This document shows positions 1-64,000 of a stretch of 64,000 nucleotides of DNA, piece by piece; position 1 is the first letter of the stretch, and each line of letters starts with the position of its first letter. The stretch is taken from positions 310-64,309 of the forward strand of contig JBGVIP010000028.1 of the NCBI GenBank assembly GCA_045123335.1. The letters are read 5' to 3'. The notes beneath the pieces are model-generated. The model worked only from the letters and a program-made list of their open reading frames with translations, did no database searches and was not told the DNA's origin. This DNA comes from Treponema sp. GTDB taxonomy: Bacteria; Spirochaetota; Spirochaetia; Treponematales; Treponemataceae. The translations under genes and the position numbers were made by a program.

Positions 1-279
1 ATGAGGAAAAAGGTCGTAGCTCTGGAAGACCATTCCAATCTTCTGGCGGATAAGGTGCATGTCCTTTGTCCTGTTAGAAATAAGTTCGCCGTCCAGATGG
101 ATTTCGCCAGACTGAATTTTTTCCAGCCCGTTAATGCACCTAAGCAGGGTCGACTTTCCGCAGCCAGACGGCCCCAGAATAACAATAACTTCGCCCCTTT
201 CTACGTTAAGCGAAACGTCTTTTAAAATCGTATGTCCGTCAAACGACTTCTTTATATTTTTTATTTCCAGCAATGACAT
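1..279 (-). CDS. Polar amino-acid ABC transporter ATP-binding subunit (5' part, runs off the window)
   Basis: Not in the ORF track. The minus strand from ATG 279 reads MSLLEIKNIKKSFDGHTILKDVSLNVERGEVIVILGPSGCGKSTLLRCINGLE..., with a Walker A motif (GPSGCGKS) and Q-loop (GMVFQSYDLFPH). AGGGG RBS; downstream of two permeases. Confidence 0.93.
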   Translation of the reverse strand, partial: MSLLEIKNIKKSFDGHTILKDVSLNVERGEVIVILGPSGCGKSTLLRCINGLEKIQSGEIHLDGELISNRTKDMHLIRQKIGMVFQSYDLFPH

Positions 280-318
280 AAATTACCCCTGAACAAAATC
301 CTTTTATAACTTCTACAA

Positions 319-1017
319 TTACTTCTGTTTCTTTTCGATATAGCGCGCCCCAAGACTTAAAATCCAGCACACAAAAAAATACATCATGAAGATTACAAAA
401 TAAACCGCAATTGCCGCGGTTGGAACCGTAAGACGGTTTGCCTCTACAATCTGCTGCCCGATTTTTACAACTTCTATTACGCCTACAAAAACAACCAGTG
501 AAGTCGTCTTTATCATTCTAGTAACAAGATTCATGCAGAGCGGAATAAGCGATTGAATCGTCTGCGGAATAATTATATAGAAGAAAACCTGCCTTTCCGT
601 AAGCCCAAGTGCACGTCCGCTTTCATACTGATGGCGTGGAACGCTTTCCAGAGCACCGCGAACTAAATCTCCCATTTCGGCAGTTCCCCACAAAGTAAAC
701 ACAAGAATTGACGCAGCTTCTCCGCTAAGCGAAATGCCGAACGCTCTTGTAAGACCGTAATACGCAACGAACAGAAGAACCAGCTGCGGCATAATCCGCA
801 TAAATTCAAGGTAAATGCGGCTTACAATCTTTATGACACGATTTTTAAAAGTCATAACGATTCCAAATCCGAACCCAAAAATAACAGAAAGCATTACAGA
901 AACAAGCGCAATCCACACAGTAACCCAAAGCCCGCCAAGAAGACGGACAAAATTGGTCCCCATAAAAAGAACGCCGAAAGCGCGCGCAATAGAATCAAGC
1001 ATGTCCGAACTGAGCAT
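319..1017 (-). CDS. Polar amino-acid ABC transporter permease
   Basis: HisM/GlnP-like hydrophobic protein with an EAA loop (ALESVPRHQYESGRALG). Start moved to ATG 1017, which follows AGGAG. Confidence 0.92.
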   Translation of the reverse strand: MLSSDMLDSIARAFGVLFMGTNFVRLLGGLWVTVWIALVSVMLSVIFGFGFGIVMTFKNRVIKIVSRIYLEFMRIMPQLVLLFVAYYGLTRAFGISLSGEAASILVFTLWGTAEMGDLVRGALESVPRHQYESGRALGLTERQVFFYIIIPQTIQSLIPLCMNLVTRMIKTTSLVVFVGVIEVVKIGQQIVEANRLTVPTAAIAVYFVIFMMYFFVCWILSLGARYIEKKQK

Positions 1018-1657
1018 AGCGCAATCTCCTTTCTGCAAACGAAGCTAAAAGCGAAACTGGAAGCAGCAGAATAAAATAAGAAACGCACAGCAGGGTAAGC
1101 GCTTCATCTGTTTTGTAATAAAGACCGATAAGATCCTTTGCCACATACATAAGGTCAGCAAGCGCAACCGCACTGAATACAGAAGTTTCCTTAATCATAA
1201 ACATGATGTTTGCGCACAAGCCCGGCACAGACACAGAGAAAGCCTGCGGAAAAATTACGTACTGCACAACCTGACGTTTAGTAAGCCCAATGCACTGGGC
1301 ACTTTCAATCTGAATTCTAGAAACGCTTTCAAGAGCACTGCGGAATGTTTCTGCCATGTAGCTTCCGCCTAAAAAAGTAAGCCCGATAAGCGCACACTGA
1401 ACGGAAGAAAGCTTTATCCCCATGCGCGGAAAAGCAAAATAAAGGAAGAAAAGCTGAATGAGAAGCGGCGTATTTCTGGAAATTTCAATATAAACGTCAA
1501 CAATACGCCTTAAAACCGGAATCCTTGCATATTTAACAAGAGCACAAAAGAGACCTAAAACAATCGAAAAGACAATTCCAAGTAAAGAAAGCTTAAGCGT
1601 AAGGCCGGCAGCTGCAACATACATGGGAATTACTTTCTGTATAAAACCAATATCCAT
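995..1657 (-). CDS. Polar amino-acid ABC transporter permease
   Basis: RNTPLLIQLFFLYF motif and EAA loop (ALESVSRIQIESAQCIG). Likely start is ATG 1657; TTGACT-17-TAAAAT promoter just upstream. Confidence 0.92.
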   Translation of the reverse strand: MDIGFIQKVIPMYVAAAGLTLKLSLLGIVFSIVLGLFCALVKYARIPVLRRIVDVYIEISRNTPLLIQLFFLYFAFPRMGIKLSSVQCALIGLTFLGGSYMAETFRSALESVSRIQIESAQCIGLTKRQVVQYVIFPQAFSVSVPGLCANIMFMIKETSVFSAVALADLMYVAKDLIGLYYKTDEALTLLCVSYFILLLPVSLLASFAERRLRYAQFGHA

Positions 1658-1761
1658 AAACTGCACAATTTTAAAAGTTTTAATTTTATTAGTCAATGGA
1701 CTGGTTTTATATAATCAGTTCAGTAATCCCTGTTTGTACATTTTTTATGCGACCTGTCTGC

Positions 1762-2628
1762 CTATTCCGGGAATGTTACGGAAATAGTAACTGTGCTGTT
1801 TGCAGGTTCTCCCAAAAGAGCACCAGAAGTCTGTTCAGGAATAATGCCTGAAGAAACAAGCTGAATGCCTGAAGTTCCCGCAAATGGAACAGCATTAACA
1901 GCCTCTTTCTTAGATTCCTTGTCTACAGCAGAAGCAGTTCCGCTTGATTCCTGTGCATTGGTCAAAGCATAAGAAATGCTTCCGTTTTCAGAATAATTAA
2001 TACTCTGATTTCTGCTTACAAGCGAAGAACCTTTTCCCGGAGTTTCATAAGAATCTACTTTGTCAGATTCATTTCCATTTTTATCTTTAAAGAGAGCGTT
2101 AGGAGAATTTGAATCACTCATATCAACTTTTGGAGCAGAAACGTCTGTCGGCCAGGTTTCTACAGAACCATGACCCGTATTAACAGCAGTGGATCTGAAT
2201 ACATTTCTTACACCAAACTTTGTACCGCGAACAGAAGCGGTTGCAACAGGCGAACGTACTGTAAAGCCAACCTTACGATTATTTGTTCTGTTTACTTCAG
2301 AAGAAACGGAACCAGTCGCAACATAAATGCTGGAACTGTCTTTTTCTTCCTGTGATTTTAAAAGTTCAATAGTCATTCTAGTAAGCGGAGCAACATTAAC
2401 TACAGAATCCTGAATTTTAAGAACAAGTTCGCTCTTAAATCCAGTCTGAATTACTGTTCCCTTAGAAAGCTTGTCGCCGGCCTTAGCCGCAGTCCACTGA
2501 TCATTTTTCATGTAGTCAGCGCGTCCTGTTACAGAAACAACCTCTGCATAAAAGTCAGCGGCATAAACATTTGAACAGAACAATGAAGAAACAAGAACTA
2601 AAAAACTTATTATATTTCTCTTACTCAT
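1762..2628 (-). CDS. FecR-domain exported protein
   Basis: Signal peptide followed by a FecR-like beta region (GDKLSKGTVIQTG...TVRSPVATASVRGTKF). Start at ATG 2628 after AGGGGG. Confidence 0.8.
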   Translation of the reverse strand: MSKRNIISFLVLVSSLFCSNVYAADFYAEVVSVTGRADYMKNDQWTAAKAGDKLSKGTVIQTGFKSELVLKIQDSVVNVAPLTRMTIELLKSQEEKDSSSIYVATGSVSSEVNRTNNRKVGFTVRSPVATASVRGTKFGVRNVFRSTAVNTGHGSVETWPTDVSAPKVDMSDSNSPNALFKDKNGNESDKVDSYETPGKGSSLVSRNQSINYSENGSISYALTNAQESSGTASAVDKESKKEAVNAVPFAGTSGIQLVSSGIIPEQTSGALLGEPANSTVTISVTFPE

Positions 2629-2644
2629 AAACATCCCCCTTAAC

Positions 2645-4033
2645 TTAGAACGAAAGTGCCGCACTCAAACTGAATGCAGTTTTATCCATATCGTCGCAGC
2701 TTTCTTTAGAAAGATACTGTGTAACAGAAGCCGCAAACATAAGGTCACTCTTAGCCTGCCACTTTACGCCGGCAGCATACTGCATTCCTGAATACGAAAA
2801 TTCATCCAGTTCGTCGCTTTCATGAGCAGAAGCAACACAGTCACATGCAGCAATAATCATAAGCGAGTCAACCGGTTTAATTGAAGCTGTAAGCCCTACC
2901 TTGGCAAGCCCTGTATGCTGAAGTTCCCTGAGCGAATAAGTTGCAGAAACCTGAGTAATACCATGGAAGTTTTCAAGTCCGCCCTGTGCACAAGAAGCAT
3001 AAACTCCGTTAAGCCCGATAGAAGCCGACTTAAAGTTTGAATAATAAACAAGTCCCGCCTTAGAAAGATTAGAAACCTCTGTTCCGCTTCCGTCATACTG
3101 AGTAAAACCAAATGAAGTATTAACACCGTAGTAAAGGGAATGAGCAATAGGACCTTCTGCAGCAAGAATGGCATACATTCTATTAAATGATGATTTTTCA
3201 AGTCTGAATGCGCCAAGGAACTGTGCACTCAAAGACTGAGTTTTAATCAATCCCGGAAAACCGATTGCAACAGAACCAACGGCATATTTTTCTGCCATAT
3301 CATAAACTTTGTCCGGATCAAGATAGAAAGCATCTGATTCCGGAGTAAGTCTGTTAATAACAGCAAGATTCATTGGAGTAGCCATTTTTTTAGATTCAAG
3401 CTGATTATATTTTTTATCCAGTGCCATATCAGGATCAAGCATCATTGAAACAAGACCGCTAAATTCTTCTGTAATATATCTATCCTGTACCAAAGAATTT
3501 AACTTAGCCTTATTGCGGCTTGAAGCCAGATTTGTATAAGATTCAGAACTAATCATTTTTGCATTCTGTGCATTCAAAAGTCCTGTGTATGCACCATAAA
3601 CAGTAACCTGCACTACAGGCGATTCATATAGGAATTCAATTCCGTCAGAAAGCTGATTGTAGATTGTTCCAGTAAGGTCAGAATAGTAGAATCTTCCGGC
3701 AGAGATTCCCAAAGATCCCTTTCCGACCGGCTTTTTAAGAACAAGCTTACAAAGATCAACATCAAGAACATTTACAGGTGAATCAACATTAAAATCACGT
3801 TCAAAAGAATAAATTGTTTCCGCAGCAAAATAACTGCTGCCGTCTTCAGAAATTGACTGTCTTAACCACAGGGAAGCAGAGTTTTTCTGATCAAGACGGA
3901 ATTTAGAATCCTGACAAGTTTTGATGATTGTATCGTTAGTTACAAGTCCACCAAAATCAAATGCAAAGGAAGAACCCATTGCAAGAACAGAAATTAATAT
4001 AGAAAAAAACTTTATTTTTGCGCTAGAACTCAT
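2645..4033 (-). CDS. Hypothetical exported protein, probable outer-membrane beta-barrel
   Basis: Signal peptide (..SSFA-FDFGG), alternating amphipathic strands and a C-terminal FSLSAALSF barrel signature. Confidence 0.55.
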   Translation of the reverse strand: MSSSAKIKFFSILISVLAMGSSFAFDFGGLVTNDTIIKTCQDSKFRLDQKNSASLWLRQSISEDGSSYFAAETIYSFERDFNVDSPVNVLDVDLCKLVLKKPVGKGSLGISAGRFYYSDLTGTIYNQLSDGIEFLYESPVVQVTVYGAYTGLLNAQNAKMISSESYTNLASSRNKAKLNSLVQDRYITEEFSGLVSMMLDPDMALDKKYNQLESKKMATPMNLAVINRLTPESDAFYLDPDKVYDMAEKYAVGSVAIGFPGLIKTQSLSAQFLGAFRLEKSSFNRMYAILAAEGPIAHSLYYGVNTSFGFTQYDGSGTEVSNLSKAGLVYYSNFKSASIGLNGVYASCAQGGLENFHGITQVSATYSLRELQHTGLAKVGLTASIKPVDSLMIIAACDCVASAHESDELDEFSYSGMQYAAGVKWQAKSDLMFAASVTQYLSKESCDDMDKTAFSLSAALSF

Positions 4034-4482
4034 TATTTTTTACCTGCCTTTTCATCACAGCAATTCATAAGGGCAATCAAATCAGTGCCGGAAACCTTTA
4101 CAGAAGGATCCATTGAAACCGGAATAATTCCTAAAGCCTTAAGTTCCCTGAACGCGTAACGGTCATTATGAAAGATTGAATAAAGCAGTCCGCCTTTTAT
4201 TCCCGAACTTTTTACACAAAGATGAGCAGCTTTTGCAAGAGTAAGAAGCTGATCTGGAGAATTGCTTTCCTTGAAAAGTTTTTCAGAAACCAGAGCATTA
4301 TAGGAATCTTCATAGGTTGCATTTTCTTCTACAAGCCCCATGCAAGATGCAATAAGGTAAGAAGCCTGTCCGTTTGTAAGATTCTGGAATTCAAGCAGTT
4401 CCGAAATTTTCTGCGAGCTCTGGGCAGTTACATGAAATGCACAGAAAGCAAAAACTAAAAGTAAGACAATTTTTCTTAACAT
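4033..4482 (-). CDS. Hypothetical exported protein
   Basis: 149 aa with a signal peptide, translationally coupled to the next gene. Confidence 0.7.
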   Translation of the reverse strand: MLRKIVLLLVFAFCAFHVTAQSSQKISELLEFQNLTNGQASYLIASCMGLVEENATYEDSYNALVSEKLFKESNSPDQLLTLAKAAHLCVKSSGIKGGLLYSIFHNDRYAFRELKALGIIPVSMDPSVKVSGTDLIALMNCCDEKAGKK

Positions 4483-4575
4483 TTAAAACCCTCTATTTTT
4501 AAAAACTAAAGTTTTTATAAGTTTCCTTAACAATAACCCTTATATTTTATCATAATGAATGTTATAATTTTAGTC

Positions 4576-7416
4576 ATGAGTAGTAATAGCAAAAATCGTT
4601 TAAAAGATAAAAATTTCAAAAGATTTTCAGTTGAATTCGTAATTATCGCCATTATTTCTATCGTATGTTCAGTCTTTTCAGTTTTCGGACTGTTCCAGAA
4701 ATTTGACTACCGCATTTACGACATCCTTCTTTCTTTAAAAAAAGCTCCGGCAGAACGCCAGGAACTTCTTCTTGTAGACATTGACGACATGGCTCTGAAC
4801 GAAATGGGCGAATGGCCATGGACAAGAGATAAAATTGCCGATGTACTTATTACAATACGTGAACTGGGTGCGCAGACAGCACTTTTCGATATTGAATACC
4901 TTTCTCCTTCAAGAAAGACGATTGACCAGAATCTTGTTGAAAAAATAAAAGCAAACCCGCAGATGGTAAATCAACTGGACAATATTTTTATTGATAACGA
5001 CGATTATTTTGCGCGTGCCGTTCAGTTTTTTGGCAACACGTGGCTTACAATCAATTCCGGCGACCTTGCAATTACCTACTCTCAGGACGAGCTTGACTAT
5101 GCAAAAAAACGCTTTTTGTACAAAGCAGAAGATAGAAACAACTCTTTTGAAAAGCTGGGCTGCCACAAGGATTATGTAAATTTTTCTCCGGCACTGAACA
5201 AAATCCTTTCTCATGCAAAAGGTGCTGGCTACACAAACGTAAATATTGACTCGGACGGTACACGCCGCCGCATTAAGCTCCTTCTGGAATATGAAGACGG
5301 TGTTCTTGGCCAGCTTGCAATGGCTCCAATGCTTAAAATCATAAAGCCTTCAAGAATTGTATTGCACGGGCAGACGCTGATTCTTTACGAATGTTCCATT
5401 CCGGGCGAAAATTCAAAGAAAACAATAAAAATTCCTCTGGATGACAACGGAACAATGCTTATCAACTGGCTCCATAAGCCGTTTACAACAATCAGGACAA
5501 ACGAAGACGGTGTAGAAGAAATTGATTATGAAAATACATCTTTCAATCACAATTCAATTTTTTATCCTTGGTATTTGAACCAGCTGGAAAAAGGAATTGT
5601 AGACGGCCTTAACAGCTTGAACAGCCTTGAAGCGGCAAATTTGACTTACGCAAACGGAAAACCGCTTGCATACCGCAGCGAATACAAAAAACTTTTGAAT
5701 GACTACAGCGACATTCAGGAATACAAACTTTTCCTTTTAAGCTGCATGAACGGCTACGACAAAGACTCTTTTGCAATTGGCGGGGAAACTGATTCTTCTA
5801 TGTTTGAAGAGTATTTTGCGCTAAGAGCCGCTTTCTTTGAAAATGTAAATGCATTTATGAACAGCGAAAGTTTTAATGAACTTCTTCTTTCTAATGCCGC
5901 ATTGTACAACCCGGAATTCATGCAGGACATTGAAAAACTTTCTTACGACCTTGAAGATTACACAACATATTTTACAACCATGAAAGAAATGTACGCAGGA
6001 AAATTCTGTATCATCGGCAATACGGGAACTGCAACAACAGATCTTGGCTCTACTCCGTTCAACAAGTCTTATCCAAACGTAGGAACACACGCAAACGTAT
6101 ACAACACAATCATGAACAGGGATTTCATTCAGCCAGTTGACTGGTACTGGTATACTCTTCTTGCAGTTATTCTTACATACGCCGCACTCATGATTCAGTT
6201 TAACCGCCGTGGACTTGTTCAGGCTGTAACATTTGTCCTGCTGATTGTAATCATTTCTGCGCTTCCAATTATTGCAATGGCAGGTTTCAGCGTATACCTG
6301 CCGGCCGTAAACGCATTTATCCTTACGGCTTTTTCTGTAATTTCTGTAACCGTAATCAAATTCAGATCGAGCGAAAAAGACAAGAAATTCATTACAAACG
6401 CATTCAGCCAATGTCTTTCAAAAGACGTAGTAAATGAAATCATCAAGGATCCGTCAAAACTGACACTTGGTGGAAAAAACATGGAAATGTCTGCAATTTT
6501 TACGGACATCCAGAAATTTTCGGGCTTCAGCGAACTGCTTTCTGCAAGCGAACTGGTACAGCTTTTAAACTATTATCTTACCCGCATGAGCGAAATCATC
6601 ATAAACGAGCATGGAACCGTAGATAAATACGAAGGAGACGCAATCGTTGCCTTTATGGGTGCCCCTGTTCAGATGGATGACCACGCTGCCCGGGCTTGTT
6701 CTGCCGCAATCAAGATGAAGGCTGCCGAAAAAGTCATTAATCAGGAAATTATAGAAGCAGTTAATGCTGGAACCTGCCCTGCAGAAATGGATCCAACCCT
6801 TTACAGGGCATTCACTATAATGGTTCAGAACAAGAGGACAATCTTTACCCGAATCGGTATTAACAGCGGCGAAATTGTAGCCGGATTTATGGGTTCAGAA
6901 AACAAAAAGAACTACACCGTAATGGGAAATAACGTAAACCTTGCAAGCCGTCTTGAAGGCGTAAACAAGCAGTACTGCACGGACGGTATTCTTATAAGCG
7001 AAGCCACACGAATGGGTCTTGATGACAGTTTTGTTGTGCGCAGCCTTGACCGCGTACAGGTAGTAAACGTAAAAACTCCTATCCGCCTTTACGAACTGAT
7101 ATGCTTTGCTTCTGACTGCGACGAAAACCTGCACCGCTACATTTCTGCATGGGAACAGACAATGCGCGTTTTTGAAGCCGGAAAGTACGAACAGGCCCTG
7201 GAGCAGTTCAAAAAGCTTCTTACAGTACGCCCGAACGACAACGTATGCAAATACTATATTTCCCTTCTGGAAAAATTCTTTATTAAAGGAACATATCCAA
7301 AGCCGCAGGATGATTTTGGAGTTGCCTACAACGCAGAAAATCCAGCCGACATTGATCCGTCCTGGATCGGTACCCCAAAAGAAATTAGGGGAACCTTTAC
7401 ACTTTTGCAGAAATAA
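4576..7416 (+). CDS. CHASE2-domain class III adenylate/guanylate cyclase
   Basis: N-terminal TM, CHASE2 (LLLVDIDD, GEWPWTRD, DSDGTRRR), three TM helices and a cyclase domain (FTDIQKFS, DKYEGDAI, GNNVNLASRLEG). Start is 4555 or, more likely, 4576. Confidence 0.92.
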   Translation: MSSNSKNRLKDKNFKRFSVEFVIIAIISIVCSVFSVFGLFQKFDYRIYDILLSLKKAPAERQELLLVDIDDMALNEMGEWPWTRDKIADVLITIRELGAQTALFDIEYLSPSRKTIDQNLVEKIKANPQMVNQLDNIFIDNDDYFARAVQFFGNTWLTINSGDLAITYSQDELDYAKKRFLYKAEDRNNSFEKLGCHKDYVNFSPALNKILSHAKGAGYTNVNIDSDGTRRRIKLLLEYEDGVLGQLAMAPMLKIIKPSRIVLHGQTLILYECSIPGENSKKTIKIPLDDNGTMLINWLHKPFTTIRTNEDGVEEIDYENTSFNHNSIFYPWYLNQLEKGIVDGLNSLNSLEAANLTYANGKPLAYRSEYKKLLNDYSDIQEYKLFLLSCMNGYDKDSFAIGGETDSSMFEEYFALRAAFFENVNAFMNSESFNELLLSNAALYNPEFMQDIEKLSYDLEDYTTYFTTMKEMYAGKFCIIGNTGTATTDLGSTPFNKSYPNVGTHANVYNTIMNRDFIQPVDWYWYTLLAVILTYAALMIQFNRRGLVQAVTFVLLIVIISALPIIAMAGFSVYLPAVNAFILTAFSVISVTVIKFRSSEKDKKFITNAFSQCLSKDVVNEIIKDPSKLTLGGKNMEMSAIFTDIQKFSGFSELLSASELVQLLNYYLTRMSEIIINEHGTVDKYEGDAIVAFMGAPVQMDDHAARACSAAIKMKAAEKVINQEIIEAVNAGTCPAEMDPTLYRAFTIMVQNKRTIFTRIGINSGEIVAGFMGSENKKNYTVMGNNVNLASRLEGVNKQYCTDGILISEATRMGLDDSFVVRSLDRVQVVNVKTPIRLYELICFASDCDENLHRYISAWEQTMRVFEAGKYEQALEQFKKLLTVRPNDNVCKYYISLLEKFFIKGTYPKPQDDFGVAYNAENPADIDPSWIGTPKEIRGTFTLLQK

Positions 7417-7441
7417 ACGCCGGGAAATGCATTTTTTTACG

Positions 7442-7484
7442 AAAACTCCATATATATATTTTAGAAATATATATATGGAGTTTT
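7442..7484 (+). promoter_or_regulatory. Perfect 20-bp hairpin covering the RBS of Rpn gene 1
   Basis: aaaactccatatatatattt-tag-aaatatatatatggagtttt. The GGAG lies in the 3' arm, 3 nt of T separate the stem from ATG 7488. Confidence 0.75.
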
Positions 7485-7487
7485 TTT

Positions 7488-8417
7488 ATGGAACACGATT
7501 TTCTTACCAGCCACCAGAGCCAGTACAAAGACCGCCTTTTTAAGTTCATCTTTGGGCGTGATGATGAAAACAGCAAAAAATGGCGACTTGAACTATACAA
7601 CACCCTGAACGGCACAAATTACACCGACCCGGATGCGCTTGAACTGAACACTATTGAAAACGTAATTTACATTACAATGCACAACGACATTTCGTTTCTC
7701 TTAGGCACAGAGATGAACCTTTACGAACAGCAGAGCTCGCGCAACCCGAACATGCCGCTTCGTGGATTGCTGTATTTTTCGCAGTTGTACCAGAATTACC
7801 TTACTAAAAACGGGAAAAATTTGATAAGTACCCAGCTTGTAAAAATTCCTACGCCGGAGTTCATCGTTTTCTATACTGGCAGCGAAACCGATCCAAAAGA
7901 ATGGACGCTTAAACTTTCCGATGCCTTTATGAACAAAGACAATTCCGGAGCCTACGAATGGACTGCAAAAGTGCTTAACATTCACCCTTTTTATGCAAAA
8001 GAACTTCAAAAAAGCTGCAAAGCGTTGTATGATTACAGTTGCTACGTCTATAGAATCAAGAACAACATAAAATCCGGCTTGACTAGCGACGAAGCCATTG
8101 AAGAAGCAATCGGTTGGGCAGAAAAAGAACACCTCTTGGGCAACTTCTTCAAAATCCAAAAAGCAGAGGTAATTGGTATGAGTTTAACGGAATTTGACGA
8201 AGATGAATTCAAGCGCATCTGCCGCGAAGATGGCTACGCAGAAGGTCTTTCTGAGGGGCTTTCTAAAGGACAAAAAGACGGTCGCATGGAAAAAGCTGTT
8301 GAAGCGGCAGTAAATTTTCTGAAAGAAGGTGATTCTCCAGAAAAAATTGCACGATGCACCGGCCTGCCTTTGGAAAAAGTTCTTGAACTTGCAGAAAACA
8401 TTACGGTAAAAGCTTAG
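7488..8417 (+). CDS. Rpn-family (recombination-promoting nuclease/putative transposase, PD-(D/E)XK-like) protein, copy 1
   Basis: Motifs YKDRLFKFIFG, HNDISFL, LYEQQSSRNPNMPLRGLLY and PTPEFIVFYTG; EG-repeat linker; C-terminal HTH-like tail (PEKIARCTGLPLEKV). Confidence 0.8.
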   Translation: MEHDFLTSHQSQYKDRLFKFIFGRDDENSKKWRLELYNTLNGTNYTDPDALELNTIENVIYITMHNDISFLLGTEMNLYEQQSSRNPNMPLRGLLYFSQLYQNYLTKNGKNLISTQLVKIPTPEFIVFYTGSETDPKEWTLKLSDAFMNKDNSGAYEWTAKVLNIHPFYAKELQKSCKALYDYSCYVYRIKNNIKSGLTSDEAIEEAIGWAEKEHLLGNFFKIQKAEVIGMSLTEFDEDEFKRICREDGYAEGLSEGLSKGQKDGRMEKAVEAAVNFLKEGDSPEKIARCTGLPLEKVLELAENITVKA

Positions 8418-8444
8418 CAGTAAATCGCCGCCCACCCCATTACC

Positions 8445-9473
8445 TTAAAATCTGCTATTTTCCAGTGCGGCTTCTATTTCTTTAACAAAATCGCGGCCCC
8501 AGTAGTCGCAGAGCATTTCGTAGGCTTCTTCTTTTATTTCAGGCTCAACCATTTTGCGGAACGTCATTATATTGTGCGCAAGAAAAGAGCGGCAGTTCTG
8601 CTTTATGGTGTCCATAATTTCTTTTGTAAAGACTTTTTCCATCTGTGGCTCTGGCAAGCTTTCTATTTCTGAAAAAATAGACGTAAAAACCGATGCCGTA
8701 GAAACAATCTTTTCCCAGTTCTTAATGTCAGTGATTTTGCGGTTTCCAGTAATGCCGTTTCCAACGCAATACACATAGGCGGAGTCTTCAACACCAAGAT
8801 ATTTACAGTCGTGTAGAGCCGCCTCGTAAGAAAGCCACACAAACTGAAGATAATCTTCTGCCATAGTACAGGAAACAGGCGGAATATGCTCCATTGTATT
8901 CAAAATAAGCTCGCGGTCGTAAAGCTTACCACACATAAACCCAATAATATCCATGTCGATTAAAAAATGCTCTATAATCTGATGCCCGCAAAGTTCCCCT
9001 AAATGAACATTATGAGCCTTAGAATTCATTTCCTGCATGTAATGTTCAGAACCGCTGCCTACTACCCGCAAAGCACTATGAACAATCTGAGCATTGTTTT
9101 CCTTTGCATAATTTAAAAGCCCAGGTAAAGCGCCGGCTTCCAGATAATCGTCGCTATCCAGCATAAAAACCCGCGCACCATTAGAAGCGTAAACCGCCGT
9201 CCGCCGCGCTTCAAACGCACCCTTATTCTGCGCATGACGAATATACTGAACCGGAAAATTACATTTTTTCTTAAAACCCTTTACAATTTCTGCACAGGAA
9301 CGCCCGTCCTCATCCTTACCGGGCGAACAATCGTCAACAACAACAAGTTCTATAGAACATCCTTCTGTCACCTGCGCCTTTACAGATTCCAGACACCGCA
9401 GCAAAGTATTTTCCGTGCCATACACAGGAACAAGAACGCTTATATCAATTTTTTTCTTTCCAAACAAAAACAT
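8445..9473 (-). CDS. Glycosyltransferase family 2
   Basis: ISVLVPVYGTE, VVVDDCS, NKGAFEARR and DXD (LDSDD) motifs. Confidence 0.9.
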   Translation of the reverse strand: MFLFGKKKIDISVLVPVYGTENTLLRCLESVKAQVTEGCSIELVVVDDCSPGKDEDGRSCAEIVKGFKKKCNFPVQYIRHAQNKGAFEARRTAVYASNGARVFMLDSDDYLEAGALPGLLNYAKENNAQIVHSALRVVGSGSEHYMQEMNSKAHNVHLGELCGHQIIEHFLIDMDIIGFMCGKLYDRELILNTMEHIPPVSCTMAEDYLQFVWLSYEAALHDCKYLGVEDSAYVYCVGNGITGNRKITDIKNWEKIVSTASVFTSIFSEIESLPEPQMEKVFTKEIMDTIKQNCRSFLAHNIMTFRKMVEPEIKEEAYEMLCDYWGRDFVKEIEAALENSRF

Positions 9474-9594
9474 AATTCCCCGATGATTACACCATTACAA
9501 ATTCTGCATTGCACAATACCATTCATTTAACGGTAGTTGAGCCTGTCAAACCACTATACATAGAATTTCGCAATTAATAGCTCAACTTTATAAA

Positions 9595-9631
9595 AAAGAC
9601 CGCCACAGGCTAGAACCTCGTGGCGGTCTTT
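9595..9631. terminator. Strong hairpin, probably the terminator of the lipoprotein operon (minus strand)
   Basis: aaagaccgccac / gtggcggtcttt 12-bp stem with an A-tract on the left (U-tract on minus). Confidence 0.7.
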
Positions 9632-9738
9632 ATCCGCAAAGTGAAGCAAGACGCTAAATTGCGAAATGCCGCCTGTTTTTAATATAACAAACCTTATTGC
9701 AGATAAGCAATAACAAACAATTTAGCCATATAACTGCC

Positions 9739-11385
9739 TTATTCCTGCAATTCAAGATAATAACCGTCTGCTCCGTCATCAGTACTAGTACTTTTTAATT
9801 CATATGAAGTAGAAGAGTCAATGTCTAAAAAATAGTGTTCGCTAATATTATTAACTTTTTTCATATGATTATTATCTGTAAAATTAAAAGTATATGTATC
9901 TGCTTTATTTTTTAGTCCTTTAACTAGAGTGTGAACACTGCTATCATAAACATTTAAGCATTCGTAATTCTCAAAATTAAAAATAATTTTTCCATCTGTT
10001 ACATCTTGACTGCTAGTAATATTTTTTAAATCAATTGCAGCCCCATCATATAAAGTTATAAATAATGGAACAGAAATAGCATGTGAATCTCCATATGGAT
10101 TATTAATAACAGAATCATAAAGGTAAAAATTAAAAGTAGAATAAGTTCCTTTTCCTTTTAATTTCACATTTTCACCATAGATTGACAATATATTTTCATT
10201 TTTAGTTGGATCTGAATAATCAACATATGCTTCTAAACGGTAAGTTGTACTTGGAGTAATTATACTAATAGATTTTGTTTTTGCTGCATCATCTGGTAAT
10301 GCACCAAAAAGTCCGCTAGATCCATCTTCACCATACAAATCTACATAATCAAGAATAAAACTGTCATCGCAATAAATATAAATATTTTTATATTTATATG
10401 CTTCGTTTTTACAGTCTTCTTCAAAAACTGTTTTTATATATTTGGGATAAGCAACAGAACTTCCATCGCCATCTGCTTCTGGGGTTGTTGTTGCATGTAA
10501 ATAAACTGAATAAAAACGTTCATCTGTAATCGGTGTAAGATATGCATCGGCATAACTATATTTCATAACATAGATTGAATCATAATCAGAATACAATAAT
10601 TCAGAGGAAGAAATATTAAAATTATTATCCATTGAGTCCGTATTTAAAACGAACCTATATAGACCTTCTGTAACATTGTCTGGAGAAGTTTCCGTAAAAT
10701 TAAATACAACACCATTGTCATCTGAGTTAGGAGTGGAACAGCTATAGAAAATAGTGTTATCATCCAGATTAATCAAAGAAGCAGAACATGAAGCAAACAC
10801 AGCAAATTCACCTTTTATATGAACCTTGGCTATGTATCCTAAGTTATCATCAGCATAATAATCTGTGCCATCTGGAGTTTCAATAGAATCAATTGTATAA
10901 GGAACTTTTATTGAATTTCTTTTTTCAAGAGAAAATGAGATATTTTCAAGCACTCCAGAATATGTTACTTTGCATTCTTGATAACCAGCGTCTGAAAAAT
11001 AATATTTACAAGCATCGTTATTTATACCTGTAAAAACTATCTTGTCATAAGTCTTATTTAGTTCAACATAAAGCCATAGTCTTTCATAAAAATTATTATC
11101 CTGTTTAATTGTCAATTCAAACGGATCTCCTTCCGTCGGAAAACATACAGCTGTCCAGTTTGTTCTTGAATCTTTCGCTTGTTCATAAAAAGTTGGCATA
11201 AGAGTTCTTGAATCTGTTTCTGCAAAACATAATTCCACAGGGATTAATTCTGAATCAGATTCATTAGAAGATAATGTATTTTTTGCTAAAAGTAGTGAAC
11301 TTAAATTTGTTAAATTCTGAGTATCTGAACAGCCAAAAAATAAAAATACCAAAATTGCAGTCATTATAAAAATAATTTTTTTCAT
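9739..11385 (-). CDS. Hypothetical lipoprotein (low GC)
   Basis: MKKIIFIMTAILVFLFFG-C lipobox; AGGAGAG RBS; rich in Tyr/Asp/Ser. Confidence 0.75.
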   Translation of the reverse strand: MKKIIFIMTAILVFLFFGCSDTQNLTNLSSLLLAKNTLSSNESDSELIPVELCFAETDSRTLMPTFYEQAKDSRTNWTAVCFPTEGDPFELTIKQDNNFYERLWLYVELNKTYDKIVFTGINNDACKYYFSDAGYQECKVTYSGVLENISFSLEKRNSIKVPYTIDSIETPDGTDYYADDNLGYIAKVHIKGEFAVFASCSASLINLDDNTIFYSCSTPNSDDNGVVFNFTETSPDNVTEGLYRFVLNTDSMDNNFNISSSELLYSDYDSIYVMKYSYADAYLTPITDERFYSVYLHATTTPEADGDGSSVAYPKYIKTVFEEDCKNEAYKYKNIYIYCDDSFILDYVDLYGEDGSSGLFGALPDDAAKTKSISIITPSTTYRLEAYVDYSDPTKNENILSIYGENVKLKGKGTYSTFNFYLYDSVINNPYGDSHAISVPLFITLYDGAAIDLKNITSSQDVTDGKIIFNFENYECLNVYDSSVHTLVKGLKNKADTYTFNFTDNNHMKKVNNISEHYFLDIDSSTSYELKSTSTDDGADGYYLELQE

Positions 11386-11399
11386 ATAAACTCTCCTTT

Positions 11400-14300
11400 C
11401 TAGTACAATACAATACCTGAAGCAGATTTTTTAACTATTGTAAAATCAGTACGTGTCTTTTCTGTATTAATTGAAGATGTAGACAAATCAAAATATACAA
11501 CACGATCTGTATTTCTAAAATACAAATCAGATGTTGAAATAAAATTATCTGTATAGATTCCTCCATCCTGTAATAAAATATGATCGTCTTTTATTGCAAG
11601 GATTTTATAAACTCCATAAAAATATTCAGGATTTTTCCCAGAAGGAGCATAGGTATATTCTGTCCCTTGATCCTGCAACATTTCAGGATTAACGCCATAT
11701 AAACCTTCCTGAGTTAAACTTCCATCTTCATTACTTATAGATAGACATGCAATAGCACCTAAATTTGTATAATATAGAGACTGCGCATCAGAATAACTGT
11801 ACATTGTAACATACAATTTACCGTTAACGACTGCCATATCTGAATAATTCTGTGTTAAATCAGAATAAGAATAAATAGGTTTCAAAGGAAATGAGTCGCT
11901 ATATATAGCCGCAGTTGTGGCATCGTCAATTTTTGTACCATCTTCTATACTAAGCCCATTATTAGTGCGGTTAATCTTAATCTTATATATTCCTTTAGTT
12001 TTTCCATTTTCAAATGACAAATATACATAATTTCCGTATACAGCCATTTGACTAAGCGACAAAGCAGTACCTTCGTAATTAACATCAACATTAAAAGTGT
12101 CTGTCTTGTATACCTTGTTATTTCCCGAAACATCTGATTTTGCAATTAAAGGACAAACCGCTATACAATAATCAGTTCCAGAAGGAGAAGTATCTGTTGA
12201 TTTTAACAGCAAATAAATCTCTCCGTTATATTTGTTCATATCTACAATTAGATAACTACCAATATCATTTTTAAATTTGCTATATGCATAATTTAAATCC
12301 TCTATTATTTTTTTTGATGAATTGCTTATTTTATAGGCAAAAAAATCTGAAATTGAAGAAGACGTACATTGACAAATATACAAATAACCGTCATTTAAAT
12401 TCCAGTAATTCCATGAATCTTCGGAAGTTCTTGGCATTTGAATATTGTTTAAAACAATATTTGAAGAACCTTCGTCAGAATAATAATCAATGACATATTG
12501 TTCATCATAATCTATATAAGATCTTTCAAATGCAACCCAATCAGTATTAGCCGCAGTTTCATTAAAACTAAGTTTCATAACAGTATTAACTTCATCATTA
12601 CCGCATTTCATTGTGCAGGAAATATAGTTGTCAGTGCCGGTAATAAACTGCGAATATTTAAGATTAATTGTTGAGCCCGTCCCAACAGATTTGCCGTTAA
12701 TTTTCCACTCAAATGATGATGGAGATACTTCTTTATTATAAGATGCAGCAAAATTTATTGTAGAAGAAAGGTTGTCATTCCAGTCAAATGTTGCATCAGC
12801 AGATTTGTTATAAGTTTTCTGTCCGCCGTCATAAATGCCTGTAGCATTTATAGAAAGGTCATAATAACTGTCTTTTGTGGATATAAGAGAACCACCCCTC
12901 TTAACAAGATAAAGATTAGCGTAAGTTCCTGTAGGAGCAGTATCTCCAGAATTAACATAATCTGTGTCTACTGCAACTTCAAAAGAAAGGTCATAATAGT
13001 AGTCTTTCTTTGCCTTGTCATAAACATAAAGCTTAAGCGTAGATGCGCCTGTAATGGCTGAATTTAATTTTGTTAAAAAGTTATAATCTGAAACATAAAT
13101 TGCCTGTGCTTCTGCATGCGTATTTGAAATCCTAATAAACGGATTATCTTTATCCAAATAATTTTCCGGATCATGAATATAACATGTGCTGAACGGCATT
13201 AAAGCTGTTTCCAAAACAACATTATTTTCAAAAACACCGATATAATCAGAATCTCCTCTAAAACTATCACCTTTTATTACTCCCAATGAAGATTTAGTAT
13301 TAGAAGAATCAGCAAAAACAACTTTACCGTTATTGACAGTAACAGTATAAGAAGAAATCGTATATGTTCCGGTGCTAGAAATTACAGATATACTTCCTTT
13401 TTTACTAAAGAATGTACTGTCAGATTTTGCACTGTCTTTTACAATTGAATTATACTCTTTTGCATCCAAAACAAAATCACCGCAATATACAACAACAGAT
13501 TCATCTTCCTGCCAAGGAGCACTTATCAATGTATCAATAATATTCCAGACATAACCAGCTGTTTCCGGGTAAAGTCCGTTACCAGTGCTTCTTGGATCAG
13601 AATTTGCATAATAATAAGGACGAAGACTGTTCAAAGAATATGTATAATACGCTTCTACAGTTCCTTCTGTAATTTTATCAGAATTTATTGCAATAATAGA
13701 GTCAGAAAGCGGAATATTGTCCAGGCTTATTGTATTTATGCCGTTCTGAAATTCTTTTAAGCCTACTGTAAGTCTGTAAAAACCAGGGGCAAGACCTGTA
13801 CTTGTAGATGGGTTTGGTTCAAGCGTAAAAATCTTTTTACTTTCTTTAATCGTAGAAGTAACAGAAATATATTCTTCTGTTATTGAACCAGAATCAAATG
13901 TTGAAGAAACGTTTGTAAGAGAGAAAGAAAGATTAGTGTCTCCTAAGAAATCATTTTCCCATATTTCCATATCAAATTCAACATTAATAGAATATGAACC
14001 TTCATCTCCACTATTCTGTACGGAAGAAACTTCCATGTCTATTCGACTGCCTGAATTTTCAGACAAATCTACATCGGCTTTTTCTGCATGGAACGAATAA
14101 GTTACCTCTTCAGAATCTGTATACGAGCCGAAAAGATAAATTGAATAATGACCCTTTTTAATCATCTTAAAAGAGATATTACCATTTGAATCTGCCTTAA
14201 GATTTTGAAAATAAGCAGAGCGGGCTTCTTTATATGTATTACGTTCACTTGGATAAAGACTTACTGTCCATACTATGTCATTAAGATAGTCTAACAGATA

Positions 14301-14480
14301 ACTGTTGTTTACGCCTAATACACGGCTTTCTGCCTGTTTTACAGAAATTTTATATTCTGTTCCCTGTTCTTCCTGATTAAAAATAGAGGCAAGCAAAAAC
14401 TTTTCTGAAACAGAATCGCTGTTTGAACAGCCTGCAAAAATCAGGGCAAATAAAATTAATGCACTAAAAATCTTTTTCAT
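11400..14480 (-). CDS. Large hypothetical surface lipoprotein (low GC)
   Basis: Start at ATG 14480 (GGAGAG RBS): MKKIFSALILFALIFAG-C. Ig-like segment (FEWKINGKSV) and a beta-rich C-terminal domain. Confidence 0.75.
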   Translation of the reverse strand: MKKIFSALILFALIFAGCSNSDSVSEKFLLASIFNQEEQGTEYKISVKQAESRVLGVNNSYLLDYLNDIVWTVSLYPSERNTYKEARSAYFQNLKADSNGNISFKMIKKGHYSIYLFGSYTDSEEVTYSFHAEKADVDLSENSGSRIDMEVSSVQNSGDEGSYSINVEFDMEIWENDFLGDTNLSFSLTNVSSTFDSGSITEEYISVTSTIKESKKIFTLEPNPSTSTGLAPGFYRLTVGLKEFQNGINTISLDNIPLSDSIIAINSDKITEGTVEAYYTYSLNSLRPYYYANSDPRSTGNGLYPETAGYVWNIIDTLISAPWQEDESVVVYCGDFVLDAKEYNSIVKDSAKSDSTFFSKKGSISVISSTGTYTISSYTVTVNNGKVVFADSSNTKSSLGVIKGDSFRGDSDYIGVFENNVVLETALMPFSTCYIHDPENYLDKDNPFIRISNTHAEAQAIYVSDYNFLTKLNSAITGASTLKLYVYDKAKKDYYYDLSFEVAVDTDYVNSGDTAPTGTYANLYLVKRGGSLISTKDSYYDLSINATGIYDGGQKTYNKSADATFDWNDNLSSTINFAASYNKEVSPSSFEWKINGKSVGTGSTINLKYSQFITGTDNYISCTMKCGNDEVNTVMKLSFNETAANTDWVAFERSYIDYDEQYVIDYYSDEGSSNIVLNNIQMPRTSEDSWNYWNLNDGYLYICQCTSSSISDFFAYKISNSSKKIIEDLNYAYSKFKNDIGSYLIVDMNKYNGEIYLLLKSTDTSPSGTDYCIAVCPLIAKSDVSGNNKVYKTDTFNVDVNYEGTALSLSQMAVYGNYVYLSFENGKTKGIYKIKINRTNNGLSIEDGTKIDDATTAAIYSDSFPLKPIYSYSDLTQNYSDMAVVNGKLYVTMYSYSDAQSLYYTNLGAIACLSISNEDGSLTQEGLYGVNPEMLQDQGTEYTYAPSGKNPEYFYGVYKILAIKDDHILLQDGGIYTDNFISTSDLYFRNTDRVVYFDLSTSSINTEKTRTDFTIVKKSASGIVLY

Positions 14481-14493
14481 ATATCTCTCCTGA

Positions 14494-16425
14494 TTATTTT
14501 TCAATTATAAGACTATTAATGAGACCACTACCAGGCAACGTAATTACTATAGAAGGATCTTCCATGGCAACACTAACAGTTTTTTCTTTAAGGTTAAACT
14601 TCATTATTCTTGATTTGTATTTTGCACAGTTATAGTCAGAATCTACTTTTTGATATATTCCAGTATCTGGAATGTAAAGTTCATCTTCCTTGATGGCATA
14701 AAAACCAAGTGGATTATAGAACTGGCACTTTTCATTTTCAGGTGTAGGTATAATTAATTTTATTGTTTTGTCTGGAGCCTGTTTCAAATCTGAAACTGTA
14801 TCAGCTGTAGCAATTCCATAAATTTTTATGCTGTTATTCACATTTTTATCAAAATCAAAACCAGTTTCAGTGATTGCTGCAACTGCAATTCCTCCTGTAA
14901 TAGTATCAGTAGAACCTTCCTCAGCTGACATACCATTCGAATAATCTATGAAATTAACCAATACATATATTTTGTATATATCACCGTTTTTTACAGGATA
15001 AATTCCAACTATATAACAAGTCTTTCCTAATGCAGTAATAGTTTTAGAATCAATAATTTCAGTATCAAATGAGGGAGTTCCTTCAGTATAATTAATTTGC
15101 TTGCAATTAAGGGTTTGTTCAGAATTATCATTAGTATTAACATAAACAAAATATTTATCGGCTATAGCAAATCTAGAATTTGATATAGTATAAGTTACAG
15201 ATTTATATTCAGAACCCATTATTTTTACAAAACAATTGTTATTCTCGCCATCTTTCCCATAAATCCATAGATATCCATCTGTATCATATGCTGCTTTTGA
15301 AGCAGAACTAAGTCCATAATTTGAAATAGGAGTAGACGAAGTTTCTGAGTAAACACCATTTACATATGAATATTCTATTATCTTATAGCTATAAGTACCT
15401 GAATCACTATCATATTCAGAATCTAGAAAAGTAAATGTACTGTCTTTAAATGCATATAAATTTGAACTGCAAAATTCATATGAATTTTTCATCGTACAAT
15501 CATATATATAAAGTTCACCGGATCCAGCATTTTTAGGGTAAATATACTGCTCACTATCAGCTTCTGTAAAATTAAATGCAAACATTCTGCTGCAGGAAAC
15601 TGTTTTTGCAGAACTTACATATGCGTATTTTACAAAACATTCAACAGTATTTTTGCCTCCAATATCTACAAGAGCACATTGTTTTGGATTAAAAACAATG
15701 CTGTCTGTATCGTCATAGTCTTCTGTAGAATCATCATTAAGATTTGTGCCGTTTATACGCCATTCATATGTAACGTTTTCAGTAATTTTTGTGCCGTCAG
15801 CATTAAGGCAGGTAAATACAAGTTCCTTACCATCTTCAATATTGAATGTTTCTATCGATGTATCTGAATCTTTCTGTGTACCGTATTCAGCCTTAATCAA
15901 AAGTTCTGTTGTTTCAGGCTTAAGGTTTATAGAACCATCCGCATCAACGCTATATGCAAGGTCAATTGTTATCGGGGTAACTTCGCCGGCAAGGATTAAT
16001 GTTTTATTTGCGGAATACAGAACGTCGCCGTCTGAGTCTTTAATTTCTATTAATGCAAAAAGGGTTTTATTCATTGGAAGATTGATTACGGCAACTGTAC
16101 CGGATGCTTTGTTTCCATCGCCGTGTTCTTCCTGCCACTTTGCTCTTTTAATTTTTCCGGAACCCATAGAAACGCCACCATCCCATGTAATTGTTACGTC
16201 AGCGGTGTATTCGATGAAATTAAATTCTTCATCCTCGATATGGGGTTCTTCATCAAACTGCAGCAAATGAGATGCCGAATTTGCCTGAAGAAAACTGCTT
16301 TCAGGAAGGGAAACATTCAGACCGATTGCAAGTGAAGCTTTTTTTTCACTCGGTTCAATCAGGCTGCAAGAAACAAATAAACTTAACAAAAATACAAAAA
16401 CTGATAAAACTGCATATCTTCTCAT
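14494..16425 (-). CDS. Hypothetical surface lipoprotein (low GC)
   Basis: MRRYAVLSVFVFLLSLFVS-C lipobox; Ig-like segment (YEWRINGTNL). The C-terminus resembles that of the downstream gene. Confidence 0.75.
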   Translation of the reverse strand: MRRYAVLSVFVFLLSLFVSCSLIEPSEKKASLAIGLNVSLPESSFLQANSASHLLQFDEEPHIEDEEFNFIEYTADVTITWDGGVSMGSGKIKRAKWQEEHGDGNKASGTVAVINLPMNKTLFALIEIKDSDGDVLYSANKTLILAGEVTPITIDLAYSVDADGSINLKPETTELLIKAEYGTQKDSDTSIETFNIEDGKELVFTCLNADGTKITENVTYEWRINGTNLNDDSTEDYDDTDSIVFNPKQCALVDIGGKNTVECFVKYAYVSSAKTVSCSRMFAFNFTEADSEQYIYPKNAGSGELYIYDCTMKNSYEFCSSNLYAFKDSTFTFLDSEYDSDSGTYSYKIIEYSYVNGVYSETSSTPISNYGLSSASKAAYDTDGYLWIYGKDGENNNCFVKIMGSEYKSVTYTISNSRFAIADKYFVYVNTNDNSEQTLNCKQINYTEGTPSFDTEIIDSKTITALGKTCYIVGIYPVKNGDIYKIYVLVNFIDYSNGMSAEEGSTDTITGGIAVAAITETGFDFDKNVNNSIKIYGIATADTVSDLKQAPDKTIKLIIPTPENEKCQFYNPLGFYAIKEDELYIPDTGIYQKVDSDYNCAKYKSRIMKFNLKEKTVSVAMEDPSIVITLPGSGLINSLIIEK

Positions 16426-16561
16426 GTTTTCATATTAAGTCTTTTTAATAAATTGTGCTACACAAGAAGCATGTAAAAAATGATTTTTTTTAAGAATTTA
16501 ATTCACAACAGGTGGTTTACTTCGTGCTCTTACGAATCGACAAACTCAACCACCTATTTTT

Positions 16562-17449
16562 CTATTCAATTCTTGCTTTATCAAATAAAGGAGAAGACAG
16601 GAACTTGGAAAGGCTTTCTTTCCAGTCAGGCAGAGCTATGCCAAGGGTTTTCTGGATTTTGTCCTTGCTTAAAACTGAATAAGCCGGGCGCTTTGCAGGT
16701 GTAGGATATTCATCTGTTGTACACGGATTTACGACGCAGTCTTTGTTTGTAATCCAGCCCTTTTCTATTCCCTGTCTTTTGATTTCGTTTGTAAAATCCC
16801 ACCAGGTAATTTCGCCAAGGTCTGTACAATGGTAGATTCCATACGGAACATCATCTTTTTTGATTATCTGAATGATTACAGAAGCAAGATCTGCGGCAAA
16901 AGTCGGAGTTCCTTTCTGATCATTTACAACTTTTACGGCATCGTGTGTGTTCATGGCGCGAATCATTGTGTAAACAAAATTCTTTCCGGCCCAGCCGTAA
17001 AGCCAAGCTGTTCTAAGGATATAATATTCATCTGTAGTAGAAGCTACTGCCTTTTCTCCGTCAGCTTTTGTTACGCCATAAACTCCGATCGGGGCAATCG
17101 GCATGTCTTCTGTTCTTGGTGTGCTGCCCGTGCCGTCAAAAACATAGTCTGTAGAAATATGAATCATCTTTGCGCCGTATTTTTTTGCTACAGATGCAAT
17201 GTTTTCCGGGCCTTTTTCGTTAAGAAGACGGGCAAAATCACTTTCGCTTTCTGCCTTGTCTACGGCTGTATATGCAGAACAGTTGATTATATATTTAAGT
17301 CCGCTAAGGGATGAAGCAAAGCTGTCCAAAGCTTTCGGGGATGTAATGTCTACATCAATGTCAGTTCCCTTAAATTCAATATTATTTTCCTTAAGCTGAC
17401 GCGCAATTTCTGTTCCGAGCATTCCTTTGCAGCCAATTAACCAAATCAT
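16562..17449 (-). CDS. rfbD: dTDP-4-dehydrorhamnose reductase
   Basis: GCKGMLG Rossmann motif, INCSAYTAVDKAE, HISTDYVFDG, YGVTK and PAKRPAYSVL. Confidence 0.95.
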   Translation of the reverse strand: MIWLIGCKGMLGTEIARQLKENNIEFKGTDIDVDITSPKALDSFASSLSGLKYIINCSAYTAVDKAESESDFARLLNEKGPENIASVAKKYGAKMIHISTDYVFDGTGSTPRTEDMPIAPIGVYGVTKADGEKAVASTTDEYYILRTAWLYGWAGKNFVYTMIRAMNTHDAVKVVNDQKGTPTFAADLASVIIQIIKKDDVPYGIYHCTDLGEITWWDFTNEIKRQGIEKGWITNKDCVVNPCTTDEYPTPAKRPAYSVLSKDKIQKTLGIALPDWKESLSKFLSSPLFDKARIE

Positions 17450-17506
17450 ATTAACCCCATGACTAAAATCTTTGTCCGTTTATTTAAAGACTTTTTTATA
17501 AATTTT

Positions 17507-18808
17507 TCAAGTGCGGACCGGATTCGAATAGAAAGATTTTACAACTTCTACCATATAGTCCACGTCTTTTGCTCCGGCACTTTCCATAGGAGAATGCATT
17601 GCCCACTGGGCAAGTCCTATGTCTACAGAGCAGATTGAAACCTGCTTTGTGCTTATGTTTCCAAGGGTGGAACCGCCCGGCGTGTTTGAATTGTTTGTGT
17701 AAACCTGACACGGTACACCGGCTTTTCTACAGATTTCGCGGAAAACTGCGGCGCTAAGCCCGTCTGTTGTATATTTTTGGGATGCGTTGAATTTTAAAAC
17801 CGGTCCGCCGTTTACTGCAGGCTGATTAACAGGGTCAGCAGACTGAACATAATTAGGGTGAACGGCATGTGCATTATCAGCACTGATTAAAAAACCCTTT
17901 GCAACTGCGCGCTGGTAGTCTTCTTCTGAACAGCCGGAACACAGGCAAATTCTGTGAAGGATGTCCTTTAAGAATGTTGAAGCAGCTCCCTGTCGGCTCT
18001 GGCTTCCTACTTCTTCGTTGTCGAACATACAAAATGCCCTTACACCGTCTGAATCCGTACAGGCAGCATTTACAAAGCCCGTGCAGCAAGTGAATACGCA
18101 TTCAAGGTCGTCAAGGCGCGGAGAGCAGATGAATTCGTCCTGAAAGCCCCAGAACGACGGTTCATCCCTATTATATAGAAAAATATCGTGGCCGATTATG
18201 CTGTCTGCGGGAATTCCTGCCTGGGAAGCCAGAAGGTCTGTAAGGCAAAAGTCGGCGCAGGTGGAAACAAGGGGAAGGACTTCGTTCTGAACGTTGATTT
18301 TTCCGCCGTCGTTGGCATCGCGGTTCATGTGGATGGCAAGGTTTGGAATCATAAGAAGATTTCTGTCTATACTAACAAGTTTCTGCCCGATTTTTATTGC
18401 GTCAGTGCTGGATTCGCGGTATACGACCCTTCCGGCTATACTAAGGGGACGGTCAAACCACGGGCGAATCAGCATGCCGCCGTATTTTTCTACGTTTAAG
18501 CGAACCAGTCCGGCCGACTTCATTTCAGGATTTTCCTTTACCTTAAAGCACGGGGAATCTGAATGGGCTGCGGTTATGTAAAAGGCGGCCGGTACTGCGG
18601 TGGCCGGCATTATGAATGCTATAAGAGCGGAGCCGTTTCTGGAAACAAAATATTTTCCCTGCGGTTTAAGTTCCCAGCGGTCGCCTTCGTTAATTTCTGT
18701 AAAGCCAGATGCAAGAAGGATTTCCTTTATGTTTTCTACTGCATGAAAGCAGCTTGGACTTTTCTTTATGAATTCCAGCATTTTGCCGGCATAAGTTGAT
18801 GTATTCAT
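17507..18808 (-). CDS. M18-family (aspartyl) aminopeptidase
   Basis: AHSDSP, EKYGG, RLDDL, DNEEVGSQSRQGA, SADNAHAVHPN and MHS metal-binding motifs. Confidence 0.93.
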   Translation of the reverse strand: MNTSTYAGKMLEFIKKSPSCFHAVENIKEILLASGFTEINEGDRWELKPQGKYFVSRNGSALIAFIMPATAVPAAFYITAAHSDSPCFKVKENPEMKSAGLVRLNVEKYGGMLIRPWFDRPLSIAGRVVYRESSTDAIKIGQKLVSIDRNLLMIPNLAIHMNRDANDGGKINVQNEVLPLVSTCADFCLTDLLASQAGIPADSIIGHDIFLYNRDEPSFWGFQDEFICSPRLDDLECVFTCCTGFVNAACTDSDGVRAFCMFDNEEVGSQSRQGAASTFLKDILHRICLCSGCSEEDYQRAVAKGFLISADNAHAVHPNYVQSADPVNQPAVNGGPVLKFNASQKYTTDGLSAAVFREICRKAGVPCQVYTNNSNTPGGSTLGNISTKQVSICSVDIGLAQWAMHSPMESAGAKDVDYMVEVVKSFYSNPVRT

Positions 18809-18841
18809 TTGTTTTCCTCAGGAATATTATACATCAAATAT

Positions 18842-19165
18842 GGACAGATTGTCACAGTTTAGTAGACGGAATTCGGATGTGACAATCTGTCCTTATATAT
18901 AAATTCTGTCTACCCTGTTTTGTGATAAAACGTCCACATATTTGTGACATCTTGTCCGTGCATTGAGATAAATTGTCCATATATTGTGATTTTATGTCCA
19001 CATATGCATAAATTCTGTCTACTTAACGCCTGTATACCTAGAAAAATTCTACAGAATTTGAATGGGAACCAGGACAAATTGTCACAAAATCATTGTGATT
19101 TTATGTCCTTATAAGGTGTGATAATCTGTCCGTATATTTTAAGCATATGTGGACAGAAAATCACA
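18842..19165. repeat. Iteron-like array A (15-bp TGTGAYWWWYTGTCC, direct and inverted copies)
   Basis: Copies at 18842(rev), 18878, 18921, 18943, 18964, 18985, 19072(rev), 19094, 19117 and 19151(rev). The 18921-18985 copies are spaced 21-22 bp. Confidence 0.85.
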
Positions 19166-19215
19166 AACGCCACTCCCCTACTCTGAACAAACTCACTATA
19201 AATTTAAAAAAAATT

Positions 19216-19409
19216 TGCGCGAAGGAGCGAAGCGGAATGAAAAAAGACTCTGATTGTGGGTGCCGCGAAGCGGCATATCATAAGTTCCTTTGCCACAATC
19301 AGCGTCTAGCCCGCTAGCGGGCGATTTTTCATTCCGCTTCGTGACTGGGAGCATATTTTTGATAAATATTTATTATGATGAGTCTGCTTCCGCTTCGCTC
19401 CTTCGCGCA
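19216..19409. repeat. GC-rich nested inverted repeats inside the origin region
   Basis: tgcgcgaaggagcgaagcggaa (19216-19237) is the reverse complement of 19388-19409, and cgaagcggaatgaaaaa (19228-19244) is the reverse complement of 19325-19341. Confidence 0.8.
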
Positions 19410-19466
19410 TTTTTTTTTAATCTCACTTGTATTTTATCGCCCCTGCTCCCCTCCCCTACTGCTTTA

Positions 19467-19664
19467 TGTGACAAAACGTCCATATAAGGACAGAAAATCA
19501 CAATACGAAAAACAGGCTGTGACAATCCGTCAACATAAAAAAGACAACCTGTCCGTACCAGAATGATTTTCTGTCCACATGAAAAAAAGCAGAAGTCTGC
19601 ATAAAAAATGACAATCTGTCCGCATAACCATGACATTACGTCCGTATAAGATGACAAACTGTCC
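19467..19664. repeat. Iteron-like array B
   Basis: Copies at 19467, 19488(rev), 19518, 19540, 19562, 19607, 19629 and 19650, with about 22-bp periodicity (one degenerate slot near 19584). Confidence 0.85.
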
Positions 19665-19778
19665 GTATTAGCATAAATAACTTTTTTTATTACAACAAAA
19701 TACAACGGCCTATATTATTTAAATTAACAAAAATTTAAAACAAATTTTAATAATTTGTGCAAATTCTTCAATATGAAT
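19665..19778. other. AT-rich tract next to the iterons (candidate DNA-unwinding element)
   Basis: Very AT-rich run (e.g. tatattatttaaattaacaaaaatttaaaacaaattttaataatt) between iteron array B and the rep promoter. Confidence 0.55.
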
Positions 19779-19779
19779 C

Positions 19780-19815
19780 TCGACTTATATGTGGACATGT
19801 GATAAACTAAAGTCC
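19780..19815 (+). promoter_or_regulatory. Candidate rep promoter with inverted iteron half-sites
   Basis: TCGACT(19780)-17 nt-TAAACT(19803) with a TGn extension. GGAC (19793) and GTCC (19812) flank the -10. Confidence 0.45.
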
Positions 19816-19826
19816 ATATAAGGGAA

Positions 19827-20852
19827 ATGGGGAAAATGGATCGGGAGCCAGAGCTTTTCGATGAATACAATTATTCATCACTTGCAAGAGATACTGAAAT
19901 CAAATTTCAGACTCAAAAAGTAATTAACCAAAAATATGTAATTCAGCCGAACAACATCACAAAAGCAATCTATGACATGAACTTAGGTTCTAAGCGAATT
20001 GTCATGATGGCATGCTCTCTTCTGCTTGAAAGAGATAATACTGATAATCTTACGGCAAAAAAAGACCTTACTGTAAAATTCCGTCTTGAAGATGTAATGA
20101 AGACGCTGAATCTTGCGCATGGCAGCACCACAAAAAAAATGCTGGAAAATGCCATAGAAACAATCTTTGATCAGAAAATCCGCATACGCACGGAAGACGG
20201 CTGGACAAAGCTGTACCACTGGTTTGTGGAATCAAAATATTCGCTTGAAAAAAACGGCATAGAACTTACCTTTACGCCGCAAGTTGCCCAGGCATTTATT
20301 GACTACCTTAAGGGATATTCTGTCATTAATCTTGACGTTTACGGAAACCTTACCGGAAAGTATTCAATCCGAATGTACGAGCTGTGCTGGTCATATCACG
20401 GTTTTGCCTCAAAAAAAGATGGAACCTGGAAAACTCCGCTTGTTGAAGTTTCGGAAATACGCACCATGTGGCAGATTGAAGATTCCAAGTATCCAATGAT
20501 GAGTGACTTTAAAAAACGCGTTTTTGATGTTGCCAAAAAGGAAATCAATGACTACGAAAATTCTCAGTTCACTGTAGAAAAAATTGAAGACGTAAAGCAG
20601 GGAAAGAAAATCATAGGATGGTACTTCCACTGCAAGCTTAAGGGCGAAACAAGGTCAAAGCTTTCTCTTTCCAGTTCGGCTTTAAACCGCGAAGATGACA
20701 GCATTGCGCGCGACCACCAGCAGGAAGTGCTTCAGCTTTTTAAGACACTGATTTCTTCTGAGGAAATTAAGAATTCTGAAAATCGTATTGAACGCGAAAA
20801 TCAGGCGCTGGAAGAAGCCAAGCAGACTATAATAAGCAAATACAGAGAATAG
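19827..20852 (+). CDS. Plasmid-type replication initiator, Rep_3 (RepB/RepE-like winged-helix) family
   Basis: QPNNITKAIYDMNL, KLYHWF..SKY, LTFTPQV and GKYSIRMYEL motifs, then MSDFKKRVFDVAKKEIN and KQGKKIIGWYF, typical of Rep_3 WH1/WH2. Adjacent iterons support the call. Confidence 0.88.
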   Translation: MGKMDREPELFDEYNYSSLARDTEIKFQTQKVINQKYVIQPNNITKAIYDMNLGSKRIVMMACSLLLERDNTDNLTAKKDLTVKFRLEDVMKTLNLAHGSTTKKMLENAIETIFDQKIRIRTEDGWTKLYHWFVESKYSLEKNGIELTFTPQVAQAFIDYLKGYSVINLDVYGNLTGKYSIRMYELCWSYHGFASKKDGTWKTPLVEVSEIRTMWQIEDSKYPMMSDFKKRVFDVAKKEINDYENSQFTVEKIEDVKQGKKIIGWYFHCKLKGETRSKLSLSSSALNREDDSIARDHQQEVLQLFKTLISSEEIKNSENRIERENQALEEAKQTIISKYRE

Positions 20853-20860
20853 TAATTTTG

Positions 20861-20969
20861 GTTAAACTGTGTTTAATATAGTTTAATGTTTGTTAAATTG
20901 TGTTAAACGTGGTTAAACCGAGTTAAATATGATTTAATTAAGTTTAATACGGTTTAATTTCTGTTTAAC
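20861..20969. repeat. Phased GTTWAAY heptad array 1 (parS-like)
   Basis: 11 copies at 20861, 20871, 20881, 20892, 20902, 20912, 20922, 20932, 20942, 20952 and 20963 (10-11 bp period). Confidence 0.8.
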
Positions 20970-21183
20970 TGTAATAAACTTTGTCTACAGGCAGTTTTTC
21001 TTAAAAAAATCAGAAAACAGAAATGCTCCTGAGATTAAAAAAACAGGGGGTAAAATTAAAGATTGATAAATTACCCTAAAATCAAAAGAAAACCGCTCAG
21101 AATCAATCCTAGAGCGTCTGAGAGGGTGTATAAATGCGGTGTTCCATTACCCCTTTTTCTTTTTGAGCGTTTTATCCGGTTTG

Positions 21184-21346
21184 GTTAAACTTTAGTTTAA
21201 TAAATGTTTAACTTTTTGATAAATCTATATAATTTGGTTAAACGAAGGTTAAATACAATTTAACTAAGTTTAATTCAGTTTAATCATTGTTAAAAATGGT
21301 TAAACGTGGTAAAATCAGATTAAATTAAGTTTAATTTTTGTTTAAC
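21184..21346. repeat. Phased GTTWAAY heptad array 2 (parS-like, over the parA promoter region)
   Basis: Copies at 21184, 21195, 21206, 21237, 21248, 21258, 21268, 21278, 21289, 21299, 21309, 21319, 21329 and 21340 (some degenerate). Confidence 0.8.
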
Positions 21347-21391
21347 GCTGCCGATAATGACAGTGTAATTAAAAAATTGTCTGGAGATATT

Positions 21392-22138
21392 ATGAAGACA
21401 TATGCATTTGCAATTCAGAAAGGCGGAACAGGAAAGACAACTGTAAGCGTGTCTGTTGCCGTTGAACTTGCGCGCCGCGGAAAGCGTGTTGTGCTTATAG
21501 ACGGAGACCCTCAGGGAAATGCTTCCAGCTGGCTTTTGGACAGCCTTGACTACGAACTTGCTGACGTTCTTTACGGCAAGGTAAGCCTTAGTCAGGCATA
21601 CACAAAGACAAAAATAGAAAACCTTACTTTCATTCCTACTGCCGGACTTAATGGCGAATTAAGAAGCTATTCAACAAAGATGGGCGAATCAAAGCCTTTT
21701 ATCTTTAAGCACATGCTTCCAGAACTGAGCAAAGACTTTGACTACTGCATCATAGATACTTCGCCGAGCTTTACAGGTCTTGAAAAATCAATCTTCCTTG
21801 CTGCAGATGAAGTAATTGCCGTAATGCAGGTTGACTATTTTTCTACGGACGGACTTCAGATTTTTATGGACAATCTGTCCACAATGAAAAAAGATTTTGA
21901 TTCTGCCGAAAAGCCTGAATTCAAAAAAATCGTAATGAACGTAAAGGATAACCGCATAAAATACCAGGATGACATGATTTCTCAGTTAAAAGCGCTTAAA
22001 AAGTTCGAATTTTTCATGATTCCGGTAGATCAGGGCTTTAAAAAGGCTCAGACAACTCACTATGCAATCCAGGATTTTCCGTCAATTAAGGGCGAAACCC
22101 TTGAAGCAATTACTGAAATTGCAGGGAGTCTTGAATAA
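21392..22138 (+). CDS. parA: ParA/Soj-family partition ATPase (no N-terminal HTH, type Ib-like)
   Basis: Deviant Walker A QKGGTGKT, A' (LIDGDPQGNAS) and Walker B (YCIIDTSP). Real start is ATG 21392 after GGAG. Confidence 0.92.
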   Translation: MKTYAFAIQKGGTGKTTVSVSVAVELARRGKRVVLIDGDPQGNASSWLLDSLDYELADVLYGKVSLSQAYTKTKIENLTFIPTAGLNGELRSYSTKMGESKPFIFKHMLPELSKDFDYCIIDTSPSFTGLEKSIFLAADEVIAVMQVDYFSTDGLQIFMDNLSTMKKDFDSAEKPEFKKIVMNVKDNRIKYQDDMISQLKALKKFEFFMIPVDQGFKKAQTTHYAIQDFPSIKGETLEAITEIAGSLE

Positions 22139-22533
22139 TGGCACTTCAGAAGAAAAAAATTACTTATGATCTTACGGGTCAGATTAATTCCATGAACAGC
22201 ATTGTTGATGGCAATGAACCAGAAGAAGCCGGTGCGGCTGCTGTTCAGGCTTTGCGGGAAGAAAACGGAGTTCAGGCTGCGTCAAAATCTGCTGAATATG
22301 GACAGAATGTCACAAAGCAGACGGAAAAAGCTCCTAAAAAGGCTAATGAAAGCTCTGTAATGGTGGGATTTAAGATTCCAAAGGAAGCAAAGGACCAGTA
22401 CAAGGAATTTTTTGAAGGCTACGGGCTTAATTTGAGCGAAGCAATGAAAAATGCGCTGGAATATTTTGCCTCTGACGTTGAAAAGGGAAAGGTTAAGATT
22501 ACTTTGACCAGACATTTTGAACGGATAGAGTAG
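22138..22533 (+). CDS. Small ParA partner, probable ribbon-helix-helix centromere-binding protein
   Basis: Coupled to parA (TAATG). Low-complexity N-terminal half; C-terminal beta-alpha-alpha pattern SVMVGFKIP-KEAKDQYKEFFEGYG-LNLSEAMKNALEYFA. Confidence 0.7.
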   Translation: MALQKKKITYDLTGQINSMNSIVDGNEPEEAGAAAVQALREENGVQAASKSAEYGQNVTKQTEKAPKKANESSVMVGFKIPKEAKDQYKEFFEGYGLNLSEAMKNALEYFASDVEKGKVKITLTRHFERIE

Positions 22534-22549
22534 AGCGTATTTATCGATT

Positions 22550-22599
22550 GTTTAATACGGTTTAACAGTGGTTTAATATACGTTGAATAATCGTTTAAC
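22550..22599. repeat. Phased GTTWAAY heptad array 3
   Basis: Copies at 22550, 22560, 22571, 22582 (gttgaat) and 22593. Confidence 0.7.
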
Positions 22600-22623
22600 T
22601 TTTGTATAAATTTGCTGTAAAAA

Positions 22624-22659
22624 TGTGACAATTTGTCCTTATATGGACAGGTTGTCACA
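22624..22659. repeat. Inverted pair of iteron motifs downstream of the par operon
   Basis: tgtgacaatttgtcc (22624) -ttatat- ggacaggttgtcaca (22645). Confidence 0.8.
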
Positions 22660-22679
22660 TTTTTTTTATACGGGGTGTT

Positions 22680-22744
22680 GCGGGGTGTCCCCGCTGGAAA
22701 GGGTAGCCCGCAACGGAGTGCGGGCGAGGGGAAGGCTTTCCCCT
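22680..22744. repeat. Three tandem GC-rich mini-hairpins (REP-like element/terminator)
   Basis: gcgggg-tgt-ccccgc; gcccgca-acggag-tgcgggc; agggga-aggctt-tcccct. Confidence 0.6.
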
Positions 22745-22757
22745 ACTGTTGCTTTGT

Positions 22758-24203
22758 CTAAAGGTTGTCTGCAAGTACGTAGTAGCTTGAAGGATCGTGG
22801 GCTTTGGCAAGGCCGCCGCTTACTGCTGCGGAAATAATCTGCTGTGCAAAAGGACTGTATTTTTCTGAACTGCTTATGCCGTTCAAAAGACTTGAGTTTT
22901 CTGCAGATACAATTATTGCAGGAATGCAGCTGAATACAAAGGCTGGGCTTACATATCCCTTTATGTAGTATTTTCCGTCTGAAGAAACAACAGAAAGGTT
23001 TCCGAATTTTGCAATTCCAAGTGTGTTAAGTTCTGCAAGTTTATCGTTGGCAGTCTGTTTGTCTTTCATCAAGAGAGCAAAAAGGTCATCATCCGTGCTG
23101 CCTGTAACGTAAAGTTCGTCGCGAGAAGCTGCGCTTGACTGGAAGCTTTTTACAACTTCCGTATTGTTTGCGCCTGAAGAAACGTATGTTCCTGTAAGGT
23201 CTTCGCGCTGATATGCCAGAAGCAGGTACCATGCGCTGCTTAATTCTGAAGAGTCAGAAATTGAAGCATTGCGTGTAATTCCGTTTCTTGTAAATCCCCA
23301 TGACTGGAGCGGAAGTATTGTAATCATGTCGTCGTCGTTTATAAAGTTGAATATGGTTGTGTAAGTTTCTGCATCTGCCTTATCTGTTGTTGTAAACGGA
23401 CTTGCAAAAGTGTAGGTGAATGTTTTTTCAAATTCTGTTGATTTTTCGTATTTTGCACCAAGTATGTTTGCAATTGCTCCGCCGCGTGAATGTCCTGTAA
23501 GGAAGATGATTTTTTTTGCTGTTCCGGAAACGTTTGCTGTTATGTAATCCTGGATTTTGGCGTCTGCGCGTTCTGCTGCAATAAAAAATCCCTTGTGATA
23601 CTTTTTGTTTGTCCATTCTGCATGCGAGCCTGTTGCGGCTGTGTAGGAAACAGTTGTGTTTCCAATGTCAAAGTTGCTGTACCACTGTTCTTTTGTTGCG
23701 TTTGAACCCTGGACTGTAACCATTATTACTTCGTATTCTGCTGAATCTTTTGTAAAATTTTTGTGGCTGATTACAAAATTTGTTATGTCATCTTTGTCAG
23801 ATGTGTAGACATCGCTGTTCAGTTTGTATTCTGCTGCGTCTGTAAATCCAAAATTTGAATAGATTGAAATATTGTCTGTTGCAGAAGCCGGAGAAGTTCC
23901 TCCGCTTGTTACTACCATTTCTGATGAATCGTATACGTCGGTTGCCATGCAGGCTGCGTATTTTGCATATTCCCGGTTAAATTCTGTTTCGTCTGCAGAA
24001 ACAAGGGATTCCGGAGAAAATTTAAAATCGACCATATAGACAAAACCGGCTTCTTTCATGACTCCTGATGTACGTGATGTAAGGGATGAATAGATTGCGT
24101 TTTTAACTATACCTTCAGCAAATGAATCCTGTTCAACTTCTGTAGAGCAGGAAAAAAGACCTAAAGCCACTGCGGCTAGTACTGATAAATGTAATTTTTT
24201 CAT
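22758..24203 (-). CDS. Lipoprotein with class 3 lipase (alpha/beta hydrolase) domain
   Basis: MKKLHLSVLAAVALGLFS-C lipobox; HKGF, nucleophile TGHSRGG, YTFASP and INDDDMITILP motifs; C-terminal AHDP. Confidence 0.82.
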   Translation of the reverse strand: MKKLHLSVLAAVALGLFSCSTEVEQDSFAEGIVKNAIYSSLTSRTSGVMKEAGFVYMVDFKFSPESLVSADETEFNREYAKYAACMATDVYDSSEMVVTSGGTSPASATDNISIYSNFGFTDAAEYKLNSDVYTSDKDDITNFVISHKNFTKDSAEYEVIMVTVQGSNATKEQWYSNFDIGNTTVSYTAATGSHAEWTNKKYHKGFFIAAERADAKIQDYITANVSGTAKKIIFLTGHSRGGAIANILGAKYEKSTEFEKTFTYTFASPFTTTDKADAETYTTIFNFINDDDMITILPLQSWGFTRNGITRNASISDSSELSSAWYLLLAYQREDLTGTYVSSGANNTEVVKSFQSSAASRDELYVTGSTDDDLFALLMKDKQTANDKLAELNTLGIAKFGNLSVVSSDGKYYIKGYVSPAFVFSCIPAIIVSAENSSLLNGISSSEKYSPFAQQIISAAVSGGLAKAHDPSSYYVLADNL

Positions 24204-24301
24204 AGTAATTATATTTTATGAAAATTTTAAGCAATTGGCAAATTTATAGTTTATAATAAGTTGATTTAAAATGTTTTTTTTTAGTTTTGCTGGAGGTTTT
24301 T

Positions 24302-25081
24302 ATGATTGATTATACAGAGGGATCCGGAAAACAGTATCATACAGGGGTTGGACCCAGGGATATAGGAAAATATGTAATCATGCCGGGTGATCCAAAAAGG
24401 TGCGCAAAGATTGCAGAACATCTTGACGGCGCAAAACTTGTTGCCGATGTTCGCGAATTTGTAACATATACGGGAATGCTTGAGGGCGAAAAGGTCAGTG
24501 TAACTTCTACGGGGATTGGCGGGCCTTCTGCTTCTATTGCGATTGACGAACTTTCTAAATGCGGGGCGCATACTTTTATAAGGATAGGGACGTGCGGAGG
24601 CATGCAGGAAAATGTTCTGGGCGGCGATGTTGTAATTGCAACCGGTGCCGTGCGCATGGAAGGAACCAGCCGGGAATTTGCACCGATTGAATATCCTGCG
24701 GTTCCGGATTTGAATGTTGTAAATGCGCTTGTTGATTCTGCAAGGGAAATGGGCATTCAGCATCATGTTGGGGTAGTGCAGTGCAAGGATTCGTTCTTCG
24801 GGCAGCATGAGCCTGAAATCATGCCGGTAAGCTATGAACTGGAAAACAAGTGGCAGGCATGGATAAGGATGGGCTGTCTTGCTTCTGAAATGGAATCTGC
24901 GGCGCTGTTTATTGCCGGAAGTTTTCTTCGTGTAAGGGTTGGTTCTTGTTTTCTGGTTGTTGCAAACCAGGAACGCGCAAAAAAAGGGCTGGAAAATCGG
25001 CAGGCACATGATACGGAACTTGCAATCAAGGTTGCGGTGGAAGCAATGAGGCGGCTTATAAAAAGCGATAAGAGTAAATAG
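24302..25081 (+). CDS. udp: Uridine phosphorylase
   Basis: [29 protein letters not shown] and EMESAALF motifs. Start at ATG 24302 after GGAGG. Confidence 0.93.
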
Positions 25082-25151
25082 GTTTGCGGCGTGGTGTGAG
25101 CGCAAACCTAAGTATTTTGGTTATTAACAGGATATATTTATAATAAAAAGG

Positions 25152-25191
25152 GCAGGATTGCGGTGAATGACTGTGATTCTGCTTTTTTTTT
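25152..25191 (+). terminator. Intrinsic terminator of udp
   Basis: gcaggattgcggt/actgtgattctgc stem (with G-U pairs) followed by T9. Confidence 0.75.
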
Positions 25192-25208
25192 GATGGATTT
25201 TATTGTGT

Positions 25209-25339
25209 ATAAAAAAACGCAGGCTCCGAACACAACGTATCCAGAGCCTGCGTTGTCCGGTTTTCACGGACATCGGAGAGAGTTTATCAGCTTATTTACA
25301 AGCTGATTAGAATATACCATATGTAATTTTTTATGTCAA
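25209..25339 (-). ncRNA. Candidate orphan small RNA (about 95 nt) with its own promoter and terminator
   Basis: Minus-strand TTGACA(25339-25334)-17-TATATT(25316-25311) with TGn, three hairpins, and an 11-bp terminal stem with a U-tract. Confidence 0.55.
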
Positions 25340-25419
25340 TAAAAAATTAAAAAAAATTTAATTTTTTTTAATTTTTTTTTAGATACAGGAATGTCCGTCT
25401 GTTCGTGCGGCGCGGGTCA

Positions 25420-26406
25420 TTAAGACAGCTTTTTCTGCATCTTTTCCAGTTCTTCCCGGTATGCCTGCTTTAGTTCCGGCGGGTTCAGAATCTGAACGGA
25501 AGAACCGAAGTGCAGTACCCAGAAAAGCGTTTCCTGAAACTGGTTTGATTCAAAGCTTAAGTATACGCTTCCGTCGCCGTTCTGATGGCATTCCTGGTTT
25601 TTATGCCAGGTTCGTTCCAGAATATAGGTATTAACTGATTTGTCAAAAAGAAGTTCTATTTTCTTAAAGTCAGATTCGTTGTTCCAGATTCCAAAGTTAG
25701 GATCGATGTGAACTTTTTTTTCGTAATCTGGGTCGGGTGTAAAATCTGCGCAGAGAACTATGTCTTTCATGCGGGAAAGGTTGTAGGTTGTGTAGCCGTT
25801 GTGCTTATGGCAGAAACCGATTGCATACCAGTCGCCTTTCTGACAGTAAATTTTATACGGATCAAGGGAGTGGGGCGTGTGTTCCGTGCTGTTTATTGAA
25901 CGATAGCCGAAACTTATTGTCTTATGCTGTTTTATTGCTGCAAAAATCTTTGTAAAAACGTCTGATTCTATTGTTGGAAGCGGATCTGAGATGAACTGAA
26001 CGTCGTTTAAAAGCGAACTTTGAACCTGAACCTGGTTTGGTAGCATTTGCGAAATAGTTTTATAAACCTTTGAAATCGTTTCCTTTAAAGGTGTGTTGTC
26101 GTAACGTTCAAGCAGAGGAAGAATTCCTGCCATTGCAACAAGTTCACCTTCGCTTACAAGTACGTTCCGTACAAAAAATGTTTCGTCGGTGTAATAATAG
26201 CCTTTTTTGGCGCGGTCGTATTCAATTGGAGCGTTGTAATAAAGTCTTAATTCATCTATGTCGCGCAGAACTGTGCGTCTTGAAACTTCCAGTTCCTTTA
26301 CAAGGCGGTCAACGTCAGGGTAGTTCATTGTCTGAATTGCTTTTTCAAGCTGCAGAAGCCTGAGGGATTTTACGTGGCTTTCGCGTGTTTTATTTAATTT
26401 TGACAT
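25420..26406 (-). CDS. HTH-WYL-WCX transcriptional regulator (PafC/BrxR-like)
   Basis: N-terminal wHTH (LEVSRRTVLRDIDEL), WYL core (ISFGYRS..LDPYKIYCQKGDWYAIGFCH..YNLSR) and WCX (FGSSVQILNPPELK). Confidence 0.9.
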   Translation of the reverse strand: MSKLNKTRESHVKSLRLLQLEKAIQTMNYPDVDRLVKELEVSRRTVLRDIDELRLYYNAPIEYDRAKKGYYYTDETFFVRNVLVSEGELVAMAGILPLLERYDNTPLKETISKVYKTISQMLPNQVQVQSSLLNDVQFISDPLPTIESDVFTKIFAAIKQHKTISFGYRSINSTEHTPHSLDPYKIYCQKGDWYAIGFCHKHNGYTTYNLSRMKDIVLCADFTPDPDYEKKVHIDPNFGIWNNESDFKKIELLFDKSVNTYILERTWHKNQECHQNGDGSVYLSFESNQFQETLFWVLHFGSSVQILNPPELKQAYREELEKMQKKLS

Positions 26407-26509
26407 ATTTTGATTTTAACACATAAATTTCTGTTTAAGAAGACTTTATAAAAATGAAAGACGGGCAAAAAATCGTTGCAAAATACAGATTCAGGGATAA
26501 AATTATTGT

Positions 26510-27889
26510 ATGGATTTACAGGAGATAGTTGATTCTTATGACATGGCTGCCATAGTCATGTCTGTTGAAGACAAGGGAAACGGTCTGTACGGAGACATTC
26601 GCATTGTAAGGGCGAATGCCGCTTATAGAAAATTACAGCCGGGTGATTATCATGATAACATGCTCTATTCAGAAATGGTTCCGCCGGAACCAAAATTTGA
26701 AGATTTCTGCTATAGATGTGCCGTGAAAAAACAGTATCTTCATTCCTATGTTGAAACAAAATCCCTGAATGTCTGGAGTAATACTTCGTATCTTCCTCTT
26801 TCTAAATCCCTTGATAAGGGAAATCTGCATTATTTTCTTTTTACGATTGAATTTACGGAACATCCTGAATATGAAAAAATGTCGGACGTTTCAATTGATT
26901 CGGCAGCGTTTATTATAAAGACGTGTCTTAAGTTAAGGGGTTCCTTTGATTTCTGTACTTCCATGAACGAAGTTATAAGTGACATTCAGAAAAAAACTGA
27001 TTCGTTCTGCAGCGCCATTATTCTGATTGATTCTGAAAATCAAAAATCTTCGCTTTTGTGCAGTAAATTCAGAAATGACTCTGCTTCGTTTAAGGATTTT
27101 GAAAAAGTTCTGACTAATGAGGTTATAATGTCATGGGAAAAAATGGTGGAAATGCATGACAACATAATGATTAAAGATGAAGCCGACATGCAGAAATATG
27201 AAAAAATAAATCCTGTATGGGTAAAGTCCTTGAGGGCAGGTCATGTTGAGAGCGTTATTCTGGTCCCGTTTGTTCATATGAAAAAAATTATGGGCTATCT
27301 TTTTGTTACCAATTTTAATGTTGAGCGCCTTATAGAAATAAAAGAAATTATTGAACTTACAGCGTTTTTTCTGAATTCTGAGATTGCCTCTAATAACATG
27401 ATGGAAAGACTTGAACTTATGAGCAACATGGATCTGCTTACGGGCTTAAGGAACAGAAATTCCATGAACTATCGGGTTGATCTTTCTGTTAGCGGCGAAA
27501 AAAAGATTGCAGAGCCTTATGGAGTTATTTTTGCAGATCTTAACGGGCTAAAAAGAGCTAATGATACAGGCGGCCATTCGGCTGGAGACGTTCTTTTAAA
27601 GAATGCGGCCGCTCTTTTGCGGGATATTTTTGAGCGGCACGAAGTTTACAGGGCCGGTGGTGACGAGTTTGTTATTATTGTTCCGGAATGCCAGGAAAAA
27701 GAATTTGACAGCCTTGTCTGCGAACTGCGTTCAAAAACCGGTTTTGGCTCTGACATTACGTTTGCGACCGGCTCTTACTGGGATGAAAAGGGTGGAGACG
27801 TAAGGGTTGCAATGCATCTGGCAGATGAAGCAATGTATGCCGACAAAAAACGCTTTTACGAAGCTCATCCCGAATTAAAGAGCAGGTAG
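26510..27889 (+). CDS. Diguanylate cyclase (GAF-like region + GGDEF)
   Basis: DLLTGLRNR, DLNGLKRANDTGGHSAGD and RAGGDEF motifs. Confidence 0.9.
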   Translation: MDLQEIVDSYDMAAIVMSVEDKGNGLYGDIRIVRANAAYRKLQPGDYHDNMLYSEMVPPEPKFEDFCYRCAVKKQYLHSYVETKSLNVWSNTSYLPLSKSLDKGNLHYFLFTIEFTEHPEYEKMSDVSIDSAAFIIKTCLKLRGSFDFCTSMNEVISDIQKKTDSFCSAIILIDSENQKSSLLCSKFRNDSASFKDFEKVLTNEVIMSWEKMVEMHDNIMIKDEADMQKYEKINPVWVKSLRAGHVESVILVPFVHMKKIMGYLFVTNFNVERLIEIKEIIELTAFFLNSEIASNNMMERLELMSNMDLLTGLRNRNSMNYRVDLSVSGEKKIAEPYGVIFADLNGLKRANDTGGHSAGDVLLKNAAALLRDIFERHEVYRAGGDEFVIIVPECQEKEFDSLVCELRSKTGFGSDITFATGSYWDEKGGDVRVAMHLADEAMYADKKRFYEAHPELKSR

Positions 27890-27890
27890 A

Positions 27891-28961
27891 TTACGGCTGC
27901 TTAATAAAATCTTTCATGCAGTTCCAGAACTGTTCGGCAACTTTTTCGTGGTTAAAGTCAGAAAGCCGTTCCTGTTGATTTTTAAGAATTTTTTCCTTAA
28001 GGGAAGAATCAGTAAGAATTCTGTTCATTACGGCTGCTGTAAGTTCCGGATTTTTTTCTTCCAGCAGGAAGCCGCTTCCATTCAATGTCCACGGAATTGC
28101 AGAACTTGCATACGCAACAATCGGAATGTTAAAGAACATTGCCTCAACAAGTGGAACGCAGAATCCCTCATGCTCGCTCATGCACAAAAACAGGTCAGAA
28201 AGCTTGTAGTAGGAGAGGATTTCATCGAAGCGGGTATGCCCGGTGAAAATAACATTCTTTACATTAAGTTTTTTTGCGTATTCTTTTAATTTTTCGCTGT
28301 AGTTTTCGCAGTTGTCCGGATTACCTACCAGAAACAGACGAGATTTTTTGTTGTAATTTTTCTGATATGCAGAAAAAGCACTGATTACGTTCTCTGACTT
28401 TTTGTTTGGAACAACTCTTCCAAGAAAAATGATGTTTGCATAATCATCATCGTATTTATTCAAGACGGACATATCCGGCTGTTTTTTATAGTCATCAAAT
28501 GGAATAAGAATAGGCAGTACGTTTATTTTGCAGGTATAACCCATTTCTAAAAGGTTTTGCCTGTTGAATTCTGAACATGCAAAAACCATATCAAAAGTGC
28601 TGTTAAGGCTTTTTACCTGTTCCAGTCCGCGGCGGCAGTAATCGGCACTCTTATTATTGTAACCGTTAAAGAATTCTGGAGGTGTAATGTTGTGGTAAAT
28701 CATTATTTTTCGACATTTTACGGTTTTTATCCACTCGTTAAGTTTTGTAGCGCCTCCAATATGAAGTATTATGAGGTCGCTTTCCTGCGGCTTGTATGCA
28801 GAAAAATCTTCTGCAAGTTCGGAAGGAATGCGTGGATCGATTTTTTCTGCATAAATGTTTGTCTTATAGCCGCTTGCTTTAATTATGCCGTAAATGGCAA
28901 GTATATCATTGCTTATGGCGTCTCCATATGAGAGTGAAGAAAAAAGCTGAATTATCCTCAT
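27891..28961 (-). CDS. Glycosyltransferase family 4 (GT-B)
   Basis: GDAISND, YHNITPPEFF, FLGRVVPNK and SEHEGFCVPLVEAM motifs. Confidence 0.9.
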   Translation of the reverse strand: MRIIQLFSSLSYGDAISNDILAIYGIIKASGYKTNIYAEKIDPRIPSELAEDFSAYKPQESDLIILHIGGATKLNEWIKTVKCRKIMIYHNITPPEFFNGYNNKSADYCRRGLEQVKSLNSTFDMVFACSEFNRQNLLEMGYTCKINVLPILIPFDDYKKQPDMSVLNKYDDDYANIIFLGRVVPNKKSENVISAFSAYQKNYNKKSRLFLVGNPDNCENYSEKLKEYAKKLNVKNVIFTGHTRFDEILSYYKLSDLFLCMSEHEGFCVPLVEAMFFNIPIVAYASSAIPWTLNGSGFLLEEKNPELTAAVMNRILTDSSLKEKILKNQQERLSDFNHEKVAEQFWNCMKDFIKQP

Positions 28962-29308
28962 TTTTGTTCCTTTGAATTGTTTTTTTCTTTCAGGCAGTTT
29001 AATTCTGTTTCCAGATAATCTATCTGTTCGTGCATGGAATCAATTTTTCCGATTAGTTCCCTGTTTATGGAATTCTGCATGTCCATCATCTGAATAAGTG
29101 ATTTTTTAATCATCTTTAATGCAATTTTATTAATTAATTTTTTTATTCCTTTGCCCATGCTGATGTTTTCTATTTTTACAGAATACCCTTTTTGTGCAGC
29201 AGGACTGATTTTAATTGATTCAAAAACCGCAGAATTGCCTTCAATTTTTTTGTTAAGAGTGCTGTTTAATTCATCAATAATTTTTTTTGTATTAATTGAT
29301 TCCATCAT
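28958..29308 (-). CDS. Hypothetical coiled-coil protein coupled to the GT4 gene
   Basis: Likely start is ATG 29308; ATGA overlap with the GT4 start; C-terminal heptad pattern. Confidence 0.6.
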   Translation of the reverse strand: MMESINTKKIIDELNSTLNKKIEGNSAVFESIKISPAAQKGYSVKIENISMGKGIKKLINKIALKMIKKSLIQMMDMQNSINRELIGKIDSMHEQIDYLETELNCLKEKNNSKEQK

Positions 29309-29482
29309 AAGACCTTTTATATATGATTGTTCGGGCATTTTGCAGCACGAGTTTTTTCGTATATAATATGAAATGAAAACATTATACTGCATTTTACAAA
29401 TAAAATACATTGTAAATTTAAAAAGTTACTTTTTTTATTTGATTTGTGAGTATTTTCTTCTATTTATTTATAAGGAACAGAT

Positions 29483-30451
29483 ATGAAAGATGTTACAGTT
29501 GTAATTCCATCATATAACAGGGCGAGGATTTTGCCGAAGACAATTCCAACTTATATTCAGCCGGAAGTAAAAGAATTAATCATTATTGATGACTGTTCAT
29601 CTGATAATACGATGCTGGTTGTAAAAAAACTGCAGAAAAAATATCCGATCATTAAATATTTTAGAAATGAAGTAAATTCAAAGCAGACTTTCAGTAAGAA
29701 TGTCGGCATTAAAAATGCAAGTTGCGATTATATTTATTTTGGCGATGATGATTCAATAATCAAGCCGGGTACAATCAGGAAATTAATTGAAGTAAAAGAA
29801 AAATATGGCTTTGATCTTGTTGGTGCCAGATATTTGACATGTGAAGATTACTGTAGCGACAGAATCAGAGATATTGCTGCCTATGAAATTTGGAAAAGAA
29901 AATTATGGACTGTGGACGGATCTCGCATTTCAAATCTTGAACCTTTCAGGTCTTTCTTCTGCGGATATTGCAATGCAGAATATGTTGAAGTTCCTTATGT
30001 TCACGCCTGTTTTTTAACGGATCGCAAAATTGCAGCTGAAACTCTTTTCAGTACATTTTATACGGGGTGCGCTTTAAGGGAAGAAACTGATTTTATTATC
30101 CGCTGTCTGCTTGGGAACAAAAAAATTGCCTATGTACCGGATGCCTGTCAGATTAATCTTGCACCGAAATATGTAAAATCTACCGGGGCAAGAACCGGCG
30201 GGCAGGAAGCATGGTTAAAATCGGCACTAGAATGCAATGAAATCTTCTTTACAAAATATTGGGAGTCTTTAAAGGAAAAATTCAACCTGACTTATTCTCT
30301 GGAACAGATACTGGAACAGACTTCAAAGGATATTAAGGACTGTTCTGCATCAACTAACAAATTCAGCTTGTATGAATATTTATATTTTAATCTGCATGTA
30401 GTCCGAAAATATCGTCCTAAAGGGAAAGAGTGGAAATATAACTGTAAATAG
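29483..30451 (+). CDS. Glycosyltransferase family 2
   Basis: VTVVIPSYNR, IIDDCSSD, KNVGIKNA and FGDDD motifs. Confidence 0.9.
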   Translation: MKDVTVVIPSYNRARILPKTIPTYIQPEVKELIIIDDCSSDNTMLVVKKLQKKYPIIKYFRNEVNSKQTFSKNVGIKNASCDYIYFGDDDSIIKPGTIRKLIEVKEKYGFDLVGARYLTCEDYCSDRIRDIAAYEIWKRKLWTVDGSRISNLEPFRSFFCGYCNAEYVEVPYVHACFLTDRKIAAETLFSTFYTGCALREETDFIIRCLLGNKKIAYVPDACQINLAPKYVKSTGARTGGQEAWLKSALECNEIFFTKYWESLKEKFNLTYSLEQILEQTSKDIKDCSASTNKFSLYEYLYFNLHVVRKYRPKGKEWKYNCK

Positions 30452-30528
30452 CAGCAAAATTTGCACTTTGAAACATCGGGTGTATAATTAAAGAATGTCA
30501 TTCTATAGAATGGCAAAGGTGGCGACCG

Positions 30529-31329
30529 ATGACGATTTCAGATGAAGAATTCAGCAAGGTAATAAATTTGATTACGCAGAGAACTGGAAATCAGCTGCGG
30601 GATTCTTATATTATGGGATTAAGGCGCTACATTGAGCGCAAGCCGGCCTTTGACATAAAGAATGAGTCTGATGTTGAAGACATAATCAACGAAGCTACTG
30701 TAAATGAAACCTATTTTTTCAGGGAAGAAAAGCAGTTTGATGCCCTTAAGGATTATTTTTTTCCGGAATGGAAAAAGGCGCACGGGCTGGTTCCTTTAAA
30801 AATCTGGAGTGCGGCAAGTTCTACCGGTGAAGAAATTTATTCCATTGCGGCGTTTGCAAAGTATTTGGGAATGAATGTTGAACTTTCTGCAAGTGATATA
30901 AATACTGCGGTTCTTAAAAAGCTTGAATCCGGCTATTTTATGCCAAAGACCGGGCGGCACTTTGACGGTGATGAATACAGGAATATTATAAGCTGTTACC
31001 TTAAGCCGGACGGCAGTTATGAGTTTCCGCCGGAATTTTCTCGTTCCATAAAAACCATGCAGGTAAATCTTTATGATTTTGCCTTTGCCGGAAAAGCCTT
31101 TAATCATCCTGCTGAGCAGAACCTTATCTTTATACGCAATGTGTTCATCTATTTTGACCGAGAAACCCGCGGGCGCATCCTTAAGGGAATTGCGGAACGT
31201 GCGCTTGCTACAGACGGATATCTTTTTGTATCTATAAGTGAAGTTGCAAGTTTTGATGCGGAAATAATTCCTTCCTGCCTTGAAAAAATACGAGTGGGCG
31301 GAATTTACTGTTTTCATAAAAAGAAATAG
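30529..31329 (+). CDS. cheR: CheR-type chemotaxis methyltransferase
   Basis: TVNETYFFRE, KIWSAASSTGEEIYS, ASDIN and IFIRNVFIYFD motifs. Confidence 0.88.
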   Translation: MTISDEEFSKVINLITQRTGNQLRDSYIMGLRRYIERKPAFDIKNESDVEDIINEATVNETYFFREEKQFDALKDYFFPEWKKAHGLVPLKIWSAASSTGEEIYSIAAFAKYLGMNVELSASDINTAVLKKLESGYFMPKTGRHFDGDEYRNIISCYLKPDGSYEFPPEFSRSIKTMQVNLYDFAFAGKAFNHPAEQNLIFIRNVFIYFDRETRGRILKGIAERALATDGYLFVSISEVASFDAEIIPSCLEKIRVGGIYCFHKKK

Positions 31330-31410
31330 TGGTTAGCAGCATCTAATAATATTTCTTTTAGCTTTCTTTAAATAGACTTATTGAGAATTTCTCTATATAA
31401 TTATTCTGTT

Positions 31411-32799
31411 ATGAAACTGCATACTTTTAAGGGTGGAATTCATCCTAAGGAAATGAAGGAATTAAGCAATCAGTGTCCTATTACTGACGCTTTTCCTGCT
31501 TCTAAGACTGTTACTATTCCCGTTACTATGGGCGGTGCTCCAAATACTCCTGTAGTTAAAGTCGGTGATCTGGTTGCAAAAGGTCAGGTAATTGCAACCG
31601 GCGATAAATTTATGAATTGTCCTGTACATGCTTCCATTGCCGGAAAGGTTAAGAAAATCGGAAGCCACATTGTTACGGGAAACGGCATGGTTCCATGTAT
31701 TGTTATTGAATCAGACGGTTCTGACCGTACTGAATTTATGGAACCTCTTGATCCGTTTACTTGTTCGCATCAGGATGCCTTGGACAGAATTAAGGCTGCA
31801 GGTATTGTAGGTATGGGCGGTGCTTCTTTTCCTGCTCACGTAAAATTAAATCCTCCGGAAGATAAAGAAATTGAATACGTTCTTGTAAATGCTGCTGAAT
31901 GTGAGCCGTATCTTACTTGTGACGAACGTACAATGCAGGAAACTCCGGACCGCCTTATTGATGGGCTTGCAATCATTTTGAATCTTGTTGGCGCAAGCGG
32001 AATTATTGCCCTTGAAGACAACAAGGCATACATCAAGCCGATTCTTGAATCTGAAATTGAAAAGAAAGGTTACGGTGATGATATTTCTGTATGCATTGTT
32101 AAGACAAAATATCCTCAGGGTTCTGAAAAATTTATTGTAAGTTCTTGTCTCGGCGTTGAAATTCCAAGCGCTAAGCTTCCTGCTGATGCAGGCTGTATAA
32201 TTTCTAACGTTGGAACTGTTTGCGCCATAAGCGATGCATTCCGTCTTGGTAAGCCGCTTATTGAACGCGCCCTTACAATTTCTGGCGGCGCTGTAGAAAA
32301 ACCTTGCAATGTAAAAGTTCCGGTTGGAACTCTTATAAGCGATCTTATGCCGGAGACATTTAACCTTAAGGATGGAGAAGCTGTAAAATGCATTTCCGGC
32401 GGTCCTATGATGGGCTTTGCAATGTCCACTATCGAATTCCCGGTTGCAAAGGGAACAAGCGGTGTAACATTCCTTACAGAAAAAGAAACTTATCTCGGTT
32501 CAGAAGATCAGTGTATTGGCTGCGGCCGCTGTGCAAGTACCTGCGCAATGCGCCTTAATCCGATTATGATTATGCGTTCATTAAAAGAAGGAAACGTTGA
32601 CAGGGCTAAAAAATATGGTCTTATGGACTGTATTGAATGCGGATGCTGTGCATTTGTATGTCCGGCTCATGTCCGCATTGTTCAGCGCGTCCGCCTTGGA
32701 AAGGGTATTGTCCGCATGAAGATGGCAGAAGAAAGGGCTAAGGCTGAAGCCGCAAAAGCTAAGCAGGCTGCAGAAGGAGCAGAAAATGGCAGAAAATAA
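31411..32799 (+). CDS. rnfC: Rnf electron transport complex subunit C
   Basis: TFKGGIHP, AGIVGMGGASFP, NAAECEPYLTCD, KYPQGSEK and GGPMMG motifs plus two CxxCxxC clusters. Start at ATG 31411. Confidence 0.95.
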   Translation: MKLHTFKGGIHPKEMKELSNQCPITDAFPASKTVTIPVTMGGAPNTPVVKVGDLVAKGQVIATGDKFMNCPVHASIAGKVKKIGSHIVTGNGMVPCIVIESDGSDRTEFMEPLDPFTCSHQDALDRIKAAGIVGMGGASFPAHVKLNPPEDKEIEYVLVNAAECEPYLTCDERTMQETPDRLIDGLAIILNLVGASGIIALEDNKAYIKPILESEIEKKGYGDDISVCIVKTKYPQGSEKFIVSSCLGVEIPSAKLPADAGCIISNVGTVCAISDAFRLGKPLIERALTISGGAVEKPCNVKVPVGTLISDLMPETFNLKDGEAVKCISGGPMMGFAMSTIEFPVAKGTSGVTFLTEKETYLGSEDQCIGCGRCASTCAMRLNPIMIMRSLKEGNVDRAKKYGLMDCIECGCCAFVCPAHVRIVQRVRLGKGIVRMKMAEERAKAEAAKAKQAAEGAENGRK

Positions 32800-33856
32800 A
32801 TTTCACATATCATCAAGTCCGCATTTTTCGTTGGGAAATACAACTCAGAAAATAATGCTGACTGTGCTTATAGCATTGCTGCCGGAAGTAATTGCCGGTA
32901 TTGCAGTGTTCGGCATACATGCCTTGATTGCAGTTGCTGTTTCTGTTTTTGGCTGTGTTCTTTTTGAATCATTATTCCAGAAAGTAACAGGACAGAAAAA
33001 TACTGTTTCAAATCTTTCGGCAGCAGTTTCTGGCGTAATGCTTGCGCTGGTTCTGCCTTCTACCGCTCCTGTATGGATGATTCTTTTGGGCGACCTGGTT
33101 GCAATGGTTATTGCCAAGGGAATTTTTGGCGGAATCGGCAGCAACGTGTTCAACCCGGCTTTGACTGGTCGTGCTGTTCTTTTTATAAGCTTCCCGGCTG
33201 CAATCGGCGCTTCATGGGCAACTCCAGGCAATCTTGATGCTGTATCATCTGCGACTGTGCTTGCACGCGTAAAGGCAGGCACTCTGGAAAATTTCGATTT
33301 CTTGCAGTTCTTTATTGGTAATCGCGCCGGCTGTATTGGAGAAACTTCAATTCTGTTGATTCTTGTTTCTTTTGTGTTCCTGCTGGTTGCTAAGATAATT
33401 GACTGGCGCGCACCGCTTGCAATGGTTTTGACTGTTGCGGTTTGTACGTTCCTAGGCGGGATTTCCAGCGGGCTTGAAAATGCCTGCCGTGATGTTGTAA
33501 TTGCGCTTCTTTCTGGTGGACTTTTATTCGGTGCAACATTTATGATTACTGATTACGCTACTGCGCCGGTAACTCGTCCTGGTCGCCTTATTTTTGGTTT
33601 TGGAGCAGGACTTATTACTTTCCTTATCCGCAAATTCGGCGGTTACCCGGAAGGCGTTATGTTCAGTATTCTTGTGATGAATGCACTTGCTCCTCATCTT
33701 AACAGAGTTACAGGCCGCATGTACGGTTATGGAAAAAAAGGTCATCAGAGACCGTGTTCTGCAAAAATCAACATGGAATTTGACCTTACTACTGCAAAAG
33801 AACGCAAGCTGTCAGATGCTCAGTCTGCTGCAGAAGGAGACAAAAAGAATGATTAA
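32786..33856 (+). CDS. rnfD: Rnf subunit D
   Basis: SSSPH, KGIFGGIGSNVFNPAL, flavinylation site SSAT, GCIGETS and ATFMITDY motifs. Confidence 0.95.
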   Translation: MAENKFHISSSPHFSLGNTTQKIMLTVLIALLPEVIAGIAVFGIHALIAVAVSVFGCVLFESLFQKVTGQKNTVSNLSAAVSGVMLALVLPSTAPVWMILLGDLVAMVIAKGIFGGIGSNVFNPALTGRAVLFISFPAAIGASWATPGNLDAVSSATVLARVKAGTLENFDFLQFFIGNRAGCIGETSILLILVSFVFLLVAKIIDWRAPLAMVLTVAVCTFLGGISSGLENACRDVVIALLSGGLLFGATFMITDYATAPVTRPGRLIFGFGAGLITFLIRKFGGYPEGVMFSILVMNALAPHLNRVTGRMYGYGKKGHQRPCSAKINMEFDLTTAKERKLSDAQSAAEGDKKND

Positions 33857-34424
33857 ATTGGGAATAATTCTTGCAGTATATGCTGCTGTATCCTGTACTG
33901 TTCTTGCAGTTGTAAATAATTTTACGGCGCCAAAAATTGCCCTGAATCAGGAAAATAAAGTTAACAGTGCAATGAAGGCTTTTTTTCCTGAAGAAGGATT
34001 TACTTTTGAAAGCGTTACTGATTACGAACCAAAAGCCGTTGGTTCTGTAAAAATTGAATCGCTCATTATTGCTAAAAAAGACGGACAGGTTGCCGGCGGT
34101 GCAGCTCAGGTAAACGGTCCTACATACGATCAGGGAACAATTCTGGTCGGAATGGATAAAGACGGTGTAATAAAGGGACTTAAATTCCTTAAGCTTACAG
34201 ATTCTCCTGGTTTTGGACTTAAGGCAAACGATCCGACCTTTACGCTTCCTTCCGGAAAGACTTTTTACGGTCAGTTTGAAGGAAAAAACGCAAAGGACGG
34301 ATTTACGGCTGGCGAAACTTTTGATGCAATTTCTGGAGCAACAATTTCCAGTGTTGGAATCGCAGGTCTGTTAAAAGAGGGTACAGATGCCTTGTTCCGT
34401 TATATAGGAGGAGACAATGAATAA
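33849..34424 (+). CDS. rnfG: Rnf subunit G
   Basis: Start at ATG 33849; N-terminal TM; DSPGFG; FMN site DAISGATISS. Confidence 0.93.
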   Translation: MIKLGIILAVYAAVSCTVLAVVNNFTAPKIALNQENKVNSAMKAFFPEEGFTFESVTDYEPKAVGSVKIESLIIAKKDGQVAGGAAQVNGPTYDQGTILVGMDKDGVIKGLKFLKLTDSPGFGLKANDPTFTLPSGKTFYGQFEGKNAKDGFTAGETFDAISGATISSVGIAGLLKEGTDALFRYIGGDNE

Positions 34425-35151
34425 GCAGCTTCAGATTTTTTCTAATGGTTTTGTAAGGGAGAACCCGCTGCTGGTTCTTAATATTGGACTCTGTTCATCT
34501 TTGGGTGTTACTACAAGTATTTTTAACGGACTTGGAATGGGCATGGGTATGCTTTTCGTTCTTGTGATGAGCGAAATTGTAATCAGTGTGTTCAGAAAAT
34601 TCATTCCGTCGGCAATACGACTTCCAGTATTCATCATTATTATTGCGGCTTTTACTACAATTGTTCAGCTTGTCCTGAATGCATACGTTGAATCGCTTTA
34701 TGAGGCGCTTGGTGTATTCCTTCCGCTTATAGTTGTAAACTGTATCATCATGGGACGAGTAGAGGCTTTTGCTTCTAAAAATAATGTTGGAAATTCTATT
34801 CTTGATGCTCTTGGAATGGGGCTTGGCTATACAATCGTTCTTGTGCTTATTGCATTCTTCAGGGAACTTCTTGGAGGTGGAACTCTTATGGCCGGAACTG
34901 CCCTTAAGGTTACTGTAATTCCAGAAGCATATAGAATCGGTGTGTTCAACAGTGCGCCAGGCGGATTTATGGTATTCGGTTTCCTTGCCGCTCTCGTTCA
35001 GTTCTTTAAATTCCTTTCTGCAAAAAAGAAGGGTCAGAAATGCCAGGAACCGACTGCTCACGACTGTTCTGCATGTTCAGCTGTATGCGGTTCCCGTGTT
35101 CAGCCTGCTGCGGCAGCAAAATCTGAATCAACAGAAGGAGGTGCAAAATGA
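34417..35151 (+). CDS. rnfE: Rnf subunit E
   Basis: ENPLLV..GLCSSL and LPLIVVNCIIMGR motifs; short Cys-rich C-terminal tail. Confidence 0.95.
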   Translation: MNKQLQIFSNGFVRENPLLVLNIGLCSSLGVTTSIFNGLGMGMGMLFVLVMSEIVISVFRKFIPSAIRLPVFIIIIAAFTTIVQLVLNAYVESLYEALGVFLPLIVVNCIIMGRVEAFASKNNVGNSILDALGMGLGYTIVLVLIAFFRELLGGGTLMAGTALKVTVIPEAYRIGVFNSAPGGFMVFGFLAALVQFFKFLSAKKKGQKCQEPTAHDCSACSAVCGSRVQPAAAAKSESTEGGAK

Positions 35152-35726
35152 CAGACATGCTCCAGCTTTTAATTAAATCAGCTATTATTGATAACGTTGT
35201 ATTCATCCAATATCTTGCAATCTGTCCGTTTGTCGGCATGACAAGTGATACAGACAAGGCTGCGGGCATGGGTATTGCTACTTCTTTTGTTATTGTGCTT
35301 GCTACTGCCGTAACATGGCCTATCTATAAACTGGTAATGGTTCCGCTTGGACTTGAATTCCTTCAGACGCTGTTTTTTATTCTTGTAATTGCTTCTCTTG
35401 TTCAGCTTGTTGAATTCTTCCTTAAGAAATCAATTCCGGCTTTGTACAAGTCAATGGGTGTTTACCTTGCACTTATTACTACAAACTGTGCGGTTCTTGG
35501 TGTAACAATCAACTGTATCAGCAAGAACTATAATTATGGCGAAAGTCTTGTTTATGCCGTTGGTTCTGCAGCCGGATTCCTTTTAAGTATGGTTGTAATG
35601 GCTGGCGTAAGGGAAAGAATTAAAATCGCTTCAATTCCGCAGAGTTTTAAGGGTTCACCAATCCTTTATGTTGCTGCAGGGCTTTTAAGTCTTGCCTTTA
35701 TGGGATTTAAGGGACTGATCAAATAG
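35148..35726 (+). CDS. rnfA: Rnf subunit A
   Basis: YLAICPFVG and YLALITTNCAVLG motifs. Confidence 0.95.
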   Translation: MTDMLQLLIKSAIIDNVVFIQYLAICPFVGMTSDTDKAAGMGIATSFVIVLATAVTWPIYKLVMVPLGLEFLQTLFFILVIASLVQLVEFFLKKSIPALYKSMGVYLALITTNCAVLGVTINCISKNYNYGESLVYAVGSAAGFLLSMVVMAGVRERIKIASIPQSFKGSPILYVAAGLLSLAFMGFKGLIK

Positions 35727-35747
35727 GATTTTTGACTGGAGAACGAT

Positions 35748-36548
35748 ATGACTTTGATTATATATACAATCGCAGCTGCCCTTGCCATTGGATTCCTTCT
35801 GGGAATTCTGCTTGGGCTTTTTCAGAAAATCTTTGCCGTAAAGGTTGATCCGAAGGTTCAGGCTGTGCGCGAGGCTTTGAGCGGTGCAAACTGCGGTGGC
35901 TGCGGATACGCCGGATGTGACGCTTTTGCAGAAGCTGTTGTTGCCGGCGACGCTCCTGCAAACGGATGTGTTGCGGGAGGTTCTGCTGTTTCAGAGAAGG
36001 TTAGTGCCGTAATGGGCGTTTCTGCCGGCGGCGCAGAAAAGAAAGTTGCTTTCCTTGCCTGTAATGGAACAAAGGATTGCGCAAAAGACAAGGGCGAATA
36101 TGAAGGCGTAAAAACCTGTGCTGCGGCTCAGCTTACAATGAACGGAACAAAGCTCTGTGCATTCGGCTGTATCGGTTACGGTGACTGTGTGGAAGCCTGT
36201 CCGTTTGATGCGCTTTCTATGGGGGCAGACGGACTTCCTAAGGTTGATGCGTCTAAGTGTGTTGGTTGCGGAAAATGTGCTAAGACATGTCCGAAACATC
36301 TTTTCTCTCTTATTGATGCAGGAACTAAGGGTGCTATTGCGCGCTGTTCAAACCACAGTGACAACAAGCCGCAGATTAAGAAAGACTGTTCTGTAGGCTG
36401 TTTTAAATGCGGTATCTGTTCTAAAAAATGTCCTCTGGGTTGTATAGACATTACTTCTGGTATTCCAAAGATTGACTACAATCAGTGCGTAGGCTGCGGA
36501 GTATGTGTAGAATCATGCCCGGATAAGGTTCTTACCCTCATTGGCTGA
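35748..36548 (+). CDS. rnfB: Rnf subunit B (polyferredoxin)
   Basis: LSGANCGGCGYAGC motif and multiple CxxCxxCxxxCP clusters. Confidence 0.95.
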   Translation: MTLIIYTIAAALAIGFLLGILLGLFQKIFAVKVDPKVQAVREALSGANCGGCGYAGCDAFAEAVVAGDAPANGCVAGGSAVSEKVSAVMGVSAGGAEKKVAFLACNGTKDCAKDKGEYEGVKTCAAAQLTMNGTKLCAFGCIGYGDCVEACPFDALSMGADGLPKVDASKCVGCGKCAKTCPKHLFSLIDAGTKGAIARCSNHSDNKPQIKKDCSVGCFKCGICSKKCPLGCIDITSGIPKIDYNQCVGCGVCVESCPDKVLTLIG

Positions 36549-36706
36549 TATATTATACCTGAAAGGTGAGCTTAATATATTTCTGCAAACTTATTTGAGT
36601 ATAAAACTCACCATTCAGGCAATTTAGTAAAAATTAAGCACACAAGAATTTACCTGCAATTAACAGAGAATCTGTTTTCAATCTGCGCTTTAAAATCTAT
36701 CATCTG

Positions 36707-38386
36707 GTGATGATTTGGAATTTGCTTTTACAGATATCCGGGTTTGCGGGCGCTTTGTGCCTTCTTCTGTTTGGAATGGACATGCTTTCTGACGGAATTC
36801 AGAAAGGTTCAGGTAACAGTCTTCAAGCTTTGTTGGGACGGCTGACCGGGAACAGGTTTTCGGCTGTTTTAACTGGAATCGGAGTTACTGCAATAATTCA
36901 GTCATCCGGTGCTACAACAGTAATGGTTGTAAGTTTTGTAAATGCTGAACTTATAACGCTGGTCCAGGCAATTTCAATAATTTTTGGAGCGAATATCGGA
37001 ACCACTGTTACCGCCTGGATAGTTTCCTTCTTTGGTTTTTCTTTCAGCATAAGTAAGATTGCAATTCCGCTTTTTGGTGCTGGCTTTGTACTGAAATATT
37101 TTAAGCGCCTTAAGATTCATAATTTTTCTGACTGCTTTATGGGATTTGCGTTCTTGTTCATGGGTCTTGATCTTCTAAAAAGCGCAGTCAGCCTGAATAC
37201 AGAAACAGTTTCTTTCCTTAAAACTTTTTCTGAGATGGGATTTCTTGGGCTTATGCTTGGAGTTGCAGCGGGCGCATTTTTTACGGCTCTTATTCATTCG
37301 TCTTCTGCAATGACGGCAATTGTCCTGACCATGGCTTCTGCCGGTTCTTTGAGCTGGGAGCTCTCGGCAGCAATTGTGCTTGGAAGCAATATCGGTTCCA
37401 CTGTGGATGCTGTCATGTCGGCATTTGGGGCGTCTGTAAATGCAAAGCGGACAGCGGCCGTTCATGTTGCCTTTAATGTTACCGGAACGCTTATTGCTCT
37501 CATCTTTTTTGAGCCGTTCCTTAATCTTGTAGACATGATGATTCCGGGTTCGCCTGCGTCAAATATTACTGTGCACATTGCAATGCTTCATACATGCTTT
37601 AATGTTATGGCAACCCTGCTTTTTATTCCTTTTGTAAAACAGATTGCGCAGCTTTCCGAGCGGTTTATTACGGTAAAAAACGAAGAAATGGATTCTCACT
37701 ACAGACTTCCGGCCATTCTGCCTCATTCGCATTTAAGTGCAGATCTGTATGCTTTTCAAATTCGTACGGAAATTACAAGGATGGCGGGAAAGGTCATGGA
37801 AATGCTGGATATAATTTCCGCTGCCTTGAATGGAAAAAAGCCTGCTGATGAAGAAATGGTTCAGGATGTAAACGCCCGTGAAAACTACGTTGATGAAATG
37901 CATGAAGCGATTACAAATTTTATTCAGAAATGTTACCGTTCTACAAATGCCACTCATTCAGACCGTCAGTATCTTTCGCGGTTAATTCATGTTACCCAGG
38001 CTCTTGAAGATTTAAGTGATGAATTCTGTTCACTCATGCATACTGTAGAAAAATATACGAATCGGAAAATTTTTAATCCTGATTCCGGAAGGATGAAAAA
38101 ACTCCTTGTTTTTCTTGAGCAGGTTCACGTTTTTTACGAGCAGGTCTGCATTTTTATTGCCTTGGGAATTTCCAGTGAAGGGAAAAAAGTTTTTGCCCAG
38201 ATGCAGGATGAAATTGAAAAAACAAAAAAAGAGCTTAATAAGTCCAGCCGCCACCGGATTGAAGCCGGTAACGACGTTAAAGCTGAACTTGATTATATGG
38301 ATATTCTTAGAAAACTTAAACGTTCCGGGGATTGCGTTTACACTCTTGTTCAGTCATTGTGCAATTCCGGCGGGAATGCGTGCTAA
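36707..38386 (+). CDS. Na+/phosphate cotransporter with PhoU-like C-terminal domain
   Basis: IQSSGATTVMVV, GANIGTT, IHSSSA and GSNIGST repeats; helical cytoplasmic tail. Confidence 0.92.
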   Translation: MMIWNLLLQISGFAGALCLLLFGMDMLSDGIQKGSGNSLQALLGRLTGNRFSAVLTGIGVTAIIQSSGATTVMVVSFVNAELITLVQAISIIFGANIGTTVTAWIVSFFGFSFSISKIAIPLFGAGFVLKYFKRLKIHNFSDCFMGFAFLFMGLDLLKSAVSLNTETVSFLKTFSEMGFLGLMLGVAAGAFFTALIHSSSAMTAIVLTMASAGSLSWELSAAIVLGSNIGSTVDAVMSAFGASVNAKRTAAVHVAFNVTGTLIALIFFEPFLNLVDMMIPGSPASNITVHIAMLHTCFNVMATLLFIPFVKQIAQLSERFITVKNEEMDSHYRLPAILPHSHLSADLYAFQIRTEITRMAGKVMEMLDIISAALNGKKPADEEMVQDVNARENYVDEMHEAITNFIQKCYRSTNATHSDRQYLSRLIHVTQALEDLSDEFCSLMHTVEKYTNRKIFNPDSGRMKKLLVFLEQVHVFYEQVCIFIALGISSEGKKVFAQMQDEIEKTKKELNKSSRHRIEAGNDVKAELDYMDILRKLKRSGDCVYTLVQSLCNSGGNAC

Positions 38387-38398
38387 GGCTGTAATTTA

Positions 38399-40837
38399 CT
38401 AAAAATTTATTGAGCCTATATCCAGCGAAAAGAACGGAGTAACGGATTTTTGCATTGTTGATGCTGCTCCAAATCTTATGTAAATGCTGTATGCGGATTT
38501 TATTTTTAACGCAATTCCGGCTCCGCCAGTCCACAGAATAGGGTTTGTTTCGTTTTCTTCAGAGTCAGATGGAATCATCTCTGTAAAAGTTTCCGTTACG
38601 TTACCGACCGTTCCGTTCAGCGTAAGGATTAAGTCGCCGCCAAGAATTGTAAGCTGCTTCCAAGGTTCAATTTGAAATGTAAGCGCAGACGCAAGAATGC
38701 AGCTTCCGAATGTTGTAGGGCTGCAAATCTGAGGGAAATAGATTCTGTTGAAATTTGTAAATCCTTCTGCAAACATTGATGCTGGACTGGAAGCCATGTT
38801 TCCGAAAATGTCTGTTCCAATTAAAGTTGTTGAATTCATGCTTACGTGCCGGCCAAAAGGAATTACGCTTTTTCCCTGTGATGTCAAAATCAGCATATGA
38901 GGCTTGGAATTCCAATTTTCGTCAAAACTAAAGGCATATTTTGCATTAAGATTATAACTAACTCCTTTGTGCGGAAAAATCTGCGAATCCAGTCTGTTTA
39001 TTTCGTAATTTACAAATATTCCCGAACTTTTTGCATTGGAAGTTGTCTCGTAATATTCTTCAAAAAGAGACTGAAGGAGTTCAAGCTTGTCATTGTTTTC
39101 AATTTCGTATGCAGTTTCATATGGTTCAATAAAGTATTCTTTAAAGTAATTGATTTCCGGCAAGTCTCTGGAAGAAATGTATTTGTAGAATCCGCCAAGC
39201 CTTATTGTTCTTCCAGTGTCTGTTCGGGCACCAAGAGAAAGGACTGCATTGAATTCCTTAAAAGAATTGTATTCCGACATGTCTTTTGGAAGGCTTCCGA
39301 ACGGAAGCTGCGGATATCTTCTATCTTCCAGATTAAGGTTTAAGTCGCAGAAAAGGTTTGTGTTGATCGGCTGAAGGTAGTAAAGGTTTAGTCCAAAATC
39401 GTTTACGCTTTTTGCCCGCATGGAAATAACGGAACCGCGGCCGGTAAGCCCCCTGTATTGAACACCAAGTGTAAAATCCAACATTGAAGTTGTTCTTGTA
39501 GAAATCACCTGAGTGTAGTCAATGTCCAGACAGAGTTTTGCGCTTTTTGATTCTTCCTGCGTCATTTTTAAGAAAAGTTCTGAACCGCTGTCTGTGCTGT
39601 AAATTCTTGCCTTTATGCTTTTGTAGTTTCCGGTAAGCTTAAGGCTTTCCATAAAATCAGAGAAAACCTGCGGAGTAAATTCTATTCCTTTGATTTTTTC
39701 TGACTGAATTTTTATATATTTCTGGTCAACAGGGAAAAGTCCTTCTGTATTAATGGAAGAAATCACAGGAAGCGGCTTAAAGTCATATTCAGAATATTCT
39801 GGGAGGATTTTGTAGTTAGAAATTCTTTTACCGCTTGAGTCATAGTCTTTTGGGTAGATTTTTTTGCGGATGTCTTCAAGCGCCTGAGTATATTTTGTTA
39901 CGGTTTTTTTGCCTTCTTCATATATAAGTGAAGATTTTTTAAAATCCAGCGTTCCAAAGTCGGCAAGCTCTGGAAGAATTACAAGATCTGCGTCCTTGTA
40001 CATTGACTGAGTTGCTGTGTACTGGGCGATTGTAATTGTGTTCAGCATGGCAATTGCCGGATTTGAAGAAAAAACATCCGGGTCGTTCCTGACTTTCTGC
40101 GAAATGTCTATTGCAATGATTATGTCGTAACCCATATTTTTTGCTACGTTGATTGCAAGGTTGTAGCGGATTCCGCCGTCCATGTAATATTTTCCGTCAA
40201 TTTCCATCGGTTCAAAAACGGAAGGAAGGCTCATGCTTGCCCTTATGGCCTCTGCAAGGTCGCCTTCGTCCAAAACGAGCGCTTCGCCAGTAAGCATGTC
40301 GCATACTACGGCGCGGAACGGAACCGGAAGCCTGTTAAAATCCATGTTGGAAGGATATTTTAAGGTTCGTTCCTTTATCATTTCGTAGATTTTCTGGCCG
40401 TTAGAAACGCCTTTTCCAAGTTTAAGGGAAAGATCCAGCCCCAGATTCAGCGTAATAAGATTCCTGAAAAGGCTGTGTTCCATTAAAGTATTTTCATACG
40501 GCGAAAAGGCTGCATCGGCAAAAATAGGGGTCCAGTCAACATTCTGAAAAGACCTGTCTATTTCTGAAGGCGTGTAGCCGGCAGAATAAAGTCCGCCGAT
40601 TATGGAGCCGATGCTTGTTCCTACAATCATATCAATCGGGATGTCCATTTTTTCTATTAGTTCAATTACCGGTAAATGTGCAAAACCTTTTGCGCCGCCG
40701 CCGGCAAGGACAAGTGCTACGGAAGGCCTGTCTTTTGGTTTTGGACCGGCGGGCAGTTTACCTTCTGCGGAGCGCGGTTCTGAATATATATAAATGCAGA
40801 ATAATGACAGCAATATAATGAAGAAATTTTTTTTCAT
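38399..40837 (-). CDS. Patatin-like phospholipase with POTRA/beta-barrel C-terminus (PlpD-like)
   Basis: Signal peptide, GGGAKG, GTSIG and DGG motifs, then a long beta-rich C-terminus ending FFSLDIGSINF. Confidence 0.8.
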   Translation of the reverse strand: MKKNFFIILLSLFCIYIYSEPRSAEGKLPAGPKPKDRPSVALVLAGGGAKGFAHLPVIELIEKMDIPIDMIVGTSIGSIIGGLYSAGYTPSEIDRSFQNVDWTPIFADAAFSPYENTLMEHSLFRNLITLNLGLDLSLKLGKGVSNGQKIYEMIKERTLKYPSNMDFNRLPVPFRAVVCDMLTGEALVLDEGDLAEAIRASMSLPSVFEPMEIDGKYYMDGGIRYNLAINVAKNMGYDIIIAIDISQKVRNDPDVFSSNPAIAMLNTITIAQYTATQSMYKDADLVILPELADFGTLDFKKSSLIYEEGKKTVTKYTQALEDIRKKIYPKDYDSSGKRISNYKILPEYSEYDFKPLPVISSINTEGLFPVDQKYIKIQSEKIKGIEFTPQVFSDFMESLKLTGNYKSIKARIYSTDSGSELFLKMTQEESKSAKLCLDIDYTQVISTRTTSMLDFTLGVQYRGLTGRGSVISMRAKSVNDFGLNLYYLQPINTNLFCDLNLNLEDRRYPQLPFGSLPKDMSEYNSFKEFNAVLSLGARTDTGRTIRLGGFYKYISSRDLPEINYFKEYFIEPYETAYEIENNDKLELLQSLFEEYYETTSNAKSSGIFVNYEINRLDSQIFPHKGVSYNLNAKYAFSFDENWNSKPHMLILTSQGKSVIPFGRHVSMNSTTLIGTDIFGNMASSPASMFAEGFTNFNRIYFPQICSPTTFGSCILASALTFQIEPWKQLTILGGDLILTLNGTVGNVTETFTEMIPSDSEENETNPILWTGGAGIALKIKSAYSIYIRFGAASTMQKSVTPFFSLDIGSINF

Positions 40838-40895
40838 GTTTTTATAATATCACAATTTATTGCATATGTATTGGATTTGGGTGTAAAATATAGAA

Positions 40896-41552
40896 ATGAA
40901 TAGGAAAGTTGTTTATACCGCAAGCTGTCTGCTTGTTCTTTTATTGTTTTGCCTGCATGAAATATTTTTGAATTTTCATCCTGACATAAGAAACGTAAGG
41001 GTTGCCCTTAAGTTTTCAATGAGTTTTATACCGTTCGTTCTGTCTTATTTTGGCTGGAAAAATCACAGAAACGTTCTGGGCTTGTATGTAACGGAAGGGC
41101 TTTTGCTCTGCTGTATTGCCGATGCCTTAATTAACATTAATCTGATTGTTGGAATTGCGCTGTACATGTTTGGGCATCTTTGCTTTGTTTTGGGATTTAT
41201 AAAAATAAGAAAACCGCATTTAATCCAGTATATTTTGTGGATTGTGACTGCGCTTACAATTTCGCTTTTGCTGTGGTTTGTTCCAGAAAAACCGGCTCAG
41301 ATTAAGATTGCGGCAATTGTCTATACGCTGTTCATGACTGCAATGGTCAGTTTTTCTTACTGCGGTTCAAAGAGAATTTTCTTAGGCGGTATTATTTTTG
41401 GTCTTTCTGACATTCTTCTTATGATAAGCATGGCACTTGGAATTAACGATGGAATTTTTCATATTTTTTCGCTTGGCATTTATTATCTGGGTGTGCTTAT
41501 GTTTGCCAACAGGACTTTTGTTGGCGCAGAGGATGCGATTCCAGTTATATAG
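40896..41552 (+). CDS. YhhN/lysoplasmalogenase-family membrane protein
   Basis: Multi-TM protein with CCIADAL, MFGHLCF, FGLSDILL and IYYLG motifs. Confidence 0.75.
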   Translation: MNRKVVYTASCLLVLLLFCLHEIFLNFHPDIRNVRVALKFSMSFIPFVLSYFGWKNHRNVLGLYVTEGLLLCCIADALININLIVGIALYMFGHLCFVLGFIKIRKPHLIQYILWIVTALTISLLLWFVPEKPAQIKIAAIVYTLFMTAMVSFSYCGSKRIFLGGIIFGLSDILLMISMALGINDGIFHIFSLGIYYLGVLMFANRTFVGAEDAIPVI

Positions 41553-41561
41553 GGCTGAATG

Positions 41562-41665
41562 TGCCGGCGCCGGCATGGAAGGGCAGCCGCAGGCTGTTCC
41601 GGAGCGGAGCGCAGGAATGAGCGGTGAGCGGAACCCTGGAACGCCGGTTTGCGTGATTCGTTCCG
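41562..41665. repeat. GC-rich intergenic palindromic (REP-like) element
   Basis: Perfect palindrome tgccggcgccggca (41562-41575) followed by gagcggagcgcag/gagcggtgagcgg motifs in an AT-rich background. Confidence 0.4.
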
Positions 41666-41799
41666 CCCGTTATAGGAAAAAAGTATAATTCGCATATTTT
41701 TATAAATATTTCACTATAAACCTATTGACTTAATAGGAAATAATCATTATAAAAATCCTATCAGAATAAATCTGAAATTGATGAGATTGAGGGTACTAT

Positions 41800-42627
41800 A
41801 TGAAAAAATCTACATTGTCTTTTTTGATTGCAGGATTGCTTTTGCTTGGTTCTTCTTTTTCTGTAGAGGCAAAATCTAAATACAGGTCTTTGGCTCAGAT
41901 TAAGAAAAGCGGAACAATTAAGGTTGCGGTTTTTAGTGATAAAAAACCGTTCGGTTATGTTGATGAATACGGAAAGTATCAGGGATATGACGTTTATTTT
42001 GCTGAACGTCTTGCTGCTGATCTTGGCGTAAAGGTTAAGTATGTGCCGGTTGAAGCTGCTGCCCGCGTGGAAGTACTTCAGACAGGAAAAGTTGATCTTG
42101 TTCTTGCCAATTTTACAGTAACTCCTGCACGTGCTGAGAAAGTGGATTTTGCGCTTCCTTACATGAAATGTGCCCTCGGAATTGTTTCCAGCGACAAGGC
42201 TCTGGTAAAGTCTCCTGACGATTTGAAGGGAAAGGTTCTGATTGTTTCCAAGGGAACTACTGCTGAAACATATTTTACGGAAAACTATCCTGAAGTTCAG
42301 CTCTTGAAGTTTGACCAGTACAGTGAAGCTTACAATGCGCTGCTTGACGGTCGCGGAGCCGGTCTTTCTACAGATAATACAGAAGTTCTGGCGTGGGCTT
42401 TGGAAAATCCTGGATTCAGCGTTGGTGTTGAATCTTTGGGAAGCGTTGATACAATTGCTCCTGCCGTTGCAACAGGAAACACAACTTTGCTTGACTGGAT
42501 TAATGAAGAAATCCGCGCCCTTGGAAAAGAAAAATTCTTCCATGCTGACTACGAAGCAACTTTGCGCGCAACATACGGAAAAGATTCCAACGCAGATTCT
42601 CTGGTTGTTGAAGGCGGAAAGATTTAA
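41800..42627 (+). CDS. Polar amino-acid ABC transporter substrate-binding protein (cysteine-binding-like)
   Basis: SBP family 3 motifs: VAVFSDKKPFGY, GYDVYFA, ANFTVTPAR..VDFALPYMK and WINEEI. Own TTGACT-17-TATAAA promoter. Confidence 0.9.
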   Translation: MKKSTLSFLIAGLLLLGSSFSVEAKSKYRSLAQIKKSGTIKVAVFSDKKPFGYVDEYGKYQGYDVYFAERLAADLGVKVKYVPVEAAARVEVLQTGKVDLVLANFTVTPARAEKVDFALPYMKCALGIVSSDKALVKSPDDLKGKVLIVSKGTTAETYFTENYPEVQLLKFDQYSEAYNALLDGRGAGLSTDNTEVLAWALENPGFSVGVESLGSVDTIAPAVATGNTTLLDWINEEIRALGKEKFFHADYEATLRATYGKDSNADSLVVEGGKI

Positions 42628-42690
42628 TTATTGAAGATTTCTGATTCATTATAAATTTAAACTTTTTTTCAAGAAATGCATTTTTAGCAC

Positions 42691-42721
42691 AAAAACTCCT
42701 ATATATCTTATAGGAGTTTTT
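42691..42721 (+). promoter_or_regulatory. 13-bp hairpin covering the RBS of Rpn gene 2
   Basis: aaaaactcctata-tatct-tataggagttttt. AGGAG lies in the 3' arm upstream of ATG 42725. Confidence 0.75.
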
Positions 42722-42724
42722 TTA

Positions 42725-43633
42725 ATGGAACACGATTTTCTTAGCCGTCACCAGAGCCAATACAAAGACCGCCTTTTTAAGTTCATCTTTGGGCGCGATG
42801 ACGAAAATAGCAAAAAATGGCGTCTTGAACTATACAACGCGCTGAACGGCACAAATTACACCGACCCGGATGCGCTTGAACTGAATACGATTGAAAACGT
42901 AATTTACATTACAATGCACAACGACATTTCGTTCCTTGTCGGCACAGAGATGAACCTTTACGAGCAGCAGAGCTCGCGCAATCCGAACATGCCGCTTCGT
43001 GGATTGCTGTATTTTTCGCAGCTGTACCAGAATTACCTTACTAAAAACGGAAAAAATTTGATAAGCACACAGCTTGTAAAAATCCCTACGCCGGAGTTCA
43101 TCGTTTTCTATACTGGCAGCGAAAACGATCCAAAAGAATGGACCTTAAAACTATCTGACGCTTTTATGAACAAAGACAATTCCGGCGCCTACGAATGGAC
43201 TGCAAAAGTCCTGAACATTCACCCGGTTTATGCAAAAGAACTTCAAAAAAGCTGCAAAGCGTTGTATGATTACAGTTGCTACATCTACCGCATTAAAAAC
43301 AACATTAAGTTTGGAATGAAAAACGACGAAGCCATTGAAGAAGCAATCGGTTGGGCAGAAAAAGAGCACCTCTTAGGCAACTTCTTCAAAATCCAGAAAG
43401 CAGAGGTAATTGGTATGAGTTTAACGGAATTTGATGAAAATGAATTTAAGCGCATCTGTCGCGAAGATGGAATTGCAGAAGGACAGGAACTTGGCCGCAT
43501 GGAAAAGGCTGTTGAAGCTGCACGAAATCTTTGCGACAACGGCGTATCAATTGAAATCATAGCAAAATCCCTGAACATGACTATTGAGCAGGTAAACGAA
43601 ATCGTAAAACAACCCATTTCTTTGCAGAGGTAA
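42725..43633 (+). CDS. Rpn-family protein, copy 2
   Basis: Nearly identical to 7488-8417 over the first about 245 aa and in GRMEKAVEAA; the C-terminal tail is different. Confidence 0.8.
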   Translation: MEHDFLSRHQSQYKDRLFKFIFGRDDENSKKWRLELYNALNGTNYTDPDALELNTIENVIYITMHNDISFLVGTEMNLYEQQSSRNPNMPLRGLLYFSQLYQNYLTKNGKNLISTQLVKIPTPEFIVFYTGSENDPKEWTLKLSDAFMNKDNSGAYEWTAKVLNIHPVYAKELQKSCKALYDYSCYIYRIKNNIKFGMKNDEAIEEAIGWAEKEHLLGNFFKIQKAEVIGMSLTEFDENEFKRICREDGIAEGQELGRMEKAVEAARNLCDNGVSIEIIAKSLNMTIEQVNEIVKQPISLQR

Positions 43634-43698
43634 TTGGTATGAGTTTAACGGAATTTGATGAAGATGAATTTAAGCGCATCTGCCGCAAATATTTATAA
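43624..43698 (+). pseudogene. Truncated duplicate of the internal Rpn small-ORF start (20 codons)
   Basis: 43624-43686 repeats 43400-43462 and 8163-8225. It encodes MSLTEFDEDEFKRICRKYL* from ATG 43639. Confidence 0.75.
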
Positions 43699-43739
43699 CT
43701 TATATCATAATTAGTTAGGCACGTTTCTGTCCTAAAATT

Positions 43740-45224
43740 TTAAAACTGAAAATACACGAACTGTGTTTTTTCTGTAATTGAATAGAAGATAAGTGCGAAA
43801 ATTAAGGCGTAGTAGCAGAGCCAGCGTACTGGAATCGGGAAGCGGGTAATCAGTGTGCAGCCGTCGCTTTTTCTTGTAATGAAGCTTACTGTCATAAGGA
43901 TAGCAATAAGTACAAGTGACGTTATGATTGCAGAAATGTCTATGCTTTCATGCAAAAACAGCAGATAGTTTATTGTTGCCGTAAGCGGGTAGTGAGGTGC
44001 ATGGCGTGACATTGTTTTTACTGCAAGTGAGATTTCTGAAGGAATCATTGTTAATTTTTTTAATGCATATAAAAAGTCTGGAACGGAATCTGCCCTGAAC
44101 GATATTGCAAGCAGGGTAAAGACTGTAAATGTTGCAAATATTTTAAAAATCTTAATTCCTGTATTGCTAGTGCCTGCCTGTGCGGAAGGCATTTTTTTTG
44201 CCGCGCGGAATAGAGCTTCTGCAGAAAGGACAAGACCGTGCATAAATCCCCACAGGACAAAGTGCCAGCCGGCTCCATGCCACAGTCCGCTTAAAGTCAT
44301 GATTATAATAAGGTTCAGGCAGTGTCGTAAGAGGCCACAGCGTGAGCCGCCAAGCGGAATGTAAACGTAATCCTTAAACCATGAAGAAAGGGTTATGTGC
44401 CAGCGGTTCCATAGTTCGCTCATTGATTTGGAAAAAAACGGGCTGCGGAAGTTTCTGGATAATTTAAAGCCTAAGATGCGGGCGCTTCCGATTGCGATGT
44501 TTGAATAGCCTGAAAAATCGCATAGAACCTGAAAGCAGAAGAAAAATGTAGAAAGAAGAACGGCGCATCCGGTTGCCGGCTGAAGCTGGCTGTAAACATT
44601 GTTTACGTAAAGGGCAAGCCGATCGGCAATTACGATTTTTTCAAAAAGTCCCCAGGCTATAAGTTTAAGGCCGGCTTTTATTTCTTCCGTAGTAGGCGGC
44701 AGGACAGTCTTAAATTGAGGAAGAAGATTTTGTGCGCGCTCAATTGGCCCTGCGACCAGCTGCGGAAAAAATGTAACGAAGAGCGCGTATGCTGCAAAGT
44801 TGCGTTCGGGCTGTAATTTTTTTCTGTAGACGTCAATTGTGTAGCCTAAAGCCTGAAATGTATAGAAGGAAATTCCGACCGGAAGAAGGACGTTGAATTT
44901 TACGGAGCTGTTGATTGCTGCGGTAAAAAAGTTGAAATATTTGAAGGCAAAAAGGATTCCGAGGTTTGAGATGAGCGAAAAGGCGAGCATGGCTTTCTTT
45001 ATTTTTGGAAAGCGTTCCATAAAAATGGCGTTCAAATATGTAATTATTACGCTTAGAAAAATCAGTGCCAGGTATGCCGGCTTCCAGCATGCATAAAAAA
45101 ACAGGCTGCAGGCAAGCAGAAAAATCTGCGTAATGAAAGGCTTTCTTATATAAATGGCGGCAATATAATTTAAGATGAAAACTGCTGGTAAAAAAAATGC
45201 ATATTGAATCGAATTAAAGTACAT
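43740..45224 (-). CDS. MBOAT O-acyltransferase (AlgI/DltB/PatA-like)
   Basis: SLFFYACW, LPVGISFYTFQ, FFPQLVAGPIER, DFSGYS, WNRWHITLSSWFKDYVYIPLGG and SGLWHGA motifs. Confidence 0.93.
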   Translation of the reverse strand: MYFNSIQYAFFLPAVFILNYIAAIYIRKPFITQIFLLACSLFFYACWKPAYLALIFLSVIITYLNAIFMERFPKIKKAMLAFSLISNLGILFAFKYFNFFTAAINSSVKFNVLLPVGISFYTFQALGYTIDVYRKKLQPERNFAAYALFVTFFPQLVAGPIERAQNLLPQFKTVLPPTTEEIKAGLKLIAWGLFEKIVIADRLALYVNNVYSQLQPATGCAVLLSTFFFCFQVLCDFSGYSNIAIGSARILGFKLSRNFRSPFFSKSMSELWNRWHITLSSWFKDYVYIPLGGSRCGLLRHCLNLIIIMTLSGLWHGAGWHFVLWGFMHGLVLSAEALFRAAKKMPSAQAGTSNTGIKIFKIFATFTVFTLLAISFRADSVPDFLYALKKLTMIPSEISLAVKTMSRHAPHYPLTATINYLLFLHESIDISAIITSLVLIAILMTVSFITRKSDGCTLITRFPIPVRWLCYYALIFALIFYSITEKTQFVYFQF

Positions 45225-45236
45225 GCTTAAATCTGG

Positions 45237-46199
45237 CTAAAAAAGCCCTGCTCCTGTCTTATTGATTGCCTCTAGGATTTCATCTGTGTATTTTGCACAG
45301 TATTCGTCTTTAAGGTGAACCGGATCCTTAAACCATTCTTCGTGATTCATGTATTCTTCTGAACGGTTGTAATCCAGCCAGTTTATTTCTATCTGCTGAT
45401 TTTTGCATTCATCTAAGATAGCGCTCTTTAGTTTTTCAAATGCAGTAAAATAGTCAGTTTTTTCAAGCGCATGTACGGTGTTGGCGGGAAGGGGCGGCGT
45501 TACTACAACAGGATGAACGTTATGTTCGTTGCAGAGTTTTGCCATTTTGATTACATAATTTTTGTTGTAGTCTAAGCCAGCCTGCTTTTGACGCGGATAA
45601 GTCCTATTAAAAATATTCAGGAAATTATCCTGCTCAAGCCGTTTTTCAAGAAAACATGTCTTCTTTTGTGCCGCGTCCAGAATTTCTTCCGGTTCGTCCT
45701 GTTCTTCTTCTTTTAAAAATCTGCGTTTAATTTTGTAAAAAGGGTATTCCGCATAGACAATCGGAACTGCACAGTACCGGATTCTGTCAAAAAGTGAATA
45801 GTCTTCTATATATTTGCTTTTTAAAAACTGGTAGTAGCGGCCTTTTATTGTTCTGTAAATATCGTCATTTAGAATTCCGTCTACCTCGCCGTAAGACAAT
45901 ACAATAATAAAGATGCTGTCTCTGGCAAAATGATCTATGTACTGTTCCAGAATATGAAAGTCGTAATTAATCGGCTGCATTAATAGAGAAAATTTAACTG
46001 CGGTTAAACCCGGGTGATTTTTATAGTTCATCTGCTCTCCCAGGGAATTTCCGGAATTTGCAAGCTGTATGCTGTATGGCACGTTTTTAAAGCGGGAAAC
46101 ATCATTGTCGCCAAAAGAATATTCTGCATTTTTATAAATCAGGTTGAGTAGCTCAAACGGAAGAAAAAGTATAAGCAACGACAGTAAAATTTTTTTCAT
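45237..46199 (-). CDS. Exported SGNH-like partner of the MBOAT (AlgJ/DltD-like)
   Basis: N-terminal anchor, GNS nucleophile-like motif (NSGNSLG) and C-terminal DxxH (FKDPVHL); directly upstream of the MBOAT. Confidence 0.6.
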   Translation of the reverse strand: MKKILLSLLILFLPFELLNLIYKNAEYSFGDNDVSRFKNVPYSIQLANSGNSLGEQMNYKNHPGLTAVKFSLLMQPINYDFHILEQYIDHFARDSIFIIVLSYGEVDGILNDDIYRTIKGRYYQFLKSKYIEDYSLFDRIRYCAVPIVYAEYPFYKIKRRFLKEEEQDEPEEILDAAQKKTCFLEKRLEQDNFLNIFNRTYPRQKQAGLDYNKNYVIKMAKLCNEHNVHPVVVTPPLPANTVHALEKTDYFTAFEKLKSAILDECKNQQIEINWLDYNRSEEYMNHEEWFKDPVHLKDEYCAKYTDEILEAINKTGAGLF

Positions 46200-46358
46200 A
46201 TTTAAATAATATAGCCAATGTCACTAAAAAAAAAGTGATTTTGTATAATTTTTTTTACTATAAGCAAAAAAACGTGCTAAAATTGTTAACATAATTTAAC
46301 TGTAAGGTTTTACGTTAAAAAAAAATCCGCTTACGCGGAAAAAAAAGGAGATTGTTAA

Positions 46359-46928
46359 ATGAAAAAGCTTAATCTAATTTTTTCATTAACTTTAGGTACT
46401 GCTTTTCTGTTTGGCATTACAAGTTGTAATAACGATGTAGATCAAACAAAAAATGCAATGGCTGTAATTGCAGCCAGGAACACGGGTGTTACAAAGGTAA
46501 CTTTTAACACATCGCACGGAACAAATGTTGCGCGGTTTGATAATGAAAAAAAGAAAATTGTATCATCGGATTCAATTGACCGTCAGACTGGAATTGTTAC
46601 AAGCCGTTCCTACAATTATGACGGAGACAACAATATCCGCATGCTCAGCATTAAAAAAGGATATTCCCCGGAAGTAATTTATTACTATGGAACAAAAGAC
46701 TCTAATTCCAGAAGTCTTGCTTCATCAATTTCTGATGATATTGTTGCAACTCCTGTAAAAATCCGTTCTGTTACAAAAACTACGGAAGCCACTTCCCGCG
46801 CGCTTGCAAAAGAAGAATCTGCCGTTACAGAATATTATGGCGATGAATCAGGAAATATTGTAGCAGTCATTCAGAGAGATTCTTATGGAAATATCAAGAT
46901 GAAATCAGCTGTAGGAGATGAACAATGA
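46359..46928 (+). CDS. Hypothetical lipoprotein
   Basis: FLFGITS-C lipobox; AGGAG RBS; YD-like segments (SYNYDGDNNI, YYGDESGNI). Confidence 0.7.
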   Translation: MKKLNLIFSLTLGTAFLFGITSCNNDVDQTKNAMAVIAARNTGVTKVTFNTSHGTNVARFDNEKKKIVSSDSIDRQTGIVTSRSYNYDGDNNIRMLSIKKGYSPEVIYYYGTKDSNSRSLASSISDDIVATPVKIRSVTKTTEATSRALAKEESAVTEYYGDESGNIVAVIQRDSYGNIKMKSAVGDEQ

Positions 46929-48385
46929 AAATGATTAAAAAGATTTTATGTTTTGCATTGGCTCTTATTCCTGCCGGTGCGTTTGCAGATACTCATCTAA
47001 GAAACTGTGTATACGACTACAAGCCAACTGTATTCGATTTTTCTTCAGATGGTATTGAAGAAGTATTTATTGACGGACGTGCTGTTGTTCCTACAGTTAT
47101 GGATCTTCGTGTCGGTGATCTTTTTATCGATGAAGACGGAGTAATTCAGGTTGTAGACAGCATTATTGTAGATTCAGAAGGAAACCTTACCATTAATTCG
47201 TCCATGCCGTCTAACGTATATGATTTTATGGATATGGTAAGCATTCCGCAGCAGGATATTGAAGTAGAAACCGGCGACTGGGACATTATGGGGTATGATG
47301 CTCAGCCGGAATTGCTTGAACAGGAAAAGAACAGTTCAGCTCTAAGCCGCGGTGCTGGAACTGCTTCTTCAAGCGGAATGCTCGGTAACGCAATTCCTGT
47401 TGAAAAGCGCGATATGACTCCAAACATTAATGTAACAATTCCTTTGGGAAGTTCTGCTTCTGCAGATGAAATTGCCAAGTCGGCTGGTGCTTCGGCAGCC
47501 CAGACAGACGAGGCAAAGAAAAGGGTAAAGGATAAATCTGGCTCATCCCTTACAATTAAGGCAGAAGTTCCGTATCTTGCAAAGAAATTCAGCATCACTC
47601 CAAAGGTTGACTTACCTTATACAACCGTAATTACAAGAAAGAAGACTTACAATATTTACAAGAAAGAATACTGGACAAAAGAAAACTGGTATCATCCGGG
47701 TAGTGCTTCCCTTAATGTAGATCTTGATCTGTATACAGGTATTGGATTTGAAATTGATGTAGTTGCCAAAAAGGCCTGTGAAATAACAATCTGTCAGACT
47801 CCGACAACGGGTATTACAGCAGGTCTTTACCTTTGGCCGGAACTTACTCTTATGTCAAGCATGACACTTCAGAAATATGTACACGTTCAGTATGCATGCG
47901 GATGTTCCTGTGACCTTGACGGTGAATACATTCTTTGCGTTCCTCATAATTTTAACAAGTATGTATATAGGAATGAAGTTCACACAGGTTCTTCGTTTGA
48001 CGGTTCTATTGTAGGAACAGCTGGAATATTTATCGGGCCAAAGATTGCAGTTTCTATAGCCGGTTTTGACCTTGCTGCAATATCGGCAAAATTCGGACCG
48101 GAAGCAAAGGCTGTATTCCCGCTTATAGGATATATTTCGTATAACGATCCGTATAATGAAATTGGTAACGGTGATTATCTTGGAAGCAAAGGTGGTGTTG
48201 TAAATAAAATTTACGGTCCTGAGGAGTCAAAATTTACACTCTACTTGAAGGCTACAGTAGGCGGAAGCTTTATTAAGGGACTTATTTCAACTGATTTCTA
48301 TACATGGAAATCCAGCCCGATTATTGAACTTCCAAAAGACTGGGGAAAATTTGATAAGTTAACGGAAGAAGAGGTAGACTTATGA
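46925..48385 (+). CDS. Hypothetical secreted beta-rich protein
   Basis: Signal peptide (PAGAFA-D); ATGA coupling on both sides. Confidence 0.7.
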   Translation: MKMIKKILCFALALIPAGAFADTHLRNCVYDYKPTVFDFSSDGIEEVFIDGRAVVPTVMDLRVGDLFIDEDGVIQVVDSIIVDSEGNLTINSSMPSNVYDFMDMVSIPQQDIEVETGDWDIMGYDAQPELLEQEKNSSALSRGAGTASSSGMLGNAIPVEKRDMTPNINVTIPLGSSASADEIAKSAGASAAQTDEAKKRVKDKSGSSLTIKAEVPYLAKKFSITPKVDLPYTTVITRKKTYNIYKKEYWTKENWYHPGSASLNVDLDLYTGIGFEIDVVAKKACEITICQTPTTGITAGLYLWPELTLMSSMTLQKYVHVQYACGCSCDLDGEYILCVPHNFNKYVYRNEVHTGSSFDGSIVGTAGIFIGPKIAVSIAGFDLAAISAKFGPEAKAVFPLIGYISYNDPYNEIGNGDYLGSKGGVVNKIYGPEESKFTLYLKATVGGSFIKGLISTDFYTWKSSPIIELPKDWGKFDKLTEEEVDL

Positions 48386-49905
48386 AAAAATATTTAATCA
48401 CAGCCGCTGCAATCCTGTGCGGCATTGCAATGATGTCATGTTCAGACAGTTCTAATGATAATACCTCAAAACTGATTGCTGCTTATAAGGCTTCATCTGG
48501 TTCATCGGGTACATCTAAGACAACACCATATGCCGACGCAACACTTGATGATTTAAAGGTTCAATATGTTGATTTCTACGATTTAATGTCGGATACAAAC
48601 TTCAGCAAGGACATTGAAAACCTTAAATCAAGAATCTGTTTTAGTAAAGAGGTTGAAAATCTAGATTACTATGAAGTTGTCGTTCATGATGAAGGAAATA
48701 CAGATTCTAATCATAAGGCAACCTATTATCTTCTTAAAGAAATACTTTCTGAAGATGGTATTAAGGAAGGTGATAAAGTTATTGGAATGGGCGTTTATAC
48801 CAGGGATTCTGTTAAAAAGGAAAAAACTTTGCTTGAGTATTCTTTTGATGGTGAAGTAACAAAAGCAGAAGCGGACGCTAATCCAGGAAATGCAACTTTT
48901 GCTTATTATGAAACTTTCGATGACGAAGCGCTTACAAAGTCCAAAGTCAGATGTATTTACTGTCCAAAAGATAGTAACAGAATTGATACATTGCAGGTAA
49001 CTACTTACTCTGATCCGACAGGAACTGAAGATTCGGTTGTTGAAGATACATATGAATATCTTCCATACAATTTGAAGTGGGATGAAGTTAATTATAAGGG
49101 AGTAGCAATTGATACATCTTTAGTTTCAGATGAAGGTAAGGTTACGCTTGCTGATTACAAAGGAACTGAATATCAGTTTGACTTTCCAGTTATAGCAGAC
49201 AGGTCTCTTACGTATCATAAATTGAATTCGGCTCATCCTTATGACTATGAGGTTGTGATGAATAACGATTTTCAGCGCATTTATACGGGAGATAATGAAT
49301 ATAACTTCTGCGAAACACGTTACTATATGTACGAGTTTACATGGAATACTGGTGTTTGTGCAGATTCTTATATTCAGCAGGTGTGCTGGAATCTGAATAA
49401 GTCCGGTGACTCTGAAATTAACCTGTCTGATAAGTCTACATATGTTATAGACGGCAGATGTTCAACCTTGATAAAGGATTACAAGAAGTTCGGCGGTATT
49501 CCGCGTCTTATCCGTTACACCTGGTTTAACGCTGAATTAAAGACAAACTATTACCGTACTTTTGATTATGAACCGTTTACAAAATCAGACGAAACCCTTT
49601 CTGATACAGAATATTATGAATACATGTACAAGTACTACATAAGTGACGATACTTCTGATTATCCTACACATCTGGCCCTTATACGGGAAGGACATCAGGA
49701 TTATATTAATGGAAATAATGTTTATGGAGAAACGTGCTATTCAAACAACGAAAAAACAACCGAATCAACACCAGCGTCTGATATTTCAGTTGGTTTGCCT
49801 ACGGACAAAACAGCCAGAACAAGAGTTTCTTTTGCTTCTGACGATGTGAAATCTGCTTTTGCAAGTACTTTGCCTGAAGCCAGAATTGGATATGCTAACA
49901 GATAA
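48382..49905 (+). CDS. Hypothetical acidic, Tyr-rich lipoprotein
   Basis: IAMMS-C lipobox; GAGG RBS. Confidence 0.7.
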   Translation: MKKYLITAAAILCGIAMMSCSDSSNDNTSKLIAAYKASSGSSGTSKTTPYADATLDDLKVQYVDFYDLMSDTNFSKDIENLKSRICFSKEVENLDYYEVVVHDEGNTDSNHKATYYLLKEILSEDGIKEGDKVIGMGVYTRDSVKKEKTLLEYSFDGEVTKAEADANPGNATFAYYETFDDEALTKSKVRCIYCPKDSNRIDTLQVTTYSDPTGTEDSVVEDTYEYLPYNLKWDEVNYKGVAIDTSLVSDEGKVTLADYKGTEYQFDFPVIADRSLTYHKLNSAHPYDYEVVMNNDFQRIYTGDNEYNFCETRYYMYEFTWNTGVCADSYIQQVCWNLNKSGDSEINLSDKSTYVIDGRCSTLIKDYKKFGGIPRLIRYTWFNAELKTNYYRTFDYEPFTKSDETLSDTEYYEYMYKYYISDDTSDYPTHLALIREGHQDYINGNNVYGETCYSNNEKTTESTPASDISVGLPTDKTARTRVSFASDDVKSAFASTLPEARIGYANR

Positions 49906-49930
49906 AATTATTTAGTTAGAATATTCAGAG

Positions 49931-49971
49931 AATGCTTCCTGTGCCGATTTGGTACGGGAAGCATTTTTTTT
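49931..49971 (+). terminator. Intrinsic terminator
   Basis: aatgcttcc-tgtgcc/ggtacg-ggaagcatt stem followed by a T-tract. Confidence 0.8.
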
Positions 49972-50185
49972 GCTCAAAATAAATTCTATACTGTGAAATA
50001 GTGGGGAAATTTTACCCATAATGATGAGTTATTTTGACCCGTGGGTAATTTTTATGCGCTGCTCTGGCTGTTTCTGGAGGGAAAGTGTAGGAGAAATCGT
50101 TTTCTTGTCGTTGGACAGCCTAAAAAAGCCTCTTTTTATATATAAAAATCTGTTTTTTACTAAATTTTTGCGTTTTTTTTAAACT

Positions 50186-50201
50186 TGGCACGGCATTTGC
50201 A
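50186..50201 (+). promoter_or_regulatory. Sigma54 (-24/-12) promoter upstream of hsp20
   Basis: TGGCAC-GGCAT-TTGCA, an exact TGGCAC-N5-TTGCW match about 70 nt before the start codon. Confidence 0.7.
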
Positions 50202-50269
50202 TAATTATAAGTGTAAGCAAAAAACTTACAGAAAACTTAAAATAATATAAATGCTGCAGGAGGCATAAT

Positions 50270-50716
50270 ATGAACGAACTTTCACTTTTTGATTCAATTT
50301 TTGGTAATGGTATGGACAATGTGTTCGGCGGTTACGCCACTAGGGCTTCAGTTGCTCCTCGCGTAGACGTAAAGGAATCTGAAAAAGCTTACAATCTTGA
50401 TATGGAGCTTCCGGGACGTACTGAAAATGACGTTAATATTGAACTTGACCGAAATACACTGACAATTTCTTCTAAGGAAGAGGAATCTGTTGAAAAATCT
50501 TCTGAAGACAAGAAAGAGAAAAAAGAAGAAAAGAAGAATGCTGAACGCTGGTTAATCCGCGAACGCCGCTATTCTTCATTCAGCCGCAGCTTCCAGATTC
50601 CGGAAGATGTAGACAGCGAAAACGTACATGCTTCATTCAAGAATGGCATTCTGAGCGTAACATTGCCTCGCAAGGCTCTTGCTGCTCCAAAAAGAATTGC
50701 CATTGAATGCGCATAA
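50270..50716 (+). CDS. Hsp20/alpha-crystallin small heat-shock protein
   Basis: PRVDVKES, MELPG and RERRYSSFSRSFQIP..ASFKNGILSVTLP motifs; C-terminal IAIE. Confidence 0.95.
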   Translation: MNELSLFDSIFGNGMDNVFGGYATRASVAPRVDVKESEKAYNLDMELPGRTENDVNIELDRNTLTISSKEEESVEKSSEDKKEKKEEKKNAERWLIRERRYSSFSRSFQIPEDVDSENVHASFKNGILSVTLPRKALAAPKRIAIECA

Positions 50717-50735
50717 TGCGGTTCCTTGAACATGG

Positions 50736-50785
50736 AACGGCGGAAATCTGGCTTCAGGAAAGTCGGGTTTCCGCCGTTTTTTTTT
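50736..50785 (+). terminator. Intrinsic terminator of hsp20
   Basis: aacggcggaaa.../...tttccgccgtt stem followed by a T-tract. Confidence 0.85.
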
Positions 50786-51021
50786 CGAAACTAAAGCATC
50801 GGTGTAGTAGTGGTGTAACAGCTTGAAAAAGTAATAAAAAGAATAATAACAGATATAAAACGTATAAAAAATAATACAATCTAATAATAAATCTAATACT
50901 GAATAAAACAGCCTTTGTTTTATCCTCTTTCAAGTTTCCTGTTCCTGCTTTTCATACGGCAAATTTTTTCCTAAAGCCGCAATTCAACCTTCCGAAAATC
51001 AAAGTGATAGAGGGGATCTTC

Positions 51022-51933
51022 ATGAAAAAGTTATTTTTAGCATTAAGTTTTGTTTCATTTGTTTCGCTTTTTGCGAATGCTCAGGAAAAAATTAATATTG
51101 ATACAGAATACGTAGCAGAAGCCGGCAGCGCTTCTTATGAAGAATGGACTGGCGGATATTCGCCGGAAGAAATTAACACTGCTTCTGAAATTATGGATAT
51201 TGGTCGCCGCCTTGGCCGCGGAATAAAATATCAGGAATCGGTTCAGAATGACCCAAATCCTTTTAATAAGGGAAATCCTGCATACAAATACAGTGCAGCT
51301 AGAATCTACGGTTCAACAAAGCGCGGTGCGGATGTTATTTTAATCGGTCAGACAGCTACTGTTGATACAATCAAGTGTCTTAAGCTTATTCTTCGCGGTT
51401 ACCTTGAATCTGCATTTGGTTATGGTCCAGAAGATTCAAAGCGTCTTGCAGAAAAAATCTGTTACTGGAATACAAAAGGTTTTGATGATTTTTCATATTT
51501 TAATTCGCGTTTTGAAGGTGCAGTTTCTTCTGTTTTCAGCGGTTACTATAACCACATCGGTCTTTCTTCTTCTTACAAAGACTGGAAAGGTTCAATTCTT
51601 GTAATTCCTCATGTAAGCAGTCTTGAATTTGCCGGTGATTATGCAGAAGAAAGCCCGGCCGTTTCTGAAGAAATTACGGATTCCTACGATGCTGCGCCGT
51701 CGTATCAGGAAGAGCAGGATTATTCAGAACAGGCCGCGTCTAATGATTACGGAATATACTCAAATAATTCAGAAAATGCCGGCTCAGATTCAAGCCGTTC
51801 AAAGTCTTACGGTTCTGTAAAGTCTGAGCCTGAGCCATTCCTGAACAGAACTATGATTATTATGATTGCGGTCGCCGCGGCAGTGCTTTTGGGCGTAATT
51901 GCGGTAGTGGTGATTATTTCAAGGCGGCAATAG
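51022..51933 (+). CDS. Membrane-anchored exported protein with a P83/100-like N-terminal domain
   Basis: Signal peptide; segments INTASEIMDIGRRLG, GADVILIG..ATVDTIKCLKLILRGYLESAFGY and IGLSSSYKDW..LVIP recalled as similar to spirochaete P83/100; acidic linker; C-terminal TM plus RRQ. Confidence 0.55.
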   Translation: MKKLFLALSFVSFVSLFANAQEKINIDTEYVAEAGSASYEEWTGGYSPEEINTASEIMDIGRRLGRGIKYQESVQNDPNPFNKGNPAYKYSAARIYGSTKRGADVILIGQTATVDTIKCLKLILRGYLESAFGYGPEDSKRLAEKICYWNTKGFDDFSYFNSRFEGAVSSVFSGYYNHIGLSSSYKDWKGSILVIPHVSSLEFAGDYAEESPAVSEEITDSYDAAPSYQEEQDYSEQAASNDYGIYSNNSENAGSDSSRSKSYGSVKSEPEPFLNRTMIIMIAVAAAVLLGVIAVVVIISRRQ

Positions 51934-52006
51934 GAAAGTCATTCCGGCCCTAAGATAAGAATTGATTTATTTCCTTACCATGTTATACTTTAATCTGGGG
52001 GTTTTT

Positions 52007-54247
52007 GTGGAAGGAAATAAAGACAGGCTTAGTCCGTATCTTTCACCTGCTGCAGTTTTGTCGCTTTCTGTTGGAACAAGCATTGGTTGGGGAGCCTTTG
52101 TTGTTACAAGCAGTAACTACATAATGCGTGCCGGACTTTATGGAAGCATAACCGGTCTTATTCTGGGCGCTATTGTAATGCTCCTTATTGCAAGAAACTA
52201 CGGCTATTTAATGAATGAATTTCCTTCGGCCGGAGGAGTTTTTCATTATTCTGCAAAAATCTTAGGCTATGACTACGCATTTCTTTCTGCGTGGTTTTTA
52301 GGGCTGACTTACATAGCAATCTACTGGGCAAACGCAACCAGCATTCCGCTTTTTTTTAGGGTCATTTTTAACAATGTACTTTGTGTTGGCCTTCACTATA
52401 CGCTTTTTGGCTATGAAGTTTATCTGACAGAAGTTTTTGTAACGATTTTCTTCATAATGCTGTTCGGCCTTGTGTGCTGCAAGTCGCGCAGGGCAGTGGC
52501 TCTTGTAATGAAAATCCTGGCTTCTGTCTTTACTGCTGGAATCCTTATCTGCTATTTCCTTGTTATGTATAAAAAAAATGCCGGCGGAATCTGCTACGAA
52601 GAATCTTTTTCCTTTGATTACAAGGCACTGACTAATATTCTGACTATTGCATCAATTTCTCCGTGGGCGTTCATCGGGTTTGAAAGCGTGTCTCACTGTT
52701 CGGAAGAACTGGATTTTCCGGCAGAAAAAATCACGGGCGTGCTCAGGATTTCCGTCATATTGACTACAGTGCTTTACCTTGCAGTATTTATGATTTCTAC
52801 TTCAACATATCCGCCGGAATATGACAGTTTTCTTTCCTATATAAAGGATATGGGAAATCTTTCCGGCTTAAAATCTGTGCCTGTATTTTATGCTGTAAAT
52901 TATTATCTTGGAAGCAGGGGCGTTTTTATCCTTGTATTAACGCTTTTTTCCCTTATTGTAACAAGCCTTATAGGAAATCTTCTTGCGCTTACCCGGCTTA
53001 TCTATTCGCTTTCTACAGACGGAGTAATTACTCCGTATTTTTCTAAAATCAGCTGCAGAGGCATTCCGTGCAACGCAAACAGAATGCTGGTGCTTATTTC
53101 AATATTGATTCCTTTTATGGGGCGAACCGCCATAGGCTGGATTGTTGATGTAACTACAATTGGTGCTTCTGTAATCTATATTCTTGTTTCCTATATGACG
53201 TTCAGACATGCAAAAACGAATCATGTCCGGGCAGAAACTTTTACTGGTCTTGCCGGATGTGTTGCGGTAGTTTTCTTTGGTGTATACATTATTTTCCGCG
53301 GATTTTTTGCTGGTCAATCCATAACAACCGAGTCTTACATTCTGTTCTGTATCTGGGCTATATTGGGATTTTTGGTTTTCCACATGATATTAAAAAATGA
53401 CAGTTCAAACCGTTTTGGAAAATCTGTTGTTGTATGGGTTGTATTGGTAACGCTCATTCTAGTTCTTTCCTTAATCTGGATGATTGAAACTAACCGAACT
53501 TCAACAATTAATCATATTAACGAAATTCATGAGTACATTCATGAAATTACCGGTACCGAGGAACATATTCCGGGTATGGAAGAATTCCTTAATCGTTCTC
53601 TGTTTACTATCTATGATGGAAACGTAAAGAGTTCATTTATTGTAATTCTGTTCTTCGGTTTTTCTATTGCAATGCTCATAAGCAATTTCTTTATTATGAA
53701 AAAGCGTGAATACGAGCACGAAATTGAACTTGGAAAGGCAAGGCGCATTGCAAATACTGATCCCCTTACGGGCGTAAAGAGTAAGCATGCCTATCTTGAA
53801 TACGAAAGTGTTCAGGACGGACTTATAGAGGCCGGTGAATTAAAATCGGTTGCGGTTGCCGTCTGCGATGTAAACAACCTTAAATATGTAAATGATAACA
53901 TAGGTCATATGGCGGGTGATGCATACATATGTGCGGCAGTTAATATTATCTGCAATGTATTTGCGCACAGTCCTGTCTTTCGTATTGGCGGAGACGAATT
54001 TGTTGCTGTCCTCAAGGATCGCGACTATGAAAACCGTTCAAAAATCCTTGCAGAGATTACTGCAATTTCTGAAAAGAATAACAAGGAAGGCAAGGTTGTA
54101 ATTGCTGTTGGAATTGCAGATTTTGATCCTTCTACTGACAAAAACCTTCTTTCTGTTTTTGAAAAGGCAGATTCAAAGATGTACGAAAGAAAGCGCACTT
54201 TAAAGAAGACTGAAGTACTTCCAAAAGTGGAGCAGGATATTTCTTAA
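52007..54247 (+). CDS. APC-family amino-acid permease fused to a GGDEF domain
   Basis: VGTSIGWGAF, FPSAGG and WAFIGFES permease motifs, about 14 TM, then TDPLTG..DVNNLKYVNDNIGHMAGD..RIGGDEF. Likely GTG start at 52007. Confidence 0.88.
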   Translation: MEGNKDRLSPYLSPAAVLSLSVGTSIGWGAFVVTSSNYIMRAGLYGSITGLILGAIVMLLIARNYGYLMNEFPSAGGVFHYSAKILGYDYAFLSAWFLGLTYIAIYWANATSIPLFFRVIFNNVLCVGLHYTLFGYEVYLTEVFVTIFFIMLFGLVCCKSRRAVALVMKILASVFTAGILICYFLVMYKKNAGGICYEESFSFDYKALTNILTIASISPWAFIGFESVSHCSEELDFPAEKITGVLRISVILTTVLYLAVFMISTSTYPPEYDSFLSYIKDMGNLSGLKSVPVFYAVNYYLGSRGVFILVLTLFSLIVTSLIGNLLALTRLIYSLSTDGVITPYFSKISCRGIPCNANRMLVLISILIPFMGRTAIGWIVDVTTIGASVIYILVSYMTFRHAKTNHVRAETFTGLAGCVAVVFFGVYIIFRGFFAGQSITTESYILFCIWAILGFLVFHMILKNDSSNRFGKSVVVWVVLVTLILVLSLIWMIETNRTSTINHINEIHEYIHEITGTEEHIPGMEEFLNRSLFTIYDGNVKSSFIVILFFGFSIAMLISNFFIMKKREYEHEIELGKARRIANTDPLTGVKSKHAYLEYESVQDGLIEAGELKSVAVAVCDVNNLKYVNDNIGHMAGDAYICAAVNIICNVFAHSPVFRIGGDEFVAVLKDRDYENRSKILAEITAISEKNNKEGKVVIAVGIADFDPSTDKNLLSVFEKADSKMYERKRTLKKTEVLPKVEQDIS

Positions 54248-54283
54248 AATTTATGAATTTTTTTTCAAAAAAATATTGACTTT

Positions 54284-54333
54284 ATAGTTAGCCCTCACTA
54301 ATCTATCATTATAGTTAGGTTAGATTAACCCTA
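54284..54333 (+). promoter_or_regulatory. feo promoter with DtxR/TroR-like operators
   Basis: TTGACT(54276)-17-TAATCT. ttaggttagattaacccta (54315-54333) resembles the DtxR consensus TTAGGTTAGSCTAACCTAA. A related box, atagttagccctcactaat, lies in the spacer. Confidence 0.6.
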
Positions 54334-54348
54334 GGAGCGGATATAACT

Positions 54349-54558
54349 ATGCCTTTAAGTTTTGCAACAGTTGGTGAACATTATCTGATAAAAAAGATCA
54401 GCGGAAAAGAGGAAGTTCGACGTTTTCTTGAAAATCTTGGTTTTGTTGCCGGAACTGACGTTTCTGTTGTCTCTGAAATTTCCGGGAATGTAATTGTTAT
54501 GGTTAGGGACTGCCGTGTTGCAATCAGCAGGGAAATGGCTCAGAAAATCATAATTTAA
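54349..54558 (+). CDS. feoA: Ferrous iron transport protein A
   Basis: MPLSF..., RFLENLGF and CRVAISREMAQKIII motifs. Confidence 0.9.
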   Translation: MPLSFATVGEHYLIKKISGKEEVRRFLENLGFVAGTDVSVVSEISGNVIVMVRDCRVAISREMAQKIII

Positions 54559-54577
54559 ATTTTTTTTTAATCTATTG

Positions 54578-54593
54578 GTTAGTTATAACTAAC
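54578..54593. promoter_or_regulatory. Perfect palindrome between the feoA genes (third metal-box-like site)
   Basis: gttagttataactaac shares the GTTAG...CTAAC half-sites with the upstream boxes. Confidence 0.5.
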
Positions 54594-54639
54594 AATCTAT
54601 AGGAATGCAATGCCGCCAGCGCGGATTATAGGAGAATAT

Positions 54640-54858
54640 ATGACATTAAAAGAAGTAAAAACCGGTCAGACAGTTGTGGTAGAAAAACTTAATGGCGAAG
54701 GAGCCATCAAACGCCGCATTATGGATATGGGAATTACAAAAGGAGTTGAAATTTATGTCCGCAAAGTAGCTCCTCTTGGTGATCCGGTTGAAATTACAGT
54801 CCGCGGATACGAGCTTTCTATCAGAAAGGCAGATGCAGAACTTATTCAGGTAAAATAA
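54640..54858 (+). CDS. feoA: Ferrous iron transport protein A (second copy)
   Basis: RRIMDMGIT and APLGDPVEITVRGYELSIRK motifs; start at ATG 54640 after GGAG. Confidence 0.93.
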   Translation: MTLKEVKTGQTVVVEKLNGEGAIKRRIMDMGITKGVEIYVRKVAPLGDPVEITVRGYELSIRKADAELIQVK

Positions 54859-54876
54859 ACGAGGGTATAATAGAAA

Positions 54877-57258
54877 ATGATTAAAATTGCTTTGGCAGGA
54901 AACCCGAATGCGGGAAAAACTACATTATTCAATTTTCTTACAGGTTCAAATCAGTTTGTAGGAAACTGGCCTGGAGTAACAGTAGAAAAGAAGGAAGGTA
55001 ACCTTAAAGGTCACAACGGTGACGTTGTAATCATGGACTTGCCTGGTATATATTCGCTTTCTCCGTATACGCTTGAGGAAGTTGTTTCCCGCGAATATCT
55101 TGTAAAGGAACGCCCGGATGCAATCCTTAACATTATTGACGGAACAAACCTTGAACGCAACCTTTACCTTACAACTCAGCTTGCAGAGCTTGGAATTCCA
55201 ATGGTTGTTGCCGTAAACATGATGGACATTGTAAAAAAGAACGGCGATAAAATTCATATTGAAGCAATGTCTCAGGAACTCGGTTGCCCTGTAATGGAAA
55301 TTTCGGCGCTCAAAGGAAAGGGCTGCATTGAAGCTGCAGAAGAAGCTGTAAAAAAAGCTCGCGAAAAAAAGCCTATGATGTACAAGCACCGCTTTGAAGG
55401 CTGTGTTGAACATGCCCTTGCTCATATTGAAGAAGCAATTGTTCACGATCTTCCTGCTGAACAGCACCGCTGGTATTCCGTAAAGCTTTTTGAACGTGAC
55501 GAAAAGATCATTAAATCCATGAAGATTCCAATGGATAAACTTGATCATATTGAAAAGGACATTAAATCATGCGAAGAAGAACTTGATGATGATTCTGAAT
55601 CAATCATTACTTCTGAACGCTATAAGTATATTGAATCAATAATCAAAAAGTGCGTTTCTAAAAAGGCGCGTACAAGTCTTTCTGTTTCTGACAAGATTGA
55701 CCGCATAGTTACAAACCGATGGCTTGCACTTCCAATTTTTGCAGTTGTAATGTGGCTTGTTTATTTTGTTTCTGTAACAACTGTCGGAACATGGGCTACA
55801 GACTGGACTAATGACGGTCTTTTTGGTGATGGCTACTATCTGTTTGGAAATGGGCGTGCCGCATATGATGAAGCGCTTACTGATTTTGCTAAAGAAAACA
55901 TCTGGACAGATGAGCTTGTTGCAGTTACAAAGAACGCTGCAGATGCTGGTGTAATCGGTGCAGACGAAGTTCTTGGTGCAATTGAAGATGAAGATTATGG
56001 CGCATTTGAAGAAGCCTATGGGGTCTACGCAGATGATATGGCAGAAGCCGGTTATGATATTTCTTCTGCAGGAGAAATTATGGAAGGCGAAGAAATGCCT
56101 GATCCTGCTGACGGCTACGGCTGGTGGGTACCTGGTGTTCCTGTCCTTGTAGAAAAAGGACTTGATGCAATCGGCTGTGCTGACTGGCTTAAAGGGCTTG
56201 TAATAGACGGTATAGTTGGCGGTGTAGGGGCAGTCCTTGGCTTTGTTCCGCAGATGCTTGTATTGTTCATCTTTCTTGCTTTTCTTGAAGCATGCGGTTA
56301 CATGGCACGAATTGCATTCATTATGGACCGTATTTTCCGCCGCTTTGGTCTTTCAGGTAAATCATTTATCCCAATGCTTATCGGAACAGGCTGCGGTGTT
56401 CCTGGAATTATGGCAAGCCGAACAATTGAAAGCGAACGCGACCGCCGCATGACAATCATGACGACAACATTTATTCCTTGTGGTGCAAAGCTTCCAATCA
56501 TTGCGCTCATTTCTGCTTCTTTGTTTGGTGGCGCTTCATGGGTTGCTCCATCTGCATATTTCCTTGGAATTGCTGCAATTATATCTTCAGGAATTATCCT
56601 TAAGAAAACAAAGCCTTTTATGGGTGATGTTGCTCCGTTTGTAATGGAACTTCCGGCATACCATTGGCCTACAGTTACAAACATCCTGCGCTCAATGTGG
56701 GAACGCGGCTGGTCATTCATTAAAAAAGCCGGAACAATCATCCTTCTGTCTTCGATTATTATTTGGGTTGGCTCGGTATTCGGTGCAACAGAAAGCGGAT
56801 TCGGTTTTGATCCGGAGATGGAACTTGAATCATCTTTGCTCGGTCATATCGGAAACGCAATAAAATGGATTTTTGCTCCGCTCGGATTTGGTAATATTCG
56901 TGCTGTAATTGCTACAATCATGGGTCTTGTTGCCAAGGAAGAAGTTGTAGGTGTATTCGGAGTCTTGGACTTTGTTTCACTCACTAAACTTGCCGGATAT
57001 TCATTCCTTGTATTCAATCTGCTTTGTGCTCCTTGTTTTGCCGCAATTGGTGCAATCAGACGCGAAATGAACAATGCAAAATGGACATGGGCTGCAATCG
57101 GTTACCAGTGTGGATTTGCCTATGCAGTTTCATTGTGTATCTATCAGTTTGGAAGCCTTGTTTCCGGAAACATGAATATTGCGGGACTTGTTGCTGCTGT
57201 TCTTGTTCTTGTAGCTTTCGTATGGCTTCTTGTAAGGAAACCGGGCTGTTCAAAATAA
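54877..57258 (+). CDS. feoB: Ferrous iron transport protein B
   Basis: GNPNAGKT, NWPGVTVE, DLPG and NMMD GTPase motifs; Gate domains (GTGCGVP, IPCGAK). Confidence 0.97.
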   Translation: MIKIALAGNPNAGKTTLFNFLTGSNQFVGNWPGVTVEKKEGNLKGHNGDVVIMDLPGIYSLSPYTLEEVVSREYLVKERPDAILNIIDGTNLERNLYLTTQLAELGIPMVVAVNMMDIVKKNGDKIHIEAMSQELGCPVMEISALKGKGCIEAAEEAVKKAREKKPMMYKHRFEGCVEHALAHIEEAIVHDLPAEQHRWYSVKLFERDEKIIKSMKIPMDKLDHIEKDIKSCEEELDDDSESIITSERYKYIESIIKKCVSKKARTSLSVSDKIDRIVTNRWLALPIFAVVMWLVYFVSVTTVGTWATDWTNDGLFGDGYYLFGNGRAAYDEALTDFAKENIWTDELVAVTKNAADAGVIGADEVLGAIEDEDYGAFEEAYGVYADDMAEAGYDISSAGEIMEGEEMPDPADGYGWWVPGVPVLVEKGLDAIGCADWLKGLVIDGIVGGVGAVLGFVPQMLVLFIFLAFLEACGYMARIAFIMDRIFRRFGLSGKSFIPMLIGTGCGVPGIMASRTIESERDRRMTIMTTTFIPCGAKLPIIALISASLFGGASWVAPSAYFLGIAAIISSGIILKKTKPFMGDVAPFVMELPAYHWPTVTNILRSMWERGWSFIKKAGTIILLSSIIIWVGSVFGATESGFGFDPEMELESSLLGHIGNAIKWIFAPLGFGNIRAVIATIMGLVAKEEVVGVFGVLDFVSLTKLAGYSFLVFNLLCAPCFAAIGAIRREMNNAKWTWAAIGYQCGFAYAVSLCIYQFGSLVSGNMNIAGLVAAVLVLVAFVWLLVRKPGCSK

Positions 57259-57273
57259 GTAAGTGAGGTTTAT

Positions 57274-57429
57274 ATGGCAGGAACTATTGTAGTATGTGCT
57301 GTACTGGTTGTAATTGTTGCTGCAATTGTACATTCTATGTTTAAAAAAGGGCCTGCTGGCACTTGTTCCTGCGGCTGCGACAAATGCAGCTGCTCTAAGA
57401 CAGGTTCTTGTAAAGCACCAAAAGCTTAG
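57274..57429 (+). CDS. FeoB-associated Cys-rich small membrane protein
   Basis: Not in the ORF track. GAGG RBS; MAGTIVVCAVLVVIVAAIVHSMFKKGPAGTCSCGCDKCSCSKTGSCKAPKA (51 aa). Confidence 0.88.
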   Translation: MAGTIVVCAVLVVIVAAIVHSMFKKGPAGTCSCGCDKCSCSKTGSCKAPKA

Positions 57430-57441
57430 GTTTTAAGTGAT

Positions 57442-58815
57442 TTAATTTTTCCGCCGTCTGTCTGCGTGATGTGAATAATAGTCAGCTTTGTCGGCATACA
57501 TTGCGTTGTCAGCACGGTGGAAAATGTCCCTTAAATCTGCGTCTTTTCCAAACTGATAGGTAGAAAAACCTTTTGAAACTGCAATTTCCGGTTCTTTTTC
57601 CTTGCGGCAGGAATTCTTCTGTTCTATTTTCTGTTCAATATCTCTGAAAATCTTACTGATATCATTTTCTGTTGAATGTTCAAGGATTACGACAAATTCA
57701 TCGCCGCCGATTCTGTATATTTTTTTGCTGTGAACGCTTTCCTTTAAAATTTCAGAAACCGAAGTAATTACAAAGTCTCCGTATTCATGTCCAAGACTGT
57801 CATTTATCTGCTTAAGTCCGTTTATGTCAAAAATTGCAACGGAAAAATCTGCTGGATTTTCTGCGGTTGACGCGGAAATTTCTGCATCCAGACTCTTTGT
57901 CATGTCAATATAGGCGTTGCGGTTTCCGATTCCTGTAAGCATGTCGGTATAAGCGGCGGTGTGGGCATCGTTTATGTAGCGCTGAAGTTCCTTGCGCACA
58001 AAATTAAGCCGCCTTCCAAGAACTTCAAAGCCTACGTCAGAAGAAGATGCTGCAGAAATATCGTGCCGTGATTTTTTAGGCATATTTCTTGCAGAGGCAA
58101 GACACAGAATTTCGGCAAGTTCTTCTACATCGTCTGTAAGATGAACCATTTCCTGGTTGAGGCAGTTCAGCCTTTTTCTGAGGCGGTCCATTAAAAGGAA
58201 AACAATTGTTCCACCAGCAATAAGCGAGATTGCACTTATAATCAGAGTTGTATACAGGTGCTGCCAGAGCTGGCTTTCGTACCAGTCTGCATTGATGTCT
58301 ACGGCTATGATACCGCCGACATTTCCCTTTGAATCAAATACTGGATTGTATGCACTGTAAAAGCGACCCCATCTGTCTTGATACGGCACTTTGTCAAAAG
58401 ACGGAATTCCCTTGCTGGCAGCGTAAAGCGCATCCGTATATTTTACGGTTTCGCCAAAATCGCCCGGATTTTCAGGATCAGGGTCAATTGTAAAGGTAAA
58501 AGTTCCGTCATTCATTGCGCGGATTCCGTATATATAGCTTAAATTAAAGTTCTCCTGAAAAGCTCTTAGAATTGAAACGACTTCTTTATAAGGTTCTGTA
58601 TCCCTGTCTTCTGCCTTAAGGTTTGCAAGAACATCTCCGTCCAGCAGGGCTCCAGCGCTCTTTAAAATGTCGAGCATTCGTTCCTGCATCTGCTTGCTTA
58701 AATCTGCCTTGGACTGATACATTAAAGCCGTACCAAGGAATCCGTTCATGGCAAGCAGAAAAACAGAGATGAGGATTACAAGTTTTCTGGAAAAATTTCC
58801 GTTTTTCAGTTTCAT
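57442..58815 (-). CDS. Membrane diguanylate cyclase (periplasmic Cache-like + GGDEF)
   Basis: Two TM helices flanking a sensor domain (YQDRWGRFYSAY); TDMLTGIGNR, DINGLKQINDSLGHEYGD and RIGGDEF motifs. Confidence 0.9.
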   Translation of the reverse strand: MKLKNGNFSRKLVILISVFLLAMNGFLGTALMYQSKADLSKQMQERMLDILKSAGALLDGDVLANLKAEDRDTEPYKEVVSILRAFQENFNLSYIYGIRAMNDGTFTFTIDPDPENPGDFGETVKYTDALYAASKGIPSFDKVPYQDRWGRFYSAYNPVFDSKGNVGGIIAVDINADWYESQLWQHLYTTLIISAISLIAGGTIVFLLMDRLRKRLNCLNQEMVHLTDDVEELAEILCLASARNMPKKSRHDISAASSSDVGFEVLGRRLNFVRKELQRYINDAHTAAYTDMLTGIGNRNAYIDMTKSLDAEISASTAENPADFSVAIFDINGLKQINDSLGHEYGDFVITSVSEILKESVHSKKIYRIGGDEFVVILEHSTENDISKIFRDIEQKIEQKNSCRKEKEPEIAVSKGFSTYQFGKDADLRDIFHRADNAMYADKADYYSHHADRRRKN

Positions 58816-58976
58816 AAATGTTGTTTCTGTTGAATATTATTTTAATACCGCTATAGTCATAACGCAAGGAAATTGTAAAGAGAATACAAATCAAAGAATT
58901 TGAGGGAAGATGTGAAAGGAATAAAATATTGCCCGTTTAGAATGATCTAGACGGGCTTTTTTCTGTCTGAAAATGA

Positions 58977-59426
58977 TTATTTGCTGAATGAGTCCTTAAT
59001 AGAGTTACATACCCAGTCGATGCATTTTTCGTAGCTTGAATCATCTGAGTTGTCAAAATCATGGCAAACATAAGAAGCAATGATTTTTCCAGTATTATAA
59101 TCTGTCAGAACAAAATTAACGTTTGTAGAAGTACCATTATAGTCAATCTGATATTCGTATCCCAAAAGGCTTTCTTTTTGTGCATCAGAAAGAGACTCAG
59201 TATCTTTTATAACTTTAAGTCTTGAACTTGCAAATGCAGTATCAAATTTTTTCTGGACTTTAGCAATTTCTTCTGGATTGTCATGTAAATCCATTTTTAC
59301 GTACATAACGTACTGGTAATCTTCTGCAACTGGATCTACATTTGCCTTATAATTCGAAGATGAAAATGTAAGACAGCTTGTAAAAAGACAGGCTACAGCC
59401 AATAAAGACAATAAAGATTTCTTCAT
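58977..59426 (-). CDS. Hypothetical lipoprotein
   Basis: Start at ATG 59426 after AGGAG: MKKSLLSLLAVACLFTS-C. Confidence 0.7.
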   Translation of the reverse strand: MKKSLLSLLAVACLFTSCLTFSSSNYKANVDPVAEDYQYVMYVKMDLHDNPEEIAKVQKKFDTAFASSRLKVIKDTESLSDAQKESLLGYEYQIDYNGTSTNVNFVLTDYNTGKIIASYVCHDFDNSDDSSYEKCIDWVCNSIKDSFSK

Positions 59427-59670
59427 AAAAAACTCCTTTTTTTTAATTATACCTTCTTTGGATATTTTTACAATACAAATCAAAAATAGATAGGAGATTT
59501 TACATTTTTATTGCGAATTCCCAGATATCGTTTTACTATAAAATGATTCTTAATTTTTTTTTAACAATGGGGTAAACAGGTTTAAAAACATTTTGGGGAA
59601 TCATTTTTTTGATTTTTGTATTTTTAGTTTTGGAGCGACCGCTAACGCGGAATTCAATTAGGAGTAATAT

Positions 59671-61833
59671 ATGAAAAATATCAGGTTCACAGTTTTTTTA
59701 AAGATAATTCTTGGCGTTACTGTGACTACGGTTTCAATTCTGCTTGTTTTTGGTGCAATCATTTTTGAAAAAATGAAAGTAATCGACAAGGAAGCCTTTG
59801 ACAATTCGTTTAAGAACATTATTTCGGAAGTTGACGTTGCAATTGAAAATTATTTTGAAAGCTTTGACACTTTCTCTAATGCTTTTGCAAAAATTGAGCT
59901 TATAATGGAGCCGGACAACAGCATTACTTCTTACGTGAATAAGTCTGATCCGAGCGGAAAAATTCCGGTTGATCCAAATAAATTCGGAAAGTACGAGCGT
60001 TCTGTCTATGAACTTGCAAAAGCCTTTACCGAAGAAAAGCCGGAAATTACCGGAATTTCTGTTTCTCTTGAAGCTACGGGGGCCTATGTGCGCTATCCTG
60101 TTGAACCGCGCCCTAACAACTATGATTCCAGAACCCGCTCCTGGTACAAAAATGCCAAAAAGAACAACGGAAAAACCTATATTTCAAACGTTTACGTAAC
60201 GGCGCTTGGTGGCCGAACGATTGTCGCTTCCAAATATTTTAATGACCTGTACGGTAATCCGCGCGGAGTAATTGCTACCGACATTGATTTCAGTTATCTT
60301 GATTCCCTTATGAAGGCGTTCAGAAAAAACAATACTGAACTTTCGTTCATGATTCTGGATAACGGCGGAAACATTGTCCTTAATCAGATTGATTCTTCTA
60401 CCGAATTCCATAAAATTGATACTCTAAATATAGAAAAACTAAAGGACTTTAAGCACGGAGACCAGCTTACCTTTAAGGCTAAGTACAACGGAACAGAGTA
60501 TGAATTTTCTTCGCTTCCGTCGGAAAATTCCTATGTTGAACTTGACTATATTGTAGCGGCGCCGCTTTCTTACATAAACCGCGCAAACAGAACAGTTCTG
60601 GCAGTAATCATCATTGTTGCCCTTGCTTCGGTTATTTTGAGCATAATTGTTGCACTGCTTCTTGCAAAAAAAATAACGAATCCATTGAATTCAACTGTTT
60701 CTCTTCTTAAAGATATCTCGGAAGGAGATGGTGATCTGACAAAACGCCTGCCACAGAACGGAAACGATGAACTTTCTGATCTTGCAGTGTATTTTAACAA
60801 AACCATAGAAAAAATCACTTCGCTTGTAGGTTCTATAAAAAATGAATCTGATGTTATGGATTCCGTAGCATCTAATCTTTCTTTGAATATGAACGAGGCG
60901 ACAGAAGCAGTTCATAAAATTGATGAAAACGTTGTTCTTATTAAAAATCAGATTGGGGTGCAGCGTTCGGATGTTTCTCAGACTTCAGGACGAATGAAGA
61001 ATATTTCGGAAAACATAGAAAAGCTCAGCAATAATATTGCGGATCAGGCAATGAGCGTTGCTCATGGTTCCAGTGCAATTGAAGAAATGGTTGCGAACAT
61101 CCGCTCTGTAACAGATATTTTGGATAAGAATGCGCATTCCGTTAAGGAACTTACTGATTCTGCAGAAAAAGGACGCGAAGTTGTACGCAAAACTGTTGAA
61201 CTTACTGACCGGATTTATGAAAATTCGGACGGGCTTATGGAAGCGTCTAATATTATTTCTAATATTGCAAGCCAGACAAACCTGCTTGCCATGAATGCCG
61301 CAATTGAAGCTTCTCATGCCGGTGAAGTTGGAAAGGGCTTTGCAGTCGTTTCTGGCGAAATCAGAAAGCTTGCGGAAGATTCAAATAATCAGGGTAAAAA
61401 GATTTCTGAGGCACTTACCGGCTTAAAGGATCTTATTGCCGATGTTTCTAAATCTACAAAGGACATTAAGGATCAGTTTGAGCGCATTTTCAGTAATACT
61501 CAGGAAGTTTCGGAACAGGAATCTGTCATTAAGGCTGCAATGGACGAACAGAGTGCCGGAAGCCAGCAGATTCTTAACGTAATACGCGACATCAACAGTC
61601 TTACAGACGAAGTAAAGAATGGAATTGCAGAAATGACTCAGGAAGGACAGTCTGTTTTGGAAGAAATGCAGAGTCTTGCGGATGTATCTATTGAAATTTC
61701 CGGCAGTATGGATACAATTTCTTCAGAAATCAGTGAAATTACAAATTCCGTTTCGGATGTAAACGAGCAGACACAGAAGAACCAGAATTCTATAATTCGC
61801 GTTACGGAAGAAATAAACAAATTCCGTATTTAA
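59671..61833 (+). CDS. Methyl-accepting chemotaxis protein (dCache-HAMP-MCP)
   Basis: TM-dCache (YDSRTRSWY)-TM-HAMP (GDGDLTKRL) and the signalling hairpin [26 protein letters not shown]. Confidence 0.95.
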
Positions 61834-61864
61834 AAGCATTTTGCAGACTTTTATGGAGAACATT

Positions 61865-62257
61865 ATGACATTAGAAGAACGCGCTCTTAAGGGTGCTGAA
61901 TTAAAGGCAACTGGAGCATGCAACTGTACGCTTTCTGTCTTAAAGGTGATGGAAGACAAACTGAATCTTGATGAATCAGAAATGAAGAAAATATCTGCCG
62001 GTTTTGCGGCTGGAATGGGCGGTATGGAAGGAACTTGCGGAGCAATAATTGGCGCCGTAATTGCTGCTGGAATTCTTACAGACGGGCAGGGAACACCTCG
62101 GCTTGCAAAGCAGATTGTTTCAGAGTTTAACGAAATGTCTGGCGCCACAATCTGCAGAGACTTAAAGAAAATGACAGATGGCCACCCTGTATGCGAATGC
62201 CCGCAGTGTGTCTACAACGCAGTTAAAATCCTCGGAAAACTTACAAATATGGAATAA
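61865..62257 (+). CDS. C-GCAxxG-C-C family putative redox protein
   Basis: ACNCT, GFAAGMGGMEGTCGA, TICRDLK and C..QC motifs; start at ATG 61865 after GGAG. Confidence 0.85.
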   Translation: MTLEERALKGAELKATGACNCTLSVLKVMEDKLNLDESEMKKISAGFAAGMGGMEGTCGAIIGAVIAAGILTDGQGTPRLAKQIVSEFNEMSGATICRDLKKMTDGHPVCECPQCVYNAVKILGKLTNME

Positions 62258-62280
62258 TGGATGAAGCTTGCGCCGGCCTT

Positions 62281-63480
62281 TTATTCCACAATCGTAATTA
62301 CGTCTTTAAGAATATAGTTGAATGCCGGAGCAGAAGAATTTTTGTTTTCCTTAAATTCAACGGACAGGTTATAAGTGTCATCCGGGTTATATGGGTTTAC
62401 TCCCGTATAATTTCCGTGGAATACTTTCTGTCTTCCCCTTATAAAGTTTTTCTCAATGTGCCTGATTGTTTTTTCTGTATTCGGAGCAATATAGCTTTTG
62501 TTGCATTCAAGAATCTGTACCCAGTTTTTTTCAAGTCCAGCACCAATGTCGTTCCCATGAATGTGACCGCCAATACTGTGTTCAATGTTTTTATGTTCCA
62601 GAACGGCTTTTATTGCACCCGTAATGTAAGGAGACCAATTTATTCTTGTGCTGACAAGCGAAGTTGTAGGGGCAACGTCCATCATGCTGTGGTTGTAGCC
62701 TATGTGATACACAGTTTTTGTAAGCGCAGCTTCTTCGCAGACGGCAGCTGGACCAATTGTATCTGAATGCTGGGAAATTATTATGCAGTCATCGTCTATA
62801 AGGCGGCCGGCAATTTCTTTTTCCAGACTGTAGTTACACCATGTATTTGAATAAATTACTTCCATTGTTGCGCTTGGACAAAAACTTCGTGCGCCCAAAA
62901 AGAATGCAGTATAGCCGGAAATGACTTCCGGGTACGGGTAGGCGGCAACATAGCCCAGCTTTGCCTGTTCAGGAGTGATTATATTGTTCTTAATCAATTC
63001 GCGAAGCTTAAGCCCTGCAACAGCACCGGAAATATATCGTCCCTGGTAGATTTCGCCCATAAAAGTATGGTAATTTGGACAGAAAGGTTTTGTATTTGCG
63101 TTGTCGCATGTGGCGGCGCAAAACTGAATTTCAGGATTTTCCAGTGCAAGCCGCTTTGCAGTCTCGCCAAAGCCGTAACTGTTTGTAATTATAAGACGGC
63201 ATTTTTCATCGATTAGTTCCTGAATTGCTTCCTCGCAGTCAGATTCCGGCACATTATTTTTTACAACAGTCTGTATGCGGTCTCCATAAAGGAACTCCGC
63301 TTCTTTTTGCGCCCGTATAAAGTTGTACGAGTAAGGCGTGCTTGCATCAGAGTCGTATACAAATCCAACTTTTAAAGGTTCAATATTTTTTTCCAAAGGT
63401 TTGATGAACAGGGAAAAAGCATAAAAACAAATCAGGGCGGCAATAGATGTCAAAAGTGTGACTATAAAATTCTGTTTCAT
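62281..63480 (-). CDS. BMP-family substrate-binding-like protein with an N-terminal TM anchor
   Basis: KVGFVY, LIITNSYGF, YQGRYISGAVAG, AFFLGA, W.NYSLE and ISQHSDT motifs. Confidence 0.85.
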   Translation of the reverse strand: MKQNFIVTLLTSIAALICFYAFSLFIKPLEKNIEPLKVGFVYDSDASTPYSYNFIRAQKEAEFLYGDRIQTVVKNNVPESDCEEAIQELIDEKCRLIITNSYGFGETAKRLALENPEIQFCAATCDNANTKPFCPNYHTFMGEIYQGRYISGAVAGLKLRELIKNNIITPEQAKLGYVAAYPYPEVISGYTAFFLGARSFCPSATMEVIYSNTWCNYSLEKEIAGRLIDDDCIIISQHSDTIGPAAVCEEAALTKTVYHIGYNHSMMDVAPTTSLVSTRINWSPYITGAIKAVLEHKNIEHSIGGHIHGNDIGAGLEKNWVQILECNKSYIAPNTEKTIRHIEKNFIRGRQKVFHGNYTGVNPYNPDDTYNLSVEFKENKNSSAPAFNYILKDVITIVE

Positions 63481-64000
63481 TTTGAATCTTCCTGATTTTC
63501 TTTATTATTATAAAGCTGATCTATGTTGATTTTCTTTGTTTTAATCAGATTAAGCAGGATGTCTACAATTTTTGGATCAAATTGAGTTCCTCTGCCGCGC
63601 TTAAGTTCACTTATAACGTATTCAATGCTCTGCTGTTTTCTGTATACGCGGTTTGCCGTCATTGCATCAAAGGCATCTGCTGCACCAATTATTCGTCCGT
63701 AAATCGGAATGTCTTCGCCTTTAAGGCCTTTTACATAGCCTGTTCCGTCATAACGTTCATGATGATATAAAACGCCGTCAGAAACATGCTCAACAAAAGA
63801 GAAGTCTTTAAGGATTTCTGCACCGCGAGTAACGTGCGACTTCATTACAGCGTATTCTTCATCTGTAAGACGAGCCGGTTTATGCAGAATGCTGTCAGAA
63901 ATTCCGATTTTACCGATATCATGCAGAAGGGCGGCCATACTTATGTTTTCGCATTGCTGTTTAGACATTCCAAGTTCTTCTGCAATAAGAACCGCATACT
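63477..64000 (-). CDS. HD-GYP-type phosphodiesterase (3' part, start lies beyond the window)
   Basis: The frame stays open to the window end (..YAVLIAEELGMSK..). LLHDIGKIG, HHERYDGTGYV and ADAFDAMTANRVYR motifs. Confidence 0.88.
   Translation of the reverse strand, partial: YAVLIAEELGMSKQQCENISMAALLHDIGKIGISDSILHKPARLTDEEYAVMKSHVTRGAEILKDFSFVEHVSDGVLYHHERYDGTGYVKGLKGEDIPIYGRIIGAADAFDAMTANRVYRKQQSIEYVISELKRGRGTQFDPKIVDILLNLIKTKKINIDQLYNNKENQEDSK

Follow-up and report, generated by a model that had tools for sequence, protein, structure and literature searches.

The 18.8-22.8 kb segment of this DNA from an uncultured gut Treponema (64,000 nucleotides were analysed, hereafter called the window) raises the question of which replicon is copied from a plasmid-type replication and partition module lying among chromosome-like genes. 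The first-pass annotation had recognized there an iteron/Rep_3/ParA/RHH/parS-like module, and each of the parts that it named was found in place. The features are as follows (strand given where one applies).

18836-19165: iteron cluster 1, 10 copies of 21 bp (consensus TGTGACAATCTGTCCATATAT) in both orientations
19197-19418: GC-rich imperfect palindrome separating the two iteron clusters, long hairpin (dG -68.8 kcal/mol, z -10)
19467-19670, + strand: iteron cluster 2, 8 copies
19650-19790: AT-rich stretch between the iterons and rep, 77-79% AT in 100-nt windows
19786-19823: partial iteron and inverted half-iteron (ATATGTGGACA ... GTCCATATAA) immediately 5' of the rep start codon, from reading of the sequence
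19827-20852, + strand: rep, 341-aa Rep_3-family initiator with WH1 and WH2 domains (Pfam Rep3_N 5e-20, Rep3_C 7e-14)
20857-20979: centromere-like array A, some 12 units of 10 bp (GTTWAAYnnn) in tandem
21180-21345: centromere-like array B, immediately 5' of parA
21392-22138, + strand: parA, small partition ATPase of the Walker type (AAA_31 1e-36), 248 aa when counted from the conserved ATG at 21392
22138-22533, + strand: gene of an RHH-like protein, 131 aa, weak RelB match
22294-22314, - strand: lone iteron within the RHH gene, from the iteron scans
22545-22611: centromere-like array C, 3' of the par operon
22619-22664: palindromic iteron pair 3' of the par operon, from the iteron scans
22668-22757: GC-rich element separating the par operon from the convergent lipase gene, its hairpin resembling a terminator

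When the 64-kb window was scanned with the iteron core TGTGAYWWWNYGTCC, allowing at most one mismatch, 16 matches were obtained against 0.49 expected, all confined to 18842-19532, 22300 and 22624-22659. A looser scan brought the total to 21 copies of the 21-bp iteron, with just 2 loose matches elsewhere in the window. Cluster 1 includes four tandem copies at 18921-19005, spaced by 20-24 bp. The final six copies of cluster 2 are direct repeats spaced by about 22 bp (at 19518, 19540, 19562, 19607, 19629 and 19650) and, by analogy, this cluster is probably the origin-proximal Rep binding array. The adjoining AT-rich stretch is a candidate DNA-unwinding element, and the half-iteron inverted repeat preceding rep a candidate operator for Rep autorepression, as in the RepE and pi systems. 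At the position matching the palindromic pair 3' of the par operon, the relatives have 4-7 iterons; these distal iterons are candidates for a copy-control (handcuffing) role. At least 10 contigs of the same species carry the core of the long palindrome (about 150 nt) in the orientation opposite to that of the window, and the GC-rich element at 22668-22757 has a copy, at 82% identity, on pTS1 of T. saccharophilum. Many Rep_3 origins have a DnaA box beside the iterons; no canonical DnaA box was found within 14.8-25.2 kb of the window, hence none beside the iterons here.

The Rep protein gave a profile match to the RepE structures 1REP/2Z9O and matched the NCBIfam RepE model at 1e-10, with at most 29-37% identity to any other Rep_3 cluster. 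ParA, whose longest open reading frame would start at a TTG at 21338, has the deviant Walker A motif KGGTGKT. Its partner has a C-terminal strand-helix-helix (RHH) segment that a variable linker joins to a conserved N-terminal tail; the family profile matches the solved RHH protein 2KEL at 1e-7, and the single-sequence structure model was poor (pLDDT 43). This protein, predicted from profile matches to have the RHH fold, is a putative ParG-like centromere-binding protein. The 10-bp phased GTTWAAY repeats were matched 40 times in the window, against 2.9 expected for its whole length, and 35 of the 40 matches fall in the module; array B probably overlaps the par promoter.

This arrangement resembles mini-F (ori2/RepE) and P1 (RepA), which likewise combine a Rep_3-class initiator with two winged-helix domains, direct-repeat iterons of about 21-22 bp adjoining an AT-rich stretch and the rep gene, and a partition operon next to the origin of a large low-copy replicon, as proposed here. 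The second iteron group on the far side recalls incB/incC of F and incC/incA of P1. Unlike in these plasmids, there is no DnaA box beside the iterons, the distal iterons are placed past the par operon, the iteron field is split by a GC-rich hairpin, and partition is of type Ib (small ParA and RHH protein) rather than type Ia (SopAB, ParAB). The par pair is closer in kind to ParF-ParG-parH of TP228 and delta-omega of pSM19035: the ParA lacks an N-terminal DNA-binding domain, and its small partner is predicted to be, like theirs, of the dimeric RHH type with a flexible N-terminal tail. Type Ib centromeres are short phased repeats 5' of the operon that double as operator, to which the candidate arrays can be likened, but here the unit is 10 bp (GTTWAAYnnn) and there are three arrays; moreover, apart from the RHH pattern, nothing in the sequence of the RHH protein detectably resembles ParG or omega.

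Total GC skew was negative from 1 to 18 kb of the window and positive from 21 to 64 kb, with a cumulative minimum at 19-21 kb, i.e. inside the interval where the first-pass annotation expected one (about 19-22.7 kb). Coding-strand bias accounts for part of the total GC skew; third-position skews are free of this confound. The codon polarity that had been seen by eye was borne out by the counts: with the switch set at the module, GC3 was 0.00 for leading genes and -0.24 for lagging genes (p=4e-6), and TA3 also separated the two classes (p=5e-5). A caveat had been entered about noisy bias near the module, and justly so, since the lagging-like look of rmlD and the M18 peptidase gene drew a change-point fit on third positions to 13-17 kb, which is 3-6 kb left of the module.

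Homologous rep-parA-RHH loci, which the annotation proposed to look for, were indeed found in other Treponema assemblies. In three other species (loci L031, L017 and L021, with Rep 89, 63 and 61% identical) the module is the exact point at which the polarity flips (pooled p=4e-7); at control udp loci devoid of the module the leading/lagging effect was almost nil. The flanking genes of the three loci differ from those of the window, entirely so where Rep is 61-63% identical (in L021 the module sits between a trp operon and an acpP-fab operon), while rep-parA-RHH keeps the iteron core and the 10-bp repeats on both sides in all of them. In one second species the flanks are conserved. The possibility had been raised that close relatives might have the two flanks contiguous; they were joined without the module in no relative compared, and relatives with lipase-udp but no module had other genes on the left and a uniform skew. 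From the skew of the window and the flip at the module in three other species, we therefore conclude that the module is very probably a working origin, by inference bidirectional at the biochemical level, and the partition locus of its replicon. The earlier proposal that this locus drives replication of the replicon is thus supported by the flip in species with different flanks.

As to the size of this replicon, one scaffold from the same species, 186,039 bp long, carries the module 112.8 kb in, the contig of locus L001 extends 149 kb in the opposite direction, and contigs of 194,944 and 185,714 bp come from the species with the 89% identical Rep; the replicon is at least 186-195 kb. The sources are all short-read metagenome assemblies, and no closed sequence of it was present in the collections searched. 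The nearest ParA relatives, at 46% identity, are encoded by the closed megaplasmids pTS2 and pTRESU01. These two and pTS1, all from the same genus and of comparable scale (0.17-0.42 Mb; T. saccharophilum pTS2, NZ_AP025290.1, 382 kb, and pTS1, NZ_AP025289.1, 424 kb; T. succinifaciens pTRESU01, NC_015386.1, 166 kb), have, as in the window, a homologous small ParA (36-46% identity) and, after it, a small RHH-type protein that is homologous too, together with metabolic genes (ppdK, fucO, gal operon). Total GC skew turns from negative to positive at their modules too, a change that is clear in pTS1 and pTS2 but weak in pTRESU01. Unlike in the window, their putative initiators, encoded 3' of the RHH gene, do not belong to Rep_3 (RepA_C-like in pTRESU01, HTH_36/DnaD_N-like in pTS1, without Pfam match in pTS2), and they have neither its iteron nor its 10-bp repeats. 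The papers reporting these megaplasmids contain no description of the replication/partition modules and, in agreement with the annotation, which knew of no described iteron-Rep_3 chromid in Treponema, our literature search found no paper describing an iteron/Rep_3 replicon in this genus. Related ParA loci are numerous in gut and rumen Treponema genomes (n=242, up to 3 per MAG); the skew was -/+ in 28 of the 34 testable ones (leading versus lagging, p=1e-15), and 20 of 32 had a RepA_C-type initiator.

The genes of the window have transport, metabolic, signalling, surface and glycosyltransferase functions, so that the neighbours termed housekeeping in the annotation are metabolic, transport and signalling genes indeed, but not universal core genes. 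No tRNA, rRNA or other Rfam match was found in the 64 kb, and no information-processing gene among the family-assigned ones. Such a content would suit a dispensable accessory megaplasmid with the same origin, bearing adaptive genes only, none of them essential or unique; in its favour also are the rapid turnover of the flanks between species, the occurrence of this Rep family in only 5 of the species-representative genomes searched, and a survey of large extrachromosomal replicons in which the Treponema examples were judged to be GC-deviant and probably not domesticated (bioRxiv 10.1101/2025.03.15.643453). Yet udp lies on the chromosome in the closed genome of T. ruminis and is 83-89% conserved across 80 Treponema loci, and the three MAGs closest to the window showed it on no contig but the one with the Rep module; the replicon carries the only rnf operon seen, feoB and a Na/Pi transporter, the trp and acpP-fab operons flank the module in L021, and in 5 species the replicon was binned with a Treponema MAG. 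We regard a purely accessory megaplasmid as possible, though rather unlikely.

That the plasmid-type origin has replaced or supplemented dnaA/oriC and drives the main chromosome of a Treponema lineage, the other option left by the annotation, would fit the origin-type polarity with chromosome-like genes on both arms. This takeover appears highly improbable: in closed Treponema genomes a chromosome is retained alongside megaplasmids with homologous ParA-RHH modules, MAGs may contain several ParA modules (RGIG756 and JAZQOB01 have the Rep_3 module and a further ParA-RHH module on another contig), tRNA, rRNA, ribosomal-protein and replication genes were absent from the 64 kb and from about 100 kb of related loci, contig sizes plateau at 166-195 kb, and between species the flanks show an extreme plasticity that chromosomal origin regions lack. 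Very unlikely as well is a plasmid or remnant integrated in the main chromosome, the skew change then coming from a nearby oriC, a rearrangement breakpoint or divergent transcription. The chromosome-like neighbours, the lack of a closed replicon, the contribution of coding-strand bias to total skew with the displaced third-position change point, and an orphan ParA-family member (L141) inside a 1.69-Mb T. pectinovorum contig speak for it. However, the oriC or breakpoint must then have moved along with the module, since the switch recurs there in three species with unrelated flanks; third-position skews escape the coding-strand confound, no relative compared had the flanks joined without the module, and none of more than 120 contigs exceeds 195 kb, in collections where other Treponema contigs attain 300-380 kb. 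Nor were att-like direct repeats found flanking the module, a DnaA-box cluster in the 64 kb, or integrase, relaxase, transfer or phage families among the window genes (about 13 ORFs having no family assignment), as the annotation had stated for integrase, att, transfer and phage features. Finally, the chimeric joining of a small plasmid to chromosomal contigs could be suspected from the short-read origin of every source and from an origin with repeats and a long hairpin, inverted in the window; it is exceedingly improbable given that the local context, including the junctions on both sides, is identical in at least 10 independent assemblies (different samples and assemblers), that the flanks are conserved in a second species and that their strand polarity is organised around the module.

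A secondary replicon is thus favoured over a takeover of the main chromosome, and of the two options in the annotation the former stands, with a par pair homologous to those of closed megaplasmids, a second ParA-RHH module in MAGs, and no tRNA, rRNA, DnaA-box cluster or information-processing gene in 64 kb. The parts, their conservation and the strand polarity being direct observations, we infer by analogy a mechanism in which Rep_3 monomers would bind the 21-bp iterons, chiefly the six direct repeats at 19518-19670, open the adjoining AT-rich stretch and load the host replisome. Forks would depart both ways and, because they do so, imprint a G/T-rich leading strand on each arm. Rep would probably repress its own promoter via the half-iteron inverted repeat, and the distal iterons 3' of the par operon would probably limit copy number by pairing with those of the origin, as in mini-F and P1. 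The RHH protein would bind the 10-bp phased GTTWAAY arrays flanking parA and stimulate the small ParA ATPase, which would separate the replicon copies (type Ib partition).

To conclude, the 18.8-22.8 kb segment is very probably where a large low-copy secondary replicon of at least 186-195 kb, be it a megaplasmid or a chromid, has its replication origin and partition cassette. As in chromosome 2 of Vibrio cholerae (RctB) and chromosome II of the spirochaete Leptospira, a plasmid-derived origin is accompanied by its own ParA-type partition and, as in chromids and second chromosomes, a large replicon with origin-centred strand polarity bears genes that are chromosomal in relatives; it differs from Vibrio chromosome 2 in being much smaller, in its initiator family and in the lack of evident crtS-like or Dam-type control. 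Closed genomes already include large Treponema secondary replicons of this partition family, and such replicons are common. The locus adds one more case to an already known type of secondary replicon, with plasmid-style copying and partition and ordinary metabolic genes, in an uncultured gut Treponema.

The first-pass annotation had read the segment at 18.8-22.8 kb as a plasmid-type module composed of iterons, a Rep_3 initiator gene, parA, an RHH gene and repeat arrays, and this reading was borne out. The rep gene (start codon at 19827) encodes a product of 341 aa which scored, against the Pfam gathering thresholds, 72.7 bits for Rep3_N (cut-off 22.4) and 52.3 bits for Rep3_C (cut-off 21.1); in structure profile matching, RepE of F was matched by the Rep-family profile across both winged-helix domains (residues 39-258). 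When the window was scanned for the iteron core TGTGAYWWWNYGTCC, 16 matches were found versus 0.49 expected, and only at 18842-19532, 22300 and 22624-22659; a looser scan gave 21 copies of a 21-bp unit (consensus TGTGACAATCTGTCCATATAT). For the 10-bp phased GTTWAAY units the window gave 40 matches (35 within the module), versus 2.9 expected over its whole length. The elements are distributed as follows:

18836-19165: iteron cluster 1, 10 copies in mixed orientation (looser scan)
19467-19670: iteron cluster 2, 8 copies, the last six being direct repeats about 22 bp apart that end 157 bp before rep
19650-19790: AT-rich stretch (77-79% AT versus about 61% for the whole window) abutting the direct repeats, a candidate unwinding region
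rep-parA interval and downstream of the operon: three GTTWAAY arrays, a candidate centromere
22300: lone iteron within the RHH gene (core scan)
22624-22659: palindromic iteron pair (core scan)

Tandem direct repeats of about 17-22 bp next to rep are a hallmark of Rep_3 iteron-type theta replicons, in which one or several DnaA boxes beside the iterons are common, though not universal. No DnaA box (TTATCCACA, at most 1 mismatch) was present at 14.8-25.2 kb, and the window total (17) was that expected by chance (16.6). Sites given by a promoter and terminator consensus scan of the module were no commoner than in shuffles. An ORF of 106-110 aa (19373-19705, minus strand) spans the iterons and is called as a gene in several assemblies; it lacks a family match and probably does not represent a true gene.

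The Rep family is small, with ten clusters at 60% identity or more and five species-representative genomes, all of them Treponema MAGs. In an exhaustive search the window Rep was isolated within Rep_3: only its own 50%-identity cluster fell below 1e-30, the next relatives being 29-37% identical. A protein search of PLSDB returned no Rep more than 30% identical to it, and a DNA search of the same database with the window gave a sole match of 78 nt, i.e. no close plasmid relative. A further Rep_3 protein, distantly related (E = 2.5e-20 against the family profile), is encoded in another Treponema MAG (L160, 7809-8795, minus strand) beside a 44%-identical ParA; because of this pairing, Rep_3 is seen to have been joined to the window-type ParA family more than once.

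ParA (248 aa from a conserved ATG at 21392) carries the deviant Walker A motif KGGTGKT and matches AAA_31 (1e-36), CbiA (3e-18) and, below the NCBIfam cut-off, ParA_partition (2e-21). Without an N-terminal HTH domain, it fits the type Ib size class (about 200-250 aa). The gene that follows parA encodes a protein of 131 aa whose homologues have in common an N-terminal tail, a variable linker and a C-terminal strand-helix-helix segment. A profile of 29 of these homologues matches the solved RHH protein 2KEL at 1.2e-7, and the homologue on pTS2, a T. saccharophilum megaplasmid, matches Pfam RHH_10 at 1e-5; the window protein itself gave weak RelB matches only, and its single-sequence AlphaFold model is poor (pLDDT 43), with two helices at 82-115. 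Judged by its sequence, the partition cassette is type Ib-like.

Along the window the total GC skew is negative until 18 kb and positive beyond 21 kb, and its cumulative minimum falls at 19-21 kb, where the first-pass annotation had expected one (about 19-22.7 kb). As total skew is confounded by the coding strand, the skew test was carried out on third codon positions. With the switch set at the module, GC3 skew was 0.00 for leading versus -0.24 for lagging genes (p = 4e-6) and T-over-A skew also differed (p = 5e-5), which upholds the polarity of codon endings previously noticed by eye on the two sides of the module. The change-point fit on third positions halved the variance, but its best switch was at 13-17 kb. 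This shift is due to rmlD and the M18 aminopeptidase gene (16562-18808), which lie on the leading side of the module and are of lagging type (GC3 of -0.22 and -0.37, respectively); the caution that the bias is noisy near 16.5-22.5 kb was thus justified. In L031, the locus of the relative species whose Rep is 89% identical, the rmlD orthologue adjoining the module is of leading type (+0.26). A true switch at 13-17 kb as a general feature was ruled out by this leading-like rmlD and by three other lineages that switch exactly at the module. The lagging-like rmlD and M18 genes are a local oddity of the window's lineage, and the data suggest that the segment 16562-18808 was recently relocated or replaced there.

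Next to this segment lies a low-GC island (30-32%, 9739-16425) which differs strongly between otherwise near-identical strains. It holds three large genes without family (548, 1034 and 643 aa, the last with a lipoprotein-like signal) whose products are 52-76% identical to those of a strain that is elsewhere 96-99% identical; they are probably variable surface proteins.

Homologous rep-parA-RHH loci were recovered from other Treponema species. In these relatives (Rep 61-89% identical) the iteron core and the 10-bp repeats are kept, and iteron arrays stand on both sides of rep-parA-RHH. In the species with a 61-63% identical Rep the module is intact and its neighbours are unrelated: in L017 (63%) it stands between efflux pumps and ate/cinA, and in L021 (61%) between a trpEGDCFBA operon (1-9062) and an acpP-fabH-fabD-fabG-fabF-fabZ-enoyl-reductase operon (15352-21080). 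In L021, core metabolism genes adjoin a plasmid-type origin. Third-position polarity flips exactly at the module in L031, L017 and L021 (leading +0.17, lagging -0.23, p = 4e-7), and control loci without the module show almost no leading/lagging effect. Since the polarity switch travels with the module, neither an oriC, nor a breakpoint, nor divergent transcription can explain it. The module is very probably a working replication origin, which supports the initial proposal that the replicon is replicated from it; replication itself is what we infer.

The arrangement M18 peptidase, module, lipase and udp is no assembly accident, because it recurs in at least 10 independent metagenome assemblies. 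Over the module and the right flank, the window is 96-99% identical to JAXJSC010000019.1 (164.6 kb, MAG Treponema sp. DOME_MAG_3598). Relatives with the flanks joined and the module missing, which would have pointed to a recent plasmid integration, were not seen: the two loci with lipase-udp and no module (L040 and L043) show uniform skew and other left neighbours, and hence provide no empty-site evidence of recent insertion.

Two GC-rich elements occur in the module. An imperfect palindrome at 19197-19418 splits the iteron field and forms a long hairpin (dG -68.8 kcal/mol, z -10). At least 10 contigs of the same species have the core of this palindrome (about 150 nt) the other way round, and a second, inverted copy of its 31-nt end is found in the window only. 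Candidate explanations for it are strand-specific priming, insulation, a small mobile palindrome and an assembly effect. The other element (78-90 nt, 22668-22757) includes a terminator-like hairpin and has an 82%-identical copy at an unannotated spot of the T. saccharophilum megaplasmid pTS1 (NZ_AP025289.1, 332891-332970). The possibility that the two are dispersed repeats found no support in the about 190 loci examined.

The size of the replicon can be bounded from the contigs that carry the module. A 186,039-bp scaffold from the window's own species runs for 112.8 kb before it reaches the module, and the contig of another assembly (L001) extends 149 kb in the opposite direction; for the 89% species the two arms measure at least 132 and at least 142 kb. 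These contig and arm lengths set a minimum of 186-195 kb for the replicon, which rises to 262-274 kb if the contigs do not wrap around a circle. The longest of more than 120 contigs are 166, 186, 186 and 195 kb, and other Treponema contigs of the same collections reach 300-380 kb, which hints at a replicon size of some hundreds of kb. The genome and metagenome collections scanned yielded no closed copy, and the proteins of the window ends, looked up to extend the replicon, led to a 4.5-kb contig or had no match.

The genes of the window comprise an amino-acid ABC transporter, a CHASE2 cyclase, glycosyltransferases, large surface proteins, rmlD, the M18 peptidase, a lipase, udp, a WYL regulator, GGDEF proteins, CheR, rnfC, rnfD and further Rnf subunits, a Na/Pi transporter, a patatin, MBOAT, Hsp20, FeoB, an MCP and a Bmp lipoprotein. 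In agreement with the first reading of the sequence, families typical of mobile elements (integrase, relaxase, transfer, phage) were not seen among them, about 13 ORFs being without family. The window genes include no information-processing gene (no dnaA, dnaN or gyrB), and no tRNA, rRNA or Rfam match was found in the window, nor any tRNA in the related loci. The hallmark of a main-chromosome oriC is likewise absent: the window has no cluster or enrichment of DnaA boxes, and no box near the switch. Two unusual signalling fusions are present, an amino-acid permease with GGDEF (51962-54247) and a CHASE2 sensor with an adenylate/guanylate cyclase domain (4555-7416). Each arm also carries one Rpn-family paralogue (PD-(D/E)XK, 'putative transposase'; 7488-8417 and 42725-43633); the two are 86% identical, in the same orientation and both of atypical skew, and recombination between them would excise 35 kb containing the origin.

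The nearest ParA relatives in PLSDB are on closed Treponema megaplasmids: pTS2 (NZ_AP025290.1, 382 kb, 46%), the T. succinifaciens pTRESU01 (NC_015386.1, 166 kb, 46%) and pTS1 (424 kb, 36%). The total skew changes sign at their modules, a switch that is clear for pTS1 and pTS2 and weaker for pTRESU01. In all three, ParA is followed by a small RHH-type gene and then by a putative initiator which is not Rep_3, whereas in the window Rep_3 lies upstream of parA; BLASTP of the window Rep against the initiator partners of pTS2 and pTRESU01 was not significant. The initiator downstream of the RHH gene in the pTRESU01-type module is of RepA_C type, an arrangement that the window does not have, and 20 of the 32 downstream partners at other Treponema ParA loci are RepA_C proteins. 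The T. bryantii plasmid pTB1 (85 kb) was not counted among the relatives, being absent from the top ParA matches and, over its first 20 kb, resembling an ordinary plasmid.

A scan of Treponema genomes with the ParA profile revealed 242 relatives, frequently two or three to a MAG, the contigs being as long as 333 kb. Among the ParA-family loci that could be tested, 28 out of 34 go from negative to positive skew (leading/lagging p = 1e-15), and the MAGs RGIG756 and JAZQOB01 each have the Rep_3 module plus another ParA module. This suggests that multipartite genomes are common in the gut and rumen Treponema clade. ParA-RHH-RepA_C cassettes placed at a GC-skew switch occur widely among gut and rumen Treponema (L120-L194). 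One locus, on a 1.69-Mb contig of T. pectinovorum ATCC 33768 (L141, 429.7-442.4 kb), has an orphan ParA of the window family, which stands at no skew switch, lacks RHH and initiator partners and may be a relic of an integrated replicon.

The first-pass annotation had allowed for either a secondary replicon (a candidate chromid) or a chromosome taken over by a plasmid origin. The secondary replicon is favoured by the megaplasmid-type ParA, by the second modules found in single MAGs and by the lack of tRNA and rRNA genes. For the other alternative, a plasmid initiator would have taken over chromosome replication, the main chromosome of the lineage being initiated from the Rep_3/iteron origin; though conceivable, this is very improbable. 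As to the term chromid, the definition proposed by Harrison and colleagues in 2010 reportedly calls for plasmid-type replication and partition, core genes that are chromosomal in relatives, chromosome-like base composition and codon use, and a separate replicon of a size between those of plasmids and chromosomes. Plasmid-type replication and partition functions are what the module encodes. The udp gene is chromosomal in the closed genome of T. ruminis RU1 and 83-89% conserved across the best 80 loci; in the three MAGs nearest the window, which are incomplete, it was seen, among the best 80 matches, only on the contig with the Rep module. The rnf genes and feoB are also located on the replicon. 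The module contig was binned with Treponema MAGs in 5 species, which as evidence on composition is weak and partly circular. The placement of udp, together with the lack of empty-site evidence, favours a domesticated replicon. To conclude, the module very probably acts as a Rep_3/iteron origin, accompanied by a type Ib-like partition cassette, and it probably maintains a large secondary replicon.

Large secondary replicons shape bacterial genome organisation and adaptation. To our knowledge, those of this phylum have been studied only in Leptospira and Borrelia; in Treponema they have so far been mentioned only in passing, for three closed genomes. The papers found note plasmids in T. succinifaciens and T. 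saccharophilum, and GC-deviant large extrachromosomal replicons have been reported for the genus (bioRxiv 10.1101/2025.03.15.643453). As the first-pass annotation had supposed, none of the papers found describes a Rep_3 replicon in Treponema, nor do they describe Treponema replication/partition modules. The present results suggest that the extra replicons of gut and rumen treponemes can be recognised by a conserved ParA-RHH cassette at a skew switch, within a wider pattern of multipartite genomes that is largely undescribed in gut treponemes; an isolated Rep_3 lineage with well-defined iterons is used by one small clade. MAG binning and completeness estimates of these abundant gut spirochaetes should expect such replicons. 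For gut treponemes, which are hard to manipulate genetically, a stable low-copy vector might be built on the 3.9-kb cassette. Finally, the presence of udp, rnf or a fab operon on plasmid-type replicons makes the domestication of secondary replicons testable in Spirochaetota.
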